Source: a virus. Taken from it: a stretch of 64,000 bases of DNA. The translations under genes were made by a program, and so were the position numbers. The notes below the pieces were generated by a model that saw nothing but the letters and a program-made list of their open reading frames with translations, ran no database searches and had not been told where the DNA came from. The DNA lies in IMG/VR virus record IMGVR_UViG_3300047444_000783, positions 1 through 64,000 of that record; one strand, 5' to 3'. This document shows, one piece after another, positions 1 to 64,000 of this stretch (position 1 is the stretch's first letter; each line of letters begins with the position of its first letter).

Positions 1-355
1 GTTGACGTTGCGGCCGGACGTGACAAAAAGTGTCACTTGGATAAGGAAAACGAATACATAGAATGAGTAGCTTAGAAGCAACACTAATGCGACTGCCGTA
101 AATTGTCATCGAGCTAGATGTGAGTGTAGTCAAGTCAGATAAAATAGTTTACGCCGTAGAACCAGGCACTTACAGACACGTGTTGTTTAAGGAATTAAAC
201 GGTATTACAGTGACGGCATGGTTCGTATTCACAAGCCGAACGTCTTTAGCGGCCACGCGGTATCCGCCGCAACCGCACCTTGGCGTCAACCCAATGACGC
301 GAATATATACGTTGTCTACTGTGCCGAATCGGCACACTGGAAGGAATTACCTGAT

Positions 356-457
356 ATGAGCACAGACTTTCGCGGCTTCGTCTTGATCGTGACGATCTGC
401 GTGGGAATACTCCTTGTATACGCTGCAATCGCAGCATGGAGGGACAGACGTGGTTAA
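356..457 (+). CDS. small single-TM membrane protein (33 aa)
   Basis: ATG at 356 after AAGGA; MSTDFRGFVLIVTICVGILLVYAAIAAWRDRRG. Confidence 0.55.
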   Translation: MSTDFRGFVLIVTICVGILLVYAAIAAWRDRRG

Positions 458-605
458 AGGATTGAAATGCTTTTGTTTAACCGTGTTCACGGTATCCGCC
501 GGTTTGTTCTTGGCAACCGTCTGGTTCACTGAATACACATGGTGCTTCTTAACGCTGGCGATTGTGAGTGCGTTGTCAGCCATCCTGATGCTGGAGGTCC
601 GATGA
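450..605 (+). CDS. small membrane protein, 2 predicted TM (51 aa)
   Basis: GTG at 450 after GGAGGG; hydrophobic; overlaps both neighbours. Confidence 0.55.
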   Translation: MVKGLKCFCLTVFTVSAGLFLATVWFTEYTWCFLTLAIVSALSAILMLEVR

Positions 606-829
606 GTAAGACGACATTGTTGACGGTTGGGGCGATTAAGAACGCAGTCGAAGCCGGGAACACGGTGTACGCGGGAACGAAGGCGTATCGAGTCATTAAA
701 GACAGTCTTGGTCAATGGCTGATCAAGTGTGATCTGAACGGGTATTGCATCGGCCTGACGTGGAGGGATGGTCAGACGCTGAATGGTAATCCTGGGGATT
801 TCTTCATAGAAAGAGAGGAGTCGAAATGA
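602..829 (+). CDS. hypothetical phage protein
   Basis: ATGA overlap, GGAGG SD; MSKTTLLTVG... Confidence 0.7.
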   Translation: MSKTTLLTVGAIKNAVEAGNTVYAGTKAYRVIKDSLGQWLIKCDLNGYCIGLTWRDGQTLNGNPGDFFIEREESK

Positions 830-1308
830 GACGCGTAGAAATCAAGAGCATGATCGACACAACGTACACGGATGACGAATTGGCAATCGCGGTAGTTGGG
901 AGTTTGTCCTCCCTGCCGGGGATTGAGCGGGTACAGACGTTCGCGCCGCGTGCGATGGATGTGAAAGAGGTTGGGTATTCGCAGCCGATGACCAAGGGAC
1001 GGCAGATGCTGACGGACGTGGTTAACCGATGCGCCAGTGAAGGAGCGCAGGTGATTGAGAACAAACCGTGTGAGCACGTGGATTATGACGAAGCGCAGGA
1101 TGGTCACGTGAAATGCCGCACGTGCGGGTTGGAGGCAGAGATCCAACCGTGCGTGGTCTGCGGTGAGTACAGCGTGCTTGTGGAAGTTGGGGATAGTGAG
1201 AACGTGATTCGACCGTGCGATACCGAAGGTTGCGCGGGTTCCCAAGAGCAAGTGTGTGACGACTGTCGTTCGAACGGTCCGCAGAGCAAGTGCGGACATT
1301 GGAAGTAA
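826..1308 (+). CDS. hypothetical protein with Cys-rich (zinc-binding) C-terminus
   Basis: AGGAG SD, ATGA overlap; CRTC, CVVC and CDDC pairs. Confidence 0.7.
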   Translation: MRRVEIKSMIDTTYTDDELAIAVVGSLSSLPGIERVQTFAPRAMDVKEVGYSQPMTKGRQMLTDVVNRCASEGAQVIENKPCEHVDYDEAQDGHVKCRTCGLEAEIQPCVVCGEYSVLVEVGDSENVIRPCDTEGCAGSQEQVCDDCRSNGPQSKCGHWK

Positions 1309-1365
1309 CGCAGATGGGCGGGGCGATTGCCCCGTTAATGCGGCCTGACGGTCCACAGCCCGTCA
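1309..1365 (+). ncRNA. twister ribozyme copy 1 (type-P5-like permutation), predicted cut U1336^A1337
   Basis: CGCA-GA-UGG-[P1 GCGGGGC/GCCCCGU]-UAA-UGCG-GC-[P4 UGACGG/CCGUCA, loop U-CCA-CA-GC]; T2 UGG:CCA, T1 GC:GC. Confidence 0.9.
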
Positions 1366-1388
1366 AAATCAAACCGCTGGAGATACCG

Positions 1389-1844
1389 ATGGAAACGAAC
1401 TTGGATAAGGTGACAAAGCCTCTGACGCTCGCTGAGTTTCGCGCGACCGGCAGGATTGCGCTGGTTGATGAGACGGGTGAAGTTCATTCGAATGCCGGCC
1501 ACTTCGACGGCGAAGTCTCTTACGGCCGTGTTTACGAATTAGGTTGCTTCATCTACCTGGACATCGACGCAACCCCAACAATTCCCGCCACATGGAGACT
1601 GGTTATCGAGCGTTCCGAGTACGAGGGGAAACTTTCAGACATGGAAGAGGTTTTGTATCGCACGTGGTACCTGCCGGAATGCTGTGGTTACGATCTGGCA
1701 ACCGAAGTCTTTGAGCGGGTGTGTCAGGCGATGCAACCGGCGGAGGAAATGGGCGGACTGACGAGCACGGGCTACATTGATCTGATGATGAAGGTGGCGC
1801 GGGAGGCTGAACGGCGAGCGGTCACGTGCGCCACGCTCAGGTAA
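1389..1844 (+). CDS. hypothetical phage protein
   Basis: GGAG SD then ATG at 1389 (METNLDKV...); the track's longer start runs through the ribozyme. Confidence 0.75.
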   Translation: METNLDKVTKPLTLAEFRATGRIALVDETGEVHSNAGHFDGEVSYGRVYELGCFIYLDIDATPTIPATWRLVIERSEYEGKLSDMEEVLYRTWYLPECCGYDLATEVFERVCQAMQPAEEMGGLTSTGYIDLMMKVAREAERRAVTCATLR

Positions 1845-1845
1845 A

Positions 1846-1902
1846 CGCAGAGGGGCGGGCAGAGATGCCCGTTAATGCGGTCAGCCGGTCCCAACCCCGG
1901 CT
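1846..1902 (+). ncRNA. twister ribozyme copy 2, predicted cut U1873^A1874
   Basis: CGCA-GA-GGG-[GCGGGCA GAGA UGCCCGU]-UAA-UGCG-GU-[AGCCGG U-CCC-AA-CC CCGGCU]; T2 GGG:CCC; T1 has one U.C mismatch. Confidence 0.88.
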
Positions 1903-1928
1903 AAATCAAACCGTGATGGAGTCCACCG

Positions 1929-2414
1929 ATGTCCACTGTTCAACCCACCGTGCTCACCAAAGAGCATATTCACTTCATTCGGAAAGCAAATAAGTCCATC
2001 GTCTTCCGGTACATCCAAGGCCGTCAGTCGATTGAGATTGAGAACGAGATAGGCGCAGAACTGAAGATCGACGCTGGTTTCTACTATCGGGGATACGGGA
2101 ATACGGAACCCGGGACGCCTGAGCGTGAACCGCACAAAGCGTTCGACATGATCCACACACCATCCTGGGACCAGCCTTGGCAGACGGTTATCGCGCTGTT
2201 AAAGCCGGGGGATACGCTGAATGTCCGCTGGTTGGCGAATACGAACGGGTATGTCGAACGCGCGACGTTCGCAGGCGATAAGGATTGCGAATCGTTCAAT
2301 GCTCTGCATATGGATCAGGTTTTCGTGGAGATCGTGCGTGGTAAGCAAGTCCTGACGTTCGCGGTGGGTTTGTCGGTATGCCCGCAGAACAGTGCGCGGA
2401 TGTTCCAATACTGA
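1929..2414 (+). CDS. hypothetical phage protein
   Basis: GGAG SD, 161-aa ORF between ribozymes 2 and 3. Confidence 0.75.
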   Translation: MSTVQPTVLTKEHIHFIRKANKSIVFRYIQGRQSIEIENEIGAELKIDAGFYYRGYGNTEPGTPEREPHKAFDMIHTPSWDQPWQTVIALLKPGDTLNVRWLANTNGYVERATFAGDKDCESFNALHMDQVFVEIVRGKQVLTFAVGLSVCPQNSARMFQY

Positions 2415-2416
2415 AT

Positions 2417-2475
2417 CGCAGAGCGGTCCCCACTTCAGTGGGGATTAATGCGGGCGCACGGTCGCAACCCCGTGC
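2417..2475 (+). ncRNA. twister ribozyme copy 3, predicted cut U2446^A2447
   Basis: CGCA-GA-GCG-[GUCCCCAC UUCA GUGGGGAU]-UAA-UGCG-GG-[GCACGG U-CGC-AA-CC CCGUGC]; T2 GCG:CGC, T1 GG:CC; possible P5 UGAAU(2412-2416):AUUCA(2478-2482). Confidence 0.93.
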
Positions 2476-2498
2476 AAATTCACTCGCAGGAGAATCGA

Positions 2499-3134
2499 AT
2501 GAGAATCAAAGAGACAAAACTCTACAAGTTCGACGAACTGTCAGATCGGGCCAAAGAGAACGCGCGTGACTGGTGGAGACAGATGGAAGCTGAGAGTCAG
2601 GACAATAGCTTCGCAGAGTTTGTGATCGACGATGCGGAGAAGATTGCTGAGATCCTTGGCATTGAACTTAAAACCAGGCCCGTCAAGTTGATGGGAGGAG
2701 GCACGCGCTACGATCCGTGCATCTGGTGGAGTCTCGTGTACTCTCAGGGCGATGGTGCATCGTTCGAAGGACGGTATCGGTATGCGGCGGGGAGCGTGAA
2801 GAAACTAAAAGAGCACGCACCCCAGGATGAGAAGTTGCACCGGATTGTCGAAGGTCTAGCTGCGATCCAGCGGCGCAACTTCTACCGTGGGGTGATCGAC
2901 ATTGGGCAGCGAGGCAACTACACACACTCCTATTCGATGGACTTCAGCGACGTGTCGGACCGTGAATTGTCAGGCGAGGACTATGGCGGCCTGTGTGAAC
3001 TTCTACGCGATTTCGCGGACTGGATCTACCGGCAATTGCAGGCAGAGTACGAGTACCAGAATGCGGATGCTCAGGTAGATGAGGCAATCCAGGCGAACGA
3101 GTACGAGTTTACAGAAGAAGGGAGACGCTCATGA
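2499..3134 (+). CDS. conserved mobile-element protein (family often labelled 'antitoxin of TA stability system'; function unproven)
   Basis: YKFDELSDRAKENARDW, SQGDGASF, WIYRQLQAEYEY and IQANEYEFTEEG motifs; AGGAG SD, ATG at 2499. Confidence 0.7.
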   Translation: MRIKETKLYKFDELSDRAKENARDWWRQMEAESQDNSFAEFVIDDAEKIAEILGIELKTRPVKLMGGGTRYDPCIWWSLVYSQGDGASFEGRYRYAAGSVKKLKEHAPQDEKLHRIVEGLAAIQRRNFYRGVIDIGQRGNYTHSYSMDFSDVSDRELSGEDYGGLCELLRDFADWIYRQLQAEYEYQNADAQVDEAIQANEYEFTEEGRRS

Positions 3135-3379
3135 GCGAAGACAAAGAACTGACGATCTACGAGGCACTGAAAGCCGCGGGCGTACCGCTGGACTCGCACG
3201 AGTCGGACCTGTACGCGCTGGTCACACCCGAGAGCACACGAATTGTCGAAGCGTATCGCTTTCGCTCGAACGTCACGACGTTCGTCAGCCAGATCGACAA
3301 GAAACGCTGGTACGACATTCCATTTGCCTACCTGCCGTTCTGGGAGAAGAAATCGAAAGGGGGTGAGGTTATTGGGTAG
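3131..3379 (+). CDS. hypothetical phage protein
   Basis: ATGA overlap; HESDLY...W.DIPFAY.PFW. Confidence 0.75.
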   Translation: MSEDKELTIYEALKAAGVPLDSHESDLYALVTPESTRIVEAYRFRSNVTTFVSQIDKKRWYDIPFAYLPFWEKKSKGGEVIG

Positions 3380-3383
3380 ATAA

Positions 3384-3453
3384 CGCAGAGGGACGGCCGT
3401 GTGTGTGGAAGCCACGGCCGGTAATGCGGCGGACTGGTTCCCAAGTGCCAGTC
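3384..3453 (+). ncRNA. twister ribozyme copy 4, predicted cut U3422^A3423
   Basis: CGCA-GA-GGG-A[CGGCCGUG..CACGGCCG]G-UAA-UGCG-GC-[GACUGGU U-CCC-AA-GU GCCAGUC]; T2 GGG:CCC, T1 GC:GU. Confidence 0.88.
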
Positions 3454-3479
3454 AAATCACACCGCTGGAGAAATCGACA

Positions 3480-4010
3480 GTGAAACTCGAAATCAAAGGA
3501 CTCAAGACCTGGAAGACGGACGATGGCGGCGGCTACCAGTACACACTAATGGTCGATGGACGGCGCGCGGCATTCGTACATAACGATGGCAATGGTGGCG
3601 GTTCGCGGTTCGATACGACACCGAGAGTGGGAGACGACAAACTGTTTGAGCAATTCGCGGACTACGTGGCAGCCTTACCGTTATCCGCATGGGACCATCC
3701 GATATTGGGCAATCTGTTCGATCCGAAAGAGAACCGTGGAGCATGGTACGAGGAAGCGACGCCTGAAGAACGTGCGCGACACGACCGTGCGAGTAAGGTG
3801 GAGATTTACGCCGAGCGTCTAGTGGATGAGTTTGAAGAGGCGAAACAGATGAAACGATGGTGCGCGAAAAAGACGGTCGTGCGGCTGAAGACGCACAAAC
3901 CGGAACAGTACCTGATCTACCCGATGCCATACACGGCGGCATTCGCTGAGAAGCTACGGGCGAAGCATGGCGAGCAGTTGGTAGAGATCGTAAACGAACG
4001 ATTCGTCTAA
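3480..4010 (+). CDS. hypothetical phage protein
   Basis: GGAG SD, GTG at 3480; NDGNGG motif. Confidence 0.75.
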   Translation: MKLEIKGLKTWKTDDGGGYQYTLMVDGRRAAFVHNDGNGGGSRFDTTPRVGDDKLFEQFADYVAALPLSAWDHPILGNLFDPKENRGAWYEEATPEERARHDRASKVEIYAERLVDEFEEAKQMKRWCAKKTVVRLKTHKPEQYLIYPMPYTAAFAEKLRAKHGEQLVEIVNERFV

Positions 4011-4011
4011 A

Positions 4012-4071
4012 CGCAGACGGGTGGCGTGCGAACGCCACTAATGCGGTCGCTGCCGGTCCGAAACCCGGAGC
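4012..4071 (+). ncRNA. twister ribozyme copy 5, predicted cut U4039^A4040
   Basis: CGCA-GA-CGG-[GUGGCGU GCGA ACGCCAC]-UAA-UGCG-GU-[GCUgCCGG U-CCG-AA-AC CCGGAGC]; T2 CGG:CCG, T1 GU:AC. Confidence 0.93.
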
Positions 4072-4094
4072 AAATTCAACCGCTGGAGATGGAC

Positions 4095-4316
4095 ATGCTT
4101 CAGAAAGACATTCAGAAGGGCAAGTTGTACACGATCAAGCATCATGACGGGCAAATCTACACGGTGCGTGTGGATGGTATCGGTTCGCGCCGAACATTCG
4201 GTTCGCGTGACGGGGTGAGTAAGACGCTCGTGCGGTATCTCTGCACGAAATTGGCAACCGGCAATTCGATCATCGTGAAGTCGGCCGCGAAGTTTCGCGA
4301 GGAGGTAGCCCAATGA
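4095..4316 (+). CDS. small basic SH3/KOW-like hypothetical protein
   Basis: GGAG SD; MLQKDIQKGKLYTIK... Confidence 0.7.
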   Translation: MLQKDIQKGKLYTIKHHDGQIYTVRVDGIGSRRTFGSRDGVSKTLVRYLCTKLATGNSIIVKSAAKFREEVAQ

Positions 4317-4927
4317 TTTTCGAATTCAAGAACATGGTGCAGAAGTCTGACGGCGAGTGGCGCTACCAGACGGCAGAAACTGGCGAGGTCATACGCGTGG
4401 TCGTGCGGTACATCAAGAGTGCGAGCGCCTCGCGTCGAGGTATCCACGTGTCGGTCGAACCCTGGACGATCGAACCGGCAGGAGATCGCGGCTTTTCGAC
4501 TGAATCCACGACCCTGATGTCGGATGCGAGCACGTTTGTCGAGCACCTGGCGCGCATCAAACCGAGTGCGGTCGCGCAAGTTGCGGCAAAGATCGACGCC
4601 CACGCGCCGGCATTCGCTCAATTCTTCCGCCTGGAGGGCCAAGACAAAACCAAACAGGCGTTGAAAGCGTTTTTCGAGGCAGGAACTCTGCCGGTTGTCA
4701 GTACGCAGAGTGTGAGCGTTGAGCGAACGAAGCTGGCGTTGAAGCGTGACCCGCTAGTGCCGGTCGGTCAGACGTCACCATTGCATGTCGATTGCCCGTG
4801 CGGTCGCGCGATCCTGATTATTACTGAGTTAAACGGGTGTCACGGCTGCGGGTTGGTCGTGGACAGTGCCGGTTGGATAAAGGGCAACGATGCTGTTCGC
4901 ACGCCAGACGGTTGGATGTTCATATGA
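4313..4927 (+). CDS. hypothetical protein with C-terminal zinc ribbon
   Basis: GGAGG SD, ATGA overlap; CPCG...CHGC. Confidence 0.7.
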   Translation: MIFEFKNMVQKSDGEWRYQTAETGEVIRVVVRYIKSASASRRGIHVSVEPWTIEPAGDRGFSTESTTLMSDASTFVEHLARIKPSAVAQVAAKIDAHAPAFAQFFRLEGQDKTKQALKAFFEAGTLPVVSTQSVSVERTKLALKRDPLVPVGQTSPLHVDCPCGRAILIITELNGCHGCGLVVDSAGWIKGNDAVRTPDGWMFI

Positions 4928-5052
4928 GTTATCAATTCTGGCCGTCGCAGCGGGATCAGGAGCCGCCCAACCATGGTAACTGGCGCGCGGGTCTGTTCGT
5001 GATCGGAATGATCTGGGGTCTGATCTATCTGATCCTGAGGTTCTTCAGATGA
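4924..5052 (+). CDS. small single-TM membrane protein (42 aa)
   Basis: ATGA overlap; GLFVIGMIWGLIYLIL. Confidence 0.55.
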   Translation: MSYQFWPSQRDQEPPNHGNWRAGLFVIGMIWGLIYLILRFFR

Positions 5053-5105
5053 CGCCACTAACCAAACCACTGACGCGCAGATCAGCGGCTGTCATTCGCA
5101 ACTAG
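5049..5105 (+). CDS. possible 18-aa mini-ORF MTPLTKPLTRRSAAVIRN
   Basis: ATGA overlap with the upstream stop, GAGG upstream; ends 8 nt before ribozyme 6. Confidence 0.35.
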   Translation: MTPLTKPLTRRSAAVIRN

Positions 5106-5113
5106 AAAATAGA

Positions 5114-5170
5114 CGCAGAGCAGCCCCGCCACGGCGGGGTTAATGCGGCGGTCCGGTTGCAAGCCCGGAC
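5114..5170 (+). ncRNA. twister ribozyme copy 6, predicted cut U5141^A5142
   Basis: CGCA-GA-GCA-[GCCCCGC CACG GCGGGGU]-UAA-UGCG-GC-[GUCCGG U-UGC-AA-GC CCGGAC]; T2 GCA:UGC, T1 GC:GC. Confidence 0.93.
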
Positions 5171-5197
5171 TAATTCAACCGCGCAGGATGGAACGAT

Positions 5198-5395
5198 ATG
5201 AAGTACGTAGTTACCGTAACGCAGACAGCCAAAGAACTGTCAGACGTCGATGACATGCAAGACAACCCGTCAGGGAGTTATGAGATTGAGGCGCGGTCTG
5301 CGGATGCGGCGCTTGACGAATTTCACGCAACGGTCCCGATTGGGTGCCTTGAGGACTTCGAAATCATCGTGGAACAGGAGACGACCAATGGTTAG
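5198..5395 (+). CDS. small acidic hypothetical protein
   Basis: 65-aa ORF directly after ribozyme 6. Confidence 0.7.
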   Translation: MKYVVTVTQTAKELSDVDDMQDNPSGSYEIEARSADAALDEFHATVPIGCLEDFEIIVEQETTNG

Positions 5396-5636
5396 GACAT
5401 TCGACGAAACAAAGGACCAGGTGCTCGATTCGCGCACGGGGATCGAGCGCGAGCGCACGCGCATCCTCGTACAGATCTGCAGCTACAACGGCGGTCAGGC
5501 GAAGTTGCAGTTGAAGCGCGAGAACAAGTCGAGCGACGGCTGGACGTTCGCAAAACTGGGGCGCATGACGGGCGAGGAGTTTAGCGAACTCGTGCCGGTC
5601 GCGCTCGAACTGATCGACGCAAACGGGGTGAAGTGA
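5388..5636 (+). CDS. hypothetical protein, possibly PC4-like ssDNA-binding fold
   Basis: AGGAG SD, ATG at 5388; VQICSYNGGQAKLQLKR...KLGRMT pattern; fold is a guess. Confidence 0.55.
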   Translation: MVRTFDETKDQVLDSRTGIERERTRILVQICSYNGGQAKLQLKRENKSSDGWTFAKLGRMTGEEFSELVPVALELIDANGVK

Positions 5637-5637
5637 A

Positions 5638-5892
5638 ATGAAAGAATTTGCATTTGACGTCCAATTGCAAGCGGTTGTTCGCGTCCAGGCGGAGACCGAA
5701 GCGGAGGCGAGGGAGGCGCTTGAGAACATGCAGGCTGTTGATTGCTCTGTTGTTGAGGCGCGGGAGGGCCTAGCGGCTGACGAGGACTCACTGATCGTGC
5801 TAGACCGTGGAACCATGCGCGTCACAGAGATCAGCTCGATACCGACAACGATCCATATGTTTGAACTGGATGGAATTGAGGTAAGTGGATAA
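5638..5892 (+). CDS. acidic hypothetical phage protein
   Basis: VRVQAETEAEAREAL motif, common in small phage proteins. Confidence 0.7.
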   Translation: MKEFAFDVQLQAVVRVQAETEAEAREALENMQAVDCSVVEAREGLAADEDSLIVLDRGTMRVTEISSIPTTIHMFELDGIEVSG

Positions 5893-6059
5893 TGCCAAAC
5901 ATGGAGTACGTCCGATTCGAGAACACATTGCACGATCTTCGCGATTGCCAGGAGCATATGGACGACGAGTTACAGCCTGCCGAAGCGAAGGCACAGTTGC
6001 GGCTGGTCAAACTCTGCAGGCAGATCGCAGGAGACTACGAACACTTAGAATCTGAGTAA
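5892..6059 (+). CDS. small phage protein (55 aa), not in the ORF track
   Basis: TAATG overlap; MPNMEYVRFENTLHDLRDC...; stop 1 nt before ribozyme 7. Confidence 0.7.
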   Translation: MPNMEYVRFENTLHDLRDCQEHMDDELQPAEAKAQLRLVKLCRQIAGDYEHLESE

Positions 6060-6060
6060 T

Positions 6061-6119
6061 CGCAGACCACTGGCGTCTCCGGACGCCAGCAATGCGGGCG
6101 GCCGGTTGGAACCCCGGCC
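6061..6119 (+). ncRNA. twister ribozyme copy 7, predicted cut C6090^A6091
   Basis: CGCA-GA-CCA-[CUGGCGUC UCCG GACGCCAG]-CAA-UGCG-GG-[GGCCGG U-UGG-AA-CC CCGGCC]; T2 CCA:UGG, T1 GG:CC. Confidence 0.9.
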
Positions 6120-6142
6120 AAATTCACTCGCAGGAGAATCCG

Positions 6143-6307
6143 ATGAAGGTACAGAAGTGCACGGAATGCGATAAACGATCATTGCCTGGATTGAAAGCAG
6201 GTAAAGGTAAGTGCCAATACCATTGGAACGTCGGCGTATGGGGAAAACAATGGGCAGATAGGGTCCTCGCTGAAGTTCGAGACTTTTCGAAGCCGAAGGA
6301 GGCATGA
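6143..6307 (+). CDS. small zinc-finger protein (54 aa)
   Basis: AGGAG SD; CTEC...CQYH. Confidence 0.65.
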   Translation: MKVQKCTECDKRSLPGLKAGKGKCQYHWNVGVWGKQWADRVLAEVRDFSKPKEA

Positions 6308-6483
6308 TGTCATTCTCAAAAACGACACAATACGACGGTATCCACATCACCCTTGCCATTGACGACATGGACCTCGTGTGCTGGACAGGCCGGATGCAGG
6401 TGGAAACGCTGGAGATCAAGCATATCCCCGTCGATGTTCAGACGTACATCCGCAAGATCGAGCGGGAGAGGTTCGACTTATGA
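6304..6483 (+). CDS. hypothetical protein (59 aa), not in the ORF track
   Basis: GGAGG SD, ATGA overlaps at both ends. Confidence 0.6.
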   Translation: MMSFSKTTQYDGIHITLAIDDMDLVCWTGRMQVETLEIKHIPVDVQTYIRKIERERFDL

Positions 6484-7349
6484 ACGCCTGGTTGTACGCG
6501 CGCGTCTCCACCTACAGCAATAACTGTAACAACTGCCGAAAGACCTTTCTGGATTCGGCAAAGTCTCCGGTCTGCCCGGTCTGTGGCTCGTCGGATGTGC
6601 AGAAGTCGCAGGATACGGAGAATCAGATGATCGTCCTTCGTCAGTGGATGGCGAGTCTGGGCCACACGGTTACGGCAGTCTACGAGGATCGCGCGAGCGG
6701 CAAGACGGGTGAGCGCGAGCAGTTCAAGAAGATGATGCTCGATATACGGGCGCGCCGGCCGCGGGCACCAATAGTTGTCGGATTCTGGGCGCTCGACCGG
6801 CTGTCGCGTGAGGGCGCGCTCGCGACGCTGAAGTACCTGCAGGACATCACGAACATGGGCGCTCACGTGAAATCGTATACCGAGCAGTACCTGGACACGA
6901 TGGGACCGTGGGGCGAGGCGATCATTGCGTTCCTGGCAACGATTGCCAAGCAGCAGCGCATCCGCCTGGCCGAGAATACGCGAGCCGGGATCGAGCGCGC
7001 GCGGATTCATGGGACGAAGAGCGGGAAGCCGCACGGTCGCCCACAGAAGTTCTCACGTGCGGAGGCACTGGCGATCTTCGAGCAGTTGAAATCGTATCGA
7101 GGGACGGCTAGAGTGCTGGGAGTCTGCCAGACGGCCGTCCGTAACGTCATTCTGGGAAGGCAGGAGGAAGTCCCAACGACAATCGAGTGGAGTGACCCCG
7201 TATGGGGGCGACTCGTCGATGGTCTGTTTGTTGAAGCGGTCGATGGGCGCACGGTCGTGCGGTACGATCTGGGCACGCAGCAGGCGCATTGTTTGAATCA
7301 TCAGCAGTTGCTGTCACTCTGTCGGCATCTGCACACACTAGACGAATAA
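6480..7349 (+). CDS. serine recombinase (resolvase/invertase family) with zinc-ribbon insertion and C-terminal HTH
   Basis: YARVST catalytic Ser, YEDRASG, LDRLSR, TRAGIERAR...GK..GRP, HTH SYRGTARVLGVCQTAV. Confidence 0.9.
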   Translation: MNAWLYARVSTYSNNCNNCRKTFLDSAKSPVCPVCGSSDVQKSQDTENQMIVLRQWMASLGHTVTAVYEDRASGKTGEREQFKKMMLDIRARRPRAPIVVGFWALDRLSREGALATLKYLQDITNMGAHVKSYTEQYLDTMGPWGEAIIAFLATIAKQQRIRLAENTRAGIERARIHGTKSGKPHGRPQKFSRAEALAIFEQLKSYRGTARVLGVCQTAVRNVILGRQEEVPTTIEWSDPVWGRLVDGLFVEAVDGRTVVRYDLGTQQAHCLNHQQLLSLCRHLHTLDE

Positions 7350-7362
7350 AGGAGAAACACAC

Positions 7363-7776
7363 ATGAGCACAAGTATGGTAGTGAACACCCGGAGAGTTGA
7401 GCGCGGTAACCTAAGTAACGAACAGTTCAGCTATGCCCTTGCGCGCGCGCTGTACGAAACACGACAAGAGGCTTACGTGGCAGAATCCGAGGCGAGCGTG
7501 AAGCCTCGCGACGTCGGTTCGGACTTCGACACGGATCGCTTCATCGCCGAGGATGCGGTTGTATTCGACAAGCATCGCGTGAAGGAAGCGTTTGATCTGT
7601 TGGTTCTGGCCGAGGATGCGCTGATCGCGTGGGCAGACAAGTGCGCGCGCCGCAATCTGGGCAAGACGCGGTATCGCCAGATTGAAGAGGTATTCAAGAC
7701 CGCGACATCCAGCGGGATGAAGCACCGGCTGCTCAAGATCTGCATGGAGATGAAAGACGAGAAAGGGGGCGTATGA
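7363..7776 (+). CDS. hypothetical protein
   Basis: AAGGAG SD, 137 aa. Confidence 0.7.
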   Translation: MSTSMVVNTRRVERGNLSNEQFSYALARALYETRQEAYVAESEASVKPRDVGSDFDTDRFIAEDAVVFDKHRVKEAFDLLVLAEDALIAWADKCARRNLGKTRYRQIEEVFKTATSSGMKHRLLKICMEMKDEKGGV

Positions 7777-8027
7777 GCAGACGTTGCCGAGCACCGGAAC
7801 CTGACTGTTACGACTACGTGCGGCGCTATTACGGAGTTCCAGCCTACATTGGAGTGCGCGTACAGGTCGGAGAGAAGGAGGGCGTGATCGTCAAATCGAA
7901 CGGTTCGCCATACGTACACATCAAACTAGACGGAGCGAAGCACGCCAACCCGTACCATCCGACCGATCCAGCCTTGAAGTACCTCATCGAGAGACGGGCT
8001 GGGATCGGTCAGTCGGGGGGCGTATGA
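7773..8027 (+). CDS. hypothetical phage protein (SH3-like)
   Basis: YVRRYYGVPA.IG.RV...G.I...YHPT motif. Confidence 0.75.
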   Translation: MSRRCRAPEPDCYDYVRRYYGVPAYIGVRVQVGEKEGVIVKSNGSPYVHIKLDGAKHANPYHPTDPALKYLIERRAGIGQSGGV

Positions 8028-8554
8028 AGCGCGCTATCCTTGGAATCCTGTTGATGATGCCGGCGGTCGCGCACGCGGCGCCGCCGGTGGTCTTCACGGC
8101 CGATTCGACGGATGGGCCGATACCGACCGATGCGCAAGACTGGCTGATTAACTCCTACATTCCTTCCCGGTGGGAAGCCGAGCGCCAGGTTATTCAGTGG
8201 CTGAACGGGCTGCCGGCGCCGGACGGCCGCGGGATCGTCGTTCACGTTCATATCCATCCGACTCTATTCCAGGGGTTTGATGGTGCCGGGATCGTGGCCG
8301 GGCAGATGGAAAGCCCGGGGTTCAGTCTCGACTATCAGGTCCACGTGGCATGGGACTACGAGATGCAGCGCGGGAACATCGTGCTTTCCCATGAGTTCGG
8401 CCACCTGCTGCAGCTTCTGTCCGGTTGTGCCGGTTGGTGGTATATCGGGCACGGTGTTCCCGAGGACCCGATCCTTCAGAAGTTGCTGGTGATCGGAGCG
8501 CAGGTCTACATGCCTGGACATGTTTACGATCCGTTCAAACCGGAGGTTTATTGA
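8024..8554 (+). CDS. secreted protein with HEXXH zinc-metallopeptidase motif
   Basis: signal peptide ending AVAHA; SHEFGH. Confidence 0.65.
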   Translation: MKRAILGILLMMPAVAHAAPPVVFTADSTDGPIPTDAQDWLINSYIPSRWEAERQVIQWLNGLPAPDGRGIVVHVHIHPTLFQGFDGAGIVAGQMESPGFSLDYQVHVAWDYEMQRGNIVLSHEFGHLLQLLSGCAGWWYIGHGVPEDPILQKLLVIGAQVYMPGHVYDPFKPEVY

Positions 8555-8928
8555 TGAGCAAACACACACCAGGACCGTGGACGCTCGAGGAGCACGGCGG
8601 GGCGTTCTATATCTTTGGACCAGACATGGCGATGATCGCCGACAATGACGATGAGGGCGGGTTCGTGCCAAGGGAAGTTGTCGCGCGCGTGCGTGGAGTC
8701 GGGCGGGGCGCGACGGTTGAGGAGCAACAGGCAAACGGCAAGTTGTTGGCAGCCGCCCCGAAGTTACTCGACGCCTGCAAGTTCGTGCTCGCACTCTTCG
8801 ATAAACTGGAGGCCGAGACCGAGTTGGGAGATCCGTTGCTGAATGTCCGCCGGCGATACCATCTGCCGTACCGTGTCGCGCTAACAGAAGCTATTCTGGA
8901 CGCAGAAAAAGGGGGTGTGTCAGGTTAG
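8554..8928 (+). CDS. conserved phage protein (HTPGPW...AN..LLAAAP family)
   Basis: MSKHTPGPW...QANGKLLAAAPKLL; GGAGG SD. Confidence 0.8.
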   Translation: MSKHTPGPWTLEEHGGAFYIFGPDMAMIADNDDEGGFVPREVVARVRGVGRGATVEEQQANGKLLAAAPKLLDACKFVLALFDKLEAETELGDPLLNVRRRYHLPYRVALTEAILDAEKGGVSG

Positions 8929-8961
8929 GGCGGGTAGAGAATCGAGTCTATAAGCGAACGT

Positions 8962-8995
8962 AGGGCCGGGAAATATTACTCTCCCGGCCCTTTTT
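8962..8995 (+). terminator. intrinsic terminator of the early operon
   Basis: stem AGGGCCGGGA/TCCCGGCCCT followed by a T tract, at the point where the strands converge. Confidence 0.85.
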
Positions 8996-9005
8996 GTATT
9001 TATTG

Positions 9006-9431
9006 CTACTTTGCTAACAGATGTAGGCCAGTCCCGGTCTTTCGTACGAAGGACCAACCCGCCTGTTTGAAACAATACCCGGGATTCGCCGAGCGGATCT
9101 TCGTCGGGTCCACGTAGGTGAATACGCGATCCGGTCCCCACTTCCTGAACGCGATCTGCGTGCATTCGAGAATGACGTCCGAGCTGCGTAGCTCGCTCAC
9201 GTTGCGAAAGATCGAGCAGCAGTAGCCAGACTCCCGGTCTTTCCGTTTGTGCGGCAACTGCCAATTCCAGCCAAAGACCATCGTGCCGGCCGGGTTCCGA
9301 ATGATGATCGTGCGGCCAGGCGGCATGAATTGCCGGTCGCCCGGACTCTGCCGCGAGTAGTGGTCGTCCGCGAGCGCCGCGCATTCGGCATCGTACTTGT
9401 CGGTTACCTGAAGACCTTCAAACAGAAGCAC
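9006..9431 (-). CDS. Mom-like/GNAT-fold putative DNA modification protein
   Basis: ADDHYSRQ, FTYVDP, NPGYCFKQAGW motifs. Confidence 0.5.
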   Translation of the reverse strand: MLLFEGLQVTDKYDAECAALADDHYSRQSPGDRQFMPPGRTIIIRNPAGTMVFGWNWQLPHKRKDRESGYCCSIFRNVSELRSSDVILECTQIAFRKWGPDRVFTYVDPTKIRSANPGYCFKQAGWSFVRKTGTGLHLLAK

Positions 9432-9440
9432 GAACTAATT

Positions 9441-9647
9441 TTATAGCGACCACGCGTCGACATCTAATTCGATCGCGATCCACTTCGGCGGAATAATGAC
9501 CTTTGTCCCATCAGCCAGTTCCAGCCGATGGGTTCCACGCTCGCTTACTGCCAGACGTACGACGTTCTTGAAGCTAAGCACGTCGCCATCTGGAAATACA
9601 TAGACGCGCTCTCGTTCAACTGGATTCAATTCGGTAAAGTTAGTCAT
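9441..9647 (-). CDS. hypothetical phage protein
   Basis: 68 aa, R.YVFP...GTHRL...W motif. Confidence 0.7.
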   Translation of the reverse strand: MTNFTELNPVERERVYVFPDGDVLSFKNVVRLAVSERGTHRLELADGTKVIIPPKWIAIELDVDAWSL

Positions 9648-9653
9648 TTGTTT

Positions 9654-9941
9654 TCACCCCTGAGCAAAATAACTTTTGACCGGCCAAAGCCCGATCTCTA
9701 AGAACACCGCCCCGAGCGCGCGCCGCGTCGCCTGCAGGACCTGGTGGTCATTGTCCAGCAGAAGCTGACGCACGTACACGTATTCCTGGCCGACTCCGTA
9801 CAGCCGGCGCAACTGGGCCTCGACGTCGAGAATGAAATGCTGGCCCTCGAGCGTGATGTTCGCGGCATCGCTTTCGCGGAGCGCCGCGTACTCACCAAAT
9901 ACTTCCTCGAAGACCCGGAGCAGCGCCGCCTCGTTGCTCAT
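9654..9941 (-). CDS. hypothetical protein
   Basis: ATGA-coupled, 95 aa. Confidence 0.65.
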   Translation of the reverse strand: MSNEAALLRVFEEVFGEYAALRESDAANITLEGQHFILDVEAQLRRLYGVGQEYVYVRQLLLDNDHQVLQATRRALGAVFLEIGLWPVKSYFAQG

Positions 9942-10153
9942 TTCAGCCCCCGGAATGGCAGAAACTCGCGGTAAGGCGGCGTTCCGTCGTGGGCCGCGTG
10001 GCGCTCCCAGTAGCGATGCTCGCGCGGGTCCACCTGGTCTAAGATCGCGCGATGTCGTTCAATAAAGTCTCGCCCTTTGCAGAACTCGCACGGTCCGGCG
10101 CAGGACAGACATCGACATTGGCCAGTCCCTTTGCAATGCCAGCAATCATTCAT
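9938..10153 (-). CDS. small zinc-finger protein (CxxCxGxG)
   Basis: CWHCKGTGQCRCLSCAGPCEFCKG. Confidence 0.65.
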   Translation of the reverse strand: MNDCWHCKGTGQCRCLSCAGPCEFCKGRDFIERHRAILDQVDPREHRYWERHAAHDGTPPYREFLPFRGLK

Positions 10154-12467
10154 CGCGCCTCACTTTCCAGACCTTCCCGTACTGGCCGTCTCCGATCTCA
10201 CCCTTGCATTCGTACCATCCCATGTGGCGCAGACTCGACGCGACGCGCAGTTGATCCGCTCGTTGAATCCGCGGGATCTCGACGCGCAGCGGGCCAGTCA
10301 GGATCTCGTTGACCGTCACCTGAGTGAGTGGGGCGAGTCGCTTCTGGAACTCGCTACTTCCACTAACAAGTTCGTAGTTAATATACCGCTCAACGAACTC
10401 CTGCCAAGGATCTTCCTGATAACGCGCGCGTTGCTGGGCCGCCGTCTCGCCGTCCGGCGTCGTCCACCAGTCCTCGCCGCCCGAGAAATGCCGCTTCTGT
10501 GGGTCCCACGGTGTGTCGGGCGCCAGCCGCACGCGTCCTTCGGCAAAGTATTGGTCTCGATCGCGCTCGAGCGCGTCCAGGTCGACGCGTCCGCGGCAGC
10601 GCACGGGATTGAACCGGCGCGCGCCCGTATCATCTTTGTTCCAGTCGTATCGGTTGGTCGTCCCGGCGAACACGCATTGCCGCGGATGGTCGGCCGCGTG
10701 GTGGGCGTACGGCTCGCGGAATCGGTCGGTCGCGCTCGAGACCACATCCTTAACGCGCGTGATGTCCGCGCGCGAGAACGCATCCATCTCGCCGATCTCG
10801 ATCAGCAGCTTACCCTGCAGGACTTCAAAGAATGCTTTGCTCTGAATCGACTCGTGCTGTGTCGTGTAGAGCGGGGTCGTCGCAATCGTTTCGAGGCCGA
10901 GGGACTTGCGAATCCCCTGCTCGCCTTCGAGCACGACCATCGTGTCGACTTTCGCGCCCGGCCGAAAGAGTCGCGCCAGCATAGATAGGATAAACGTCCG
11001 GCTAACCGCCTGGATATACTCACTATCGTCGGCCCCGAAGTGTTCGGTGAAGATCCCGTCGATCCGGCTTCGTCCGTCCCACGTCAGGCCGTTGATCCAA
11101 TCACGTACGCAGTGCCGCGGGTGGCGTTTCGCGAATTCGCGAACAGCCTGGCGCACGCTATCCAGCCCCATCTTCGGTATCTCAAGTTGTTGCTGGAAAT
11201 AGTATTGGAGTCGCGTGTCGTCCACGTCCTCCCATTCGCGGATCTTTCCCGGCCCGCCCCCGCCATCCCTGTCGGTGAAGAATTTACGCTGGAACTCGTC
11301 ATACCAGACGATGCCTTCCATTTGTGGATCGCGCGAAAGCACGAGTGAGACGTTGCCGACATTCGGGTGTGGTTTATTTCCGCCATCCATTGTTAATCTG
11401 AACTCCATGTGGAGGATACGGGCGTCGACGTTGCGGGCGTGGCCGTTCGGCCGTGCGATCTCGATATGGGCCGTATGCGGGGCAATCGGTTCGACCGGCG
11501 GCCGTTCGGGCGCGTGGCCGTTCGGCGGAATGATGATCTGGTCGCGGTCTGGGACGTTTGAGATGTGAGCGGTCGCCCACTTCGCGAAATCTTTGGACGT
11601 CCACCCGGCAGCCAGCGCGTCGGCCGCATCCCAGCCGGCCGGCATATCCTTAACGTTGAATATCTTGATCTCCGGGCAATGAGAGGCGAGCGCGCTCGCC
11701 AGTCCGTACATGCAGGTATGCCCAGGATCGTCGTTATCGGGCCATAGGACGATCTTCCGACCATAAACCGGTGCCCAGTCCGCCTTGTGCCACCGATTAG
11801 CCCCACCGGGCCACGTGAGTACCACTTGACCGGGGGCAAATTTCCTCGCCGCGTCGGCCGCTTTTTCCCCTTCGACGATAATAATCGTCAGTAGCTGGCG
11901 TCCCGGGAGCGCCATATCGTCCAGGCCGTAGAGCGGCTGCGGATCAGCCCATCCGTATTTATTCCAGCGCTTCCCATCGAAGGTGAACGGGCAGAACTGC
12001 TTACCGCCTGGCGTGTCATAGCGGGCGATAAACATGATGGTCTTGCCGTCGGCCGTCGCGTACCTCCAGGTCCGGACCGCCTGCCCGTGCGTCGGGTGAT
12101 CGAAGTTCAGCGGCGGGCGCACGCCGTCTGGCACAATGATTGCTAGCCTGTTCTTGTTCGCGCGCGTCGGCCGTTCGGTCGGCATCCCACTGCCGTACCG
12201 CTTCATGAGTTCGGTCGCCGCCTGTCCGTTGTTCATCCCGCGGACGCGCGCGAATAGGCTAACGAGATCGGGGCCTCCACTGCCAGGATCGGAGAAGTCG
12301 GTGTAGATGCCGGTGTTGAGATTGACCGAAAAAGAGCGCCCTTCGCCCCCGCCAATCGACGCGGCGACGTACTCGTGCCCAATCTGCCGCCCGCCGGGCA
12401 CAAGTTCGCTGATGAACGACAGAGCGTTGTTCATCAGTAGCTTATTAACGTGCGAAAAATCGATCAG
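10146..12467 (-). CDS. TOPRIM primase fused to VapE/VirE-type P-loop helicase
   Basis: IIVEGEKAADAA and WPDNDDPG (TOPRIM); LEGEQGIRKS Walker A; DDTGARRF; start extended to CTG at 12467 (track ATG is 12434). Confidence 0.88.
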   Translation of the reverse strand: MIDFSHVNKLLMNNALSFISELVPGGRQIGHEYVAASIGGGEGRSFSVNLNTGIYTDFSDPGSGGPDLVSLFARVRGMNNGQAATELMKRYGSGMPTERPTRANKNRLAIIVPDGVRPPLNFDHPTHGQAVRTWRYATADGKTIMFIARYDTPGGKQFCPFTFDGKRWNKYGWADPQPLYGLDDMALPGRQLLTIIIVEGEKAADAARKFAPGQVVLTWPGGANRWHKADWAPVYGRKIVLWPDNDDPGHTCMYGLASALASHCPEIKIFNVKDMPAGWDAADALAAGWTSKDFAKWATAHISNVPDRDQIIIPPNGHAPERPPVEPIAPHTAHIEIARPNGHARNVDARILHMEFRLTMDGGNKPHPNVGNVSLVLSRDPQMEGIVWYDEFQRKFFTDRDGGGGPGKIREWEDVDDTRLQYYFQQQLEIPKMGLDSVRQAVREFAKRHPRHCVRDWINGLTWDGRSRIDGIFTEHFGADDSEYIQAVSRTFILSMLARLFRPGAKVDTMVVLEGEQGIRKSLGLETIATTPLYTTQHESIQSKAFFEVLQGKLLIEIGEMDAFSRADITRVKDVVSSATDRFREPYAHHAADHPRQCVFAGTTNRYDWNKDDTGARRFNPVRCRGRVDLDALERDRDQYFAEGRVRLAPDTPWDPQKRHFSGGEDWWTTPDGETAAQQRARYQEDPWQEFVERYINYELVSGSSEFQKRLAPLTQVTVNEILTGPLRVEIPRIQRADQLRVASSLRHMGWYECKGEIGDGQYGKVWKVRRDE

Positions 12468-12469
12468 TT

Positions 12470-12685
12470 CTATTCCTTGCTTGGTGGAGGGTCAAATTCC
12501 TTTGCGGGCGTCAGCCGCCGCACATACCGCTCAGTCGCTGGCCACTTGATGGTTCGGCCGCCAGGATAGACCTGGAATACACCTTCGTATCCCTGGATCT
12601 CGACGTAGATCACGCGATCATGCGTGCGCGCGAAGACTTGAGCGAGTAATACGTTATCGAATACCAGGTACATCAGAACAGCCAC
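12470..12685 (-). CDS. hypothetical protein
   Basis: GGAGG SD, 71 aa. Confidence 0.55.
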   Translation of the reverse strand: MAVLMYLVFDNVLLAQVFARTHDRVIYVEIQGYEGVFQVYPGGRTIKWPATERYVRRLTPAKEFDPPPSKE

Positions 12686-14121
12686 GCCTCCTCTTGCGCT
12701 TGAGCGGCAAGGAGATCGTCAAGTTTTGGTTCACGCGCGACCACCCGTCGCGCCGCCTTCTCGTTACGCGCCTGAATGATGTGCTTCGCCCAGAGCGCCG
12801 GATGCTTATAACCCTTCTTGCGGCCGTGCGCGATCAAGTACTCCAACTCCCGCGCCGCCTTCTGCTCGTTGAGTCGCTGATGTACGGCAGTTCGCCGTAC
12901 TTCCTCCAACTCCGCGTGCTCATCGACGTCCATTTCGCGCGGCTTGACAAGTACATAGCCGCAGCGGCAGACGCGCACGTGCATCCCCCAGGTTTCCGTG
13001 CAGGCCGGGCAGACGCGGACCGCGTCCTCGTCATCGCGCTTCTTTTTCTTCTTCTTGCGCGTCGCGTCGAGCGACCATTCGCGGTCCTCGTCCGGTAGTC
13101 CCATACGTCGGGAGTTACCCGCCTGATCGAATAGGAACGCCGTCTTGCCGGGCGACGGCCGGAGGATGCGCCCAACCTGCTGCAGGTAGAGCGTTAGTGA
13201 TGCGGTCGGGCGGCAGAAGAATCCGGCGCCGCACGCGGGTGTGTCGAACCCCTCGCCCACGATATCGACGTTGCAGAGGACGCGAACGTCGCCAGCCCGG
13301 AACATGTCGATCGCACGGTCGCGTACCCGGTCGTCGGTGTCCCCGTCGATATGGACGGCCGGTATCCCGGCATCGTTGAAACGTTGCGCGATCTCGATCG
13401 AGCTAGGGACCGACCACATATAGACGATCGCCGTCTCGTTCGGCACGTGCTTCTGATAGAGGCGCACGGTATCGCCAGCGACGGCCGAGCGGTCCATCGT
13501 CGCGCTGAGTTCTTTCTTGTTGTAGTCGCCAGCGAGAATACTGACGTCCGACAGGTCGGGCGGGCGCGGGGCAAACAGGCGATAGGGCGATAGCCATCCG
13601 TCGGTAATCAACTGATGAGTGGACGGCCCGAGGACCATGTGCTCGAACCACTTCCCAAGGCCCGTACCGTCCAGACGTTGCGGAGTCGCCGACAGCCCGA
13701 TATGCACGGCGTCCGGGTACGCCGCGTGGATGGCCGCCCAACTCGAAGCCGCCGTGTGGTGGCACTCGTCATAGACGATCAGTTGCGGGCGTCGGAGCGC
13801 GTGATGTCGGCGCGCGAGCGAACCGATTGAACAGACCTGGACGGGCGCGAGGTTATTCGTCGGCATACCGGCCGCAACGATCCCGGCCGGGACGCCAGCC
13901 TCGCGAAGTTTGAGTAGACTCTGCTTCAGGATCTCGCGGCGGTGACAGAGAAACCACGCATTGAACCCCTTGTCGGCGCAGTTTTTGAGGAGCGAGGCCG
14001 CGAGCACGGTCTTGCCGGACCCGGTCGGACTCTGCAGGATCATCGAGCGTGCTTTCTGGTTGACCCGGAGGTCGCGCGCCTGATCGTACATCTCGACCTG
14101 ATAGTCGCGGAGTTCAAGCAT
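12673..14121 (-). CDS. superfamily 2 DExH helicase with C-terminal zinc ribbon
   Basis: SPTGSGKT, DECHH, SATP, EGFD, QQVGRILR; CPAC..CRCG. Confidence 0.93.
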   Translation of the reverse strand: MLELRDYQVEMYDQARDLRVNQKARSMILQSPTGSGKTVLAASLLKNCADKGFNAWFLCHRREILKQSLLKLREAGVPAGIVAAGMPTNNLAPVQVCSIGSLARRHHALRRPQLIVYDECHHTAASSWAAIHAAYPDAVHIGLSATPQRLDGTGLGKWFEHMVLGPSTHQLITDGWLSPYRLFAPRPPDLSDVSILAGDYNKKELSATMDRSAVAGDTVRLYQKHVPNETAIVYMWSVPSSIEIAQRFNDAGIPAVHIDGDTDDRVRDRAIDMFRAGDVRVLCNVDIVGEGFDTPACGAGFFCRPTASLTLYLQQVGRILRPSPGKTAFLFDQAGNSRRMGLPDEDREWSLDATRKKKKKKRDDEDAVRVCPACTETWGMHVRVCRCGYVLVKPREMDVDEHAELEEVRRTAVHQRLNEQKAARELEYLIAHGRKKGYKHPALWAKHIIQARNEKAARRVVAREPKLDDLLAAQAQEEAWLF

Positions 14122-14497
14122 GGGCCGCTGTCACCTTCGGGCATTTCGGAATCGGCATCAGGCTAGCGTTTCCGTAACGCCATTTCTTCCGCATTCCGAT
14201 CGCCAGCCGCATCACGCCGAACCCGTAGCCTTCCCTTGCATGATCGTCAATATCCTCACGGATCCCCTGGTAGACGAAGCCGCCACACTCCGCCTCCAGC
14301 CACTCGCGAGTAACCCGGCAATGGGCGCATGTTTTATAGATCGTGAAATCGCCGTCAAAGAGGCAACTTTCAGAAAGATACGACTCGCCGGTTTCAATAA
14401 TGCGACTGCACTCCGTACAGCAATGTGGTTTCCTGGCGGTGGATATACGAGTACTTAGGACAGTGCAAACTTCATCGCAATCTTCAATCATGCACAT
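14114..14497 (-). CDS. zinc-binding phage protein
   Basis: ARKPHCCTEC...I..GE.Y...KTCAHC. Confidence 0.75.
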   Translation of the reverse strand: MCMIEDCDEVCTVLSTRISTARKPHCCTECSRIIETGESYLSESCLFDGDFTIYKTCAHCRVTREWLEAECGGFVYQGIREDIDDHAREGYGFGVMRLAIGMRKKWRYGNASLMPIPKCPKVTAAHA

Positions 14498-14528
14498 ACG
14501 TCAAATCGCCCCCGTGAGTAGGCTACGA

Positions 14529-14574
14529 ATAATGCTTGCTCCGCTCCGCAGAATCAAGCCACAAGATGTAGTGG
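14529..14574 (-). promoter_or_regulatory. candidate sigma70 promoter (TTGATT-N17-CATTAT) with adjacent NrdR-box-like palindrome
   Basis: -35 at 14557-14552, -10 at 14534-14529; CCACAAGATGTAGTGG at 14559-14574. Confidence 0.45.
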
Positions 14575-14579
14575 TGTAC

Positions 14580-15644
14580 CTAAAACGTTAGTTTCAGTCG
14601 TCCGTCCGCGTCGATTTCACCGATGCCCGCGCGAACTGCAAGTTGTGAGAATGCAGCAGCCGCCTGGAGCGGGATAACCAGTCCTCCCAATGCGCGGAGT
14701 TGCTGCGCTCGAGACAAAGCCAGCCGAGCGGCATTCCCTGAAGCCACGTCACGAATAGCGGATTCAGCTTCTTCGCCGTTCCCGCGCGCGCCAGCCCGTC
14801 CAACGTCGGCCGGCGGTCCTCCGGGTTCCCCTTGTCGCACGTGTAGTTCCCGCGCTCGTTCACGCGCGTCGTTGGCCACAGCCGGGGCAAGTTCTGGCCA
14901 TCGTCCGATGATCTGTCCCCACCGTTCGCGTTCGCCTGGTCCTGGAGGCCAGTATGGGTAAACTCCCGGATCTGAGCCGTCAGCGGGCGGCCGGTCGTCC
15001 CGTACAATTCTTCGTTCGTCCGCTGGGCTTCCCCGCTCTTGTAGTCCCGAGACTGCTGGGTTGCCCACAGGCGTGTAACCCAGGATGAAGATTCGTTTTC
15101 GGAGCTGACTGGCGCCGAGGTCGGCCGCAGATATGCTCGTCCATTCCGCATCGTACCCGAGGTCGGCCAGATCTGAGAGAACGACGCCGAGGCCTCGAAC
15201 AGACTCGGTTGCGCCTTCACCCACGCCCGCCCCTTCAATATCGCGAACGGATCGAGTGGATAGGAGTCCCGGGACGTTCTCGATCCACACGAGCGGCGGC
15301 CGGCACTCGCCGATGATCCGCCGCATTTCACTCCAGAGTCCGGACTCTTCGCCGTCGATCCCGGCACGCGCACCCGCGACACTGACGTCCGTACATGGGA
15401 AACCACCGATGACAATGTCGATATCACCCGCAAGCCGTCGAGCGTCAAAAGATCGTACGTCTGTCCAGATAGGCGCTGAATCCAACTGCTCGTCTTCCAT
15501 GCGCGCGACCAGGACCGCGGCGGCAGCGATTTCGTGTTCAATGTAAAAGCACGTGCGAGCGTCTGGGAGCGCAAGTCGGAGTCCAAGGTCGAGACCGGCG
15601 ATACCTGAGAATAAACTGAGGACAGTGATTTCGGGATGATCCAC
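14580..15644 (-). CDS. DNA cytosine-5 methyltransferase, alpha polypeptide (motifs I-VIII and X)
   Basis: LSLFSGIAG, GGFPC, ENV, Q.RKRIF, motif-X-like LRALGGLVIP; no motif IX. Confidence 0.9.
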   Translation of the reverse strand: MDHPEITVLSLFSGIAGLDLGLRLALPDARTCFYIEHEIAAAAVLVARMEDEQLDSAPIWTDVRSFDARRLAGDIDIVIGGFPCTDVSVAGARAGIDGEESGLWSEMRRIIGECRPPLVWIENVPGLLSTRSVRDIEGAGVGEGATESVRGLGVVLSDLADLGYDAEWTSISAADLGASQLRKRIFILGYTPVGNPAVSGLQERGSPADERRIVRDDRPPADGSDPGVYPYWPPGPGERERWGQIIGRWPELAPAVANDARERARELHVRQGEPGGPPADVGRAGARGNGEEAESAIRDVASGNAARLALSRAQQLRALGGLVIPLQAAAAFSQLAVRAGIGEIDADGRLKLTF

Positions 15645-15646
15645 AC
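14594..15646 (-). CDS. alternative-frame beta polypeptide of the C5 methyltransferase (motif IX and TRD-like repeats)
   Basis: stop-free second frame across the whole gene; WPTSGTMRNG, WATQQSRDYKSG, LWPT, LNPLFVTWLQGMPLGW. Confidence 0.75.
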   Translation of the reverse strand: MWIIPKSLSSVYSQVSPVSTLDSDLRSQTLARAFTLNTKSLPPRSWSRAWKTSSWIQRLSGQTYDLLTLDGLRVISTLSSVVSHVRTSVSRVRVPGSTAKSPDSGVKCGGSSASAGRRSCGSRTSRDSYPLDPFAILKGRAWVKAQPSLFEASASFSQIWPTSGTMRNGRAYLRPTSAPVSSENESSSWVTRLWATQQSRDYKSGEAQRTNEELYGTTGRPLTAQIREFTHTGLQDQANANGGDRSSDDGQNLPRLWPTTRVNERGNYTCDKGNPEDRRPTLDGLARAGTAKKLNPLFVTWLQGMPLGWLCLERSNSAHWEDWLSRSRRLLHSHNLQFARASVKSTRTDD

Positions 15647-15648
15647 GG

Positions 15649-16482
15649 TTAGTCTTTCAAGTCCAGGCGTTTCTGTCCGCGGCCTTCCCAGTTCTCGCCC
15701 ATCTTGCCGCGTTCGGCCTGCAGGTGGTAGCAGATGACGGTTGGGAGATGCCGGCGGTGGGACGACGGCCACTGTTCGGCAAATAAGATATCGTCGTGGG
15801 CGGCGGTCCCCAGGCTGTACGGATACCAGATCTGCTTGCTCGCGTGCCAGAGTTGAAAGAACCCGATCGGCACGTAACCGCGGAGTCCATCAACGTACCG
15901 CGCCGACGCCGGAACGTTCTTGCTCATCACCAGATAGCCAAAACCGTGCTGCGGCGAGGACATCAGGCGCCGCATGTCCTTGACCCCGACAACATCCAGG
16001 CGGTCGCAGCCATAGATCGCGTCCCGGTCCAAATGGGTATGGTTGAAGAGGATGCGCTTGAAGTTGTCGGGCAGTACGATGTCGGCATCCAGATGCAGCC
16101 GCCAGCCATGGTACTGGAAATGACCGAACCCGCTGTTGATAGCGGCTCCCTTGTTGAATTGTCGGTTGTTTTTCTTGAACAAGTCGGTCAAGACCAGGCG
16201 GGCGCCGTGCTTCTGCACGACCATCTGGGTCTTGATGTCATCGTGCGACGTAATGATGATCGCGTTGTCGACCTGCGCGTGATTGTAGGTCAGCGTGACG
16301 TCCAACATATCATCGAACCCGACGCATGTTGTCACGGTCTCGAGTCGGAGCGCGTCCTGATGGTAAAGAAGTTCCTGCGCGTCGATTTCCCGGCGGTCAG
16401 GTTTATGGCCGTTGTCTTTATGGTCTTTCGACTCATGGCAATCGTGGTTCATTCCATGTTTCCCGTAGCAATCGTCACCCAT
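15649..16482 (-). CDS. GT-A fold (GT2-like) glycosyltransferase
   Basis: FNKGAAINSG, HLDADIVLP (DxD), GFFQLW, HDD. Confidence 0.75.
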   Translation of the reverse strand: MGDDCYGKHGMNHDCHESKDHKDNGHKPDRREIDAQELLYHQDALRLETVTTCVGFDDMLDVTLTYNHAQVDNAIIITSHDDIKTQMVVQKHGARLVLTDLFKKNNRQFNKGAAINSGFGHFQYHGWRLHLDADIVLPDNFKRILFNHTHLDRDAIYGCDRLDVVGVKDMRRLMSSPQHGFGYLVMSKNVPASARYVDGLRGYVPIGFFQLWHASKQIWYPYSLGTAAHDDILFAEQWPSSHRRHLPTVICYHLQAERGKMGENWEGRGQKRLDLKD

Positions 16483-16483
16483 T

Positions 16484-16696
16484 TTAAAAACTCCAGTCTT
16501 TCTCGCTCTCGCTAAACGTATCGACCGGCTGAGTGTAACCCAACTTTTGTGCCAGTTTTATTACATGCGGAGGCTGTTCGATCGCCCACCAGCACTCCCA
16601 ATGATAGTTACCCTCGTCCGGGTGCCAGAAGATCGGCGTGCCGGCCTCGTAGGCAGATCGGCAGCCCTTACAGTAGCCACCGCGCTGTGCGATCAT
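16484..16696 (-). CDS. small zinc-binding protein
   Basis: CKGC...G..I.W...HWEC. Confidence 0.65.
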   Translation of the reverse strand: MIAQRGGYCKGCRSAYEAGTPIFWHPDEGNYHWECWWAIEQPPHVIKLAQKLGYTQPVDTFSESEKDWSF

Positions 16697-17280
16697 GCAC
16701 CTTTAACGCCGATCCATATACCCTGACGGTTTTCGGTCAGGCAGTGCGTGAACGGTGCTAGTACAGTCGTCGCCTCGGCGATCGCGCGGCGCACGCCAGG
16801 TTCCGACAGACAGTCGTGAATGATCACCGCTCCGCCAGTCCGGACGTGCGGCACGTATCGCGCGATGTCGTGCTTCGCGCCCTCGTACGAATGGTCTCCG
16901 TCGATAAACAGCAGATCGATCGGCGGCAGCAATGCCGGCGATGCCTCCGGATCGTCTGACCGCATCTTCAGCAGCGTCACACGCTCGCGCAGGCCAAGGT
17001 CAGTCAAATTCCGGTTAAAGTGGTATTCGAAGGCCGGCGCCCCACCATGGCAGGCGATAAACGGGTCAATGCAGAAGAGACGGCCGCGCTGCATTTCTTC
17101 CATCGCCCGCGTGATCCAGATGGCGGAGCCGCCGCGCCGACTGCCGATTTCGACCGCAACCTCCGGTCGGATAAGCATCGTCATCGCGTAGAGCATCAGG
17201 AAGTGCGTCTTGTCCGTATCGATGCCGTCGTCGGCGTCTTCGGTGTAGCGAAGCATTTGAAGCGGGTGCTCGTATTTCAT
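16693..17280 (-). CDS. class I SAM-dependent methyltransferase (Methyltransf_24-like)
   Basis: VEIGSRRGGS, IDLLFIDGDHSYEG..D, IHD. Confidence 0.88.
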   Translation of the reverse strand: MKYEHPLQMLRYTEDADDGIDTDKTHFLMLYAMTMLIRPEVAVEIGSRRGGSAIWITRAMEEMQRGRLFCIDPFIACHGGAPAFEYHFNRNLTDLGLRERVTLLKMRSDDPEASPALLPPIDLLFIDGDHSYEGAKHDIARYVPHVRTGGAVIIHDCLSEPGVRRAIAEATTVLAPFTHCLTENRQGIWIGVKGA

Positions 17281-17897
17281 AGAGTGGCTGCTTTCTTGGA
17301 ACGTTTCTTCTTCACCCGCGGTGCCCGCAGGTCGTTGATCATCTCAATCTGAAACTGCGGTAGCCCTTCGGCGCCGAGCGTCAGCGCCTGGCCGATCTTT
17401 GCCAGCCCGTACGCATCGCATTCATCGTTCGTCCGGAACTCGACGCCCCACCGCTTGTACGCCTGGAGGAGCATCTGGTCCTTGTCCACACCTTTACCGC
17501 CGGATCCGACGACGAACTTCTTGAGCGTCGACGGCGGGATCTCGCGTATTGGGCGTCCTGGACGCGCAAGGATGTACCGAACAATTCCACCTAACTCCAT
17601 ACACGCGCGGGCGTTTGCTGCCGATCCGTAGGAGTAGCCTTCAATGACTAGAAACTGAGCATATTCTGCCATTTGCTCAATCTGGCTGACAATCCAGGCC
17701 CACCGTAGTCCCATGTCCGGATAGTCTTTGGGATTTGTCTGGACTGATTTAGTCCACGCGCGATCCCTGCGAGTGAGTCCGACGTGGCCGATCGCGCCAG
17801 CGACGCCGCCGAGATCGTCGGTCCCAAACTCATCGCCGTAGAGGAGCGCGAGTCCAGTGCTGGTCAACGACAAGTCGATTCCCAGGATTGCCGTCAT
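17277..17897 (-). CDS. RuvC-like Holliday junction resolvase
   Basis: LGIDLSLTSTG, VIEGYSY, ELGG, PSTLKKF, DECDAYGLA. Confidence 0.88.
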   Translation of the reverse strand: MTAILGIDLSLTSTGLALLYGDEFGTDDLGGVAGAIGHVGLTRRDRAWTKSVQTNPKDYPDMGLRWAWIVSQIEQMAEYAQFLVIEGYSYGSAANARACMELGGIVRYILARPGRPIREIPPSTLKKFVVGSGGKGVDKDQMLLQAYKRWGVEFRTNDECDAYGLAKIGQALTLGAEGLPQFQIEMINDLRAPRVKKKRSKKAATL

Positions 17898-18298
17898 TAC
17901 CCCTCCAACTCTTTCAAGACATCAGCTTTGGTTTTTAAATAGCCATCACGGCATTCTTTGCAGTGACACGGCTCAGGCTGTGCTTTGAGTGCCGCTATCG
18001 CCCGAAAGAGTCGGGCTGTCAAGTCTTCAACCAAGTCGCGCAATTCGCGGTGCGCTGCCCGCAGTCGTGCGTTCTCCTCGGTCAGTACGTCTACACGCTT
18101 GCACGTTTCAAGGTGCTCTAATCGGCGCAACTCGGATTCACGACGCACGGCATCCAGTTCTGCGAGTGCAAATCGCGATTTGCATTCACTACATTCCCAC
18201 CACGCTTCAACAACATGCCCAACGCCTTCCTCGCGTGTTCGATAACCGACGCGCATGTGAGCGCAATGACCAACATTTTCAGCCGTGAGTCTGTTCAT
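17897..18298 (-). CDS. hypothetical coiled-coil/zinc-binding protein
   Basis: GGAG SD, ATG at 18298; CSEC, CHCKEC. Confidence 0.6.
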   Translation of the reverse strand: MNRLTAENVGHCAHMRVGYRTREEGVGHVVEAWWECSECKSRFALAELDAVRRESELRRLEHLETCKRVDVLTEENARLRAAHRELRDLVEDLTARLFRAIAALKAQPEPCHCKECRDGYLKTKADVLKELEG

Positions 18299-18314
18299 CC
18301 GCGATTCTCCGGAA

Positions 18315-18336
18315 AGGCGGGGGATAAACCCCGCCT
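18315..18336 (-). other. GC-rich hairpin downstream of the DsbA-like gene
   Basis: 8-bp stem AGGCGGGG/CCCCGCCT with only a short T run. Confidence 0.5.
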
Positions 18337-18341
18337 CCTGC

Positions 18342-18986
18342 TTACAGTTTGTCGATTTCTTTCTTGAACACTTCGAGCGGTTGCGCGCCATTGATAATCT
18401 TGATCAGGCGGACGTGGTTCGGAGTGTCTTCGATGCCAAGGCCGAAGGATGGAGTGCCTGCAAACCCAAGTTTCGCCGACATGCCCTTCTCCTTCGCAAC
18501 CTCTTCCTGTATCTCTGACCTAAACGTGCACCTGTTAAACAGGTCAGAATCTAAGCCAAGGCTGGAAACAAACGATGTATCCTTAGGCTGATCCGCGAAT
18601 AGTTCATCGTGCATCGGCCAATACTGATCTTGCTCGCCAGCGCATAAGGCGTAGGTTGCGAATCGATTCGCATTCGCGTGGATCGGCAGCGGATTATTCA
18701 CAAAGACGGTCTTAATCTTGCCGGTTTCCACGTATTGAGCGTCGATGAGGGGGCTGGTCGTCCGCGCGTGCTTGATACAGAATGGACATTCGAAATCGGA
18801 GAATTCGATTAGGACTTTTTTCCCCGTCCCCTTCGATGGCATTCCTGAGATATCAACGGTCGCGCCCTTTGCGTCAGTGACTGGCGCTGGTTGTTGCTGT
18901 TTGCTGCCTCCGAATTTTTCAAGAAGCATATACACATTGATACCAAGAATCGTAACCAGGAGGACCGTAGTTAGTTTGTTGCTCAT
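18342..18986 (-). CDS. membrane-anchored DsbA-family (thioredoxin-fold) disulfide oxidoreductase
   Basis: N-terminal TM; EFSDFECPFC; PLPIH; cis-Pro motif GTPSF. Confidence 0.9.
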   Translation of the reverse strand: MSNKLTTVLLVTILGINVYMLLEKFGGSKQQQPAPVTDAKGATVDISGMPSKGTGKKVLIEFSDFECPFCIKHARTTSPLIDAQYVETGKIKTVFVNNPLPIHANANRFATYALCAGEQDQYWPMHDELFADQPKDTSFVSSLGLDSDLFNRCTFRSEIQEEVAKEKGMSAKLGFAGTPSFGLGIEDTPNHVRLIKIINGAQPLEVFKKEIDKL

Positions 18987-19000
18987 TTTCCTGCTCCTTT

Positions 19001-19021
19001 AAAAGGGGGCCGAAGCCCCCT
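19001..19021 (-). terminator. cUUCGg hairpin with short U tract between the peptide gene and the DsbA-like gene
   Basis: AGGGGGC-TTCG-GCCCCCT-TTT, then AAGGAG SD. Confidence 0.6.
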
Positions 19022-19033
19022 GTGTGATTCAGG

Positions 19034-19321
19034 TTAGAAACCCTGATAGCAAGCGACTGCGAAATACTGCCAGCAATCGTACTGCGGTCCAGTCGAACAA
19101 CCAGAACTGTTCGGGCTGTAACAACAATAGGCCGCAGCAGAATCGGAGCAGCACGCCTGATAGCATGCGTCACAGTATCCACTCCCATCATCACTGCAGT
19201 ATCCGCAATAGTAGCCACAGCCCAAGATGTCCGCATGGGCTACCGGTACGTTGGCGACCAACATGGTTACAACGACGAGCGCCAAAACCAAAATCAGATT
19301 CAAACGTTTGATGTTCTTCAT
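19034..19321 (-). CDS. secreted cysteine/tyrosine-rich peptide (30-aa signal, 65-aa mature part with 12 Cys)
   Basis: signal peptide ending VAHA; mature part has 12 C and 10 Y. Confidence 0.75.
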   Translation of the reverse strand: MKNIKRLNLILVLALVVVTMLVANVPVAHADILGCGYYCGYCSDDGSGYCDACYQACCSDSAAAYCCYSPNSSGCSTGPQYDCWQYFAVACYQGF

Positions 19322-19380
19322 TCTGAAAATCCTTGATTGTGTTGTTGTTTCTGCCGTTATGGCCTTTCGTGAGTAAAATC

Positions 19381-21234
19381 TTAGATAGCCCGCACGCTCG
19401 AGACACCGTCGGCGTTTCCAACGAGCAGGACCTGGAGAGACTTCGGCATCTTCGGGCGCGTCTCCATAAATTTAGGTACGTCCATCAACGTCATAATAAT
19501 GATCGCCTGATCGAGTTTCGCCGCCCCGATCATGCCGAGCATCTGACCGCGGACTTCGGGCGTCAGGAGTTCCGTATCGTCACAGATCACGAAGTTCAGC
19601 CCGGCCGTGCGCGCGATCGCCAACTGAAATGCCAGACCGAGGCGGAAGCGTTCGGACCGCGATAGCCGGGTGATCGGCCTGTCCGTCATCTTGATTTGCC
19701 ACGGTTCGATCTGGACCTTCATTTCGAAGCCGAAGACCTTCAGATGCAGGTTGATCTCGGCCTCGAGTTTACCGATGCGCTCGTCAATCAGTTGGGCCTT
19801 CACTCCCTTCGCTCCAAAGAACTCAACCAGTTCTTCGAGCAGGCTGAGTTCGCGCTCAAGTTTCGCGCGCTGGTCGGCGACTGCCTTGACCTGTCGTTCG
19901 CGCTCCAGCCAGCCGGTAGCCGCTTCCAGTTGTGATCGGCCTCTCGTGAGTCGCTCGCGCAGTTGCGCGATCTGCTCATGCAGGTGCAGGTTGACCGCTG
20001 ACTGTCCTTCCGGCAGGTTCTTCAGTTGTTCGGAGATCGTCGTCAATTCGGCTTGGGCACGGTCATAGAGCAGAACGGCCTTCTCGTGCTCATGAATCTC
20101 GTGTTCGGCCATCCGCGTGGCCCGGTCATCGGCCTGCTGCTTGGCCAGTTTGTCGACTTCGGCAACGAAATCATGTTCATCCTTCTTGTGCTTGACCAAT
20201 TTCGTCCGTTGTTCCTCGAGGGCCTTCTGCATATCCGATTGCGGTGCCGGGCAGGCGTGATCGCCAGCCACGCAGCGCCCGTTGAATTTCTCGAGCATCA
20301 GGATATTCGCTTCCCGGATCGCGATATCCATACGGGCCGACAGTAACTTCTGGCTGACCATCGTCGATGCTTCACCGAGGTACCCCTTGGCCGCCCGTTC
20401 CGCCTCGATCTTTGAGCGCATTGCCGGAATCACAGCCGTATCCGGCTTCTGCAGATTCTGCAGTTCGGCCTGGCGAGCCAGGAGAGTCTTGCGCAGGTTC
20501 GGATTCGCCGCACCTTCCGCCCGGGCCTGCTCCGCGATCTTCTTCTGCAACTCGGTTTCCAACTGGGCCAGGAGCGCCCGTATCTTGTCGATCGGCGGGG
20601 CGACCCCTTCAGGAGGAGACGGAGGTTTGAGTTCCTTCAACTCCCGGTTGACATTCGTGCGCTGCTTGTACGCGTAGTCGTAGGAATTCGCGATCGCGTT
20701 CAGGCTGTTGATCGGTCCGCCGAGCATCGCCAGCGCCTCCGGCCGCCCGGTGAATAACTGCCGAATCTTCGCGTCCGTTACTTCCGCACCCGTCAGTCCG
20801 ATGACTAGTTCCTTCTGGGCTGTCGGGTCCATATCCAGGAAGTGCTGGACGTTCAGGGCGGCGGCAATTACCGGCTTCGTCCGGCCGAGCATATCGGCGA
20901 TCGCCTGATCCATCGCGCTGGCGTTCGCGAGCGTTCGGCCGTCGAATGTCCAGGTCTCGCCGTTCTCGGCGCGCGTGCGAATGATCTCGTGCTTGTCGGT
21001 CTTCAGTCGGACGGTCAACTGCTTGTTCGGCTGCAGGTCGTGGATGATCTCGCGGCGGTCGTCCGTTTTTTTCCGGTAGGTGCCACAGTCGCCGGTCAGC
21101 GCGTACTCGACTGCCTGAGCGATCGAACTCTTGCCGGCGTTCAGCGTTCCGACAACGAGCGTACTCGCGCCAAATTCGATCTTCGTGTGAACGTGCGATC
21201 CAAAGTTCGTCAATTCCAATTCAAGTATTTTCAT
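19381..21234 (-). CDS. SbcC/Rad50-like SMC-family ATPase
   Basis: LTNFGSH, GTLNAGKSS, coiled coil, central CVAGDHACP, LSRSE, Walker B ICDD. Confidence 0.85.
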   Translation of the reverse strand: MKILELELTNFGSHVHTKIEFGASTLVVGTLNAGKSSIAQAVEYALTGDCGTYRKKTDDRREIIHDLQPNKQLTVRLKTDKHEIIRTRAENGETWTFDGRTLANASAMDQAIADMLGRTKPVIAAALNVQHFLDMDPTAQKELVIGLTGAEVTDAKIRQLFTGRPEALAMLGGPINSLNAIANSYDYAYKQRTNVNRELKELKPPSPPEGVAPPIDKIRALLAQLETELQKKIAEQARAEGAANPNLRKTLLARQAELQNLQKPDTAVIPAMRSKIEAERAAKGYLGEASTMVSQKLLSARMDIAIREANILMLEKFNGRCVAGDHACPAPQSDMQKALEEQRTKLVKHKKDEHDFVAEVDKLAKQQADDRATRMAEHEIHEHEKAVLLYDRAQAELTTISEQLKNLPEGQSAVNLHLHEQIAQLRERLTRGRSQLEAATGWLERERQVKAVADQRAKLERELSLLEELVEFFGAKGVKAQLIDERIGKLEAEINLHLKVFGFEMKVQIEPWQIKMTDRPITRLSRSERFRLGLAFQLAIARTAGLNFVICDDTELLTPEVRGQMLGMIGAAKLDQAIIIMTLMDVPKFMETRPKMPKSLQVLLVGNADGVSSVRAI

Positions 21235-21406
21235 TTCTTCTCTTCAGTCCATTCAATCCGTTAATGAGTTCAACGATGTCAGCCCCAACGCAGAGCATGA
21301 ACGACAGGGTAGAAGCCACCGCAATTGCATCGACAGTTGTCAGGTCGTTCATTATTCCAGAATGCCGAAGGGCCGCCAGCGCGATCAGCCAGATCGCAAC
21401 TCTCAT
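21221..21406 (-). CDS. small membrane protein
   Basis: two hydrophobic stretches, ATGA-coupled. Confidence 0.55.
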   Translation of the reverse strand: MRVAIWLIALAALRHSGIMNDLTTVDAIAVASTLSFMLCVGADIVELINGLNGLKRRNENT

Positions 21407-21537
21407 TCCTCGTCCTCCTCTTCTGCCGGCGGTCCACCGAGCGCCCGGTCAATAATACAGTAGACGGCGATTGACACGACGATCGTTATAACCACGGCGG
21501 CTAAGCAGATCGGCCCAATAACATCCATCTCGTTCAT
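21403..21537 (-). CDS. single-TM protein with acidic tail (44 aa), not in the ORF track
   Basis: MNEMDVIGPICLAAVVITIVVSIAVYCIIDRALGGPPAEEEDEE; ATGA overlaps at both ends. Confidence 0.6.
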   Translation of the reverse strand: MNEMDVIGPICLAAVVITIVVSIAVYCIIDRALGGPPAEEEDEE

Positions 21538-21728
21538 TCTCCGGTTACGGTGCTGAGCGGGCGGATAACAAGCTGCTCGCGCACGGCCGCGTCCTCATAG
21601 ACTCCGCCGATTTCCAGTCGCCCGACGATCCGCCGAACACCAGAGACCACAAGATAGACGTGACCGGCAAGTCCAGAGCACGCCAGGTAGATGATAAACA
21701 CGCTTCCAACCGCTTCCATGATGTTCAT
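21534..21728 (-). CDS. small membrane protein
   Basis: AAGGAG SD; MNIMEAVGSVFIIYL... Confidence 0.55.
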   Translation of the reverse strand: MNIMEAVGSVFIIYLACSGLAGHVYLVVSGVRRIVGRLEIGGVYEDAAVREQLVIRPLSTVTGE

Positions 21729-21904
21729 AGTCCCATTCTCCTTAAGTTGTATTCGTTGACGACCTGACCGGTGCTCAGGTACCAATAGACCTTGCCCTCA
21801 CGGTCCTTGAACCGTTCGGCCTTCTCCGGCTTCATGACCGAACTGTGGTCGCGCAGCCAGCGGCAGTTCTCAAACTTGCGCCGCCTCTTACTCTTCTTCT
21901 TCAT
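21725..21904 (-). CDS. small basic protein
   Basis: MKKKSKRRRK...; AAGGGG upstream. Confidence 0.55.
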   Translation of the reverse strand: MKKKSKRRRKFENCRWLRDHSSVMKPEKAERFKDREGKVYWYLSTGQVVNEYNLRRMGL

Positions 21905-22025
21905 CGTTCCCCTTTCCAGCCGTATCACCTGCGAAAAGTCTTAGTAAAAATAGAATGAATACTGCTATGACGGCGAACAGGATAAGGTCATCCCACATCT
22001 TAAAAAGCGCTTCAGCCCAAGTCAT
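21888..22025 (-). CDS. single-TM protein with acidic tail (45 aa), not in the ORF track
   Basis: MTWAEALFKMWDDLILFAVIAVFILFLLRLFAGDTAGKGNDEEEE; TAATG overlap. Confidence 0.6.
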   Translation of the reverse strand: MTWAEALFKMWDDLILFAVIAVFILFLLRLFAGDTAGKGNDEEEE

Positions 22026-23146
22026 TAATCAATTTCCTCCTCGTCCTCGCCGAGCGGATCTCCGCTCTCGTTTGTAAACTTAAATACCGTCTTGCTCGAA
22101 TCGCTGGAAGCCGCACGCGCGTTCGCCGCGTACTCCGGGTACTGCCGGCCGATCTTACTAACCTCTTTACTGGTTACATGGAGCGCGCGTGTCGGCTTAA
22201 ACCCGTGCTCTTCGTTCAGCCGCAGGATCGTCCGCGGATCGTACTCGGTCTGAGTCTGTTTCTTAAACCCCAAGCTGATCTGGTTGCCGAGATCGATCGG
22301 CCCGTTCTCGACCGCGTACGGCCGGAGAGCCGCCTGGAGTTGACTGGCCGCGCGCTTCAGCGCGTATAGTTGGCCGCCGATCGCCCGCGCCTGGTCCGGT
22401 GATTCGATGCGCCCAAGCTGCTGCGGCGACATCCCGGCTTTGACCAGCGGGCATTCGAGACGGCAGAACGTGCAGCCGCTATTGACTTCGGCCGGCCAGT
22501 CGTTTGCGTTGGCTGCCGCGACAATCCGTCGGAGTTGTCCGTCAACCCACCGGTCCATCCGTTCGAGATCGTCACGCGTGAACACGCGCTCCCGCTCAAC
22601 GTTATAGCGAACGAATTCCAGGCGGAACGTGATCCGATCCAGGTGGGGCATGATCTTCCAGAGCAGCCACGGATAGAAGATCGATTGTGCGGTCAACGGA
22701 TTCGAGATCGCCCAGTTGGTCTTGTAGTCATGAATGACCGCCAGATTGCCAGCGATCTCCAGGCGATCGAGATCGCCCGAGAATGCGGCGTTCGCCTGAT
22801 CGCAGGGCTTTAAGTCGGCGTCCAGGCGGATCTTGTACTCGGTGCTGAATACGACGGCCGGGTCGACGGACGTGTTGCGCGACCAATCGTTAAAAATCTG
22901 AACTGCGTCATCGTTCCAATACGTTCCATCACCAGATGTGATCCGGTCCGCGTATTCCCAATCGGTTTCCTGCTTCGAGGCCACCAGATGGTCAACGTAG
23001 TACTTCGCCATCGCGTGGAAATCGGTTCCACGTGCCGCGAATTCGCTTGTCGGTTCTTTGACACCCAGTACCTGGGTTTGGTGGGCGCGGTAGAGGCATT
23101 GCGCTTGCACGATCGTGCTCTGTCGGATGACGAATGGGAGTCGCAT
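22025..23146 (-). CDS. PD-(D/E)XK (RecB/Cas4-like) exonuclease
   Basis: RGTDFH, E, GDLDRL, IHDYKT; N-terminal C plus CTFC...CP. Confidence 0.85.
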   Translation of the reverse strand: MRLPFVIRQSTIVQAQCLYRAHQTQVLGVKEPTSEFAARGTDFHAMAKYYVDHLVASKQETDWEYADRITSGDGTYWNDDAVQIFNDWSRNTSVDPAVVFSTEYKIRLDADLKPCDQANAAFSGDLDRLEIAGNLAVIHDYKTNWAISNPLTAQSIFYPWLLWKIMPHLDRITFRLEFVRYNVERERVFTRDDLERMDRWVDGQLRRIVAAANANDWPAEVNSGCTFCRLECPLVKAGMSPQQLGRIESPDQARAIGGQLYALKRAASQLQAALRPYAVENGPIDLGNQISLGFKKQTQTEYDPRTILRLNEEHGFKPTRALHVTSKEVSKIGRQYPEYAANARAASSDSSKTVFKFTNESGDPLGEDEEEID

Positions 23147-23154
23147 CGGGCGTT

Positions 23155-23198
23155 AGGTTACGCGCTCAAAATAATGAAGTCAATTTAAATAATTAAAT
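23155..23198 (-). promoter_or_regulatory. sigma70-type promoter TTGACT-N17-TAACCT with upstream 19-bp AT-rich element; probably leaderless mRNA
   Basis: -35 at 23183-23178, -10 at 23160-23155, ATG 8 nt downstream, no SD. Confidence 0.7.
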
Positions 23199-23768
23199 GA
23201 ATAATTCTGTCTCTTTATAACTGCGCCAGAGCACATCCTTAATGGCGGTGTGGGCCGCCCTGACCCATCGTGCGTCCTCGAGAGCATTGTGCTTACTATC
23301 GCCCTGCGCGAGCGTGATCTTATACATCTTGGCGATCGGCTTCAGGTCGACGCAGTACTTTGGCCACTCCTTCGGGATGTCGAGCATGCGGCCGTAAAGC
23401 TGACAGATGGCAACCCAGTCGTAGGCCGAGTACCAGCCGATGAAAGTCGGCGTGTCATCGCCGATAAACTCCTTAAGATCACCGGCGATTACGGCGGAGG
23501 ACTGGCAGAACTTGTCGTCATACCAAGTCCACGCAGGATAGTGGACCGTCTCGCCTCCACTGGCATGCAGGTGCACGCGGCGTGGTTGCCACTTCAGGTA
23601 TTTCATGGACGGGAAGACGTTATTGACGACCCATTGGTCTGCGTAATTCGGATCGGTCGAATTACATTCCCGGTAGAACTCGCGGCCGTCTTCACAGACG
23701 ACCCCGATCGACAGAAGATCAATCGTCTTCCCGTCCTCGATAAATTCCGTATCGATGAAATACTTCAT
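23193..23768 (-). CDS. DEDDh 3'-5' exonuclease (RNase AS/DUF5051-like)
   Basis: YFIDTEF, YDW, HNALEDARW. Confidence 0.88.
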   Translation of the reverse strand: MKYFIDTEFIEDGKTIDLLSIGVVCEDGREFYRECNSTDPNYADQWVVNNVFPSMKYLKWQPRRVHLHASGGETVHYPAWTWYDDKFCQSSAVIAGDLKEFIGDDTPTFIGWYSAYDWVAICQLYGRMLDIPKEWPKYCVDLKPIAKMYKITLAQGDSKHNALEDARWVRAAHTAIKDVLWRSYKETELFI

Positions 23769-25096
23769 TAGAAGTTCCAGACCGCGTTTTCTGCCGGTTC
23801 TTCCTTGGCTGGTTCGGGAGTCGGTTCCGGAGTTGCAGCCTGGGCCGCGGCTGGCGGTGGAGTTACGGGCGGCGGTGCGTCCGGCGCCGCCGGTTCCGGC
23901 TTCTTCCGGGCGTTCTTCTTTGGCCCCGCTTCATTGGCGGCTGGCACTGGAGGCATCGGCCATGGCTTGACGATGGCCGACGTGTAGAAGTTCTGAATTT
24001 GCTGCGGTGTGAAATTATCCCGCTTGCACCATTCCTGGAAGGCCTTAATCCATCGACTGATTTCCGAGATGTCGCCCTTCAGTGCCGCGTTAAGCATTTC
24101 CCTGTGCGCCGCGTTGAGTCCCAATTGTCCGCAGATGTAGTCTATCTCGATCTCCTCGGCCGACTGGGCGAATGGGCGAGTCTGAACGTTCTCAATGTTG
24201 GCCGGATAGAATTCAGACGTCATCGCCTTACCCTGCTCCTGCTCGGTCTCGACATCAATCGGCGGCGTGTCGTCCTCGCTGTGCTCGGCCAACTGTCGGA
24301 CGGCCGTAATCTGGCTGGCGTACGCGGTCGAGTGCTCCAGCAGTTTCGGAACAAGCTGAGAGAAATCGGACTGCCGGAACTCGATGTTCACGAAGAACGC
24401 GCTGCCGCTCTTCTTCTTACCTTGTGGGTCGGTGTAGCGAGTCTTGCCCGGCCGCATGACGATCTTCAGCGGAATTCCGCGGAGTCGGCCACCGGTGATC
24501 GACTGGATCTGCAGCAGTGACGAGTGGATCCGCACGATGCTCTCGTACGAGGTCGTCGTGTAACTGGCGACGCTCCCCATGATCGGCCGGTCCTTGAAGA
24601 TGAATGACAGTTGCCCGCTTGGCTTGCACCGTCCCTGATCCAGGTCCGGGCAGGCGTCGCCGCACGGCGCCCATTCGATAGACTGCTCGTTCTTGTGCTT
24701 CGCAGCCTCGGCAGGCGGTAGCGCGGAGATCGAGCGCATGGCCGTCTGGCCATTGCCAGAACATTTCTTTTCGCTCGCGGCCCACCATGCGAGTTCGGTC
24801 TTAAAGACCTCGTCAATGTTGTCCGACAGAAAAATGATGTCGAATTCTCGGAGTGGCAGATACCCCTTCTTGCCATCGACCTGGACTTCCGGCATGTAGA
24901 GCGACTGAAGCTGTTCGGTAAACGGCTTGTCGTCGACCCATTCCCCATCCTTATTCTTCGCCCGGATGTGGAAATGGTCGCTTTTCTGTGGGTAGTTCTT
25001 CCCGTCGGTCGCGGGAATCCCGATCGAAACCTTGTAGGCGACGGCCAGTCGCTGTATCGGCGTGAGGTCTTCGCGGTGCGTCAGTCCAATTATCAA
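23768..25096 (-). CDS. Gp3-like (recombination directionality factor-like) protein
   Basis: AGGAGG SD + TTG at 25096; KVSIG...YPQKSDHF, KKCSGNG, CKP.G.L.F, TTTSY.S, G.L.GIPL. Confidence 0.65.
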   Translation of the reverse strand: MIIGLTHREDLTPIQRLAVAYKVSIGIPATDGKNYPQKSDHFHIRAKNKDGEWVDDKPFTEQLQSLYMPEVQVDGKKGYLPLREFDIIFLSDNIDEVFKTELAWWAASEKKCSGNGQTAMRSISALPPAEAAKHKNEQSIEWAPCGDACPDLDQGRCKPSGQLSFIFKDRPIMGSVASYTTTSYESIVRIHSSLLQIQSITGGRLRGIPLKIVMRPGKTRYTDPQGKKKSGSAFFVNIEFRQSDFSQLVPKLLEHSTAYASQITAVRQLAEHSEDDTPPIDVETEQEQGKAMTSEFYPANIENVQTRPFAQSAEEIEIDYICGQLGLNAAHREMLNAALKGDISEISRWIKAFQEWCKRDNFTPQQIQNFYTSAIVKPWPMPPVPAANEAGPKKNARKKPEPAAPDAPPPVTPPPAAAQAATPEPTPEPAKEEPAENAVWNF

Positions 25097-25104
25097 GGGT
25101 CCTC

Positions 25105-25359
25105 CTAGTGAATCGGTGTGATGAGTACGCGGCCGGTTGCAAATGACGGGAGCGCGGCTATCCCGACGCCCATCTGCCGGTACTGGTCGTCCGGCTGCTC
25201 GCCGTCCGGAACGTTCGTTTCGAGCGAAACGAAATCGTAGTCGGTTGACGGTCCGGTGTAATTCGTCTGCCCACCATCCCGAACGTCCCATCTGACGGTC
25301 ATGACTTGGCCCGTGTGCCGGTTGACGAACTTATAAACGTTTGCAAATTTAGGTACCAT
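25105..25359 (-). CDS. hypothetical protein
   Basis: GGAGG SD + ATG at 25359. Confidence 0.6.
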   Translation of the reverse strand: MVPKFANVYKFVNRHTGQVMTVRWDVRDGGQTNYTGPSTDYDFVSLETNVPDGEQPDDQYRQMGVGIAALPSFATGRVLITPIH

Positions 25360-25429
25360 TGGTCCTCCGTTTACGATTTCAAGTGCGGTCCTTCTGGATA
25401 GCAGCCCGAGTTGCCGGAACTGCAGCGCT

Positions 25430-25720
25430 TCAAGCGCTCGGTGCGTTGTTGCCATGAACTTTTCGCTTCGACAGCCGGTCGAGCGCTGCCTTGACCTTGG
25501 CCATACATTCCTCCGGCAGCGACCTCTGCAGGCGCGCCCGCTTGAGAATGTAGCTGTACATTTCCTTCTTGATACCCGCCGCTTCGCACAATTGAGTCTT
25601 GTTCAGACCCAGGCGCATGCGCCGGTTCTCCAGTGCGATCACGCGATCCATGATCACGCGTTCCACGCTTTTTTCTCCCAAACCACGTAACTCCCTTGGT
25701 GTGGTCAGTTTATTCATCAC
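25430..25720 (-). CDS. XRE/Cro-like helix-turn-helix regulator
   Basis: RMRLGLNKTQLCEAAGIKKEMYSYILKR. Confidence 0.7.
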   Translation of the reverse strand: MMNKLTTPRELRGLGEKSVERVIMDRVIALENRRMRLGLNKTQLCEAAGIKKEMYSYILKRARLQRSLPEECMAKVKAALDRLSKRKVHGNNAPSA

Positions 25721-25744
25721 GCCGGACGTCCCGGCTGCCCGATG

Positions 25745-25788
25745 ACGCTAACACGCTGCGGCGTTAAACTCAATTTAAATTATTAAAT
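25745..25788 (-). promoter_or_regulatory. sigma70-type promoter TTGAGT-N17-TAGCGT (extended -10 TG) with the same 19-bp element
   Basis: -35 at 25773-25768, -10 at 25750-25745; ATTTAATAATTTAAATTGA. Confidence 0.7.
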
Positions 25789-25794
25789 TAGAAT

Positions 25795-26007
25795 CTACTT
25801 TTGAGGCTTCTTACCGTAGAGAGACTTTAGCGCGCCGGACGTAGAGGATTCATCCTTATCAAATAGGTTGCAGCAACCTGACGACTGTATGGTCCCGTCA
25901 ACCAATTCGCATGAGGACTTTCCGTTGAAATGCTTGCAGTGGCCGCAGTCAAACGGCCCTTGGTCAGGACCGAGATATCCGGCCTGCGACTTGGTCGCCT
26001 TCGCCAT
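25795..26007 (-). CDS. HiPIP-like iron-sulfur protein
   Basis: Y...CGHCKHF...CELVDGTI...GCCNLF. Confidence 0.65.
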   Translation of the reverse strand: MAKATKSQAGYLGPDQGPFDCGHCKHFNGKSSCELVDGTIQSSGCCNLFDKDESSTSGALKSLYGKKPQK

Positions 26008-26199
26008 CTATCGGCCGGCCGACCGGCCGCGGGAGCGGCCAGTCTTCCGCTTGTTCGACATCCCGGCCTCGCTTAGGCTGATCGCGATCGCCTGCTTACG
26101 CGAGGTCACGACCTTGCCGCCTTTGCCGGAGTGAAGATCGCCGGCGCCGAATCGCTTCATTTCTTCTTTGACGCCTTCCCTACCTTGCTGTACTGGCAT
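26008..26199 (-). CDS. DUF6496-like small basic protein
   Basis: MKRF..GDLHSG.GGKVVTSRKQAIAISLSEA. Confidence 0.75.
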   Translation of the reverse strand: MPVQQGREGVKEEMKRFGAGDLHSGKGGKVVTSRKQAIAISLSEAGMSNKRKTGRSRGRSAGR

Positions 26200-26431
26200 G
26201 CTCTTCCTCCGTTATCGGTCTTGCTGGCGCGCCCGGCTCGATGATCCGCCGCAGGTACGATCCGAATGACGGCGCCTCGAGCGCCGCCTGATACAGTTCG
26301 GGCGTCACCCCGTGGTAGTCCCATATCTGGTCGTTGCCGTAGCGGACTCTCAGCACCTGATTCGCCCGGTCGTACCCCTGCTCTTTGTGGTTGCCGCTCT
26401 CGCTGTCGATCGGCTGCATATCGAACGACAT
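26180..26431 (-). CDS. KTSC domain protein
   Basis: GYD....LRVRY....DYHGV...Y.....APSFGSYL. Confidence 0.85.
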   Translation of the reverse strand: MSFDMQPIDSESGNHKEQGYDRANQVLRVRYGNDQIWDYHGVTPELYQAALEAPSFGSYLRRIIEPGAPARPITEEEHASTAR

Positions 26432-26991
26432 TATTTCGCCGCCGCCTGCGCCATGTTCTGGATCGTCGTCGTCTTGTCGGCCGAACCGGCAGACGAGCCG
26501 AAGTAATACGTCAGGACGGTCATCAGTGCCGCGTCGAGCGTACCGAGCACGCGCCCGAGGATCACGGCGTACGATGGATCGACCGGACCCTTAAGACCCC
26601 AGATCAGCAGGTACCCCTCGGCGAGCGTCGTCAGGATGACCACCGCGTACGCGAGTCGCATCGGCGTCTTATCCTTAACCCCGAGTTCGCGCCCGCGCGC
26701 GTTCGCCCGGTCGGCCGCTGCCAGATCTTCCATGTGCTGGGCGTTGTTGATTCCCAGTTGCGCCATCTGGACCTGAAATTCCTGATCAAGTTGCTTGAGT
26801 TTGACCATGATGTCCGGATCTTTCGACTGCGCTTCAGCCAGGACCTGCTCCAGGTTGTCTGGCGTCGGGACGACCGTCCCACCCAAAGCCCCGCTGATCA
26901 TCCTGGCGGCCATCGCGCCGAACGGCGGAGGCAGCGGCAGGGCGGTCGCGAGGTTGGGCAGCACGGTCTTGAGGATCGTTGAGAAACTCAT
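26431..26991 (-). CDS. holin-like membrane protein
   Basis: DRANARGRE, two C-terminal TMs, YYFGSSAGS; lies in the lysis module. Confidence 0.7.
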   Translation of the reverse strand: MSFSTILKTVLPNLATALPLPPPFGAMAARMISGALGGTVVPTPDNLEQVLAEAQSKDPDIMVKLKQLDQEFQVQMAQLGINNAQHMEDLAAADRANARGRELGVKDKTPMRLAYAVVILTTLAEGYLLIWGLKGPVDPSYAVILGRVLGTLDAALMTVLTYYFGSSAGSADKTTTIQNMAQAAAK

Positions 26992-26993
26992 CG

Positions 26994-27167
26994 TTATCTC
27001 CCGGCCGAACGGCCCTTGCTACGCTTGGCTGTCGGTCTCTGATATGTGGTCGCGCCTGGCCGGGCCGCCGGCTTCTCGCGTAAGGTCATCGGGCTGGTCT
27101 TTCGGCCAACCTCTTCGATGCCTTTGAATGACGCGCCCACTGCACCGTTCTTTGGAACCTTGATCAT
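26994..27167 (-). CDS. small basic protein (57 aa) ending GRSAGR, not in the ORF track
   Basis: AAAGGA SD, ATGA overlap with the endolysin stop. Confidence 0.6.
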   Translation of the reverse strand: MIKVPKNGAVGASFKGIEEVGRKTSPMTLREKPAARPGATTYQRPTAKRSKGRSAGR

Positions 27168-27661
27168 ACGTTTCCTTTCAGGAATGTCTTGGCGAAGTCA
27201 TAACAATCGAAAGCGCGGCGCGTCCAGCCATGTCCGAGGCGGTAGAACTGCAGGTCTGTCGTGTACGAGATCGTACGCAGAACAAAGAACTCCTTCAGCA
27301 CGGCCTCGACGCCAGTCTGGGCCACGCGGATCGTCACCGGGCCGATAAGACCGTCCGGCTTAAGCCCGATCGTCTCCTGCAGGATCTTCACGGCAGTACC
27401 TGGCCCCTGATTCACCGCCGTGTCGAAGAGCGCGACCGCGAGTGCCGGCGGTAGCTCGTCACCGTGGACCTTATCCCAATAGCGCTCCTTATATGTCTGG
27501 CGCTTCTGGTCGTCCGTCAGGCTGGTGACGTCCAGGTCCGGGTTCGCAACCTGCGATATCCCGGCGTTTGTCAGACCGCCCGGATCTTGCGGGTCGGCTG
27601 TGATGACGTTCTTTTCGATCCCGAGTGTGAACGCGTACGCCTGATCGAATGTGCTCATCAA
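27164..27661 (-). CDS. endolysin, glycoside hydrolase family 108 with peptidoglycan-binding C-terminus
   Basis: E....DPQDPGGLTNAGIS, YKERYWD, FDTAVNQG, DGLIGPVT, GWTRR. Confidence 0.88.
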   Translation of the reverse strand: MMSTFDQAYAFTLGIEKNVITADPQDPGGLTNAGISQVANPDLDVTSLTDDQKRQTYKERYWDKVHGDELPPALAVALFDTAVNQGPGTAVKILQETIGLKPDGLIGPVTIRVAQTGVEAVLKEFFVLRTISYTTDLQFYRLGHGWTRRAFDCYDFAKTFLKGNV

Positions 27662-27684
27662 TTAAAGGATATGGCGCGCGTCAA

Positions 27685-30600
27685 CTACTGCGGCGGCACC
27701 GGCACTTCGTCAGGCATGAACAGGCTTGGCGGTCCCGGGATCGGCGGCAGTCCCAGATATGGCTGCTGTTCCTTCGGTGTCGATTTGAAGGACTTAGCAT
27801 CGATCTGCTGCTGGAGCGCCATCTTGGACGCCAGCAGGTCCTTTCGTTTCTCCGGGTCAGTCGTCTTACGTAGGACCTCGTCGACGACCCGGATCTGATG
27901 TTCTGGACTCTTCATCATGCGCTCGATATCGCTCGAACCGATGCCGGCCTGGCCTGGGAATGTCGGGTTCGGAGTCTGCCGCGCGTCGTTCCGGTCGATG
28001 ATGCTGGAGATAATAGCGTTCCGGTCGGCCTCGCTGATATTGTCGGCCTCCCATTCGACGTACGCGTTATCCAGTTTCCGCATGTCCTCGTCATGGAAGG
28101 CACCGAGCATCGACTTGTCGTTGTACCAGTCGGCGCGATCTCCCTGGTTCGGATCGACCGAATGGATCCCGAGCGCACGCTTCCAGCCGAACGGGCCGTC
28201 CGACGTCGTCCACTTGTAGAGCAGTGAGTCCGGCGTATCCATCTGCTGGGCGCGCAGGTATTGCATGTACGGTCCGATCAACTGCTTGACGAAGTACTCG
28301 CGCATCAACTGCTTGCCCGTCTCCGTCTGCGGGTAGCCTTTTGCCGGATCTCCCCAGAGGTTCGGTTCGGACTTCGAGACGATCTCTTTGCCGGTGAACG
28401 AGTCGCGGTTTGCGCTGATGTCGTGGAACGCCCGCCCGATCGGATTCAGCATCTGCTCGAGCATCGCACCCGGTGCCGTCGGCCAGGTCGCGCGCGCCTG
28501 ATGTCCAAAGACGTCCTCTGCCTGCTGGCGTGCCGCCTGTTCCCACGTCCATTTACCTTCGAGCACCTTGTCGATGTTTGGTTCAAGCGTATGCAGACCA
28601 AACCAGCGCTTCACGACGTCCGTCGGAAGTTCAAGGTCGATCGTCTCCGGCTTTCCGTCGGCGTCGCGGAATCCCGTGTTGATGTGCGTCATCTCCTTCT
28701 TCCAGTCCGCGACATCCTTCTCGAGATTCGGGTACATGTAATGGTTCCAGATCATGATCGCAACGATCGGCAGCGCGACCGACAGCCAGAACTTATCGCC
28801 CGGGAAGATTTTCCCTTGAGCGGTTGCACGCTTTAGCCACGGTCCGATGATTCCGACGGCGAACGAACTGAACGGGAAGACCGTGCTGTAGACGTACCGC
28901 ATACGCTGGCTGGTTGCCCCGTAGTCGGTCGTCAGTTCGCGAGCCGCCTTACCGGCCGCCATCTCCGGCGGAAGCCCCTTGACGTTCGCGCCGCGCGCGA
29001 TAATCGGCTTACCCTGCTTGATCCGCTCCATGTTGGCTAGGAACGACGCGACCTTCGGCAGGCTGTGCACGATATTCGAGTACCGCTGGAACTCCCGGAG
29101 CATGTCGCCGATCGGATTATTGCCCCACGGGGTGATCTTCTCGAGCGTCGAGGTCTCTCGATACTGGCGGAGGCCTGGCGCGTTCGCCGCTCGAGGAACT
29201 CCGCCGGTCGCCATGAACGTCGAGTTCCAGATCCGCGCTTCCTCCATTAAATCCACAATCTGCTGATATTGTGGTGGCGGTAGTTTCTTGCGCAAGATGT
29301 TGAGTGCTTCCGGCTGCTTGGCCAGCGCTCCCATGTCCTCCGCCCAGAGCGTCATCTGGTTACCGATCGTGATGTGTGTGAAGTAACTCAGGTCCGGCAC
29401 GCCCGTCGTGAGAGTGCTCAGGATCGGCTTGATCGTCGTGACCGACAGTTTCCACGCGTTCGTTGCCGCGCGAATCATCTCACCGAACCCGCTGACGTTA
29501 TTGCTTTCGCGGAAGTGCTCGAGTTTGTCCGCGATCGCCGCCGGCAGAAGGTAAGTCTTGTGCTTACCGCCCAACGCGAGCACGTTCCGCGTCAGATCCT
29601 CTCCCATGTCGGTCATTATCGGCGGCCGGCGCGCGCCTCCGAGTATCGCGTTGCGCAGGTTTGCGATATCGGCGATCAGTTCGTCCGCTCCTAAGTGGAG
29701 CGCATCCTGAACAACTTCCTCGTTGATAGCCTGGACCGGGTAGATAATGTTGCCCGGGTTGAACTGGAATCCCTTCAGAACGTTTCCCGCCTGGTCGCGG
29801 TAGATTTTCCCTGGCTTGACTTGGCCAGACTGTCCGAGTAGCTGAACCAATTGCGGCTGCGTCAGTTTTGGCAGGACATCGTTCTCGGCCGCCGCGCGTT
29901 CGATGAAGTCGTCGATCATGTTGTGGGCGTACGCGCGTGTCCCGTACTGCTCCATCACGTGGATCCAGTCGGCATCGTGCGGCGTCTGGTGACCCACTCG
30001 TTCCTTCAGGTACAGGCGGCGAGGCGTCTGCATGCGGTATGGAAGTCCGGGCATCCGGTCCATCGCATCGCCCAACTCGTGGATCAGCATATTCGGGAAG
30101 TACTTCGCGCGACCGTCGTTCGGATCCGCCTTACCGCGGGAGACGAAGTCGTTCCACATCTCCTCCATCCACTGGTGATGACGGTCTACGGCGTCCAGGA
30201 CGGCAGGAGTTGAAATGGATCTTAGCCGGTTGATCTCAGCGTCGATTCGCGTCAGTTTGCTCGTTCCGGCCAGCGGGATCCGGCTTTCGCCAGACCTCTT
30301 GCCAGTCTCGTACATGTCTTCCCAGAAGATGATACGGCGAAACACGTCATATTCGACCGGATGTAACCCCTTGACGACCCATTCCATTTTCTTCTGAGTC
30401 TGGGCAGCCGCGTCGTTGATGATCTCCAGCGCGCGGCGGATGCGCTCGGCGAATAACGGGAAGTCCTTGATATCCTCGTTGTAGCGGGCGGCCGTCGCAA
30501 ACCGGTAGACCTGTGCCGGTATTGCCCTCATTTTTGTCCAAATGTTGCCCTGCGGCCCCGGCAGACTGTCCAGCCGGCGTATATCAGGATCCGATGACTG

Positions 30601-33600
30601 GACCAGACTCGCCTGGATCGGGGCTGGCTGCCGGCCACGCCAGAAGTTGAGCGCGCCCGCCTCACCCTTCAGTTTAGCGACGACCGCCTGCATGAACGGC
30701 TTGTCCGCCTGCAGGTCTTCGGGCGAGCGCTCCCAATCGCCGATCGGCGCGATACGGTTGCCCATGGCTGCGATACGCGAGATCGGGCCGTGCTCCCCAA
30801 GTGACAAGCCTGACGGCGTATGCGTTAGCGTCCAATTGCCTTTCTTCTCGAGACTCGGGGTCATCGCGAGGCCTGGTGCGATCTGCCATCCTTCTATCGG
30901 TTCGCGCCCATCCTTCCGGGCAGTGTTGACGGTGACCGATCGGTAGGTCTTACCGTCGAGCGTCATCGTCTTGGCGGTCTTGGCAACCGCAGATGGCCCC
31001 TCAACCGGCTTTATTCCTAATGCACTAGGAACGGCCGCCGGGCTGCCTGGCCCTTCGACGGCCGCCGGCACTTTCGGTTCCGCCGGTTCGTTCGCCATCG
31101 CCTCGTGCTCTGGCAGTACCGGCATCCCGCGCTCTTTGTTCTGGGCGATCAACTCCCTCAGCCGCGGGCGGTCCTTCTCGAGTTGCGCGTGGTATTCGCT
31201 GGCCTTCTGATCGGCCGCCTTGACCACGTCCTCGCGCTTCAGCCGCTCCTGCTCGAGCGCTTCGATGCCCGTCCGGTGCTGCTCGATCATCCGCTGCGCG
31301 TAATCCGGGCTGCCGGTCCCGTCCTGGATCTGCTTCGTGTACTCTTCGATGCGCGCCTGGCGGCCGGCGATCTCGTTGTTGACCTTCTCGAGCATCCGCC
31401 GCGCTTCGACGATGTCGTCGCCTTCGACGTCCTTGAGTTTCTTCTCGGTCTCGGTAATCCGCCGACTCGTCTGCCAGTACTCGAGCGTCGACGGATCGAT
31501 CTGGGCGTCCGCTGATATATCAGCGTAGTTGCGGTGATCCTGGTCGAAGTCCATGACTTCGTTCGAATCGCCGAACCACAGTTCCTCTAACCACTTTGCT
31601 TTACGCGCCAGCACCGCGTACATCTTCGCGTCCGACGTCCCCTTACCGACGTACCGGTGGACCCGGACAATCCCGCGCGGAAGTCCTGTCTTCTTATCGA
31701 TGTTGCCCTGACGGACTCCGCGGCCTTCACGCTGCTCGAGCGCGGCCGGCGTCCACGGCACATCGTAGTGGTGGATGTCAGTCGTACTGGACTGCAGGTT
31801 CATGCCCTCGCCCATCGAGGCGGTTGTCCCGATCAGGAATCGGATCTTGCCTTCGGCGTTCGCCTGCTGAACCGCAAACTTCTTCTTCGGCCCGTTGTTC
31901 GAACCCTGGTTAATGATCGCGATCTGGTCTTCAGGAATACCGAGCGCCATCAGGGCTTTCTTGAGTTCTTTGTGGATGTTGACCAGTTCATAGGTCTTCA
32001 TCTTGACCTTCGCGTCCGGATCCACCGGCCCCGGCGCTGGCGTCACGCTCGGATCGACTGCCGAATTCGCTTCGTCCTCGCCTTCGGTACTCTCGTCGGC
32101 CGACAGATTGCCGGAGTCATCCTCGACGTCGATCGCCTTGATGTGATCCTCGTTCCCATCCTCGAGGAACATCTTGATCAGCCGTTCCTGATCGCCTCCG
32201 ACCGGCACACGTGCGATCGCGCGGTAGAGATCCATGAAGATCAGTTGCGTATTGTCGCCCTGGTCGGACTGCTTCACCTGCTGGATGATCTCGTGGAGTT
32301 TGGATCCTTCACGGCCGAGCAGCTTGCGGTAACGAATTGGGTTGTAGACCGCCAGATCGGCTGCGAGTTTGCGCGCGACCGTCAACAGGTTGATCGGGAT
32401 CCAGCCGTTCGCCGCCGCTTCCTTGAAGTTCCGCGTGATCCAGTCGTCAATGTCAGCGATACGTGCGGCTTCGAAACTGGTCTCAGGCGACGGATTGAGA
32501 ACGTGCTCGACGTACTGCGCCGTAGGCCGCTGCAGGGCGAACGCGCTCGTCGGCCGCATGTCGATATAGCGGCGGAAGATTGGCCGCAGGTCGTTCATGT
32601 TCTTATAGCCAATAAAATTCACGCGGATCTTTGGCACGCCAGTCGTGCCGGCTTCTTCCGTCTGGCCGACGATCCCGAAGTTATTGACGAACTGCCCTGC
32701 GTCGTTGATGCCGCGGTCCCTCCACTCATCGGGCGCAACATACTGCAGCATGTTGTAGATCTCGATCGGATTATTTGGCGTCGGCGTGGCCGTCAATCCC
32801 CAGACGTTCTGGCCCTTACGCCCGGACTTGCGTTCGTGAATATAGCGGGTCTTGTACAGCATGTCGGCCGCGCGCTGCGAGTACGAGGCCGCGTGCAGCC
32901 ATTCCGACATGTCCATGTACTGGACTGGTGCGTTTTTGTAGTTATGTAACTCGTCCCCAATGATGGAATCGATGCCCGTATCCTCGAAGAAGATTGCGTT
33001 CGTCTTCTTCATGTCCTGGATCGCCGCAAGTTTGCCGCGCATCTTGCGGATCTGCTCCTGGATCACGGTCTCCATCTTCCGGTTCGCCTGGGCACCCGTC
33101 TTCTCCTTCATCTGGCGTAGACGGTCCTCGTACTGCCGGATGTCTTCCTCGAAGTAGTCTTCAGCCGCGCGCAGCGGGATTTCCTTCATCCCCTCGTACG
33201 TCGCAATGATGTAGTCGGGGCTGGACATCGCCACCTGATGGAGCATCCGGTTGCGATTCTTCGAGTTCATTTCGCTCAGGTTGAGGATCTGGGCGGTCGG
33301 GAACAACTCTCCTATCTCATACGCCCAGTTGCCAGCGACCTTGGCTGGCACGACAAGCAGCGGTTTATTGATCAGCCCGCGCTGACGAGCAATCGCGATC
33401 ATCGTGATCGCCTGGCTGGTCTTTCCGGCGCCTACGCCGTGTGCATTAATTCCCGAGCGTGTGCGTAATAATTGCTCAGTCGCCTCCCACTGGTGTTTAT
33501 GAATAGCCAGCGGCTTGCCCTTGAAATTAGCAGCCAACCCTTCGATGGCCTGCTCCTTGCCTTCGAATGATGGATGGCGGAACGATCGGAACATCCGGTT

Positions 33601-36600
33601 GTACGTCGGCACCAGATGATCCACGCGGTCGAGGTTCGCCTTGAACCAGTCCTTAAAGACGTCGCCGAGTTGGTCCTGGATCGCCTGCTCGTGGAGGTCG
33701 AACACGGTCTTTGTCTTCTGCTTGCCGTTATAGTCGTACTCGCCGGTGCCGACGACCGTCGTCGCGCGCTTGTGGTTCAGGTACTGCTCGACCTGCTTGG
33801 CGTCGAACTCGTGATCACCTATTTCTCCGGTCTTTGCGTTCGTCACGACGCTCCGCTTGAACGTACCTTTGCCGCCGACCTTCCACATGTGCCGGTTGTT
33901 CTCTGGCACGTACTCGAGTTCGGCGTTCAGGCCGGCCGACTTCAGCCAATTCAGGACCGTCCCCTGGTCCATGAACGAACTGAACGGGTCTGCCGGTAAC
34001 TCATTGACCGTCGCCTGTGGAGGGAGCGCCGCCTCGAGTTCCTTCATCTGGCTGTCAAGTGCTGGTAAGATACCCTGATCGAATTTCGATGGGTCCGCCT
34101 GGACCTGCTGGATCATCGCCTCCGTCTGATCGATCTTCGGCCAGATCGGACCATACAGATACTCCTCGTTGATATCGATCGTCGGCTTGCCATCGGCGGA
34201 GAGCGCGCTGATGCTAAACCCAGGCCGACCGACCAGGAGTTCGTCGATCTGGCCGGTCCCGCGGTATCGCTGCTCGATCTCCCCACGGTTTAGCTCGCCA
34301 GTCTTTTCGTAAACAAACTTAGCGACGTCCTCGATATCCTTCGGGTCGTACTTCCGGTCCGGCGGAATCGGCTTCCAGATCGTGTTAGTCGTGAAGACCG
34401 CCGACGGCTTACCGTTCCGATCGGTCAGTCCAGCCAGCGACCAGATCCGCGGATCCGCAAAGCTGAGCGGATTGTTCTCGGTCCCGCCCCCGACCAGCAG
34501 ATATAGGTTGTTGTCGTACCCCGGCGGCGGGGCCATCTTCCCTTTGTTCTTGCCCGACTGGATAGCGAACTGAGTCCGGTAGTTCTGGATCGCCTGGAGC
34601 AACTGTGGCCGGATCTTGTCGGCCGCCTTCGTGTCGTCTTTACGGAGCGAGTCGTAGAGTTTGTCCGTCAGCTCCATCATGCGGACAGACTGAATCACAC
34701 GCTGGTGAGCGTTCGGTGCCAGCCCCTTCGGGAACGCCGGGTACATGTTCCCATCGCCTGACGCGTAATTGATCTGGTCTTTCTTCGAATCGTAGATCAG
34801 TGTCCCGTGGCGCGTGCCTTCCGGCGCCTTGCCTACCGGCTGTTCGGTTTCCGCAAAACCGGCGACCGACGCCTTAGTCTCCCGCGGTACCCACTTGATA
34901 TCGTCGCCGAGACTCCCGCTCATGAACTCTTCGATCGGCTTCGTCGGCCGGACGCCAATGCGGGTCACCTGGCGCACACCGTAGCCGGCTTCCGGCTTAC
35001 CCCACATCTGCTCCGGGTTCTTCAGGTAGTAATCGTTCAAGCGGGCAGGCGGCTGTCCGGACTTGGAAAACTGATCTGTCTCGCGCGCATTAATCCATTC
35101 GCCGGTCTTTGGCTCCTCGGTGATCTTGAATTCGAATTCAACGCCAGCGGCCTTAGTAACAGCCTGAATCGCCTTGATCGCCTCAATCTCTTCGGGCGTA
35201 CGCTTCCGCAGAAAGACCGCGTCGACGGACCCGCCGTACTGGGTGTTCTTCTGAAACTCGCCGGCTGGCGTTCGGTAGGCGCCAAGGAACTCCGCTTTCT
35301 CGCTGATCAGCTTGCGGATCTCCGGACTCAGCTTATCCATCGTGCCGGTCGACGTCAGGAAGGACACGACACCGTTTGGCTTTGCCAGATCCAGCGACTT
35401 CATGAAGAAGAAGTCGTGTAGCGTACTGATGTTCTTATAGGCTTCGGCGTCCTTGGAATATTGAAGTTGACCGCGCGAAGCACTGAACGGCACGTTCGAG
35501 AAGATGACGTCGAACAACTGCTTCGTGATGAATTCTTCGAACGGCTTGTTCTGAACGTTCGCCTGTGGGTACAGAAGCGCCGCGATCTTCGCGGCCGTCG
35601 GGTCGATCTCGACCATCGTGATCTTTGTGCCGGCCGGAGCGAAGCCCGCGTAGTTGCCGATGCCGGCAGCCGGTTCGAGCATGCTCGCGCCGTCGAGTGG
35701 ATAGCCCATGGCCTGTAGCTTGTTCCAGTGCCACTGCACCATCTTGTACGACGTGTAGTGCTCAAACAGCACGCCCTCTTCGGCCGACTGCAGTCCACCG
35801 TGGCCGGTGTACTGGCGCAGGATATCCTGCTCTTCGGGCGTCAGTGGGTCGCCCGGCTTCTTCGTCGCCGCGAGATCGGTCGCGCGCGCGTTGATATCCC
35901 GCCGTTGCTGCGGTGTCAGCACAACCGGTTCTTTGCCGATTAGGGTAAAACGTTCTCGGGCTGATCGTTCAACGCGTTCTGATTTAGCTGGCTGCGTAGC
36001 TGGTCGCTCGGCAGGCTGCCCGCCAGGTATTCCTTCGTTAGATCCGAGATCAGATTCGCCCGGCCGTACTCCTCCACCACCGCCGGCGGCAGGCTGTTGT
36101 CCACGAAGTCCGCCGCCATCTCCTCCGCCTGCTGAACCCGGTCCATCTCGTTCAACGGGATGTTCGTCAGGTCCGTGTCCCCCGATAGATCCGGTAGATC
36201 CTGTGGCATTGTCTTCCTCCCCTATAGCTTCAGGATGATCCTTAAACCACTGAGAAATCAAGTCAAATTGACTGCGAAGGTACGGACGGATGGCTTCACC
36301 GATGTCATCGATCATCCGCTCGGCCCAGGCACCGAACTCGCGCGCGCCGGCTTCGAAGTAATAGCCGCCGAGTTTGAACATGTCGGCCAGCATCTCCGGG
36401 TCGAATCCGACGTTCAGTTGCTTGAACTTATCGCGCAGCCGCTTGCGAGCCGCGTCCGCATCGTCCTCGGTAAAGAACTTGTTGCCCTGTCCGAAACCTT
36501 TCTTCGGTTCAGCCTCTGGTTCTGGCGGAGGCGGGATGTGTGGGCCACCGACTGGCGGAGGCGGAAGAGTCGGAGCAGGTCGCGTCTGAGTGGCGCCGCC

Positions 36601-39600
36601 CTTGCCGCTTTCAACGAAATCCTTCGCGGCCTTCCGATCCTTAAAAGGACCGTCTGTAATCATTCCATTTTCGGTACCGACAACCCACTTACCCTTATTC
36701 TGCCCAATCGGCGACTTGTAGACGACTCTCTTACCTGCGAAAATCTCGCCAGTTACGGACTTCTCGACACCCTTCTCGTCCTTGTACGGCAGTTCGATCT
36801 CATCCCATCCGCGCTCGGCAGGAGGCCCCTCGACAGGTTTCGGTGCCGCGGGCTTGGTTGTCGCAGGCGCTTCGACTGCTGCTCTTGTTACCCGGCTGGC
36901 TGGGATCCATTTGCTCAACTGCCCATTATCAAGGGCGATCTTGACGTCATTGCCGATGACCTGATAGACAAGGCCTGTACCCTCGTCTGCCGTGACGCGA
37001 TCTCCCCCCTTGAATGGGTTCGCCGTCTCGGCTTTCTCCGGCTTCGTCTCGGGCGGCGCCTCAACCGGCGCAGGAACTTCAGGTTTCGTCTCAGCCGCGG
37101 CGGGTTTCGCCTCGCTGTCGGTGTAGCCGTACAGTCGCAGCGTCTTGATGTATGCTGGCGATTTATCGATCGTGGATCCGTCGGCAAGCACGACCTGCTC
37201 GCCCCGGATGCTGACGACGTCCTGGCCATTCAGTTTGAATACTTTCTTGGGCTTCTGTAACTCTGGAAGTTCTGTCTTTTGTGACTCCGCCGGAGTCGTC
37301 GGGTCGGCGGCCTGCGGTGGCTTCGCCTCTTCCGGTGTCGCCTTCGTTGGCTTCGCGCCAGACTTCCCGTTCCACGCGGTCTCCCCATGGCGCACGAAGT
37401 AGATGCCGCCGGGGATCCGCTTGAAGTCCTTCAGGCCGTCGACGTCCTGAATCTTCCAGGTCCCGTCCTGATCACGCGACAGCCGGTGGACCGAACCTGG
37501 TTCCGTGTCGTCGCCGAATCCGGTGATCGTCTTATCGTCGGTCTTGAGGTCCTGGCCAACCCCAGCCTTGATCCATCCTTCGATCGTCTTGATCGATCGG
37601 CGATTGACGACGATCACGCGGCGACTGTCGGGGTTGTGGTCCAACTCCGCCATCTCGCTATAGACTTCCGGTAGGAGTCGGGCCTTGTACTGGTTGAAAC
37701 TTTCGCCGGGAGTCGACGAATGCTCGGACTGCCCTTCGAATTTCTCGTCTGGGCGGTTGATGATCTGATCGTTGATCTGATCGATGACGTCCGAACTCTT
37801 CTGTCCCTCGAGCGGACCGTACGCGATATCGCGGAGGTTCGGTGTCGTACGGACTGGCGTACCGGTCTCGCCAGCAAGCGCCTTGGCCGTCTGCTGGGTG
37901 CGCGTCAGGTCGGCCGCCGCGATTGAGTCGACGCCGCCCTTTTCCGCAAACTTCTTACCCAACTCCTGGACGTCCAACAATCCGTGGAGCGTCAGCGGGA
38001 GATTGACGGATCCGCGGATCCGGTCGTCGCGCTCATCCTGGGGCTTATCTGGCGTCGATACGATCTCGTCACCATGCGCGATGTGGCCTGGCGGAATCTC
38101 GTCCAGCCCGAGATGGTTACGCGCCATCTGATCGGTGATGTTCGGATGTGCTCGCCGGTCTGGAAAGTCGATCGGATGATCGCCCGTACGGCGGTCCGAG
38201 ACGGTCGTGTCTGCCGGAGTTTCTACCGGCGCCTCCGGAGTCGACTCCGGCATCGGCATGCCTGGGCCGCCGGCTGCTGCACCCACCTGCTGATCTGGCC
38301 CGGCGAATGCCTGCGGCCCTTTCGAGGCTGCCTTGACGCGCGCGACCTTGTCCTTAATCGACTGACGCTCGACCTGTTCGACCCCGCCCTGCTCGCCGAT
38401 CGCCTGATCAACGAGTTTGTCGGCCATGGCCTTCGCGCTCTCAGGGTCGAACGTATCCGGGCGCCGACCGTACAGGACTTCCGAAACCTCGGCCTTCAGG
38501 TCATTGATTGCCTGGATCTTTCGCGCTGTCCCGATCCCGCCGATCGTTTCAGCCACGGCATGGAAAATCGAGGCCGCCCCCATCGTGGTCGCGATACGCT
38601 CGAGGCGCGACTGATGGTATCCAACCTCCTGGTCCTTCTCGCCCGTATCTTCCTTCGGTTCGATCAGGCCGACGGTGAAGGCCGTGCCGAGCGTATGTTC
38701 AAGGCGCGTCAGAATATTCGCGGCAATCCCGGTCTCGGCCGTTCCGTACAGTGGGGCAAGTAATCGCGAGATCTTCGCCCATGGCGCGCCCATCGCGACC
38801 AGCCCGGTAATCGTATTCGTCGCCGCCTGCCATTTATCGGCGGGGGCGGCCAATCCAAGTTGCTGTAGGCGCTCTTCGGCGCCGGGCAGAAGTTTGAAGT
38901 TCTTATCGACGATCGGAATATGGAGGGTACCGGTCGCGGCATCGGCCATGCCGAGTGTTGCGGCAGACAGCCCGGCCTCGGCTCCGCGGACCGTCCGGCG
39001 ATACATGTCCTTCGCGACTTCCGTCCACGGGCTGGGTTCGGTAATCTGTCCTGGCGTCGCGAGATCGCGGGTCGCTAGGCGCTCGTACGACTCAACCTGC
39101 TGGCGAAGTTCTTCCGGGTCCTGCTGGAGTGGCGGACGGATTGGCCCGGCCATCGTTTCCGGTGGCATCCCGCCGCGCTGCGCCTGACTCTCGTGCAGGT
39201 TCTGCGCGAACGCGTCAGCGTTATCCGGGTTATCGAATTTACCAAGATGCTCGCCCGTCTGGTGGTAGTAGTCGATCGCCGGCTGCATCCACTTGCGCCA
39301 TGCCTGCTGCTTCTGCACGTCCGACATGCCGGGCGTGATCTTCGGCTGCATCCCGTCGGTCAGTCGCTTCCCGTTGACGACAGTCGGGATCAGGACTTCC
39401 TGGCCATTCTCTTCGAACGAGGCTGAACTTGTCGTCGAGACCGAACCGTCCGGATTCTTAAGGACCGGCCGGTTATACAACTCCTTGACTGTCCCGGGCG
39501 TGACCAGGCCTTTCGGCGCTAGCGGCTGACCCTGAGCGATCTTCTGCAGGTCGCGCGGCGTCAACTCCGGATAGCCGGAGTCGTGGTAGATCTGCAGGTT

Positions 39601-40224
39601 CTTCGTGCTCTGTGTGATCTGCGATCCGTCGTCCAGGACCAGCGCGTTGCCGTACGTACCGGCGATCGCGCGAGCGCCCGTCGATGGGAGCGGCGGCAAT
39701 GCCAACTGTGGCTTAGCCAAGACTGGAGGCGGTGTCGTCAGCGGCGTATTCGGAGGAACGACCGGCTGATTGATGCCCGTTACCGCCGGCGGCTTCGGAG
39801 CGGGCGGCACATTCTGGCTGGCCTGATAAGCCTTCTCGGATGCGACCGCCCCCTTGGCGGCCGACGCGATGGCGGCTGGTGCTCCGTACAGGTTGACCGT
39901 CGGGTGCAGGAGCGCACCCTTCACGATATCGAAGGTGCTTGGTTCGACGATCGGCGCGATCGGAGGCTTCGGCTGTGGCGGCTCGTACGTGTAGTACGTC
40001 TTCCAGAGCGAGGTCTTGGTGTCGGAGTCCGTTGGGAGCGCACGGATGTACGTCTCAAGTTGCGTTCGGTCCAGCGCCTTCTGGGCGAATACGCGCTGGA
40101 CGTCCTGCACCTTGTCGGGTGGCAATCCGGTAGTAAGCGAATCCAGACTCGCCTGGCGCTCCGTCTTTTCGACCGGCCCTAATGGCTGCGGTATTTGCGG
40201 TGGAGACTCAAGTGGTTCTGCCAT
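27685..40224 (-). CDS. 4179-aa DarB-like polyvalent internal virion protein: permuted His-phosphatase, N6-adenine-type MTase, SNF2-like helicase, LPD38-like C-terminus
   Basis: LRQYTGHGG, LEPAAGIG, NVPF; AHGVGAGKT, DELH, LTATP, EQREGRGVRQGN; RHGETAWN; NRDSFTGKEIV. Confidence 0.88.
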   Translation of the reverse strand: MAEPLESPPQIPQPLGPVEKTERQASLDSLTTGLPPDKVQDVQRVFAQKALDRTQLETYIRALPTDSDTKTSLWKTYYTYEPPQPKPPIAPIVEPSTFDIVKGALLHPTVNLYGAPAAIASAAKGAVASEKAYQASQNVPPAPKPPAVTGINQPVVPPNTPLTTPPPVLAKPQLALPPLPSTGARAIAGTYGNALVLDDGSQITQSTKNLQIYHDSGYPELTPRDLQKIAQGQPLAPKGLVTPGTVKELYNRPVLKNPDGSVSTTSSASFEENGQEVLIPTVVNGKRLTDGMQPKITPGMSDVQKQQAWRKWMQPAIDYYHQTGEHLGKFDNPDNADAFAQNLHESQAQRGGMPPETMAGPIRPPLQQDPEELRQQVESYERLATRDLATPGQITEPSPWTEVAKDMYRRTVRGAEAGLSAATLGMADAATGTLHIPIVDKNFKLLPGAEERLQQLGLAAPADKWQAATNTITGLVAMGAPWAKISRLLAPLYGTAETGIAANILTRLEHTLGTAFTVGLIEPKEDTGEKDQEVGYHQSRLERIATTMGAASIFHAVAETIGGIGTARKIQAINDLKAEVSEVLYGRRPDTFDPESAKAMADKLVDQAIGEQGGVEQVERQSIKDKVARVKAASKGPQAFAGPDQQVGAAAGGPGMPMPESTPEAPVETPADTTVSDRRTGDHPIDFPDRRAHPNITDQMARNHLGLDEIPPGHIAHGDEIVSTPDKPQDERDDRIRGSVNLPLTLHGLLDVQELGKKFAEKGGVDSIAAADLTRTQQTAKALAGETGTPVRTTPNLRDIAYGPLEGQKSSDVIDQINDQIINRPDEKFEGQSEHSSTPGESFNQYKARLLPEVYSEMAELDHNPDSRRVIVVNRRSIKTIEGWIKAGVGQDLKTDDKTITGFGDDTEPGSVHRLSRDQDGTWKIQDVDGLKDFKRIPGGIYFVRHGETAWNGKSGAKPTKATPEEAKPPQAADPTTPAESQKTELPELQKPKKVFKLNGQDVVSIRGEQVVLADGSTIDKSPAYIKTLRLYGYTDSEAKPAAAETKPEVPAPVEAPPETKPEKAETANPFKGGDRVTADEGTGLVYQVIGNDVKIALDNGQLSKWIPASRVTRAAVEAPATTKPAAPKPVEGPPAERGWDEIELPYKDEKGVEKSVTGEIFAGKRVVYKSPIGQNKGKWVVGTENGMITDGPFKDRKAAKDFVESGKGGATQTRPAPTLPPPPVGGPHIPPPPEPEAEPKKGFGQGNKFFTEDDADAARKRLRDKFKQLNVGFDPEMLADMFKLGGYYFEAGAREFGAWAERMIDDIGEAIRPYLRSQFDLISQWFKDHPEAIGEEDNATGSTGSIGGHGPDEHPVERDGPGSAGGGDGGGLRGQQPAAGGGGGVRPGESDLGSNEGIPGGQPAERPATQPAKSERVERSARERFTLIGKEPVVLTPQQRRDINARATDLAATKKPGDPLTPEEQDILRQYTGHGGLQSAEEGVLFEHYTSYKMVQWHWNKLQAMGYPLDGASMLEPAAGIGNYAGFAPAGTKITMVEIDPTAAKIAALLYPQANVQNKPFEEFITKQLFDVIFSNVPFSASRGQLQYSKDAEAYKNISTLHDFFFMKSLDLAKPNGVVSFLTSTGTMDKLSPEIRKLISEKAEFLGAYRTPAGEFQKNTQYGGSVDAVFLRKRTPEEIEAIKAIQAVTKAAGVEFEFKITEEPKTGEWINARETDQFSKSGQPPARLNDYYLKNPEQMWGKPEAGYGVRQVTRIGVRPTKPIEEFMSGSLGDDIKWVPRETKASVAGFAETEQPVGKAPEGTRHGTLIYDSKKDQINYASGDGNMYPAFPKGLAPNAHQRVIQSVRMMELTDKLYDSLRKDDTKAADKIRPQLLQAIQNYRTQFAIQSGKNKGKMAPPPGYDNNLYLLVGGGTENNPLSFADPRIWSLAGLTDRNGKPSAVFTTNTIWKPIPPDRKYDPKDIEDVAKFVYEKTGELNRGEIEQRYRGTGQIDELLVGRPGFSISALSADGKPTIDINEEYLYGPIWPKIDQTEAMIQQVQADPSKFDQGILPALDSQMKELEAALPPQATVNELPADPFSSFMDQGTVLNWLKSAGLNAELEYVPENNRHMWKVGGKGTFKRSVVTNAKTGEIGDHEFDAKQVEQYLNHKRATTVVGTGEYDYNGKQKTKTVFDLHEQAIQDQLGDVFKDWFKANLDRVDHLVPTYNRMFRSFRHPSFEGKEQAIEGLAANFKGKPLAIHKHQWEATEQLLRTRSGINAHGVGAGKTSQAITMIAIARQRGLINKPLLVVPAKVAGNWAYEIGELFPTAQILNLSEMNSKNRNRMLHQVAMSSPDYIIATYEGMKEIPLRAAEDYFEEDIRQYEDRLRQMKEKTGAQANRKMETVIQEQIRKMRGKLAAIQDMKKTNAIFFEDTGIDSIIGDELHNYKNAPVQYMDMSEWLHAASYSQRAADMLYKTRYIHERKSGRKGQNVWGLTATPTPNNPIEIYNMLQYVAPDEWRDRGINDAGQFVNNFGIVGQTEEAGTTGVPKIRVNFIGYKNMNDLRPIFRRYIDMRPTSAFALQRPTAQYVEHVLNPSPETSFEAARIADIDDWITRNFKEAAANGWIPINLLTVARKLAADLAVYNPIRYRKLLGREGSKLHEIIQQVKQSDQGDNTQLIFMDLYRAIARVPVGGDQERLIKMFLEDGNEDHIKAIDVEDDSGNLSADESTEGEDEANSAVDPSVTPAPGPVDPDAKVKMKTYELVNIHKELKKALMALGIPEDQIAIINQGSNNGPKKKFAVQQANAEGKIRFLIGTTASMGEGMNLQSSTTDIHHYDVPWTPAALEQREGRGVRQGNIDKKTGLPRGIVRVHRYVGKGTSDAKMYAVLARKAKWLEELWFGDSNEVMDFDQDHRNYADISADAQIDPSTLEYWQTSRRITETEKKLKDVEGDDIVEARRMLEKVNNEIAGRQARIEEYTKQIQDGTGSPDYAQRMIEQHRTGIEALEQERLKREDVVKAADQKASEYHAQLEKDRPRLRELIAQNKERGMPVLPEHEAMANEPAEPKVPAAVEGPGSPAAVPSALGIKPVEGPSAVAKTAKTMTLDGKTYRSVTVNTARKDGREPIEGWQIAPGLAMTPSLEKKGNWTLTHTPSGLSLGEHGPISRIAAMGNRIAPIGDWERSPEDLQADKPFMQAVVAKLKGEAGALNFWRGRQPAPIQASLVQSSDPDIRRLDSLPGPQGNIWTKMRAIPAQVYRFATAARYNEDIKDFPLFAERIRRALEIINDAAAQTQKKMEWVVKGLHPVEYDVFRRIIFWEDMYETGKRSGESRIPLAGTSKLTRIDAEINRLRSISTPAVLDAVDRHHQWMEEMWNDFVSRGKADPNDGRAKYFPNMLIHELGDAMDRMPGLPYRMQTPRRLYLKERVGHQTPHDADWIHVMEQYGTRAYAHNMIDDFIERAAAENDVLPKLTQPQLVQLLGQSGQVKPGKIYRDQAGNVLKGFQFNPGNIIYPVQAINEEVVQDALHLGADELIADIANLRNAILGGARRPPIMTDMGEDLTRNVLALGGKHKTYLLPAAIADKLEHFRESNNVSGFGEMIRAATNAWKLSVTTIKPILSTLTTGVPDLSYFTHITIGNQMTLWAEDMGALAKQPEALNILRKKLPPPQYQQIVDLMEEARIWNSTFMATGGVPRAANAPGLRQYRETSTLEKITPWGNNPIGDMLREFQRYSNIVHSLPKVASFLANMERIKQGKPIIARGANVKGLPPEMAAGKAARELTTDYGATSQRMRYVYSTVFPFSSFAVGIIGPWLKRATAQGKIFPGDKFWLSVALPIVAIMIWNHYMYPNLEKDVADWKKEMTHINTGFRDADGKPETIDLELPTDVVKRWFGLHTLEPNIDKVLEGKWTWEQAARQQAEDVFGHQARATWPTAPGAMLEQMLNPIGRAFHDISANRDSFTGKEIVSKSEPNLWGDPAKGYPQTETGKQLMREYFVKQLIGPYMQYLRAQQMDTPDSLLYKWTTSDGPFGWKRALGIHSVDPNQGDRADWYNDKSMLGAFHDEDMRKLDNAYVEWEADNISEADRNAIISSIIDRNDARQTPNPTFPGQAGIGSSDIERMMKSPEHQIRVVDEVLRKTTDPEKRKDLLASKMALQQQIDAKSFKSTPKEQQPYLGLPPIPGPPSLFMPDEVPVPPQ
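35940..36209 (-). CDS. candidate nested (overprinted) 89-aa acidic protein inside the giant gene
   Basis: GGAGG 6 nt before ATG; occupies a Gly-rich linker of the host frame. Confidence 0.45.
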   Translation of the reverse strand: MPQDLPDLSGDTDLTNIPLNEMDRVQQAEEMAADFVDNSLPPAVVEEYGRANLISDLTKEYLAGSLPSDQLRSQLNQNALNDQPENVLP

Positions 40225-40233
40225 CGGTCCCCA

Positions 40234-41838
40234 TTAGAACTTTGGAGCGGTCTGGCTGTTGACGTAGTCCGACAGCTTCTTGTGATCCTCCGGCGTCATA
40301 TCCGCGCCGTGATTAAGGAGATCAATCAGCGTCTCAAGCGATACGGCCGGGTCATGGGCCGAGTGCGCGCCGATCAGGCGGCTTGCGCTATAGCCATCAA
40401 TGGGCGGTCCTGGTAAATCTTTACCTGTTGGACCCTTAACCGGCGGTCCTGGAATCTTCTCCTGATAGCGTGACGGGATGAATTCCCCGCCGGGAGTTCG
40501 AATAGGAGTCTTTTCCATTGCACCGGTCCGCTCGTTCTTCGTGTAAATAAAACTCTGCTTCGTTACCGGATCGATTCCCGGGGTAGTCGAGAACATCGGC
40601 TGCGGCGGATGCGCGTGCGCCTGGTACTCATCCATCAGCGCCTTACCGGTCAGCCCCTTGTCCTTCAGTGACTGGTAGTAGCCCATCCGGACCTGCTCGT
40701 CGGCGTTGAGAGAGTTCGGATCCTTCTTTGCCTTATCCTCGAGCGATTCGATATGGCCGGCAATCCGACTCACCTGCTCGGGCGTGCGCTTCTCCTTCGG
40801 AGTCGAATATGCGGCTGTCAGTATGGCTTCGTCGCTGACTGGCGTGTCGAATTCGCCGGTCTCTGGATTCAACTTCTTGCCATCTTTGACATCCCGCTCG
40901 TTGTACTTTTCGCTTCCGAATAGAACGTCATGGAACCGCTTCTGCCAGGATTCCAGCCGCCCCTTTGGAATCATTCCCGCATTCTCGTACTGCTGCACCG
41001 AGTCCATCACGTGCGCGAAGTCCGGACCGAGCGTGGAGTACGCCTGTCTCAGGGTCTTAACTTCCGGATGCTGAGCGAGCATCCCCTCGACCGCCTGCAG
41101 CGCCGTATCCGCGTGCGCGCCAGCTACCGCCTGAACATACCTCTGCTCAAGCTGTGGGTTACGAACGCCCGCGCCAGGAGTCGTTGATCCTCCAGGAATA
41201 TGCGTAACCGTCTTGTTGATCGCTTCCTGTGCCAATTGCTCCGGCCGCGGCAAAAATTCATTACTCAGTGGCGTCGCCGGAGTAGCTGGGGTGGACGGCT
41301 GTGCCATCGGCCCCAGACCAGTCGGCGCTGCCGGTGTCGCCGCCGGTGCTGCAGGGGCAGCCGGGGCTGGCGGCGTCATGTGACTTAGGTCGCCACCAAA
41401 CGTCTGGCTACCAGGAGACATCGGCGGCAGCGGTGGAGATGGCAGCCGCTCCGGTATCGCGTTCGAGTCACCGCCTGACGCGCCGCCCTGATCGCCCGCG
41501 CGAGGCGGGATCGCATCGGCCGGCCCGGTCACATCGCCTTTCTTCTTGCCGCCAAACATATTCTTGAAGAAGTTGACGACCGAGCTGCCCTGCTGATCCT
41601 GGACCTTCGGAGGCTTCGGTAGGCCGGCGATCCCTTCATTCAGATGGCCGAGTAAGGTCGCCTGGAGTGTCGGGTCGCCCTGGAACTTGTCGATCGAGTC
41701 CGCCAGCATCTTCATGTCCTGAATCTTCTGCTGGTGCTGCTCCATCGCCTGCTGTGCGCCCTGCAGGCGCGCATTGAAGAATCCCTTCATGAATTCTCCG
41801 GCGGCCGTCCCGATTCCTGCTGCTGCCTCACCTGCCAT
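40234..41838 (-). CDS. putative DNA ejection/internal virion protein
   Basis: position, Ala/Gly-rich N-terminus, Pro-rich linker; AGGAG SD. Confidence 0.55.
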   Translation of the reverse strand: MAGEAAAGIGTAAGEFMKGFFNARLQGAQQAMEQHQQKIQDMKMLADSIDKFQGDPTLQATLLGHLNEGIAGLPKPPKVQDQQGSSVVNFFKNMFGGKKKGDVTGPADAIPPRAGDQGGASGGDSNAIPERLPSPPLPPMSPGSQTFGGDLSHMTPPAPAAPAAPAATPAAPTGLGPMAQPSTPATPATPLSNEFLPRPEQLAQEAINKTVTHIPGGSTTPGAGVRNPQLEQRYVQAVAGAHADTALQAVEGMLAQHPEVKTLRQAYSTLGPDFAHVMDSVQQYENAGMIPKGRLESWQKRFHDVLFGSEKYNERDVKDGKKLNPETGEFDTPVSDEAILTAAYSTPKEKRTPEQVSRIAGHIESLEDKAKKDPNSLNADEQVRMGYYQSLKDKGLTGKALMDEYQAHAHPPQPMFSTTPGIDPVTKQSFIYTKNERTGAMEKTPIRTPGGEFIPSRYQEKIPGPPVKGPTGKDLPGPPIDGYSASRLIGAHSAHDPAVSLETLIDLLNHGADMTPEDHKKLSDYVNSQTAPKF

Positions 41839-41866
41839 TTTTAAATGCTCCTAAGTTGTCGCCGGC

Positions 41867-42391
41867 TTACGCCGGCTTAGCCTTAAAGATATTGCCGAAT
41901 AGGGTCCCGAATCCGCCGGCAAGGCTGCCGATACCGCTTGTCCATGCACTCAACTGCTGGGCCGCCAGTTGGGCCAATTGTCCGCTAACGGTCGTCTGCC
42001 CCTGCGTCGCGCCAAGCGCTCCCTGCGTTTCTCCGAGTCCGAGGCCGGTCAGCGACTGCAGGGCGTTATTAATATTGTTCTGGTACAGGCCGCTGATCGT
42101 CTGCGCCTGACTCTGTGCCAGTTGCGTCCGGGCGGCCGGAACGTATCCGCCGGCGGGTGCCGTATCCTGCAACTGCCGGTTGGCGTTCGAAAACTGCTGC
42201 TTCGTGAACTCGGCGGCCGGCGCGACTGCCGCGTACGCCTGCGGTCCGCCTTTGATGATCGCGCTGTAGTAGTCCTGCGACTGCTTGAGTGCGGGCGCGG
42301 CCCCGCTGCTCAGGTTCCCGTAGAGGCTGCTGAAGTTATTGGCCGCCTGTCCTGCAATTTGCTGAGACTGTTTGGCCGCGCCCTTACCCAT
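41867..42391 (-). CDS. putative ejection/pilot protein
   Basis: MGKG start, Q/A/G-rich, C-terminal GIGSLAGGFG; follows a GNAT gene, as in many podoviruses. Confidence 0.6.
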   Translation of the reverse strand: MGKGAAKQSQQIAGQAANNFSSLYGNLSSGAAPALKQSQDYYSAIIKGGPQAYAAVAPAAEFTKQQFSNANRQLQDTAPAGGYVPAARTQLAQSQAQTISGLYQNNINNALQSLTGLGLGETQGALGATQGQTTVSGQLAQLAAQQLSAWTSGIGSLAGGFGTLFGNIFKAKPA

Positions 42392-42392
42392 A

Positions 42393-42962
42393 TTACAGAC
42401 CCTCCGCCTCGAGGCGTGCTTCGAACTGGCCGCGAGTGAGCGTGCAGATCTTTGCTGCTACGGTCTCGCCATCATAACTGACGAACCCCGGTATCTCCGC
42501 CAGATAGTTGAACCCCAAGCGCTTGCAATACCGAATGGCCAGCCGGTTGACGCTCGGCGTAATCCCGTAGATCATCGTCATCTCGACGAGCGCGAACCAC
42601 TGGGAGAGGCAGATGTCGCCGAAGACCTTCGTCAGCGGCGCGCTCCAATAGTCCCGGAAAAAGCAGAAAGACCCGATCCCTTTCCGGAGCGTGTCGCAGT
42701 CTTCGATGTTCGTCAGCCAGGCTAGCCCGACATACCGGCCGTTCGTCTGGTCGAGAAAGATACTGGTCACCGCGTCGTGCTCGGCGAAGTGGACGAACTC
42801 ATCTTCGGTAACCTGCTTGTTATGGAACAGCATGCGGTCCAACTGCTCGGCGCACAGGCGCCGATAGATCAGCCGGAGGACGTCTTTGGGCAGGTTGTCC
42901 TTCTCCCGGTAGTACGGGATGACGGCCGGAACGAACTGGGTGGGCCTCAGTACTGTACTCAT
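42393..42962 (-). CDS. GNAT-family acetyltransferase-like protein
   Basis: YVGLAWL, YGITPSVNRLAIRYCKRLGF; ATG at 42962. Confidence 0.7.
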   Translation of the reverse strand: MSTVLRPTQFVPAVIPYYREKDNLPKDVLRLIYRRLCAEQLDRMLFHNKQVTEDEFVHFAEHDAVTSIFLDQTNGRYVGLAWLTNIEDCDTLRKGIGSFCFFRDYWSAPLTKVFGDICLSQWFALVEMTMIYGITPSVNRLAIRYCKRLGFNYLAEIPGFVSYDGETVAAKICTLTRGQFEARLEAEGL

Positions 42963-43029
42963 TGCGTTTATTATCCGATGGCTGGCAAGCGGTTGACGGT
43001 ACCCATAGGATAAGACAGAGGAGATTATT

Positions 43030-43356
43030 ATGCCTGTCGTCCCCGGAGCGACCGTCACAGCCACGGTCTCGAATACCGCGTACCCGTTGATCGCCGCTGG
43101 TACCCATAAGCTGGTCAAGACGCTGTATATCCAGCCCAAGTACAACAACACGGGCGTCGGATTCGTCGGAGACTCGACGCTCAACCCGTCGTCCGATACG
43201 GGAATCGATAAGCAGTTCGCGATTCCGGCCGCCAACGCCCTGCAGGACTATCAGATCACGGAGGCCGAAGCGCCGAACGGCATCGACCTTGGGAACTTCT
43301 ATGTCGCCTCGACCGTCGGTGGAGACAAGTTCTACTGGTCGTACGACGAGCGTTAA
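43030..43356 (+). CDS. small beta-rich protein (possible virion decoration), inverted relative to the late genes
   Basis: GAGGAG SD; TLYIQP..NNTGVGFVGDS; fills the gap in minus-strand coding. Confidence 0.7.
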   Translation: MPVVPGATVTATVSNTAYPLIAAGTHKLVKTLYIQPKYNNTGVGFVGDSTLNPSSDTGIDKQFAIPAANALQDYQITEAEAPNGIDLGNFYVASTVGGDKFYWSYDER

Positions 43357-44522
43357 GTCGGGGCCGAGTATCCGATAATCAATCCCTGGTTGTTGAACGA
43401 GATCGATCCTGGAGACCCACCGCCGGTGAGCGCTGCAAGTCCGAGCGTCGTACCCGTGATCGTCGGGAAAGCGACGCCGGAGTCCAGGAGAAGCGCGCCG
43501 CCGCCGCCTACCGCTATATTGCCGAATCCAATCGCCCCGCTCTCGTACGGGATGTTGCCATCCGCATCGGGGAACGTGTAAGAACGGTCTGCCGAATTCG
43601 AATGGAAGAGTTGGCCGGAAAACGATCCGCCGGAAAACCAGAAGAGCGTCCCTTGCAATAGCGCGACCGCCTTATTGAACTCGAAGCACGAGACCGCGGA
43701 CGCGCCGCTCCGCATCAACAAGAATCTGAAGCGCGACCCCTCATTGCCGCCCGTCGGCACATCCCACAGAACGTCCATCGCGCCCGCGTCTTTGACCTGG
43801 CCCGCCGAGTTATGTAGCTGGAAGTTCTCGCGGACCGCGAAGTTTGTGGCGGCAGCCGCACTCGTCAGGTGAACGAGGTTCAAGGCCGTCGTCGGCGTAT
43901 TCGTTGCCGAGTCCGATACGCTCTGGATCGCCCCACCGACCGTTATCCAACTCGTTCCAGTCCACAGGTATTCCGTCTGTATCAGATTATCGGTCTGGAA
44001 GAACTTAAACCCCGAATCGTCCACGCCAAGATCGGCCGGTCGGTTGGCGATCGCGTCAATCATCTGGCCGGAATGGTATTTCCAGATCTGGATGTTCGAC
44101 GCGTTCAACTCATTGATATACGTGACGGTCCGATCGAGTTCCCAGAGTGCTGAACCAACACCATAACTACCGGCGTCCGGACGGTCCGCGTGATCCGACT
44201 CGAGGAATACCGGGCTGCCCTGGCCGAGCAATGGAGACAGGAGCGGAGCCGTACCGCCGATCAGTAGCTGCTGCTGGATGGCCGGAGGGCTAAAGTTAGC
44301 GTTCGCGTACTCGAGAGTCACGAGGTCGGCCGGATCCTTCGGGTCGGCCGCCCCGACAGCGCGGTGACCGTTCAGGTTCAGGTCGTTGCCGAGCGGGACA
44401 TTCCCGCGTCGACCGCTGAGCGCGTCCACCTGATCGTAGAGATAGCGGAGCGCCCGGTTGAGATCATCCCAGTCGTCGTTGCGAACCTGAATGTATAGAC
44501 CGGTCCCTTCGTTCTTGCTCAT
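43353..44522 (-). CDS. putative tail fibre/tail appendage protein
   Basis: DLNLNGHR...AADP..P.D.VTL.Y fibre motif; position. Confidence 0.6.
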   Translation of the reverse strand: MSKNEGTGLYIQVRNDDWDDLNRALRYLYDQVDALSGRRGNVPLGNDLNLNGHRAVGAADPKDPADLVTLEYANANFSPPAIQQQLLIGGTAPLLSPLLGQGSPVFLESDHADRPDAGSYGVGSALWELDRTVTYINELNASNIQIWKYHSGQMIDAIANRPADLGVDDSGFKFFQTDNLIQTEYLWTGTSWITVGGAIQSVSDSATNTPTTALNLVHLTSAAAATNFAVRENFQLHNSAGQVKDAGAMDVLWDVPTGGNEGSRFRFLLMRSGASAVSCFEFNKAVALLQGTLFWFSGGSFSGQLFHSNSADRSYTFPDADGNIPYESGAIGFGNIAVGGGGALLLDSGVAFPTITGTTLGLAALTGGGSPGSISFNNQGLIIGYSAPT

Positions 44523-46186
44523 TGAAACAATGGAAGCCAGTAGGTTGCCCCGTTTAGCGACAATTCGAGATATTTCACAACTACCTGCGCTGTCGCTGGC
44601 CCGCTCCCGCCGCCTTTCGTTGTCGTCGTGACCGGCGTGCCTGCCGATCCAGCGCCAACGCCTTCGGTCGTACCGATGCCGACGTAGCCACTGAGCGGGG
44701 TCGGGGTATTGCCGGCGGCCTGGATTCCGTTTATGACGCTCAACAACCCACCGTTCGTCAGGTTAAGTCTGTCCGCACCGGACGGGACTCCGGAGGCTGT
44801 TACGCGGAGCGCGAAACTGGCGTCGCCTTTTTCCGTCAGCAGCCACCCGTTGGTTGTTTCTCCAAGGAAGATGCCTTCCGCTCCCGTCGCCCCCGATCGG
44901 ACATCCAATATTCCGTAGGCGCCGGACACCAGATTAAGGCCAAGGCGCGTCCCCGTATAGATGCCGCCATCTGAGGTCTGGACCTTATTGCCGAATTGGC
45001 TAGTCCTCGTTCCACCATCGGTTATCTGGTCGGAACTGTTGCTCAGTACGAGGTTGAATGACACCTGTGTGTCCAACGCGCCGGCCGTGACGACAAGGCC
45101 GTGCACATTGCCGGTGCAGGTATTGTTTCTGAACTGGTTCTGGCTGAAAGTCGCGACCGACCCGTCTCCGAGAACGCCGTACCGCTGGTTGCCGATACAG
45201 ATGTTGTTGGCCACGAGATTGCCAAGGAGCGTCCCAACGTCTGAACCGTCGAGCGTGATGCCATCGCCGTTCCCGCCAGATCCGGTGTTGGCAATGCTTT
45301 GGTTGTTTACGATAAGGTTGTAGTTCGTGGCCTGAGATGTCGTCGGTTTGACGATGATCCCCTGCCCGAAATTCGCCGAAACGATGTTATTGGAAACCGT
45401 GTTGTCGTTTGCGTCCGCTCCCGGAACGGCCGCGATCAGGATTCCCCAGCAGTCGGTTGAGCCGGCATGGCGCGCGCCATTCGACCGCACCTGGTTCGCG
45501 TTGATCAGGTTGCGCGAACCGTTGACGTCGATTCCATTGGATCCGTTTCCGTAGACTTCATTGGCTTCGACAATGCAGTCCGTGCTTCCGATGCCAAGGA
45601 AAATTCCGTCTTCCTTGTTATTTCTGATCCTACAGCCGCGGATGATCCAGCGGGCAGCAAACCCGCCAGTATTGATGCCCGCCTCACCCCAGTTTTCGAC
45701 TACGAGGTTTTCGAGTGTGACGTCGGAGACGCTACCTGAGTTGATCCCGGAATACCCGATACTCGAGGCGTTCGGTCCGCGGATTGTCAGGTCCGAGACG
45801 TGTGTCAACGCGTCGGCGATGTTGAGGCCAATGACCCCCAGGTTGGGGAAGCTGAGAATCGTTGCGCCCGGACCGCTGCCAATTATCTTGAGTGGCCGAC
45901 CGTTCGTCGTTAGCCCGGTCAGACACTTATAGGTACCGGCCGGAAGAATGAGCGTGCCGGCCGTGCTTATCTGGTTGATGGCCGCCTGAATGGCCGTCGT
46001 CGAGTCCGAAGTTCCGGATATGTCGGCGCCGAAATCGACAGCGTTAAAGATCTCCTGACCGAGCAGCGAGTGGATGCCGATCTTATCCAGCGCGGCCGAT
46101 GACCCGTCCGCAAGGATAACCGTGTCCTGGCCAAACCCAAGCTGCAGGTCCTGCTTATACGATGGTCCAAAGATAAAACTTTCCAT
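44519..46186 (-). CDS. tailspike 1, right-handed beta-helix (pectate lyase 3-like)
   Basis: NAVDFGAD.SG..DSTTAIQAAI, LPAGTY, Asn/Gly ladder repeats. Confidence 0.85.
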   Translation of the reverse strand: MESFIFGPSYKQDLQLGFGQDTVILADGSSAALDKIGIHSLLGQEIFNAVDFGADISGTSDSTTAIQAAINQISTAGTLILPAGTYKCLTGLTTNGRPLKIIGSGPGATILSFPNLGVIGLNIADALTHVSDLTIRGPNASSIGYSGINSGSVSDVTLENLVVENWGEAGINTGGFAARWIIRGCRIRNNKEDGIFLGIGSTDCIVEANEVYGNGSNGIDVNGSRNLINANQVRSNGARHAGSTDCWGILIAAVPGADANDNTVSNNIVSANFGQGIIVKPTTSQATNYNLIVNNQSIANTGSGGNGDGITLDGSDVGTLLGNLVANNICIGNQRYGVLGDGSVATFSQNQFRNNTCTGNVHGLVVTAGALDTQVSFNLVLSNSSDQITDGGTRTSQFGNKVQTSDGGIYTGTRLGLNLVSGAYGILDVRSGATGAEGIFLGETTNGWLLTEKGDASFALRVTASGVPSGADRLNLTNGGLLSVINGIQAAGNTPTPLSGYVGIGTTEGVGAGSAGTPVTTTTKGGGSGPATAQVVVKYLELSLNGATYWLPLFQ

Positions 46187-49100
46187 CTATCGCTGCCTCG
46201 TTGCTGGCAAGTACTCCTGATCTGCCAATGGCGCGCGCTGGTAACCGCGCTCGCCCGCCATCGGATACCACTCGACGTCCGACTGATTCAAGAACACCTT
46301 GAACCCGCTCGTGCTCGTGATGACGAAACGGAAGGTCTTGCCCTTCAGCCCTGGCGGAAGAATCAACTCGTACTTGATCCAGCCGCTCGCCGACTGAATC
46401 AAGATGGGCGGGCTGGTGTACCGCAAGGATTCATCGACCGATATCTGAACGATGATCGTGCTCGGCGTCTGCGCGGCAATCCACAGCCGACGGATGTATT
46501 TCCAGCGCGTGTACCCGAAATCCAGATCGATCGTGTCGTACCGCGTCATCTGCAGCGGATCCGCCAGGAATTCGAACTGATGCGAGTAATAGCGGAACGG
46601 GCTGGCGCTCGAGAAGATCAGCCGCGTCAGTTTGCCGATTGTGTCGGCAAGCAGCGAGAACGGGACGATCTGTCGGCCGATCGTGGTTATCTGGAGCGTC
46701 TGGGTCGTCTGGTTATCGACCTGGACCTCAACGCTTGTCACATCCTGAGTGTCGATCTCGATCTGCAATTGCCGGAGTCGCTTGTCTCCTGCGTACCCGA
46801 GGTTGTCCCAGTCGGTCGGCAGCTTGGTGACCGGCGACCGGAGCGGGATGTAAAAGAAAGTGATTTTGTAGAACTTTACGGCCTGGCTGCCGTTCGTGCC
46901 CTGCACGCCAAGGCTGACGTTGCGGCACTGTGTGTCGTCCGACAGCGGGAAATAGACCGGGCCGCGCGCGCTGTTCGTCAGGCCGACGCTCTGGGCAGGT
47001 GCCTGGCCGTTATCGAAGCCGGCAAAGAATGGGATGGTCTGCCCCTGCAGGTCGCAGTCGATTACGATCTCGGTAATCTGCTTGGTCACGCTCTGCCCGC
47101 CGAAATCCAGATACGGGGTCGTGAAGCGGATGTTGATCGGAACCCCCTGATCGGTGTTCCCGTTGTTACGCTGATATACCAGACCGTCAGAACTCCCGCT
47201 GTAGAGTTGGCCGATGTCGTCCAAGCGCACATATGACGTGGCCGGCCGGTCCGTCGGTTCCCACCGGCTCAGGTCGAAGTCGAACGTGATCTCCTGGCGG
47301 ACGGTATTCTCGTCCGTGTAGGCGTACCAGATCTTCGAACCGTGGTACTCCATAGCCTCCGTGCCTTTATAGAACACGGCGATCGGCGCCATCGATCCGT
47401 CCGGACTGCCAAAGCCGACACCGTCGAATAGCGGCTGGATCGGCAGCGTCATTTTTTCCGAGAACCCGCTTCCGGGTAGCGCGTAGATTCCTCCGGCTGC
47501 CCGGTAATAGATACGGCCGCGACCGCGGCAGATCGCGTTGCCGAAGAGTCCGACCTCGCTGCCGGTCGGAATCAACTGGAACGAGTCCGGCGCCGATCCG
47601 ATCAGGCGGTCGACTGTCGCCTGGCTGAAGACAAATAACTGATCGTCAAGCCCGAACGGCCGGACAATCGGATCCCCGGAACGGGAGCGGGCCACGTAAT
47701 TATTAGCCAGAAAGATCTCGGGCGTAAATCGCTCGGAGTACCAAATGCGGTCCTTGTGGCGGCTGTCGTTCGACCATAGCCGGCCGTTAAAGACCTCCAT
47801 CGTCACCGGGTCAAACGCGTTCGCGCCGACCCGCGCTTCGGCCACGCGGACGACCGCCGAAAGAGTCGCCGAGACGCTCAGCCGGACGTAATAGGCGTCG
47901 ATGCCGTTAACGCTCGAGATCGCCCAGTCGCTCGGTATATCAAACTCGACCGTCCCGCTCAGCCCGAGCGTCGCCCCAATGTTATCGGTCCCATCGATCT
48001 GGTCCTGTACCGCATACCAGGACGAACCATTCCAGTATTGAACTGTTAATACACTTTGGTTCGTGTTCGCGCCGGCCATGATGACAAGGATCTGACGGAA
48101 TAGCTGGTCCGCTCCAATCACCAGCCAACCCCCGCCGCCGAGGTTCGGCAGACTCGAGAGGTCGGCGTATGTTGTCGTGTTATCGTCGCTGACGGCTGCC
48201 GTGACGTCCGTGTACGTGCCGCCAGAGTTGGCGGTCTTCTGGGCGCTCGTGCACGTCTGGCTTGCCAACTGCTCGAGGTTCGCCAGTTCGATCTGGGTTA
48301 GATCTGGAACGTTCCCCTGATTCTGATCGGCTGTGCTGTCCGTAATCGTCGTCGTGCCCGTCCAGGCCGCCACCACCTTCTCAGCCGCGAACGAGAATAC
48401 GCTTGTCAGACCGCCTTTCCGGTATAACTCGATGTGCGTTGCCTGCAGATCTCGCGGATTCCGCACGGTCACCGTCGCATTCGTCGCGTCGACCTCGACC
48501 TGCGAAGTCATGACCGGGCTGAAGGGGCTAGTCATGCCCGTCAGATTGTTCCGGTACCGGTAGATCCATTCGTAGTTATTCGCATTCAGCCCGTTACCGG
48601 ACTGCATGATCAGGTCGTCCATCCCCAGATTTACGGCCCCGCTGTCATTCGTCTGGATCTGAATCCGGATGCCTGCGACATTCGACCAGTTGGTTGTAGC
48701 GGTCCCCACGCGAACGAACTCCGATTTCCGGATGAAGATCTGCAGCCACTGCGACGTTCCGGTCGGCAAGTTGGCCGGCTGGAGTGTCGCAGCCAGCGCC
48801 TTGTTGGCCGCCGCTATCTGAGATGGATCAAGGGAATTATTGATCGCCAGTAATTGACTCTGCGACAGCTTCCCGTTCAGTTGTCCCGGGAATTGGAGTT
48901 GCAGCGCCGCCAGGCTGACCGTGCTGGAGAATGCCTGTGGCGCCGTCTGAATTCCTTGGGCCGCCGCGTTGGAGACATCGGCGACGATCGACTTCCAGTA
49001 ATAGTTATGCGCGAAATCATTGACCAGCGGGTCGACATCGAACATTAACCGGACTTCCGTTATGTTGGCTGCCACGTCAACCCGGAGCGCGATCGAGATG

Positions 49101-49771
49101 AAATCGTTATCGTCACTGTCGCCGGCGACCGTGAACTTCCCGAGATCGAACGGCGCGATCATCGTCATGTAGCCGGTTGTCGATTTGGCGACCGCGAGGC
49201 TGCCGGCATACGTTCCCTGGAACGGGTCGGTCGATGATGATGTTACCGTCGCAGCGAACGTCGGCCAGGCCGCCTGGATTGACGTGTTGTCCGGATATTC
49301 GAACAGATCGATCGTCTTGGAAGTGATGGCCGTCTCTACCGCGCTCGCCATCGCCATCGGCCCGGCGATCCCAAAGCCGGTGACATTCACCCCGTCATCT
49401 TTAACGCGCCGCAGCGAATCCCATACGATCTCGAACGGAGTGACCGACAGATCCGGGCCACCGTCACGCATCGTCAGCGGGTTACCCGAGAATCCGTGCT
49501 CGATCTCAACCCAGTTGCGGAAGAGTTTCGTGCCGGCCCCCTGGTAGGTATGAGGAGTTCCCTGGACGGTGATCCGGCCCAACGAATGGACGGGGCCGAT
49601 GTTCGTGCCATTGACCCGCGCGGTCCCCCCGCGACTCATCAGGAAGCCGCTCTTGTCGGCCGTCATGTTGAGCAGGTTCGGCAGGTAGCCGTCCGGCAAC
49701 ACGTCTCCCGGGCGACTGATCAGGAGTCCCTTGTTCTCGAGGTCCAGCGTAAATGATTGCGGTTCTGGCAT
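46187..49771 (-). CDS. putative tail nozzle/stabilisation protein (P22 gp10 / T7 gp12-like)
   Basis: 1194 aa, beta-rich; GRLW...RIWYS, DFG....K motifs; position. Confidence 0.6.
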   Translation of the reverse strand: MPEPQSFTLDLENKGLLISRPGDVLPDGYLPNLLNMTADKSGFLMSRGGTARVNGTNIGPVHSLGRITVQGTPHTYQGAGTKLFRNWVEIEHGFSGNPLTMRDGGPDLSVTPFEIVWDSLRRVKDDGVNVTGFGIAGPMAMASAVETAITSKTIDLFEYPDNTSIQAAWPTFAATVTSSSTDPFQGTYAGSLAVAKSTTGYMTMIAPFDLGKFTVAGDSDDNDFISIALRVDVAANITEVRLMFDVDPLVNDFAHNYYWKSIVADVSNAAAQGIQTAPQAFSSTVSLAALQLQFPGQLNGKLSQSQLLAINNSLDPSQIAAANKALAATLQPANLPTGTSQWLQIFIRKSEFVRVGTATTNWSNVAGIRIQIQTNDSGAVNLGMDDLIMQSGNGLNANNYEWIYRYRNNLTGMTSPFSPVMTSQVEVDATNATVTVRNPRDLQATHIELYRKGGLTSVFSFAAEKVVAAWTGTTTITDSTADQNQGNVPDLTQIELANLEQLASQTCTSAQKTANSGGTYTDVTAAVSDDNTTTYADLSSLPNLGGGGWLVIGADQLFRQILVIMAGANTNQSVLTVQYWNGSSWYAVQDQIDGTDNIGATLGLSGTVEFDIPSDWAISSVNGIDAYYVRLSVSATLSAVVRVAEARVGANAFDPVTMEVFNGRLWSNDSRHKDRIWYSERFTPEIFLANNYVARSRSGDPIVRPFGLDDQLFVFSQATVDRLIGSAPDSFQLIPTGSEVGLFGNAICRGRGRIYYRAAGGIYALPGSGFSEKMTLPIQPLFDGVGFGSPDGSMAPIAVFYKGTEAMEYHGSKIWYAYTDENTVRQEITFDFDLSRWEPTDRPATSYVRLDDIGQLYSGSSDGLVYQRNNGNTDQGVPINIRFTTPYLDFGGQSVTKQITEIVIDCDLQGQTIPFFAGFDNGQAPAQSVGLTNSARGPVYFPLSDDTQCRNVSLGVQGTNGSQAVKFYKITFFYIPLRSPVTKLPTDWDNLGYAGDKRLRQLQIEIDTQDVTSVEVQVDNQTTQTLQITTIGRQIVPFSLLADTIGKLTRLIFSSASPFRYYSHQFEFLADPLQMTRYDTIDLDFGYTRWKYIRRLWIAAQTPSTIIVQISVDESLRYTSPPILIQSASGWIKYELILPPGLKGKTFRFVITSTSGFKVFLNQSDVEWYPMAGERGYQRAPLADQEYLPATRQR

Positions 49772-49772
49772 A

Positions 49773-51554
49773 TTAAGTTGCGTAAATTCTCATGGCTACA
49801 ACTCGGTATACCCCGGTCGCCGGAGTTTGCGGGCTAGCGCTCGGATTTACCCAGGTAACATTGAGTATGTCGGTCCCGGCCCGGACTCCAGCAATGCCCA
49901 CGGCGCCAGCACTTCCCGGCGGCGTGTTGATTATTATCGTGTCGTCCGAACTAAGGCCTGGCACACTGTACGTCTGCTCCGCTACCTGAAAAGGACCTAC
50001 GGCGCTTGATATAAGAGTCGGGTTAAAGATTTGGACGTAGTTGATCTGCGCTGCAGTGACAGCGCCTTCCGAGCTGATCCATAGTGGTCCCCGTATCTTG
50101 GTAATGATATTGGCATTGTCGGCGATCTGAACTATGTCGTGGGCATCCGTACCGATGACCTTGTTTTGCAATGCACCGGTGCTGTCGCGCGCGCCCAGAT
50201 ATGTATTCTTTGGCAGCATCAACTGCTCGGTCAGAACCAACCCCTGCGGAATTCCAATCCCGACATTGTCGTTGAGATAGATGCCTCGCAGCGAACCAGG
50301 AGTGATATCCAGTGGCGTGTTGACGGTAAGCGCATTTATCCCGAGGAACACCTGGCCGTATCCAGCACCGATCCTGATACCGACAGTGCTGCCGCCGAGG
50401 CTGAACATCTGGTTGCCGTCGATCATCGCCTGATCGCCGTTTCCGTTGCCTTCAAGAAGGATGCCGATCGATGACGAACCAAGATTAAGCAGATTGCCGA
50501 TGATCTTCAGGTCGGACGTCCATTGCGCGGCAGCAGTAGCGAACCAGATGTGGGTGCCGTTGTACCCATGGACCGGGTCGCTCGTCATAAAGTTATTGGC
50601 GATAATGATCCCGCCGAGAGTCCCGGCCGTCCTGTTGAACTTAACGATCGCCGTCTTCTGCGCCTCGCAGAAGTTGTCGATAAAGGTAACCTGGCTGCTG
50701 TTTCCCGACGTGTTCCAATTAACGGCGAGCGCGATATCCCATGTCTGGAATTGGTTCGCCGTAACCTTTAAGCCGCCGCCGGCGATCAATTCGATCGCGT
50801 AATTACCTGTCAGGGCGACGTCTGACGAGAACCCGTTCCCGTGAATCAGATTGTTGCCTTCGTCTCCGCTCCCGGTGTTATTCAGCCGGACTCCACGGAA
50901 TCGCGAATTCTGGAACTGGTTGTTCAGGATTCGCATGCCGCTGACCTGCCCGGACTCGATAGCAACGTATTGGCTTTCAAACACGTTATGGGCAATCACG
51001 GACTGCTGATTAGTTCCGGTAATTGGCACTCCGTTGCCAGTCAGGGCGATCGCGGCGCCGGAACTCTGGTTGCCAGTGCTGTTAAAGATCGCATCGCGAA
51101 TCTGAAATGAACCCGTCGTCGCAACGCTGAATACGGTGGCCGTGCTTGTCGTCTGCCGAAAGACGCTGACGCCGCGACCGTCGCAGATAACATTCAGCGC
51201 GGCCTGAGCGTTGAACGCAGGCGATGCGCTGATCATGAACGTCGTAGCTCCGACGATCAGTACGACCGGGCGGTCGATCAGGGCCGTCGTCGTGAAAGCG
51301 TAGTTCCCGACCAGCCCCCGGCAGTCGACGACTCCGCCGGTCGATGGCAGCGCCTGGACAGCCGCCGAGATCTGGACTCCCGCCTCGGTACCCGTAAAGT
51401 CAGCCGCACTGACGTATGCCGGCCCGAGCAGCTTATGGATCCCAAACTTATTCAACGTCGAGACAGTCCCGTCCGCGATCGTCACCGGGGCACTTCCGAA
51501 CCCGATCGCTATATCCTCCGCGTAGGACTGTCCGAAGATGAAGGTCTCGCTCAT
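49773..51554 (-). CDS. tailspike 2, beta-helix
   Basis: shared N-terminal anchor; ALPSTGGVVD; I..N.F repeats. Confidence 0.8.
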   Translation of the reverse strand: MSETFIFGQSYAEDIAIGFGSAPVTIADGTVSTLNKFGIHKLLGPAYVSAADFTGTEAGVQISAAVQALPSTGGVVDCRGLVGNYAFTTTALIDRPVVLIVGATTFMISASPAFNAQAALNVICDGRGVSVFRQTTSTATVFSVATTGSFQIRDAIFNSTGNQSSGAAIALTGNGVPITGTNQQSVIAHNVFESQYVAIESGQVSGMRILNNQFQNSRFRGVRLNNTGSGDEGNNLIHGNGFSSDVALTGNYAIELIAGGGLKVTANQFQTWDIALAVNWNTSGNSSQVTFIDNFCEAQKTAIVKFNRTAGTLGGIIIANNFMTSDPVHGYNGTHIWFATAAAQWTSDLKIIGNLLNLGSSSIGILLEGNGNGDQAMIDGNQMFSLGGSTVGIRIGAGYGQVFLGINALTVNTPLDITPGSLRGIYLNDNVGIGIPQGLVLTEQLMLPKNTYLGARDSTGALQNKVIGTDAHDIVQIADNANIITKIRGPLWISSEGAVTAAQINYVQIFNPTLISSAVGPFQVAEQTYSVPGLSSDDTIIINTPPGSAGAVGIAGVRAGTDILNVTWVNPSASPQTPATGVYRVVAMRIYAT

Positions 51555-51973
51555 CCCATCCTTCTCATCGCTTGATTGGCTGGCTGCGTTTTCTGGATCT
51601 TCTCAAGCAGGTTTGCCGTCACCCGCTGCATGACCGCCAGATTCTCCCGGTCGCTGAAGTTGGAGTTCATGGTGATATTCATGCTCTCATCGACGTCCAG
51701 GGCGATCCGCCGGTCCTTGTTCCTGGATAGTCTGTTATGAATATCGAGTTGCAGGAGGTACAGCCAGGACATCGCCAGCGGCCAATTGGCCATCGGGTAG
51801 AACCAGAACAGCACGGCCGCCGCGATCGCTCCCCAGACGGACATGCAGCGTACGCACGTCCAGAGGTAGATGGGGAATCGCTCGCGCAGTCGCGCGGTAA
51901 GTCGGTCCATCGTGAACAACTCGGTAATCCGCCAGGCGGACAGAACAGCAAAGATAATGTGAACAATCTGCAT
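51551..51973 (-). CDS. DUF1360-like membrane protein
   Basis: LSAWRITEL...D, LWTCVRCMSVW. Confidence 0.7.
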   Translation of the reverse strand: MQIVHIIFAVLSAWRITELFTMDRLTARLRERFPIYLWTCVRCMSVWGAIAAAVLFWFYPMANWPLAMSWLYLLQLDIHNRLSRNKDRRIALDVDESMNITMNSNFSDRENLAVMQRVTANLLEKIQKTQPANQAMRRMG

Positions 51974-54319
51974 TCAAACGGTCCTCCCAAATTCTCTAAA
52001 TTCAACCCCAGGTGTTATAAGGCAGATGGTGAGTGTGTTGCCAGGTGTCGCCGCGTAATCGGCGCTACCGGCGAGAAACAGCGGGGTAAAGCTGGCGCCA
52101 CAAGATTGGCCATTTTTAATCGTTGGACTACCCGAGAACTCTATGTAAATCATCGCGCCTTGCTGCCAGCCGGTGTGCTCAATGCAATGAATCGGGGTGT
52201 TGCCAGCGATGACAAATACGATCCCGCCGGTGCCCAGCGTCGTGTTGTTCGCGGCCGTAACCGGAGTTATATCCAGAGAGAACTGGACCCGCGCGCGACC
52301 GACCGTCAGCCCGCCGTTGAGCGTCGAATGGTTGCCGACAACAAGTCCGTCCTGAATGGTTAAATCCCCGAATTCAGCCTGGGTTATTCTGGTCGCCCCG
52401 TTGAAAGTCCCATCGGTGTACCCGCCATACGCAGTCCCGTTCAGCGAGATGTTTTCCGCTCCATTCACGATGTTATGGGCGAGTGTCGTGATCGTGTTTA
52501 CGTACTGAGTTTCCAGCCAGTTGACCGGAGTCCCAAGGTCTCTAATATGGTTGTTTGTTACGATCAGGGCGAGATATGCGCTGACAATAATTGTCGAACT
52601 TGCGCCCCCGGTGTTGATGTCCCGCAATTCGCAGTTTGTGATATTCAGCCGACGTCCACCACCGGCCCCCGTATTACCGTGGATCACAGTCCCGGTATAC
52701 TGCGTGCCGCTGATGATCACTCCATCGATGTCATAACTTCCGGACGGCCCGGTCGCACCAGCCCCGTCAACTCGAATAGCCTTATCCGGATGTCCGTTGT
52801 TGTTGATGATCTGACCGCCTTTTAAAATCAGGTCCGAGTTGAAGGCATAGACATCGTAAGGCTGGGCAACGGCAGCGTTCCGGACATTATCGATAAAACT
52901 GAACCCCGACAGAGTGACGCTCGAAGCATTGCAAATGAGCGCCTGTCCCTGGTAGGAGTTGGCGATAAAGTTAGAGATGGTTATGTTCGTCGCGTTCAGA
53001 GTTGAGATGCCGAATTCTTGAGGCTGAACAGTGAGATTCGTTCCATCGCCGACAACGTTTGAGATTGCCACGCTGTCGATGTCGCCAGGATTGGCACCGT
53101 TAAATTGAATAATTCCTGCGCCGCCATGATTCGAGCGGATATCGCTGATGACAGACTTGTACAGATGGTCGGCGGTGACGCAAAGATTTCCACCGAAGCA
53201 GTCGAGATCTGCGATCGTCAGACCTTGCGGTGCGAGCGAGGAACCGCCGGTTCGCGTGACATACACACAGTTTACGACCCCGCCCCCGTTGTTGATCCAG
53301 TCGCACTGGTTGTGAATGATCTTTGTCCCGGCCGTATCCACGGTCGCCGTCGATTCGACGAGCACGCCAATGCTGGACAGGAACCAATTGTTTTCAATGC
53401 TGGTTAAGTTCCCTCTTACTCGGATCGCGGCATGTGCCGCATCCTGGCCACTGGAAGTGATCATCATGTGTTTAACGGCTGACGGGCAGGCCCAGTTGAA
53501 CATCTGGATCAGATCGACGTTTTGATCGCTGAATAGGGTCGTGGTCCCCCTACCCTCCCCGACTAGCGTCAGACAGGCATTGATCACCCCGACTGGCACG
53601 CCTCTACCGACGTCTCCAGGGCACCCGTTGTAATGACAGGTCGACACGGCCTGGGTGATGTAGTACGTGCTTGCCGGAAACTTGACGATCCCGGCCGGAG
53701 CAATCTCGAGGGTATTGCTGACAGACCCGGCGACCACGAAGTCTACGGCCGCCTGGATCGGCGCCCAGTCGTCGGTCACGCCATCACCAACCGCGCCGAA
53801 CCACTGTGGATAGATGCAGGCGGCTACCCCGGCCGCTACCGGGGCGGTCGTGCCAGCGAAGATCTTATAGAGGCCGGCAATGATCTGGCCGGCGAACGAG
53901 AGCGTTACGCTGGACGTCGACAGGATGGACCCGGGCGCGAACGAGATCGATACGTTGAGCGGAACTGTCGTATTGACCGCAACGGTTGTCGTCCCGACGC
54001 CGAGGTACAGATGCACCGGCTTGGTCGACGACAGTCCGGTAAACGGGTTAGTTGACCATGTTTGAGCACCATGTAAGGACCGCGCATCGACGACCCCGCC
54101 GGTCGATGGCAGGGCCGCGATCGCCGCCGCGATCTTGAGCGAGGCATCGGCCCCCGCGAAATCCGCGGCGCTCAGGTACGCCGGACCGAGCAGCGAATGG
54201 ATCCCGATCAGGTTCAACGTCTCGGTCGACCCGTCCGGCAGCGTAACGCCGGCGATCGGGCCATGGCCGAACGCCAGGTCCTCCTCGAAGTTGGATCCGA
54301 ATATAAATGTCTCTGCCAT
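51974..54319 (-). CDS. tailspike 3, beta-helix (pectate lyase 3-like)
   Basis: PQWFGAVGDGVTDDWAPIQAAVD, FPASTY; shared anchor. Confidence 0.85.
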   Translation of the reverse strand: MAETFIFGSNFEEDLAFGHGPIAGVTLPDGSTETLNLIGIHSLLGPAYLSAADFAGADASLKIAAAIAALPSTGGVVDARSLHGAQTWSTNPFTGLSSTKPVHLYLGVGTTTVAVNTTVPLNVSISFAPGSILSTSSVTLSFAGQIIAGLYKIFAGTTAPVAAGVAACIYPQWFGAVGDGVTDDWAPIQAAVDFVVAGSVSNTLEIAPAGIVKFPASTYYITQAVSTCHYNGCPGDVGRGVPVGVINACLTLVGEGRGTTTLFSDQNVDLIQMFNWACPSAVKHMMITSSGQDAAHAAIRVRGNLTSIENNWFLSSIGVLVESTATVDTAGTKIIHNQCDWINNGGGVVNCVYVTRTGGSSLAPQGLTIADLDCFGGNLCVTADHLYKSVISDIRSNHGGAGIIQFNGANPGDIDSVAISNVVGDGTNLTVQPQEFGISTLNATNITISNFIANSYQGQALICNASSVTLSGFSFIDNVRNAAVAQPYDVYAFNSDLILKGGQIINNNGHPDKAIRVDGAGATGPSGSYDIDGVIISGTQYTGTVIHGNTGAGGGRRLNITNCELRDINTGGASSTIIVSAYLALIVTNNHIRDLGTPVNWLETQYVNTITTLAHNIVNGAENISLNGTAYGGYTDGTFNGATRITQAEFGDLTIQDGLVVGNHSTLNGGLTVGRARVQFSLDITPVTAANNTTLGTGGIVFVIAGNTPIHCIEHTGWQQGAMIYIEFSGSPTIKNGQSCGASFTPLFLAGSADYAATPGNTLTICLITPGVEFREFGRTV

Positions 54320-55413
54320 TATTGAGGCGTCCCCTGCGGTTGCGAAACCTTGTCGTGCACGGCGCTGATCAGCCGGCGGAATAGCTGGACCCCGAAATCG
54401 AATCTCAGCTTGCAGTATTTGGCGCGCGGCAGATCCTGCCCCTCGCCCTGCTTGTTCAGCATCACCATCAGCGTCCAGAACTTAATGTACGGGAGCACGA
54501 AGTCCGGCACGCGCATCAGATCGTCCAGCCTCGACACGTCATCGATCAGCCGCGTCCCCAGGATCTCGAAGTTCGTCAGACCGGTCAGCATCTGACGGAT
54601 GGTCCCCGCGTACGGCCGGCCGTGAGGGAGGACCCCGTTGATTGCCGGGACCCCAATGGAATACCGGAATAAACCGCCCCCGCCGCCGCCTGGCAGCGTC
54701 GCCGAGTAAAAGGTAGTATCGGCCGTCCAGGCCGCGCTCGCGCCTGTAACGGTCACTGTGGCGTTCGCCGTCAACGTTACCTGGTGGGTTGTGTTGAATC
54801 CGCTGATCGTTGTGATCAGCGCCCCGCCGGCCGGCCCGGCTCCGGCAACCGCGATCCGTTTCCCGATATCGTCAGTCGTGAAGGTCGCGCTCGCGCTGTT
54901 GAGTACGTTCGTTGTCGCGTTGATCGCCGCGTCGGTCACGTTCGTCGTCGCGTGCATCATGTACCGAAGGGTCCCGAGGTTACCGACCGTTCGGTAGCCT
55001 GTTCCGGTCATCACACTCGTCGGCGCCCGGTCCATTTCGAATGTCTTGGTCGACAGTTGATCCTGGTGATACTGCCGCGGGACCCCCGGGAGCGTCCGCC
55101 ACTTCGGATTATCGCGATCCAGATTCAGCCGGGTTGTCCGGTAAGTCGCTTTGTTGTTGAAGGCGATCCGGTCCAACTGCATCGTGAAGTACGGGTCCGC
55201 GTAGATCCGCTGGTTTGTCACGCTCTGGACCGCCGCAATCACCTTAATCAACTGTGTTTGCAGCACGAACTCCTTCGCCGCCGCATTCAGGTACCCAATG
55301 ATCTCATCGGGCGACCACAGTCCTGTCGACCAGTCGATGCCTCCACGATTGGAGTAATCCTCCTGCACGAGTACAGCGAGTTGTGAAAGTACGGTCGCGA
55401 CGGTTGTGCTCAT
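54319..55413 (-). CDS. head-tail adaptor-like protein with beta-rich insertion
   Basis: WS.DEIIGYLN.A..EF, LDRDNPKW....GVP.QY. Confidence 0.6.
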   Translation of the reverse strand: MSTTVATVLSQLAVLVQEDYSNRGGIDWSTGLWSPDEIIGYLNAAAKEFVLQTQLIKVIAAVQSVTNQRIYADPYFTMQLDRIAFNNKATYRTTRLNLDRDNPKWRTLPGVPRQYHQDQLSTKTFEMDRAPTSVMTGTGYRTVGNLGTLRYMMHATTNVTDAAINATTNVLNSASATFTTDDIGKRIAVAGAGPAGGALITTISGFNTTHQVTLTANATVTVTGASAAWTADTTFYSATLPGGGGGGLFRYSIGVPAINGVLPHGRPYAGTIRQMLTGLTNFEILGTRLIDDVSRLDDLMRVPDFVLPYIKFWTLMVMLNKQGEGQDLPRAKYCKLRFDFGVQLFRRLISAVHDKVSQPQGTPQ

Positions 55414-56069
55414 CAGCTTCTATCGACTGTCGAATACTCGTTGCCCGTATCCGCGTTCGGATCACGACTCCAGATCGTGAACTCGGCTGCGAATGTCCTC
55501 TGCGCTTTGTGGCCGGCGATCAAGCGATACTGATCATAGGCTTCCATCGCCTGCTGCAACTCAGCCCCGCTCTCCTTGAACCGCGCCATGTGATACACGT
55601 ACATGGTCAACGCCTCGATGTACTCCGCCTCTAGATCGATCACCGTGTTCTCATCGATCGCCCCGGGTTCGTCGAGAGTCGTAAGCGTCACGTTGTACGC
55701 GCCGGTCGGAGTCCGGTCGCAGAACCAGCGGTCGAGGCCGCATGGCGCCCACTTCGTCAGGATCCCGGTCAGGCCGTCCCATAGTGGGTTCGCCCGGTCA
55801 AAATTCTCGATCGAACTCTTTTCGATCTTCTGATTCGAGACCTGAATATTGATGATCGCGATCGCCCCCTCTGGGGTTGACTGGGCCTTCGCTCCGATCA
55901 TCGCGTACGTACGTTCGCTCGTCAGTTGCGAGGCCATCAGCGTGAACTCGAGAAACCCCTCGTTCAGCAAGACCAGCAACTCCGAGCGGGACCAGAAGAT
56001 CGGGGTCGCCTCCTCTTCAGCGAGACGGTCCAGCACCTGGTCGAGAATCTGTCCGGCGGTCGCGCTCAT
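55413..56069 (-). CDS. head-tail adaptor-like protein
   Basis: FWSRSELL..LNEG..EF, FDRANPLW; paralogue of the neighbouring gene. Confidence 0.6.
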   Translation of the reverse strand: MSATAGQILDQVLDRLAEEEATPIFWSRSELLVLLNEGFLEFTLMASQLTSERTYAMIGAKAQSTPEGAIAIINIQVSNQKIEKSSIENFDRANPLWDGLTGILTKWAPCGLDRWFCDRTPTGAYNVTLTTLDEPGAIDENTVIDLEAEYIEALTMYVYHMARFKESGAELQQAMEAYDQYRLIAGHKAQRTFAAEFTIWSRDPNADTGNEYSTVDRS

Positions 56070-57229
56070 ACGTTATACGAGTCATAGTCGACGTTAAACC
56101 AGTCCTGGCCGCCGCCCGGGCCGACGCGGTACCGTTTGTACTGGTAGACCAACTGCATGATCGCCGTACTATCGTCCTCATTCTTCATGAAGTTGATATC
56201 CCGCTCCGCTTCCTCGATGTACGCCTTACCGAGCGCCGGGTCGTAATAGATTCCGCCGGCGAGCGCCTTGTGGCCGGGCCAGCGCGCGGCCTCCGCCTTC
56301 GCCAGCTTGATCAGCACGTCCGACCGGATCCCGTTCGGCAGGATATCGAAGTCCTCGGCGAGCGGCGGAAAGGAGCGCACATAGATGTAGGGGAAGGCTG
56401 CGCTCGAGGTTGGCCGCGGCCACATTTCATAGAGCGGGCTGCCGGCCGGGTCCGTCTCGTGGAAGGCCAAGCGCCATGGCATGCTCACGACGTTCCGACG
56501 CGGGTCCATCCCGTCGAGTAAGGTCTTGGGCGTCGCGATATCGAACGCGTACTGCCGGTCCTGGTTGACCATCGTCAGTAGTTCTTTGACGTCCTGGCCG
56601 AGCGATATATAGACAAGCGTGACCTCGTAACTGTAACCGGTGAGCGCCGCGTACGGCCACGGTACGTTGATCAGCATCCGCGTATCCGACGTGAAGCCCG
56701 TGCAGGTGACGAACGGAGTTAACGCGTTGATCCTAAACTGTCGGCCGGCCATCGAGCTGCCGCCGACCTGGACTCCCGCCGAGTGAGTGAGGGTCGTGCG
56801 TGCACGGAAACTGCTGGAGTTCAGATCGACCGAGATGACGAACACCGCCTCTTCCCCGGCGTTCCGGCCGTCGAGGACCAGCCATCGGCCTGGCGCAATC
56901 CCGCTCATCGATACCGGCTTGAGGTCGATAACTCCGGTCGTTATCGTGCCCTCCAGTAGCGTCGTGTCCACGACGTCGTTGAACGGCCACACGGTATTCG
57001 TTCCCGTGACTACACTTGAAAGCGGAGTAACTGTAACCAGCCCAGCGGTATACGTATTCGGTACAGGGAGGATGTTGTACTTGACGAGGCCGGACCAGGC
57101 GCGCCGCGCCATGATCATCCGCAGGCTGTCGTTGATATCCCGGCGGGCGAACGACCGGTCGTACAGCGGGAATTTTTGCATGACCGAGTCGGTCATCTGC
57201 TGAAAGTTTTCGTATTGCGGTGTCGGCAT
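56066..57229 (-). CDS. head-tail adaptor-like protein with beta-rich insertion
   Basis: IN...R.I..RR.WS.L, YTAG.VTV...SSVVTG.NT.W, MWPRP. Confidence 0.55.
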   Translation of the reverse strand: MPTPQYENFQQMTDSVMQKFPLYDRSFARRDINDSLRMIMARRAWSGLVKYNILPVPNTYTAGLVTVTPLSSVVTGTNTVWPFNDVVDTTLLEGTITTGVIDLKPVSMSGIAPGRWLVLDGRNAGEEAVFVISVDLNSSSFRARTTLTHSAGVQVGGSSMAGRQFRINALTPFVTCTGFTSDTRMLINVPWPYAALTGYSYEVTLVYISLGQDVKELLTMVNQDRQYAFDIATPKTLLDGMDPRRNVVSMPWRLAFHETDPAGSPLYEMWPRPTSSAAFPYIYVRSFPPLAEDFDILPNGIRSDVLIKLAKAEAARWPGHKALAGGIYYDPALGKAYIEEAERDINFMKNEDDSTAIMQLVYQYKRYRVGPGGGQDWFNVDYDSYNV

Positions 57230-57279
57230 ACCATCTTCATTTTAGAGGGTATGTAAAGGCGGGTCTGGCTAGAGGATGG

Positions 57280-57903
57280 TTACTTTTGAACGCACTCGCT
57301 GTCCGGCAGGCACCAGACTGTCCAGCCATGCTTCTGCGCGAAGCGGCAGAACCGGACGCCCATCGAACGCTCAGTCTCGTCGTAGTTGAAGATCCACCGG
57401 GTATCGTTTAAGGACTGAAGGACTTCGGTCTTGATCAACATGCAGCCGACGGCAACCGCCGCACACTCAAAAACGCCGGTCTTCGGATGGTCGTACCAGA
57501 CCAATTCGCCAATATCTTGATCCGTATCGAGATAGGACTGGATCGCGCCAATGGGATCAGAAATCTTCGGTTCTCGCCAGACCAGCGGATCACCATTATC
57601 CCGGTGAACAAGCGCGCCGACAATCGGCTTATCGCATTCCAGCAGTCTGGCCAGGATATCGCGAGGAGTCGTAATGTCGTCGTCCAGGAAGAATAGATGC
57701 GTGGCCTTTAACTCCAGCGCCTTGCGGATTGCCAGATCTCGAGCACCGCGTATCGCGTGTTTCGGCCCGAGCACGAACGACGCGGTTAGGTATATGTCAT
57801 TGTGCTCGTCTTCGTGTATTTCTTTGAGCATCCCGATCCGATTGGAATAAACGTCCGGCTCTATCGCGTGGTAAATCGGTTCGGCGATCAGGACTTTATT
57901 CAA
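57280..57903 (-). CDS. GT2-like glycosyltransferase
   Basis: ARD.AIR.AL...THLFFLDDD, AVGCMLIK..V; the usual ED before 'FC' reads MG. Confidence 0.75.
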   Translation of the reverse strand: MNKVLIAEPIYHAIEPDVYSNRIGMLKEIHEDEHNDIYLTASFVLGPKHAIRGARDLAIRKALELKATHLFFLDDDITTPRDILARLLECDKPIVGALVHRDNGDPLVWREPKISDPIGAIQSYLDTDQDIGELVWYDHPKTGVFECAAVAVGCMLIKTEVLQSLNDTRWIFNYDETERSMGVRFCRFAQKHGWTVWCLPDSECVQK

Positions 57904-58079
57904 AACTCACTCGCTTTCCAGCATTCGGTGCTGCAATATTCCATCATCCATGCCGCCCACCAGTGGTGGCCGGACTTAAACGGCAGGCCGCCCCAGTACC
58001 AGCGACCGCACGCAATGCAGGGCTGAAACGGGAACCATCCGAAGTAACGCCTGTACCAATATCGCCATCCGGTAATCAT
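57900..58079 (-). CDS. Trp-rich small zinc-finger protein (59 aa), not in the ORF track
   Basis: CIACG...YCSTEC; 4-nt overlaps at both ends. Confidence 0.6.
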   Translation of the reverse strand: MITGWRYWYRRYFGWFPFQPCIACGRWYWGGLPFKSGHHWWAAWMMEYCSTECWKASEF

Positions 58080-58414
58080 GTGTGTCGCTCACACGTCCGG
58101 CCAGCCACGCACGCGCACGTGCGGAATGTCTCGAGCGTCATCAGCCCGTTGACGAACTTGGCCGCCATCAGCCTCAGCGCCTCGGCCGGCACTTCGTCCT
58201 CATTGAAGACGAGGTTGACCTGGAAGTACGTTCCGTCAGACCGAAGCGCCGCAAGTTTGATGTTCGTCGCGAAGGTCGGCGGATAGTGCGTCCCATCCTC
58301 CATCGTGTGGCCGTACTCGTCGACGGCCGGACCGTACATTTTCAACATGTGCCAGCCGGGCGACTCGACGACCTCCCGGACTTTCGGATGCAGTTCAGGC
58401 TTCTCGGATGACAT
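58076..58414 (-). CDS. hypothetical protein
   Basis: AAAGGA SD, 112 aa. Confidence 0.6.
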   Translation of the reverse strand: MSSEKPELHPKVREVVESPGWHMLKMYGPAVDEYGHTMEDGTHYPPTFATNIKLAALRSDGTYFQVNLVFNEDEVPAEALRLMAAKFVNGLMTLETFRTCACVAGRTCERHT

Positions 58415-59444
58415 TGCAGATCCTTTCTACTTCAGCGTCGGTTAACGCGCTGGAGAGCGGGAGGCATAGGCCGCGCTCGCTGATGGAACGCGCGGCCCGT
58501 CCAGCGAATCCTCTTGGCATTGGGAAGAACGGTCGGCACTCTATATTTTCGCGGTCACACGCATCGATCGCCGCATCCCTATTCGCAGGTATACCCGCAA
58601 ATAGCCAAGGTGCACACTCCTCGGTTGGTTCGATGCGCGGATACGTCCAGCGCCCGACTCCCGCATCTCGGTAGCGCTTCAAGATCTCACGGCGCCGCCT
58701 GAGCATCTTCGGCATTCGCTCCAACTGAGCGCACAGCACGGCAGCCTGGAGGTCCGTCATGCGCGCGTTCAGCCCATCCAGTACCGGCACGTAACTCTTA
58801 TCGGCGATCCCGTGGTTGACGATCAACCGCATGCGTGTGTACATCTCCTCGCTGTTGCAGAGGATTGCCCCTCCTTCGCCGGCGGTCACGATTTTATTCG
58901 CGTAGAATGAAACGACGGAAACGCTGCAATAGAAACTGCCGGGGTATCCGCTTCCGGCAGGTCGGCTTTCATAAGAACCGCCGAACGATTCCGCGGCGTC
59001 CTCAATCATCTCGCATCGTACGGACGATCGGAGGTCTAAGTCTGCGGCAACAACTTTCCCGTAGCAAGGCGCGACTACCGCATAGTCAAACGTGCAGCCT
59101 TTCGGCGTATAAGCCTGCCAAGTCGCCGGGTATGCGTCCTGGTGCCAAACATCGCCGCCGGTCAGCCGGATAGCGTTATGGACGGCCGCGAAGGTCATTG
59201 CGGGTGCCGCGACCAGGCGGTGCGGTTTGATGTTCGTATCCAGCAGGGCTACCATCAGCGCCATCGTCCCGCTCGAGCAGCAGATCGCGTACTTCCGCCC
59301 GGTGATTGCCTTCAGGCGCTCCTCCGCCTCGGCGACGAACTTCCCCTGCGTGATCCAGCCGGAGCGCATGACCTCGTTGACGTTCAGGCGCTCGGCGCGA
59401 CCGATGTCCGGGCGGGCGATCGGGATGCGCGACTTAGCCGCCAT
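58395..59444 (-). CDS. DegT/DnrJ/EryC1/StrS PLP-dependent sugar aminotransferase (perosamine synthase-like)
   Basis: SSGTMAL, EDAAESFG, SFYANKIVTAGEGG, LCLPL. Confidence 0.92.
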   Translation of the reverse strand: MAAKSRIPIARPDIGRAERLNVNEVMRSGWITQGKFVAEAEERLKAITGRKYAICCSSGTMALMVALLDTNIKPHRLVAAPAMTFAAVHNAIRLTGGDVWHQDAYPATWQAYTPKGCTFDYAVVAPCYGKVVAADLDLRSSVRCEMIEDAAESFGGSYESRPAGSGYPGSFYCSVSVVSFYANKIVTAGEGGAILCNSEEMYTRMRLIVNHGIADKSYVPVLDGLNARMTDLQAAVLCAQLERMPKMLRRRREILKRYRDAGVGRWTYPRIEPTEECAPWLFAGIPANRDAAIDACDRENIECRPFFPMPRGFAGRAARSISERGLCLPLSSALTDAEVERICNVIREA

Positions 59445-59634
59445 ACGTCATCTCCGTGATATCTGGGTCACCTATCGGGATGATCTGGTTCTCGTCCGGG
59501 CAGATAAAGCCGCTGCTCGGCGGGTGGACGATAAACGCCCGTACGCCCCCACCTTCCTTCGGTTCCAGATTTATGCCGACATAGGACAGGCATTTCGTAC
59601 ATTGAAATTGCGGGATAACGTAGACGCTGATCAT
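59434..59634 (-). CDS. small hypothetical protein (CxxC)
   Basis: ATGA overlap; FQCTKC. Confidence 0.5.
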   Translation of the reverse strand: MISVYVIPQFQCTKCLSYVGINLEPKEGGGVRAFIVHPPSSGFICPDENQIIPIGDPDITEMTYGG

Positions 59635-60665
59635 ACGCCAATCACCTTCTTCCACCGGTCTCTCAGGACGGACCAGGAATGATCCCGCTCGACGATGGCG
59701 CGGTTGGCCTCCGAGATCGTGCTCATATCGTTCTCGGCACACCAGCGGATCTTTTCCGCCAGATCGTCGATGTCGACCTTGTGCGCCAGACAGTGCGGAT
59801 TGACCGTTCCCGCATGCTGGTGTTCGGCGGCCTTCACGCATAGTTGATACCCGGGCGTCCAGAACTCGTTCATCGGCTCGGCATCCGTTGTGATGACCGG
59901 CAGACCGCTAGCCATCCCCTCGAGGCCGACAAGCGAGTGACCGTCGTAATGCGACGGATAGATCAGGACGTCTCCCTCGTCGTAGAGTTCGGCGCGCGTA
60001 TCGCGGGACCCGTAATCGATCTTGACGTTCGACGGCAGGTTCCCATCGAACTCCGGACAGATCCGGCTAAAGACTTCCTGGCAGCGAACAAGCAGCGTCG
60101 CGCCTGGGACGTCCGCCTTGATGAATCCGCGGATGGTCTCACGCGTCCCCTTGCGGCCGTTCATTCCGCCGGATCCTGCATTGTGAATGAAGATCTTTGC
60201 CGGTCCCGATCGCTGGATAAACGGGAACTCGTCCAGGTCGACCGGGTAGGGCAGGAAGATCTTGTTGTCTCGCGGTACCTCCTGGAACGCCTTATACGAT
60301 GGGCAGACATACAGGTCGACGTTCTGATAGGCCGGCAGGTTCGGATTGAACGACTCCCACATGACGATCAGAATCGTCCGCATTCCCAACTCTTTCGCCG
60401 TCTTGAACGTCCGATCGCCGAAACCGGTCTCGATCGAGACCAGCGTGTCGATCTTGTCCGTCGACTGCCAGGCCTCGAGGTCCTGGGGCGCGATCTCCCA
60501 CTGCTGCAGGTAGAACTCCTCGCCGTTTGCCCATTCGAGTGAGTACGGCCAGTCCGGACCGTCCGGGATCACGAGTTGACGGTTGATCCCCAGTTGCTGA
60601 CGGAGATCGTGGGCCATCGTGCCCAGCCCGCGCTTGGAAAGATATGAGACGATTCCGACTGTCAT
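59631..60665 (-). CDS. GT-B fold (GT4-like) glycosyltransferase
   Basis: RKG, PSHYDGHSLVGLEGMASGLPVITTD. Confidence 0.88.
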   Translation of the reverse strand: MTVGIVSYLSKRGLGTMAHDLRQQLGINRQLVIPDGPDWPYSLEWANGEEFYLQQWEIAPQDLEAWQSTDKIDTLVSIETGFGDRTFKTAKELGMRTILIVMWESFNPNLPAYQNVDLYVCPSYKAFQEVPRDNKIFLPYPVDLDEFPFIQRSGPAKIFIHNAGSGGMNGRKGTRETIRGFIKADVPGATLLVRCQEVFSRICPEFDGNLPSNVKIDYGSRDTRAELYDEGDVLIYPSHYDGHSLVGLEGMASGLPVITTDAEPMNEFWTPGYQLCVKAAEHQHAGTVNPHCLAHKVDIDDLAEKIRWCAENDMSTISEANRAIVERDHSWSVLRDRWKKVIGV

Positions 60666-60877
60666 ACGCGCTCAGGCCACGACCACTGGCAAGGCCCGGT
60701 TCCGAAAACAGCCCAGTCCTGGTGCTGACCTTTAGGTCCAAATACGAAAAGCTGAACCTTGCCTTCTACGGTAGGGTCCAACTCTCTGATGATTGCCGGC
60801 GACGTCGTTGGCGCGTACTTACCGTCCGCGCTGCCGGGGTGATGATAGATCACGATTCGTCCTACGCTTGGTTTCAT
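60662..60877 (-). CDS. conserved small phage protein
   Basis: KPSVGRIV.Y...PAII...V.LFVF...WSWPERV; GGAGG SD. Confidence 0.8.
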   Translation of the reverse strand: MKPSVGRIVIYHHPGSADGKYAPTTSPAIIRELDPTVEGKVQLFVFGPKGQHQDWAVFGTGPCQWSWPERV

Positions 60878-60887
60878 CGGTCCTCCG

Positions 60888-60915
60888 AAAAATAAGGCCG
60901 ACCGCCGGCCGGCCT
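60888..60915 (-). terminator. possible intrinsic terminator/attenuator
   Basis: AGGCCGGCC-GGC-GGTCGGCCT then TATTTTT. Confidence 0.5.
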
Positions 60916-60976
60916 AGAATAAGCGTCATAAACAGTACGGAAACCGGCCGCACTCCGGACCGCCTGACTCTAACGT

Positions 60977-61903
60977 TCAGGCTGGAAATTGTTGCACCTG
61001 CAAATCGGCTGGCCACTCGGACGGATCGCCGCCATTCTTATCTTCAAGCGAGACCAGCCGGTAGCAATTCGGTGCGAATTCCATGGGCCGGGACCCTAGT
61101 TGTTTAACAAATACCGGGACGCCGGCCGCACGACACTGACGGACGATCGAGCGCGCCCACCCGATATCAAATACCCGTGCGCCTGGACCACTCTCGCCGC
61201 CGACGATCACCCATCCGATCGCATTGTCGCTCTTGTCGGAGACCATGCAGCTAGTGTCCTCCGAGCACCATTCGCCGCGTAGCGCGTCCATCGAATGGCC
61301 CATGATCTCGAAGTTCGTGAAATCGACCGGGCCGAGCGCCGGTTCGTAACTGACGAATCGGACGGCCGCAGGCGTCTGTATCAGACTCGGGATACGCTCG
61401 TTCGCCGTCTTCTGGTCTTCGACGGACGTTCCCAACCAGACGTTCGGCAGATCCGCGCCATAGCCTTCACGCAGTGTGAGGCCGTCGAGCATCCATTCCT
61501 GCAGGATCGCCGCCATTCGCTGTGGCCGTTTCGTCAACACCTGAAACGTATGCCAGTGGGCGCGCGCCATCACGGAAAAGACCGCGCGGATGAAATCCTC
61601 CGGCACGTCCTTATGAAACAGATCCGACTGGCTGTTGACGAAGATGCGCCGCGGCTTCTTCCAATGCAGCGGGATCTCCAGTCGATCCTCGAGGGTCCGG
61701 ACGGCGCCCGTCCAGTTCAGCCGTCCGTTCAGGCTATAGACTAATCCGGAGTACGCACGGTTGACCTTCTCGTTCGGATTGTGGCCCATCCGCCAGCCGT
61801 CGCGGATCGCGTAGCAGTTATCGCAACCGGCGCTCACCTTCTGACAGCCGACGACCGGGTTCCAAGTCGCTGAAGTCCATGAAATATTGGAATGCTCAGA
61901 CAT
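60977..61903 (-). CDS. DUF5131 (phage Gp37/Gp68) family protein
   Basis: ISWT..TWNPVVGC.KVS.GCDNCYA, SDLFH, LTKRP, WVIVGGESG, FVKQLG. Confidence 0.92.
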   Translation of the reverse strand: MSEHSNISWTSATWNPVVGCQKVSAGCDNCYAIRDGWRMGHNPNEKVNRAYSGLVYSLNGRLNWTGAVRTLEDRLEIPLHWKKPRRIFVNSQSDLFHKDVPEDFIRAVFSVMARAHWHTFQVLTKRPQRMAAILQEWMLDGLTLREGYGADLPNVWLGTSVEDQKTANERIPSLIQTPAAVRFVSYEPALGPVDFTNFEIMGHSMDALRGEWCSEDTSCMVSDKSDNAIGWVIVGGESGPGARVFDIGWARSIVRQCRAAGVPVFVKQLGSRPMEFAPNCYRLVSLEDKNGGDPSEWPADLQVQQFPA

Positions 61904-62311
61904 TTATCTTAAGAACTCCTCCTCAACTTCATCGCCTTCATTCGTCACGGTCTCCGGGAGTTGGTACCCATCCGGCAGGCTGAGCAGCATCAGCGGCCGA
62001 GCATACATCCCCTCGACGGCGGCTTTCATCGCCTCTTCGGTGCACGGGTGGAGGCGGAAGACCGCGCCAGGGCCAACGTACTCGGAGCGCGCTTCCGTTT
62101 TCGGTCGGCGCACCTTCGAACCTTTCGGCCGCCAAACATGGTCCACATACTGTGGTTCCGGTAATTCGTATTCGCGCTCCGGAAGTTCCGGCGTATCGAC
62201 TCGGAACAGGCAGGCGGTGCCGAACGTCTCCGTCGTCACGTAGCCGGCCGCTTTCGAATGTCCATAAATCTCCACGATCGCGAAGCCTTTAAAACTCGAC
62301 TGTTCGTCCAT
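61904..62311 (-). CDS. hypothetical phage protein
   Basis: AIVEIYGH...AGYV...RVD.P; AGGAGG SD. Confidence 0.75.
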   Translation of the reverse strand: MDEQSSFKGFAIVEIYGHSKAAGYVTTETFGTACLFRVDTPELPEREYELPEPQYVDHVWRPKGSKVRRPKTEARSEYVGPGAVFRLHPCTEEAMKAAVEGMYARPLMLLSLPDGYQLPETVTNEGDEVEEEFLR

Positions 62312-62319
62312 CGGTCCTC

Positions 62320-62754
62320 CTAGTAAGTCTCCACCCATTTCAACTCTCGCTGCATGTATTCAGGCCTGTCCGGTACCGGTTCGAACTCCAGATCGAGCGC
62401 GATCGCCTTCGCCGCATCGTTATCCACCTGAATGACGATTAGCCGGTACCGGTTACGGATTGCCAGATCGACGGCGAAGCGACTCATGAATCGTCCGATG
62501 CCGAGGCCGCGACGGTCGGGCTTCACGCAGACGTAGGCGGTGACACAGTTCTTATCGATCTCGATCAGCGTGCCGTATGCAATGGCGCCCTGATCGATCC
62601 GGGCCACCCATTCGCTTATGTGCTCCAACCACCAAGAGTCAGTCTCGCCAATCGAGGCCATGATCTCTCTACGTTCTATCGTCTCCAGTAGCCGGTCGGT
62701 CACAACCACCAGATCGTTCTCGATCTGCATGGTCCCCAACTGTCGGCCGGTCAT
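62320..62754 (-). CDS. GNAT acetyltransferase
   Basis: acetyl-CoA motif VCVKPDRRGLGIG. Confidence 0.8.
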   Translation of the reverse strand: MTGRQLGTMQIENDLVVVTDRLLETIERREIMASIGETDSWWLEHISEWVARIDQGAIAYGTLIEIDKNCVTAYVCVKPDRRGLGIGRFMSRFAVDLAIRNRYRLIVIQVDNDAAKAIALDLEFEPVPDRPEYMQRELKWVETY

Positions 62755-63260
62755 GCGGGCCTCCTCGCAATGATGATTGCGCACACGTGTAGCCGCCGCT
62801 TCTCCAGGATCTCGAGGCCGAGGAGTTCCAGTACGTATGCCAGTTCGTCCATGTCGAATACCTGATAATGATGGTCCAAGGTGTTTGTTGATTCGCCGAA
62901 GAGTACACGGTTTAACGTTCGGAAGTCGATATCGCGGGCGCAGTAGCGGTCGATAATCGCGTGGATATCCGGCACCTGGATCCGGATTCGCCCGCCAGGC
63001 GCAAGGTATTTAATCCACAGCTTAAGCGCGTCATGCCATCGAGTCAGGGCGCTCTCCCGATACGGAACGTGCTCCAGAATGTCGTTCGCTTCAATCTCAT
63101 CGACGGTCCCGAACTCGACGCCCGGGAATGGGAACTCAACACTCCCGACGATATCAGGATGGACGTCCGCGTCGTAATCAACGTTAATCCAGCGGATGGA
63201 TGCGGTTGTCGGCCGGACGTCCCGCCCGCAGCCAAGATTGAGGCCAAGTTTTTGACTCAT
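62751..63260 (-). CDS. class I SAM-dependent methyltransferase
   Basis: LNLGCG, INVD, ILEH, LAPGG.I.I.VPD. Confidence 0.85.
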   Translation of the reverse strand: MSQKLGLNLGCGRDVRPTTASIRWINVDYDADVHPDIVGSVEFPFPGVEFGTVDEIEANDILEHVPYRESALTRWHDALKLWIKYLAPGGRIRIQVPDIHAIIDRYCARDIDFRTLNRVLFGESTNTLDHHYQVFDMDELAYVLELLGLEILEKRRLHVCAIIIARRPA

Positions 63261-63463
63261 CGGGATTGCCTTCCGTATTTAAACGCCGGCGGCCCGGTCG
63301 CGATCGTTCGCCCGGAGTCCGTGTTGCCGAGGTCCGCTTCTCGCGGCTTCTTCTTGCGCCCACGCGTTTCAGGCTTGCCTTTTTCTTTGCGGTCCAGAAT
63401 TCTGGAGAACGCGCCTTCAAAGCCGACGCTACGCTTCATGCTTAAACCAACCTTACGTTTCAT
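63257..63463 (-). CDS. small basic protein
   Basis: ATGA overlaps at both ends, K/R-rich. Confidence 0.55.
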   Translation of the reverse strand: MKRKVGLSMKRSVGFEGAFSRILDRKEKGKPETRGRKKKPREADLGNTDSGRTIATGPPAFKYGRQSR

Positions 63464-63993
63464 ACGTTTTTCAACTTCCAGTCAATGCGCGCGAAATCTT
63501 CCTCGAGGAAGAGAATGCGTCCGCCCGGGCGGAGCACGCGCTTCAACTCCGCCTCCACCTTATTTAAGATCGCGGCAAACGAGGACAGGCAGGCGATCGC
63601 GACCACGAGGTCAAACGCCCCATCTTGGAACGGCAGCGATGTGGCATGCGCTACCAGGAATTCGAGGTCGGGTAGCGATTCACGCGCCTTATCCACCAAC
63701 TCTGGTATAAAGTCGGTACCGATGTAGCTTTTCGCAAGACGTGAAATCGGCCAACTCATTCGCCCCCATCCGCAGCCAACCTCAAGCACGTCCTTATCCC
63801 GCGCGTGCTCCTGCAGGATCGACATATGCTCTGCCGTGAATTCGTTGATCCGCGCCTGCGGGGTCGTCAGGAACGTCGACGCGTGAGCGCCGTGCTGCTT
63901 CACCCGCGTAGACCAGAACTCGAATGTCGATCTGGCCTCCAGGCCGGAGGCCTCGGTCCAGACGGATGGCGGCAAACCTTCCTCGCCGTACAT
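63460..63993 (-). CDS. class I SAM-dependent methyltransferase (Methyltransf_11-like); may extend past the window end
   Basis: VLEVGCGWG, LPFQDGAFDLV, RVLRPGG. Confidence 0.88.
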   Translation of the reverse strand: MYGEEGLPPSVWTEASGLEARSTFEFWSTRVKQHGAHASTFLTTPQARINEFTAEHMSILQEHARDKDVLEVGCGWGRMSWPISRLAKSYIGTDFIPELVDKARESLPDLEFLVAHATSLPFQDGAFDLVVAIACLSSFAAILNKVEAELKRVLRPGGRILFLEEDFARIDWKLKNV

Positions 63994-64000
63994 GATCGGA

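Follow-up and report, generated by a model that had tools for sequence, protein, structure and literature searches.

Seven type-P5 twister ribozymes spaced along a run of small phage genes, and a proposed self-processing of the message

Introduction

What are the seven short spacers that set apart blocks of small genes in this phage record, and what might they do to a message transcribed through them? The record is an IMG/VR virus entry describing an uncultivated phage of ~110 kb (109,586 bp; CheckV completeness 100%), with tail-fibre, beta-helix spike and amidase genes that place the locus in a phage context, and with 32 tRNAs. We call the 64-kb stretch of DNA analyzed here the window. A sequence-only reading had proposed that the spacers are self-cleaving twister ribozymes that cut a phage transcript into units. 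Twisters are described as ribozymes that cluster near phage genes (PMC10085705, PMC4604425), and the class proposed for the spacers is that of Roth et al. 2014, as described in PMC5408937 and PMC10085705.

Identification of seven type-P5 twisters

The Rfam model Twister-P5 (RF02684, clan CL00120) matches all seven spacers on the + strand at 44.1-59.1 bits, all above the family's gathering score of 37.6 bits (Table 1). The search with the Rfam twister models that the sequence-only reading had suggested thereby bore out both its starting positions and its P5 assignment, and Twister-P5, rather than P1 or P3, was the best-scoring member of the clan. Across all 109,586 bp of the record RF02684 matched nowhere else, and in the 64-kb window no further Rfam family came up at E<=1. 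A model made from the copies themselves and run unfiltered over 1-12 kb returned seven matches at 58-75 bits; the next match reached only 9.6 bits, which argues that there are no decayed extra copies in that interval. All seven copies parse into the twister scaffold in the order of the P5 permutation, in which a loop closes P1 and the ends of the molecule fall between P4 and the 3' strand of P2. The parse reproduces the seven predicted cut sites named earlier.

The conserved twister core (the N^A-A cut site, the GA after the P2 3' strand and the U...AA loop of P4) is present. All seven copies share CGCAGA and AAUGCGG without change, and the P4 loop has the form U-NNN-AA-NN in six, with CA for AA in copy 1. 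The G of the GA dinucleotide corresponds to the catalytic guanine reported from twister crystal structures.

The stems vary in sequence yet stay paired, as had been claimed. In the seven-copy alignment (A2), 95.7% of cells are paired, compared to 34-42% with slid partners, and 16 of the 23 pairs show compensatory, both-side changes. Neither the pairing nor the covariation observed was reached by any of 500 shuffles. Both-side changes occur in 8/8 pairs of the GC-rich P1 hairpin (7-9 bp) and in 4/6 pairs of P4 (6-7 bp across the copies), while P2 does not vary and is paired throughout. The three T1 pairs all covary and are 100% paired, and complementary T1 triplets are found in 7/7 cognate but only 4/42 non-cognate combinations, in keeping with the complementarity noted before. 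For the 6 bp of P4, full pairing was seen in 6/7 cognate and 1/42 non-cognate combinations. T2 is fully paired in six copies, again as stated, and the exception, copy 2, has one mismatch. The unconstrained MFE structure of every precursor is the native P2-P1-P4 fold. The Rfam scores, the covariation in P1, P4, T1 and T2 and the invariant core together make the identification of the seven elements as twister ribozymes of the P5 permutation fully supported.

Copies 1 and 2 may cut more slowly, because of the C-for-A change in the loop of the first and the broken T2 pair of the second. These single deviations from the consensus could also be read as a sign of relics that have lost activity, or of selfish passengers without a role in phage gene expression. 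Such a view is hard to credit, given that all seven cores are intact, that four helices carry compensatory changes, that position and strand are strictly kept, and that 1-12 kb contains no decayed copies.

Table 1. Positions of the ribozymes, leaders and gene blocks; match ranges and scores are those of the Rfam model
Feature	Position	Strand	RF02684 match	Bits	Predicted cut after	Details
Run of small orphan genes	826-6307	+				punctuated by the ribozymes; from ORF starts and stops
Block upstream of copy 1	826-1308	+				single ORF
Copy 1	1309-1365	+	1309-1363	55.2	U1336	T1 UGG/CCA, T2 GC/GC; P4 6 bp, loop CA (consensus AA); 0 nt after stop at 1306-1308
Leader 1	1366-1388	+				A-rich linker, anti-P2 1374-1377, GGAG 1379-1382, ATG 1389
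Block between copies 1 and 2	1389-1844	+				single ORF
Copy 2	1846-1902	+	1846-1900	59.1	U1873	T1 GGG/CCC, T2 GU/CC (one pair only); 1 nt after stop at 1842-1844
Leader 2	1903-1928	+				anti-P2 variant CCGU 1911-1914, GGAG, ATG 1929
Block between copies 2 and 3	1929-2414	+				single ORF
Copy 3	2417-2475	+	2417-2473	55.3	U2446	T1 GCG/CGC, T2 GG/CC; 2 nt after stop
Leader 3	2476-2498	+				anti-P2 UCGCA 2484-2488, GGAG, ATG 2499
Block between copies 3 and 4	2499-3134, 3131-3379	+				two ORFs
Copy 4	3384-3453	+	3384-3451	47.9	U3422	T1 GGG/CCC, T2 GC/GU; longer P1 loop; P1 8 bp, A-G mismatch at base; 4 nt after stop
Leader 4	3454-3479	+				anti-P2 CCGC 3462-3465, GGAG, GTG 3480
Block between copies 4 and 5	3480-4010	+				single ORF
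Copy 5	4012-4071	+	4012-4068	46.0	U4039	T1 CGG/CCG, T2 GU/AC; P4 7 bp, one bulged G; 1 nt after stop
Leader 5	4072-4094	+				anti-P2 CCGC 4080-4083, GGAG, ATG 4095
Block between copies 5 and 6	4095-4316, 4313-4927, 4924-5052	+				three ORFs
Copy 6	5114-5170	+	5114-5168	57.7	U5141	T1 GCA/UGC, T2 GC/GC; 61 nt after stop of 42-aa ORF 4924-5052
Leader 6	5171-5197	+				anti-P2 CCGCG 5179-5183, GGAU, ATG 5198
Block between copies 6 and 7	5198-5395, 5388-5636, 5638-5892, 5892-6059	+				four ORFs
Copy 7	6061-6119	+	6061-6117	44.1	C6090	T1 CCA/UGG, T2 GG/CC; 1 nt after stop at 6057-6059
Leader 7	6120-6142	+				anti-P2 UCGCA 6128-6132, GGAG, ATG 6143
Block downstream of copy 7	6143-6307 and onward	+				ORF

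Placement among the genes

All seven copies lie on the coding strand, and six start 0-4 nt after the stop codon of the preceding ORF. A distance of 0-8 nt had been claimed for the whole set; it holds for these six and fails for copy 6, whose nearest ORF stop is at 5052 and just upstream of which the TAG triplets terminate no ORF of at least 20 aa. The ORF coordinates show that neighboring genes within each block overlap or abut, so that no sizeable spacer other than the ribozyme modules occurs from 1308 to 6143. The idea of a ribozyme between every gene has to give way to seven blocks of translationally coupled genes, with one to four genes, all on the + strand, in each of the blocks that the twisters set apart.

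The array genes are situated at the left end of the contig. They are unrelated orphan genes for which IMG/VR contains no close relatives, and none has a match in Pfam or NCBIfam; ORF 2499-3134 matches phrog_5162, a family of unknown function. Calling the run an early operon therefore went too far, since timing cannot be read from the sequence of orphan genes at a contig end. The nearest homolog of one array gene (53% identity) belongs to a compact operon that lacks ribozymes, which indicates that the ribozymes are not bound to particular genes. That homolog, the exact location of the modules at block boundaries and the orphan status of the genes would also suit modules that serve chiefly in genome plasticity, as boundary sequences promoting the recombination and shuffling of cassettes, with cleavage secondary, in the manner of the promoter-stem-loop cassettes of T4-type phages. 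We judge this explanation very improbable. The stretches that the modules have in common are very short (core blocks of 6-7 nt and a leader of ~20 nt), the compensatory divergence of P1 and P4 keeps the RNA structure while lowering DNA homology, and every copy retains an intact catalytic core.

Conserved leaders and the anti-P2 strand

Every copy is followed by a conserved leader of 23-27 nt that carries GGAG (GGAU in the sixth) 5-8 nt upstream of a start codon, and the first 21 nt of leaders 3 and 7 are identical. At the same offset in 7/7 leaders, 9 nt after P4 and directly before the GGAG, lies a strand (YCGC) that would be able to re-pair with the P2 strand freed by cleavage. This anti-P2 strand is possibly new, and the evidence for it is suggestive only. 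In the MFE structure of the 3' product of copy 1, GCGG pairs with the CCGC of leader 1, and the alternative stem forms in the MFE of five of the seven free 3' products. When the 5' strand is blocked, the alternative stem is the MFE structure in six copies, leader 6 being the sole one without it.

These properties raise the question of whether the modules are two-state switches rather than constitutive cutters. In such a switch the leader strand would compete with the 5' CGCA for UGCGG, and cleavage or SD exposure would be linked to the binding of a ribosome at the start codon downstream or to the departure of the upstream fragment. The 15 nt that follow P4 include a 4-mer able to form Watson-Crick pairs with UGCGG in six of the seven copies (background 0.105), in 11 of 23 copies from other viral contigs (background 0.13, P ~5e-5) and in 7 of 17 external copies when one per locus is counted (P ~0.002), in a test that was devised after the pattern had been noticed and among copies that are paralogs here and, at several external loci, mutually related. 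One external copy has the P2 strand UGUGG and a tail with CCAC. However, a looser criterion that admits G-U pairs was not significant, the strand is absent in 8 of the 23 external copies, and UGCGG, being invariant in the window, offers no covariation there. Competition before cleavage looks weak, since the native fold is favored over the alternative by 0.9-3.5 kcal/mol even before tertiary contacts are added. We therefore regard a switch as unlikely.

Proposed processing of the message

We consider it probable that the seven copies are functional type-P5 twisters that lie within a single transcription unit on the + strand of a tailed phage. From the ribozyme identity, covariation and placement, we infer co-transcription of the blocks and cleavage between them, with effects on stability and translation. 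A scan for the intrinsic-terminator consensus over 1-10 kb found no + strand terminator-like site at a gene junction; the sole + strand match, at 5718-5735, lies within ORF 5638-5892. Within the array, a scan restricted to the sigma-70 consensus found no promoter-like site, and consensus scanning placed neither the promoter of the transcript nor its end.

The best reading of these elements, and one that fits their layout, is that they cut the transcript into gene-sized units. By analogy with the twister class, each copy would fold during RNA synthesis, forming P2, P1, P4 and the pseudoknots T1 and T2, and would cleave its own backbone after the nucleotide that follows P1, directly before the invariant AA. 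The upstream piece would retain its stop codon and end in the P1 hairpin with a 2',3'-cyclic phosphate, while the downstream piece would begin with a 5'-OH, AAUGCGG and the P4 hairpin, followed by the standard leader with its ribosome-binding site. One long message would most likely be cut into seven or eight pieces in this way: units of 537, 573, 976, 617, 1102 and 949 nt, sizes that follow from the predicted cut sites just as the sequence-only reading had them, plus the flanking pieces. Every unit would be capped by hairpins at its ends and carry the same 5' UTR, which could make the stability and translation of each block independent of its neighbors.

Products with a 5'-OH are reportedly degraded by RNase J1 in Firmicutes and stable in E. 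coli, according to studies of glmS, so the fate of the 5'-OH and cyclic-phosphate ends would depend on the phage host. The ends produced by flanking ribozymes are exactly those that RtcB requires, and the excised units might accordingly be substrates for an RtcB-type ligase, with circular or joined RNA as the functional product. The same idea was put forward for hammerhead arrays by Perreault et al., whose search for spliced or circular RNA was negative (PMC3088659). With no RtcB and no enzyme of the RNA_ligase family (PF09414) encoded by the phage, ligation as the purpose of the array appears extremely improbable.

Comparison with known systems

The array cleanly exemplifies an arrangement that has been suggested for phages since 2011, and is not a new kind of element. 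It had been thought novel, a claim that does not survive the description in that year of multiple hammerheads around genes of phage and prophage operons, for which an equivalent role was proposed (PMC3088659), nor the finding that other viral contigs hold two, three and four Twister-P5 copies on one strand in the same stop-twister-leader-SD-ATG layout.

The elements share with the Twister-P5 family (RF02684) the order of P2 3' strand, GA, T1, closed P1, N^AA, P2 5' strand and T2, then P4 with its U-NNN-AA-NN loop, along with covarying helices and pseudoknots. The ribozyme itself shows no difference, except that P4 has 6-7 bp here and three pairs in the Rfam model. The flanks form no P5 pairing, and the conserved leader with its anti-P2 strand lies outside the family model.

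In the hammerhead clusters of Perreault et al. (PMC3088659), several ribozymes on one strand of phage DNA likewise flank single genes or short blocks of unrelated function, and gene- or operon-length mRNAs were proposed as the products. Clustered hammerheads flanking prophage genes, including triple arrays, cleave in vitro and in E. coli, whereas the present array is known from sequence. The processing of long transcripts in phages is the role suggested for such clusters (PMC3088659; review PMC6765202). Those clusters have two or three hammerheads; here there are seven twisters, placed very regularly, directly after a stop codon and at a fixed distance before the SD.

The likeness to phage T7 is an analogy of outcome and not of membership, with the twister array as a candidate protein-free counterpart. 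The early mRNA of T7 is cut in its intergenic spacers by RNase III, as reported by Dunn and Studier. In both systems a polycistronic phage transcript would be cut in the spacers, so that each upstream message terminates in a 3' hairpin. T7 uses a host protein, long duplex sites and ends with 5'-phosphate and 3'-OH, whereas here the RNA would cut itself to leave 5'-OH and cyclic phosphate, as expected of the twister class. A T7-type operon processed by RNase III was considered as a candidate and rejected: the spacers contain no long duplex but twister folds with P4 stems of 6-7 bp and P1 stems of 7-9 bp, the latter too short to be RNase III sites.

A parallel from engineering is provided by the RiboJ and VtmoJ insulators (Lou et al. 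2012, as described in PMC6993053), which also combine a ribozyme, a hairpin and an exposed ribosome-binding site to give each cistron a uniform 5' UTR whatever lies upstream. Parts of this kind, placed before each gene of an engineered operon, raise expression and mRNA stability (PMC6993053). The insulators are man-made and hammerhead-based, whereas the modules described here are natural and twister-based, and their hairpin is the ribozyme's own P4.

Identity and number of the ribozymes

Scanning the whole window against Rfam at gathering thresholds gave exactly seven matches, all to Twister-P5 (RF02684) and all on the + strand (see table). Their scores of 44.1-59.1 bits place all seven above the family cut-off of 37.6 bits, and the sequence-only reading was correct in calling seven twisters of the P5 type; the copies are ordinary members of a known ribozyme family. 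The permissive setting of E<=1 yielded no further Rfam match in the window, and the full record of 109,586 bp, which CheckV rates complete and whose first 64 kb make up the window, contains no Twister-P5 match besides the seven. The 45.6 kb beyond the window hold no ribozyme and include 32 tRNA genes, which form a dense array on the - strand near the right end of the genome (100.0-104.3 kb of the phage record G000; locus L137, 3070-7239).

Decayed copies or other ribozyme classes were considered as additional members of the array, and neither turned up in the Rfam scans or in an unfiltered scan with a model of our own. This covariance model was built from the seven copies and run with filters off over 1-12 kb, where it returned seven matches at 58-75 bits against a background of <10 bits. 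Decayed extra copies are judged absent from this region because the matches stand so clear of the background.

Ribozyme copies and gene blocks of the array, with start codons picked by their Shine-Dalgarno (SD) sequence
Feature	Position	Strand	Basis
Gene block before copy 1	826-1308	+	ORF, SD-chosen start
Twister-P5 copy 1	1309-1363	+	RF02684
Gene block, copies 1-2	1389-1844	+	ORF, SD-chosen start
Twister-P5 copy 2	1846-1900	+	RF02684
Gene block, copies 2-3	1929-2414	+	ORF, SD-chosen start
Twister-P5 copy 3	2417-2473	+	RF02684
Gene block, copies 3-4	2499-3134, 3131-3379	+	ORFs, SD-chosen starts
Twister-P5 copy 4	3384-3451	+	RF02684
Gene block, copies 4-5	3480-4010	+	ORF, SD-chosen start
Twister-P5 copy 5	4012-4068	+	RF02684
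Gene block, copies 5-6	4095-4316, 4313-4927, 4924-5052	+	ORFs, SD-chosen starts
Twister-P5 copy 6	5114-5168	+	RF02684
Gene block, copies 6-7	5198-5395, 5388-5636, 5638-5892, 5892-6059	+	ORFs, SD-chosen starts
Twister-P5 copy 7	6061-6117	+	RF02684
Gene block after copy 7	6143-6307 and onward	+	ORF, SD-chosen start

Structure and covariation of the seven copies

All seven copies present the same order of elements: CGCA (the P2 3' strand), GA, a three-nucleotide T1 strand, a closed P1 hairpin and N^AA, followed by UGCG (the P2 5' strand), a two-nucleotide T2 strand, a short linker and P4. The P4 loop consists of U, the three T1 partners, AA and the two T2 partners. The P4 stem, of 6 bp except in copy 5, where it is bulged and has 7 bp, is longer than the three pairs of the Rfam model. 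Two small blemishes were seen, a C for the conserved loop A in copy 1 (CA in place of AA) and one broken T2 pair in copy 2. No consistent pairing that could represent a P5 stem was found, as judged by eye, between the sequences 5' of CGCA and those 3' of P4. Parsing the copies in this way reproduced the cut sites named earlier, with cleavage predicted after 1336, 1873, 2446, 3422, 4039, 5141 and 6090.

Complementarity is far more frequent between cognate partners than between partners drawn from different copies. Full pairing of T1 is found in 7/7 cognate and 4/42 non-cognate combinations, that of P4 in 6/7 and 1/42, and that of T2 in 6/7 and 17/42. In an alignment with the full pseudoknotted structure (alignment A2), standard pairs occupy 95.7% of the cells, a share that falls to 34-42% once the 3' partners are shifted by 1-3 columns; two-sided changes occur at 16 of the 23 pairs, and none of 500 shuffles attains any of the observed pairing measures. 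P2 is uninformative either way, because it never varies. For each of the seven precursors, the unconstrained minimum free energy (MFE) fold corresponds to the native P2-P1-P4 secondary structure. The diversity of P1, P4 and T1 among the copies would be expected to limit misfolding between copies within one RNA, and may likewise limit recombination between copies in the DNA.

Gene layout and type of phage

The ribozymes lie within a run of small ORFs on the + strand that extends from ~120 to ~8.9 kb, beyond which the genes switch to the - strand. Genes within a block overlap or abut, and the ribozyme modules are therefore the sole sizeable spacers between 1308 and 6143. The claim that every copy adjoins a stop codon holds for six of them, which begin 0-4 nt after one, but fails for copy 6, where 61 nt separate the ribozyme from the stop at 5052; the TAG triplets just before this copy close no ORF. 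On the 3' side, each copy is followed by a leader of 23-27 nt carrying GGAG (GGAU after copy 6), with the start codon 5-8 nt further on.

A simple scan covering two consensus types, and of correspondingly little weight, detected no promoter-like site within the array; its only + strand terminator-like match in 1-10 kb (5718-5735) falls inside the ORF at 5638-5892 and at no junction. Upstream of the run, positions 1-119 at the contig start are non-coding and include GTGACA-5 nt-TGTCAC, a perfect inverted repeat at 20-36, and then, at 37-64, TTGGAT-16 nt-TAGAAT, which is below the threshold of the promoter scan. These elements could be an operator and a weak promoter for the + strand run.

Of 20 ORFs from the run that were compared with Pfam and NCBIfam, none had a match. 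The ORF at 2499-3134 belongs to phrog_5162, whose function is not assigned in PHROGs, and the three databases together offered nothing usable on the function of the array genes. Just past the last ribozyme, the same run encodes a small serine recombinase (6378-7349, +; Resolvase N-terminal domain, 7.6e-22). Elsewhere in the window there are genes for a VapE-like primase/helicase, a helicase, an SMC-like ATPase and an exonuclease, as well as for beta-helix spikes, a tail-fibre protein and an amidase, and this gene content identifies a tailed phage. Among cultured phages, those of Ralstonia, Burkholderia and Acidovorax carry the primases closest to this one, at identities of <=35%, and megablast of 1-9000 against cultured phages gave no match. 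When the proteins of four genes served as seeds for searching IMG/VR, a single homologue at 53% identity, two remote ones at 29-32% and no others were recovered; two contigs with homologues of an array gene carry neither a twister nor any other Rfam family.

Early expression of the array genes is a reasonable guess from their size and position. An N4-like early transcription program, with the 4179-aa ORF at 27685-40224 (-) as virion RNA polymerase, was considered and dropped: this ORF matches DarB-like antirestriction, DNA methyltransferase and helicase PHROGs, and its product is a giant polyvalent protein.

Proposed working of the array

If they behave like characterised twisters, the copies would cut co-transcriptionally, releasing units of 537, 573, 976, 617, 1102 and 949 nt. 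The upstream product would retain its stop codon and end in the P1 hairpin plus one nucleotide bearing a cyclic phosphate; this hairpin is present in the predicted folds of all seven 5' products. In the downstream product, AAUGCGG would stand directly behind the 5'-OH, with P4 and then the standard leader after it. With hairpins capping its ends and the same 5' UTR throughout, each block would have its stability and translation uncoupled from those of its neighbours; a processing or insulation function of this kind is plausible.

Two further fates of the pieces were examined. The invariant AAUGCGG contains an AUG that would lie 1 nt from the 5' end after cleavage (1338, 2448, 4041 and 6092) and might start a leaderless mRNA. 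This AUG shares an uninterrupted reading frame with the gene that follows in 4/7 copies of the array versus 3/17 elsewhere, and the idea was rejected because the rate elsewhere is about that of chance. Ligation or circularisation of the pieces by a phage enzyme was also discarded, the phage genome having neither RtcB nor an RNA_ligase-family gene.

A complementary strand in the leader

In all seven leaders an A-rich linker precedes YCGC(A/U/G), which stands at a constant offset immediately 5' of GGAG and occupies 1374-1377 after copy 1. Pairing of this anti-P2 strand excludes the active fold, because it is complementary to UGCGG (the P2 5' strand and the first T2 base); it was not found as part of the published Twister-P5 family model. 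In the precursor the native fold is more favourable than the alternative by 0.9-3.5 kcal/mol. The alternative stem appears in the MFE fold of the free 3' product in 5/7 copies, and it forms in 6/7 copies when the 5' CGCA of the ribozyme is blocked.

For comparison of the leader, another 23 Twister-P5 copies were collected from viral contigs other than this one, some of them from related loci, and submitted to a test devised post hoc: the presence, <=15 nt after P4, of a Watson-Crick 4-mer complementary to UGCGG. Such a 4-mer follows 6/7 copies of the array (background 0.105), for which no P is given since these are paralogues and not independent. It follows 11/23 external copies (background 0.13, P ~5e-5), or 7/17 with one copy per locus (background 0.117, P ~0.002). 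A looser criterion that allows G-U pairs gave no significant enrichment. One external copy has UGUGG in its P2 strand and CCAC in its tail.

A tentative model is that the YCGC of the leader captures the freed UGCGG after cleavage, so that twister and leader act as a natural insulator, possibly coupled to ribosome binding. Capture would expel the upstream fragment and make the cut irreversible, and a 5'-terminal stem would form around P4, abutting the Shine-Dalgarno sequence. We regard this refolding as possible, on the doubtful side, and not as established, because the test was post hoc, the G-U criterion gave a null result and the loci are partly related.

Twister-P5 in other viral contigs

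A loose DNA pattern for twisters matches mostly by chance; of 100 loci scanned among the matches listed, 14 held a match to the model. None of the 14 loci found with a DNA pattern that included the leader was a twister. Most of the 23 external copies show the layout stop, twister, short leader, SD and ATG. Ten other viral records with Twister-P5 carry 1, 4, 1, 2, 1, 3, 1, 1, 1 and 1 copies, and in the multi-copy records the copies are on one strand, within 0.5-5 kb.

One complete 43-kb viral contig has two copies 400 nt apart (locus L140; G006:40868-41334), with a leader, CAAUCUCACCGCAGGAG, closely like those after copies 3 and 7 of the window; despite these similar leaders, no shared gene was detectable between the two phages. 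In a subgroup from five viral contig loci (L096, L089, L031, L104 and L109), P4 is preceded by an additional P3 hairpin and has AA-CGCA or CGCU right after it, with CGCA 9 nt after P4 in L096 and L089. Neither an SD nor a start codon follows these ribozymes, and their context differs from that of the SD-linked copies.

Comparison with known systems

Self-cleaving ribozymes, twisters among them, show enrichment close to phage genes and to one another (PMC4604425, PMC10085705), and a 2023 paper states that the reason for this clustering is still unknown (PMC10085705). A 2019 review considered the processing role of clustered ribozymes still unproven and called for more work (PMC6765202). The purpose of bacterial and phage self-cleaving ribozymes is thus an open question, for which the array provides a compact and very regular test object: all seven ribozymes are intact, the sizes of the fragments can be predicted, the leader is uniform and the helices vary naturally between copies.

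No publication on a seven-copy twister array was found in the literature consulted, in which Roth 2014 and Weinberg 2015 are represented through papers that cite them. The earlier statement that this is not a system known to be characterised was nonetheless too strong. The array is not unique, given the multi-copy Twister-P5 sets in other viral records, and engineered insulators that place a ribozyme plus a hairpin before each gene give the same uncoupling effect (PMC6993053). The same processing role was proposed by Perreault et al. 2011 for clustered prophage hammerheads, whose arrays cut themselves both in vitro and in E. coli (PMC3088659). The layout of the array matches that hammerhead arrangement, with cleavage predicted here and demonstrated there.

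Follow-up and report, generated by a model that had tools for sequence, protein, structure and literature searches.

A strand complementary to P2 follows phage type-P5 twister ribozymes and probably folds the newly cut mRNA end into a hairpin

All seven type-P5 twister ribozymes of a soil phage were found to be followed, downstream of their stem P4, by a short strand complementary to the ribozyme's own P2 (anti-P2 strand), which exceeds chance expectation and, judged by comparative sequence evidence, appears to be a selected accessory of phage ribozymes of this type. After the cut, the strand probably makes the new mRNA end fold into a hairpin, although we see the chances that it acts as a post-cleavage refolding element of phage type-P5 twisters as evenly balanced. 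No description of an anti-P2 strand was found in the literature searched and the add-on is apparently undescribed so far; the Rfam model of the family (RF02684) stops at P4, and the linker and anti-P2 strand of the phage studied here lie outside it.

The window, i.e., the whole stretch of DNA analyzed, comprises 64,000 nt of a soil phage (IMG/VR record IMGVR_UViG_3300047444_000783, positions 1 to 64,000). An Rfam search of the window located seven type-P5 twisters between early genes (44.1–59.1 bits, all above the RF02684 gathering cut-off of 37.6 bits; Table 1). The seven cores match the class of Roth et al. 2014 (RF02684; PMC5408937), in which P5 is an optional stem, and covariation supports P1, P2, P4 as well as the pseudoknots T1 and T2. 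The stems follow each other in the permuted order P2(3')-P1 hairpin-P2(5')-P4, with 97% of the cells paired in the seven-copy alignment and 95% in 114 distinct homologues. All seven P1 pairs covary across the window copies, P4 is actually 6–7 bp long, and P2 is an identical CGCA:UGCG in 7/7. Pseudoknot T1 (L1 with L4) consists of three pairs, all changing on both sides and 100% paired in the seven copies, while T2 (the GN after P2, with L4) has a G-C in 6/7 and a second pair (CG, GC, or UA) in 5/7. The motifs N-AAUGCGG and GGU...A..CC, which contain the conserved L4 nucleotides and the conserved A following the scissile bond, are invariant in the alignment; in copy 7 the base 5' of the cleavage site is C, not U. 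Every gene junction examined was either an overlap or a twister, and promoter-like or terminator-like sites between genes were not above chance, so that the cut products would be working mRNAs.

Table 1. Type-P5 twisters of the window with predicted cleavage sites, linkers, anti-P2 strands, and SD sequences
Feature	Position	Strand	Details
Twister-P5 copy 1	1309..1363	+	Rfam 55.2 bits
3' product start, copy 1	1337-1344	+	predicted cleavage between 1336/1337; begins AAUGCGGC
Linker, copy 1	1366..1372	+	AAAUCAA
Anti-P2 strand, copy 1	1373..1377	+	ACCGC (CCGC with GCGG 1340-1343)
SD, copy 1	1379..1382	+	GGAG; ATG at 1389
Twister-P5 copy 2	1846..1900	+	Rfam 59.1 bits
3' product start, copy 2	1874-1881	+	predicted cleavage between 1873/1874; begins AAUGCGGU
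Linker, copy 2	1903..1909	+	AAAUCAA
Anti-P2 strand, copy 2	1910..1915	+	ACCGUG; 6 bp with UGCGGU, two of them G-U
SD, copy 2	1918..1921	+	GGAG; ATG at 1929
Twister-P5 copy 3	2417..2473	+	Rfam 55.3 bits
3' product start, copy 3	2447-2454	+	predicted cleavage between 2446/2447; begins AAUGCGGG
Linker, copy 3	2476..2482	+	AAAUUCA
Anti-P2 strand, copy 3	2483..2488	+	CUCGCA; 6 bp with UGCGGG
SD, copy 3	2489..2492	+	GGAG; ATG at 2499
Twister-P5 copy 4	3384..3451	+	Rfam 47.9 bits; long P1
3' product start, copy 4	3423-3430	+	predicted cleavage between 3422/3423; begins AAUGCGGC
Linker, copy 4	3454..3460	+	AAAUCAC
Anti-P2 strand, copy 4	3461..3465	+	ACCGC; CCGC:GCGG, alternative register CGCUG:CGGCG possible
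SD, copy 4	3467..3470	+	GGAG; GTG at 3480
Twister-P5 copy 5	4012..4068	+	Rfam 46.0 bits
3' product start, copy 5	4040-4047	+	predicted cleavage between 4039/4040; begins AAUGCGGU
Linker, copy 5	4072..4078	+	AAAUUCA
Anti-P2 strand, copy 5	4079..4083	+	ACCGC; 5 bp with GCGGU
SD, copy 5	4085..4088	+	GGAG; ATG at 4095
Twister-P5 copy 6	5114..5168	+	Rfam 57.7 bits
3' product start, copy 6	5142-5149	+	predicted cleavage between 5141/5142; begins AAUGCGGC
Linker, copy 6	5171..5177	+	UAAUUCA
Anti-P2 strand, copy 6	5178..5182	+	ACCGC; CCGC(G) with (U)GCGG
SD, copy 6	5185..5188	+	AGGA; ATG at 5198
Twister-P5 copy 7	6061..6117	+	Rfam 44.1 bits
3' product start, copy 7	6091-6098	+	predicted cleavage between 6090/6091; begins AAUGCGGG
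Linker, copy 7	6120..6126	+	AAAUUCA
Anti-P2 strand, copy 7	6127..6132	+	CUCGCA; 6 bp with UGCGGG
SD, copy 7	6133..6136	+	GGAG; ATG at 6143

The 3' module reported in the first-pass annotation (a 7-nt linker after P4, followed by ACCGC, ACCGUG, or CUCGCA, and an SD sequence 0–3 nt further on) was recovered in 7/7 copies, with GGAG or AGGA beginning 0–2 nt past the strand. Its pairings with the ribozyme's (U)GCGG(N) were correct: copies 2, 3, and 7 form 6 bp each, copy 5 forms 5 bp, and the remaining copies (1, 4, and 6) form 4 bp. The proposal that the strand also tracks the sixth base (N) did not hold, with a match in 4/7 window copies and 17/64 homologues, a frequency expected by chance; T2 already limits the choice of N. 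The strand had furthermore been said to exclude P2 and T1, which is right for P2, but the pseudoknot excluded is T2, the one to which published nomenclature assigns the G that follows UGCG (PMC5408937). UGCGG has two mutually exclusive partners, either the 5' CGCA plus T2 or the 3' strand. Pairwise identity among the window copies reached 76% for the linker and 67% for the strand, whereas the P1 positions, which are free in sequence, reached 27% (loop) and 43% (stem). Conservation of the linker matches that of the strand, a feature that the refolding model leaves unexplained and that was counted against it. When the coding 5' flank was compared with the linker by eye, UGAAU:AUUCA was seen in copy 3 only, with no consistent complementarity otherwise.

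Covariation in homologues, named beforehand as a check, was recovered in a non-redundant set of twisters other than those of the window, taken from viral and metagenome contigs, for which the region between P4 and the start codon was compared with shuffles. Where P2 is UGCG (n = 152), CGCA was present in 61 (null 18.9 ± 4.1) and CCAC stayed at null level, whereas twisters with a UGUG P2 (n = 37) had CCAC in 14 (null 4.8 ± 1.8), CACA in 13 (null 7.7 ± 2.0), and CGCA at null level; each type was thus enriched for its own complement only (Fisher tests: CGCA p = 0.002, CCAC p = 4e−5). On viral contigs, CGCA occurred in 54/124 flank clusters (shuffles 16.0 ± 3.4) and CCGCA in 27 of the 124 (shuffles 3.9 ± 1.8); with one twister per contig, CGCA was found in 32.4/93 (12.2 ± 3.0). 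Many strand-bearing copies are paralogues inside arrays, and the counts in homologues are consequently not fully independent. More than half of the comparable phage twisters lack the strand and it was not enriched in twisters of bacterial genomes (17/80 vs. 12.7 ± 2.9), hence it is dispensable for the ribozyme. The base preceding the strand is C in 33/66 cases (background 21%, p = 2e−7), as opposed to 1/168 before the 5' P2 strand. On its 3' side, the dinucleotide UU is found in 13/66 (background 4%, p = 2e−6). With these flanking bases, complementarity reaches G37 as well as the first two nucleotides of the product, A1 and A2, so that the partner is AAUGCGG, with which the 3' cleavage product begins. 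The existence, conservation, enrichment, and covariation of the strand are established.

In the predicted MFE structures, the precursor retained the native P2 in 7/7 window copies, while the 3' product had the new stem in 6/7, with the SD left unpaired or weakly paired; the product of copy 4 favored a pairing different from CCGC:GCGG. Shuffled flanks gave a product stem in 4 ± 1.4 of 7, which makes the observed 6/7 not decisive within the window, because the GC-rich 5' strand, once free, finds a partner in about half of the shuffled flanks as well. Before cleavage the native fold was more stable than the alternative by 0.8–3.7 kcal/mol (7/7 copies, tertiary terms omitted), and the new stem contributed −2.9 to −5.2 kcal/mol to the 3' product in the window copies. 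Among 67 homologues, the median ddG(alt-native) was +2.3 kcal/mol and the native fold was favored in 55. The energetics are of the right sign, i.e., native fold before cleavage and new stem after it, and therefore favor post-cleavage refolding. This was the first of two readings offered in the first-pass annotation: the extended hairpin on the new 5'-OH mRNA ahead of the SD fits the complementarity, covariation, and energetics, and we infer both the sequence of steps and what would be gained (release, stability, translation).

In the intact transcript, UGCG would pair with the 5' CGCA to form P2 and the next G would take part in T2, after which the ribozyme would cleave 5' of AAUGCGG. The upstream mRNA, whose 3' end would be the P1 hairpin carrying a 2',3'-cyclic phosphate, would then be held only in trans, and the downstream (C)CGC(A) strand could capture (AA)UGCGG in a new stem that would enclose P4, leaving at most two unpaired 5' nucleotides and a free SD just downstream. 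Formation of this stem would expel the 5' product and make cleavage irreversible, while the 5'-OH mRNA would begin with a hairpin of a type protecting bacterial mRNAs against 5'-end-dependent decay. It is possible, though doubtful, that this amounts to a natural self-contained 'cistron cassette' in soil phages, where one strand would be used twice, in the catalytic P2/T2 and subsequently in a 5'-terminal cap helix ejecting the upstream mRNA and locking the cut; together with the upstream P1 hairpin, each mRNA would be hairpin-protected at both ends and, in the boldest version, the toggle would read the ribosome terminating upstream so that cutting is timed by translation.

The identical complementarity would also serve an inhibitory fold before cleavage, which was counted against the refolding model. 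Competition between the strand and P2/T2 could then act as a ribosome-independent attenuator that sets the fraction or timing of cutting and lets some polycistronic RNA survive. The strand covers G37 (needed by T2) and sometimes both cleavage-site A's, and the alternative fold must consequently be inactive; moreover, the strand is transcribed just 10–20 nt after P4, and the alternative helix was predicted to be more stable than the native P2 in 12/67 homologues. We nevertheless consider such an attenuator unlikely: the native secondary structure wins in all window copies and most homologues with T1 and T2 uncounted, P2 is the first to form in transcription, and an inhibitor need not target the extreme 5' end of the product. 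The second reading of the first-pass annotation, which seems quite unlikely to us, lets a ribosome terminating 0–5 nt before CGCAGAG hide the 5' P2 strand and L1, whereupon UGCGG would join the 3' strand and cleavage would wait for upstream translation to stop. The folds lie close in energy, a stop codon is located 0–3 nt upstream of the ribozyme in 133/185 phage twisters (0–4 nt in 6/7 window copies), and the mRNA channel of a terminating ribosome must cover CGCAGAG. Tight phage gene packing alone, however, accounts for this adjacency, and the presence of the strand was independent of it (45/120 stop-adjacent vs. 22/48 non-adjacent twisters, OR 0.71, p = 0.38), which leaves the reading without support; in addition, copy 6 has the strand, yet no ORF ≥ 30 aa ends ≤ 60 nt upstream of it, and a 4–6 bp helix around a ~35-nt loop is no lasting trap.

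Two further explanations concern the origin or the surroundings of the strand. A freed UGCGG could disable the CGCAGAG of the next ribozyme in an array, the same P2 being common to all seven copies, and a local strand occupying UGCGG might guard against such cross-talk. The strand is indeed commoner where a locus has at least three twisters (44/73) than where it has one (25/70; OR 2.7, p = 0.004), but array copies are paralogues and the association may be one of descent, many lone twisters have the strand too, and this guard, to which we give little credence, would be a variant of the post-cleavage model with no distinct mechanism. Just as improbable is a functionless remnant, in which the 3' CGCA would repeat, in direct orientation, the four bases with which the ribozyme begins, left over from the origin or spread of type-P5 cassettes by tandem duplication or circular permutation. 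The four letters are those of the 5' P2 strand and change together with it (CACA type), some strand copies read CGCAGAG like the ribozyme start, and in unpermuted twisters (O. sativa sequence) the P2 3' strand follows P4 via a short A-rich linker. The flanks (C before, UU after) are, however, unlike the 5' context, so that copying of the 5' P2 strand does not account for the strand; furthermore, CCGC, the commonest form in the window, is CGCA shifted by one base, linker lengths fall into two classes (1–6 and 10–14 nt), and the strand is still conserved where the P1 sequence has randomized.

Genomic self-cleaving ribozymes in bacteria and phages are mostly called functional orphans (PMC6765202), their role being a long-standing question. 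A conserved, covarying strand that evidently pairs with nothing but the product's 5' end implies selection on the fate of that product, which argues for the cut RNAs as working mRNAs and not waste, and turns the vague proposal of ribozymes processing polycistronic phage RNA into a specific, experimentally addressable one. If post-cleavage refolding is true, it would offer a natural counterpart of engineered ribozyme insulators and an instance of a conformational ratchet that is built into a ribozyme and acts after the reaction.

A helix that starts ~2 nt or less from the 5' end protects against 5'-end-dependent RNases, and ompA-type 5'-terminal stem-loops reportedly stabilize bacterial mRNAs, as Emory, Bouvet and Belasco described in 1992. 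Ribozyme products with a 5'-OH are known RNase targets; for instance, Collins et al. are said to have found in 2007 that RNase J1 degrades the 5'-OH product of the glmS ribozyme. The predicted phage helix likewise starts within ~2 nt of the 5' end and may by analogy protect the mRNAs of this phage. Ribozyme-punctuated phage operons are known from prophages in which hammerheads flank genes (Perreault et al. 2011, PMC3088659; review PMC6765202). They share with the present phage several ribozymes placed between genes or short blocks of one transcript and the proposed gene-length mRNAs, but the reports on them cover ribozymes and their positions, with no downstream strand re-pairing the new 5' end. 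RiboJ couples the sTRSV hammerhead to a hairpin of 23 nt ahead of the RBS and increases the amounts of both mRNA and protein (PMC6206723). In RiboJ, and by prediction in our phage, self-cleavage sheds the upstream RNA and a 5' hairpin stays just before the RBS. RiboJ, however, is engineered, uses a hammerhead, and has a separate, pre-formed hairpin, whereas the stem of this phage would be built from the ribozyme's own P2 strand and would form fully only after cleavage.

The phage record is 109.6 kb long and rated complete in IMG/VR, the window being its first 64 kb, and DNA of this phage is present in soil and rhizosphere metagenomes, no RNA data set being listed among those that contain it. 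An Rfam search places seven type-P5 twisters in the 1.3-6.1 kb region, each encoded on the + strand, and none in the rest of the genome; positions 1-8000 show no additional ribozymes or remnants at E ≤ 1. Judged from their sequences, the seven copies are genuine twisters: 97% of the cells in P1, P2, P4, T1 and T2 are paired, with two-sided changes in 7/7 P1 pairs and 3/3 T1 pairs, and P4 has a true length of 6-7 bp. In the published nomenclature P2 is formed by CGCA (5' end) and UGCG, T1 by L1 (GAGNG) and L4, and T2 by L4 and the 'GN' immediately 3' of UGCG (PMC5408937). The cleavage site is predicted to precede a conserved A, so that the 3' products would all start AAUGCGGN.

The array sits among small genes without Pfam matches, and the run terminates at a serine recombinase, the sole Pfam match among ten neighbouring proteins searched. 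Throughout this early operon (826-6483), neighbouring genes either overlap by 1-4 nt, an arrangement read as translational coupling, or have a twister between them, and promoter-like or terminator-like sites on the + strand of the array region are not above chance, which argues for a single transcript cut into about eight pieces. Processing of the operon would thus yield about eight mRNAs with one to four genes apiece.

Behind P4, every copy carries the 7-nt linker listed in the first-pass annotation, followed by a short strand (the 3' strand) and, after 0-2 nt, by the SD (GGAG/AGGA) that had been placed close to it; the start codon lies 6-9 nt further downstream, and the span originally singled out begins with the linker of copy 1 and ends with the start codon behind copy 7. 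The complementarity of the 3' strand to the ribozyme's own (U)GCGG(N), over 4-6 bp, also held up. Two details of that proposal did not: the strand was said to exclude T1, but the G following UGCG is part of T2 instead, and its first base was said to track N38, the base after UGCGG, which it does in 4/7 copies and in 17/64 homologues (the sixth position of the alternative-helix alignment), i.e., at chance level. In the seven-copy alignment this base is already bound to its T2 partner.

Features of the linker and 3' strand, the stretch upstream of copy 6 and the end of the run
Feature	Location	Strand	Basis
7-nt linkers	1366-1372, 1903-1909, 2476-2482, 3454-3460, 4072-4078, 5171-5177, 6120-6126		
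3' strand ACCGC	copies 1, 4, 5, 6	+	sequence
3' strand ACCGUG	copy 2	+	sequence
3' strand CUCGCA	copies 3, 7	+	sequence
61-nt stretch before copy 6	5053-5113		
CGCAGAU	5076-5082	+	sequence
small hairpin CAGCGGCUG	5083-5091	+	sequence
UCAUUCGCA	5092-5100	+	sequence
serine recombinase	6480-7349		Pfam match

Pairwise identity among the seven copies is 76% in the linker and 67% in the strand, compared with 27% in the P1 loop, 43% in the P1 stem and 47% in outer P4, all positions of free sequence. Since gene conversion would homogenise P1 too, this conservation points to selection on the sequence. An MFE test that scored pairing of the 5' strand with the flank (window 6/7 vs. 4 ± 1.4 shuffled, viral set 119/176 vs. 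89 ± 4.9, bacterial set 47/83 vs. 43.4 ± 3.3) discriminates poorly, with a null of about 51%, because a free GC-rich 5' strand pairs somewhere in around half of the shuffled flanks; conservation is more telling for a non-chance strand in this genome.

The linkers are conserved like the strand and are G-poor, with relatives (AAUYYCA) in other phage arrays, and the model leaves the conservation of their sequence unaccounted for. Their first A's may be the counterpart of the A-rich junction after P4 in unpermuted twisters, as we presume. A P5 helix between 5' flank and linker was rejected as a general explanation, being convincing only in copy 3 (UGAAU:AUUCA) and needing distant or crossing pairings in the other copies. 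The SD was likewise dismissed as an L1 mimic pairing with L4, as T1 covaries with L1 (GUG:CAC, CCA:UGG, and others) while the SD is constantly GGAG. The stretch between the TGA at 5050-5052 and copy 6 resembles the collapsed remains of an earlier twister, in which the 5' strand and linker/strand would have survived while the core was lost; it has no Rfam match at E ≤ 1.

Homologues were collected from viral contigs by a pattern scan followed by a purpose-built covariance model (185 twisters), and two additional scans, one of which targeted CACA:UGUG as P2, raised the total to 224 twisters in 182 flank clusters. The metagenome scan returned mostly chance pattern matches and added 24 new twisters, and only 4 loci came from a pattern search for variant P2 stems in which the spacer was fixed at 6 nt. 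An SD and start codon follow within 120 nt in 171/185 twisters, mostly 15-35 nt after P4, and a stop triplet lies 0-3 nt upstream of the ribozyme in 133/185. Between P4 and the start codon of UGCG-type flanks (classed by the 3' half of P2), CGCA is the top enriched non-SD tetramer, occurring in 54/124 flank clusters vs. 16.0 ± 3.4 after dinucleotide shuffling (maximum 27 in 1000), or in 32.4/93 vs. 12.2 ± 3.0 when a single twister is drawn per contig. CCGCA occurs in 27/124 clusters (3.9 ± 1.8 shuffled), and no other permutation of the CGCA letters exceeds 20 clusters. The strand falls into two position classes, 1-6 nt or 10-14 nt past P4, the latter with G-poor, AAUYYCA-like linkers, as in the window. 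Its gap to the SD varies from -1 to 15 nt elsewhere, so the tight fusion seen in this phage (0-2 nt) is a lineage trait. Among bacterial-genome twisters, a set dominated by an Acidobacteriota family with another genomic context, the strand is not enriched (17/80 vs. 12.7 ± 2.9). No description of it was found in the searchable part of the literature.

Many genomes of Acidobacteriota (Terriglobales, Sulfotelmatobacter; contigs L160-L259, e.g., L204, L239, L242, L257) contain twisters built as CGCAGAGCA...[C/G]AAUGCGGCA, where an ATG about 18-20 nt past P4, without SD, opens a conserved small ORF. A 107-kb viral contig (L053, IMGVR_UViG_3300046543_000595), probably a relative of this phage, carries twisters with a near-identical 3' module, AAAAUCAAACCGC..AGGAG.

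The covariation anticipated for homologues was found in k-mer tests on viral and metagenome twisters, in which the strand changes with the type of P2. With the metagenome additions included, UGCG-type twisters (n = 152) contain CGCA in 61 and CCAC in 13 cases, and UGUG-type twisters (n = 37) contain CGCA in 5, CACA in 13 and CCAC in 14 (Fisher tests between types: CGCA p = 0.002, CACA p = 0.011, CCAC p = 4e-5). Against composition-matched shuffles, each P2 type is enriched in its own complement alone, with cross terms at the null. The case rests on these unfitted tests because the fitted alternative-helix alignment, in which, out of about 62-65 sequences, U3 is paired in 51, G4 in 61, C5 in 55, G6 in 60 and G7 in 55, is biased towards the alternative structure.

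As the strand has the same letters as the 5' P2 strand, its identity cannot tell pairing with UGCG from a copy of CGCA; the two are distinguished by the flanking bases. The base before the 3' strand is C in 33/66 cases (background 21%, p = 2e-7), far more often than before the 5' P2 strand, and UU follows it in 13/66 (background 4%, p = 2e-6), which extends the complementarity to G37, required for T2 in the active fold, and to A1 and A2, the product's initial two nucleotides. On these comparisons the partner of the strand is AAUGCGG, and formation of this helix precludes the active ribozyme. The strand is optional, more than half of the phage twisters lacking it; it is a real, selected and covarying accessory that some of the type-P5 twisters in phages possess. 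Before the 5' P2 strand, C occurs in only 1/168 UGCG/UGUG-type viral twisters, a near-absence that fits selection keeping G37 free for T2; the A/U-rich bases at this place come from the upstream gene's stop codon.

With nearest-neighbour terms only, T1 and T2 being uncredited, the uncut precursor is predicted to favour the native (P2/T2) fold over the alternative (UGCGG with the 3' strand) by 0.8-3.7 kcal/mol in 7/7 copies, and the stem in the free 3' product is predicted at -2.9 to -5.2 kcal/mol. In 67 homologues with the strand, the median alternative-native difference on the same energy terms is +2.3 kcal/mol, the alternative being the more stable fold in 12 of them. P2 is also transcribed before the strand. 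Such a pattern is what a ratchet would show, in which the strand would be too weak against a tethered 5' strand and be favoured once that is on a separate molecule. The predicted product helix starts at nucleotide 3, or at nucleotide 1 where UU follows the strand, and encloses P4, leaving the SD unpaired or weakly paired.

Refolding of the new 5' end after cleavage is the best-supported mechanism, and we give it about an even chance. A pre-cleavage attenuator is unlikely. A switch exploiting the ribosome that terminates upstream, also put forward in the first-pass annotation, appears quite unlikely. Translation does interfere physically with ribozyme folding, since P2 and L1 are necessarily covered by a ribosome halted 0-5 nt upstream of CGCAGAG, but the strand does not accompany adjacent stop codons as this coupling predicts (OR 0.71, p = 0.38), and copy 6 has the strand even though no ORF of 30 aa or more ends close by. 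We regard a role against cross-talk between copies as improbable: the strand is commoner in arrays than at single-copy loci (44/73 vs. 25/70, p = 0.004), but array copies are paralogues. A functionless remnant is equally improbable.

Under post-cleavage refolding, the upstream product would end with the GC-rich P1 hairpin and a cyclic phosphate, and each processed mRNA would be structured at both its 5' and 3' ends. Stem-loops at the 5' terminus, preceded by hardly any unpaired nucleotides, protect E. coli mRNAs, and the 5'-OH product of glmS is an RNase J1 substrate. Similar cut-transcript layouts were proposed in 2011 for hammerheads in prophages (PMC3088659), and a 2019 review considered such ribozyme-processed layouts still unproven (PMC6765202). 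The strand opens the role of phage ribozymes in biology to direct testing. For the engineered RiboJ, higher mRNA and protein levels have been attributed, as a suggestion, to the terminal hairpin that is retained (PMC6206723).
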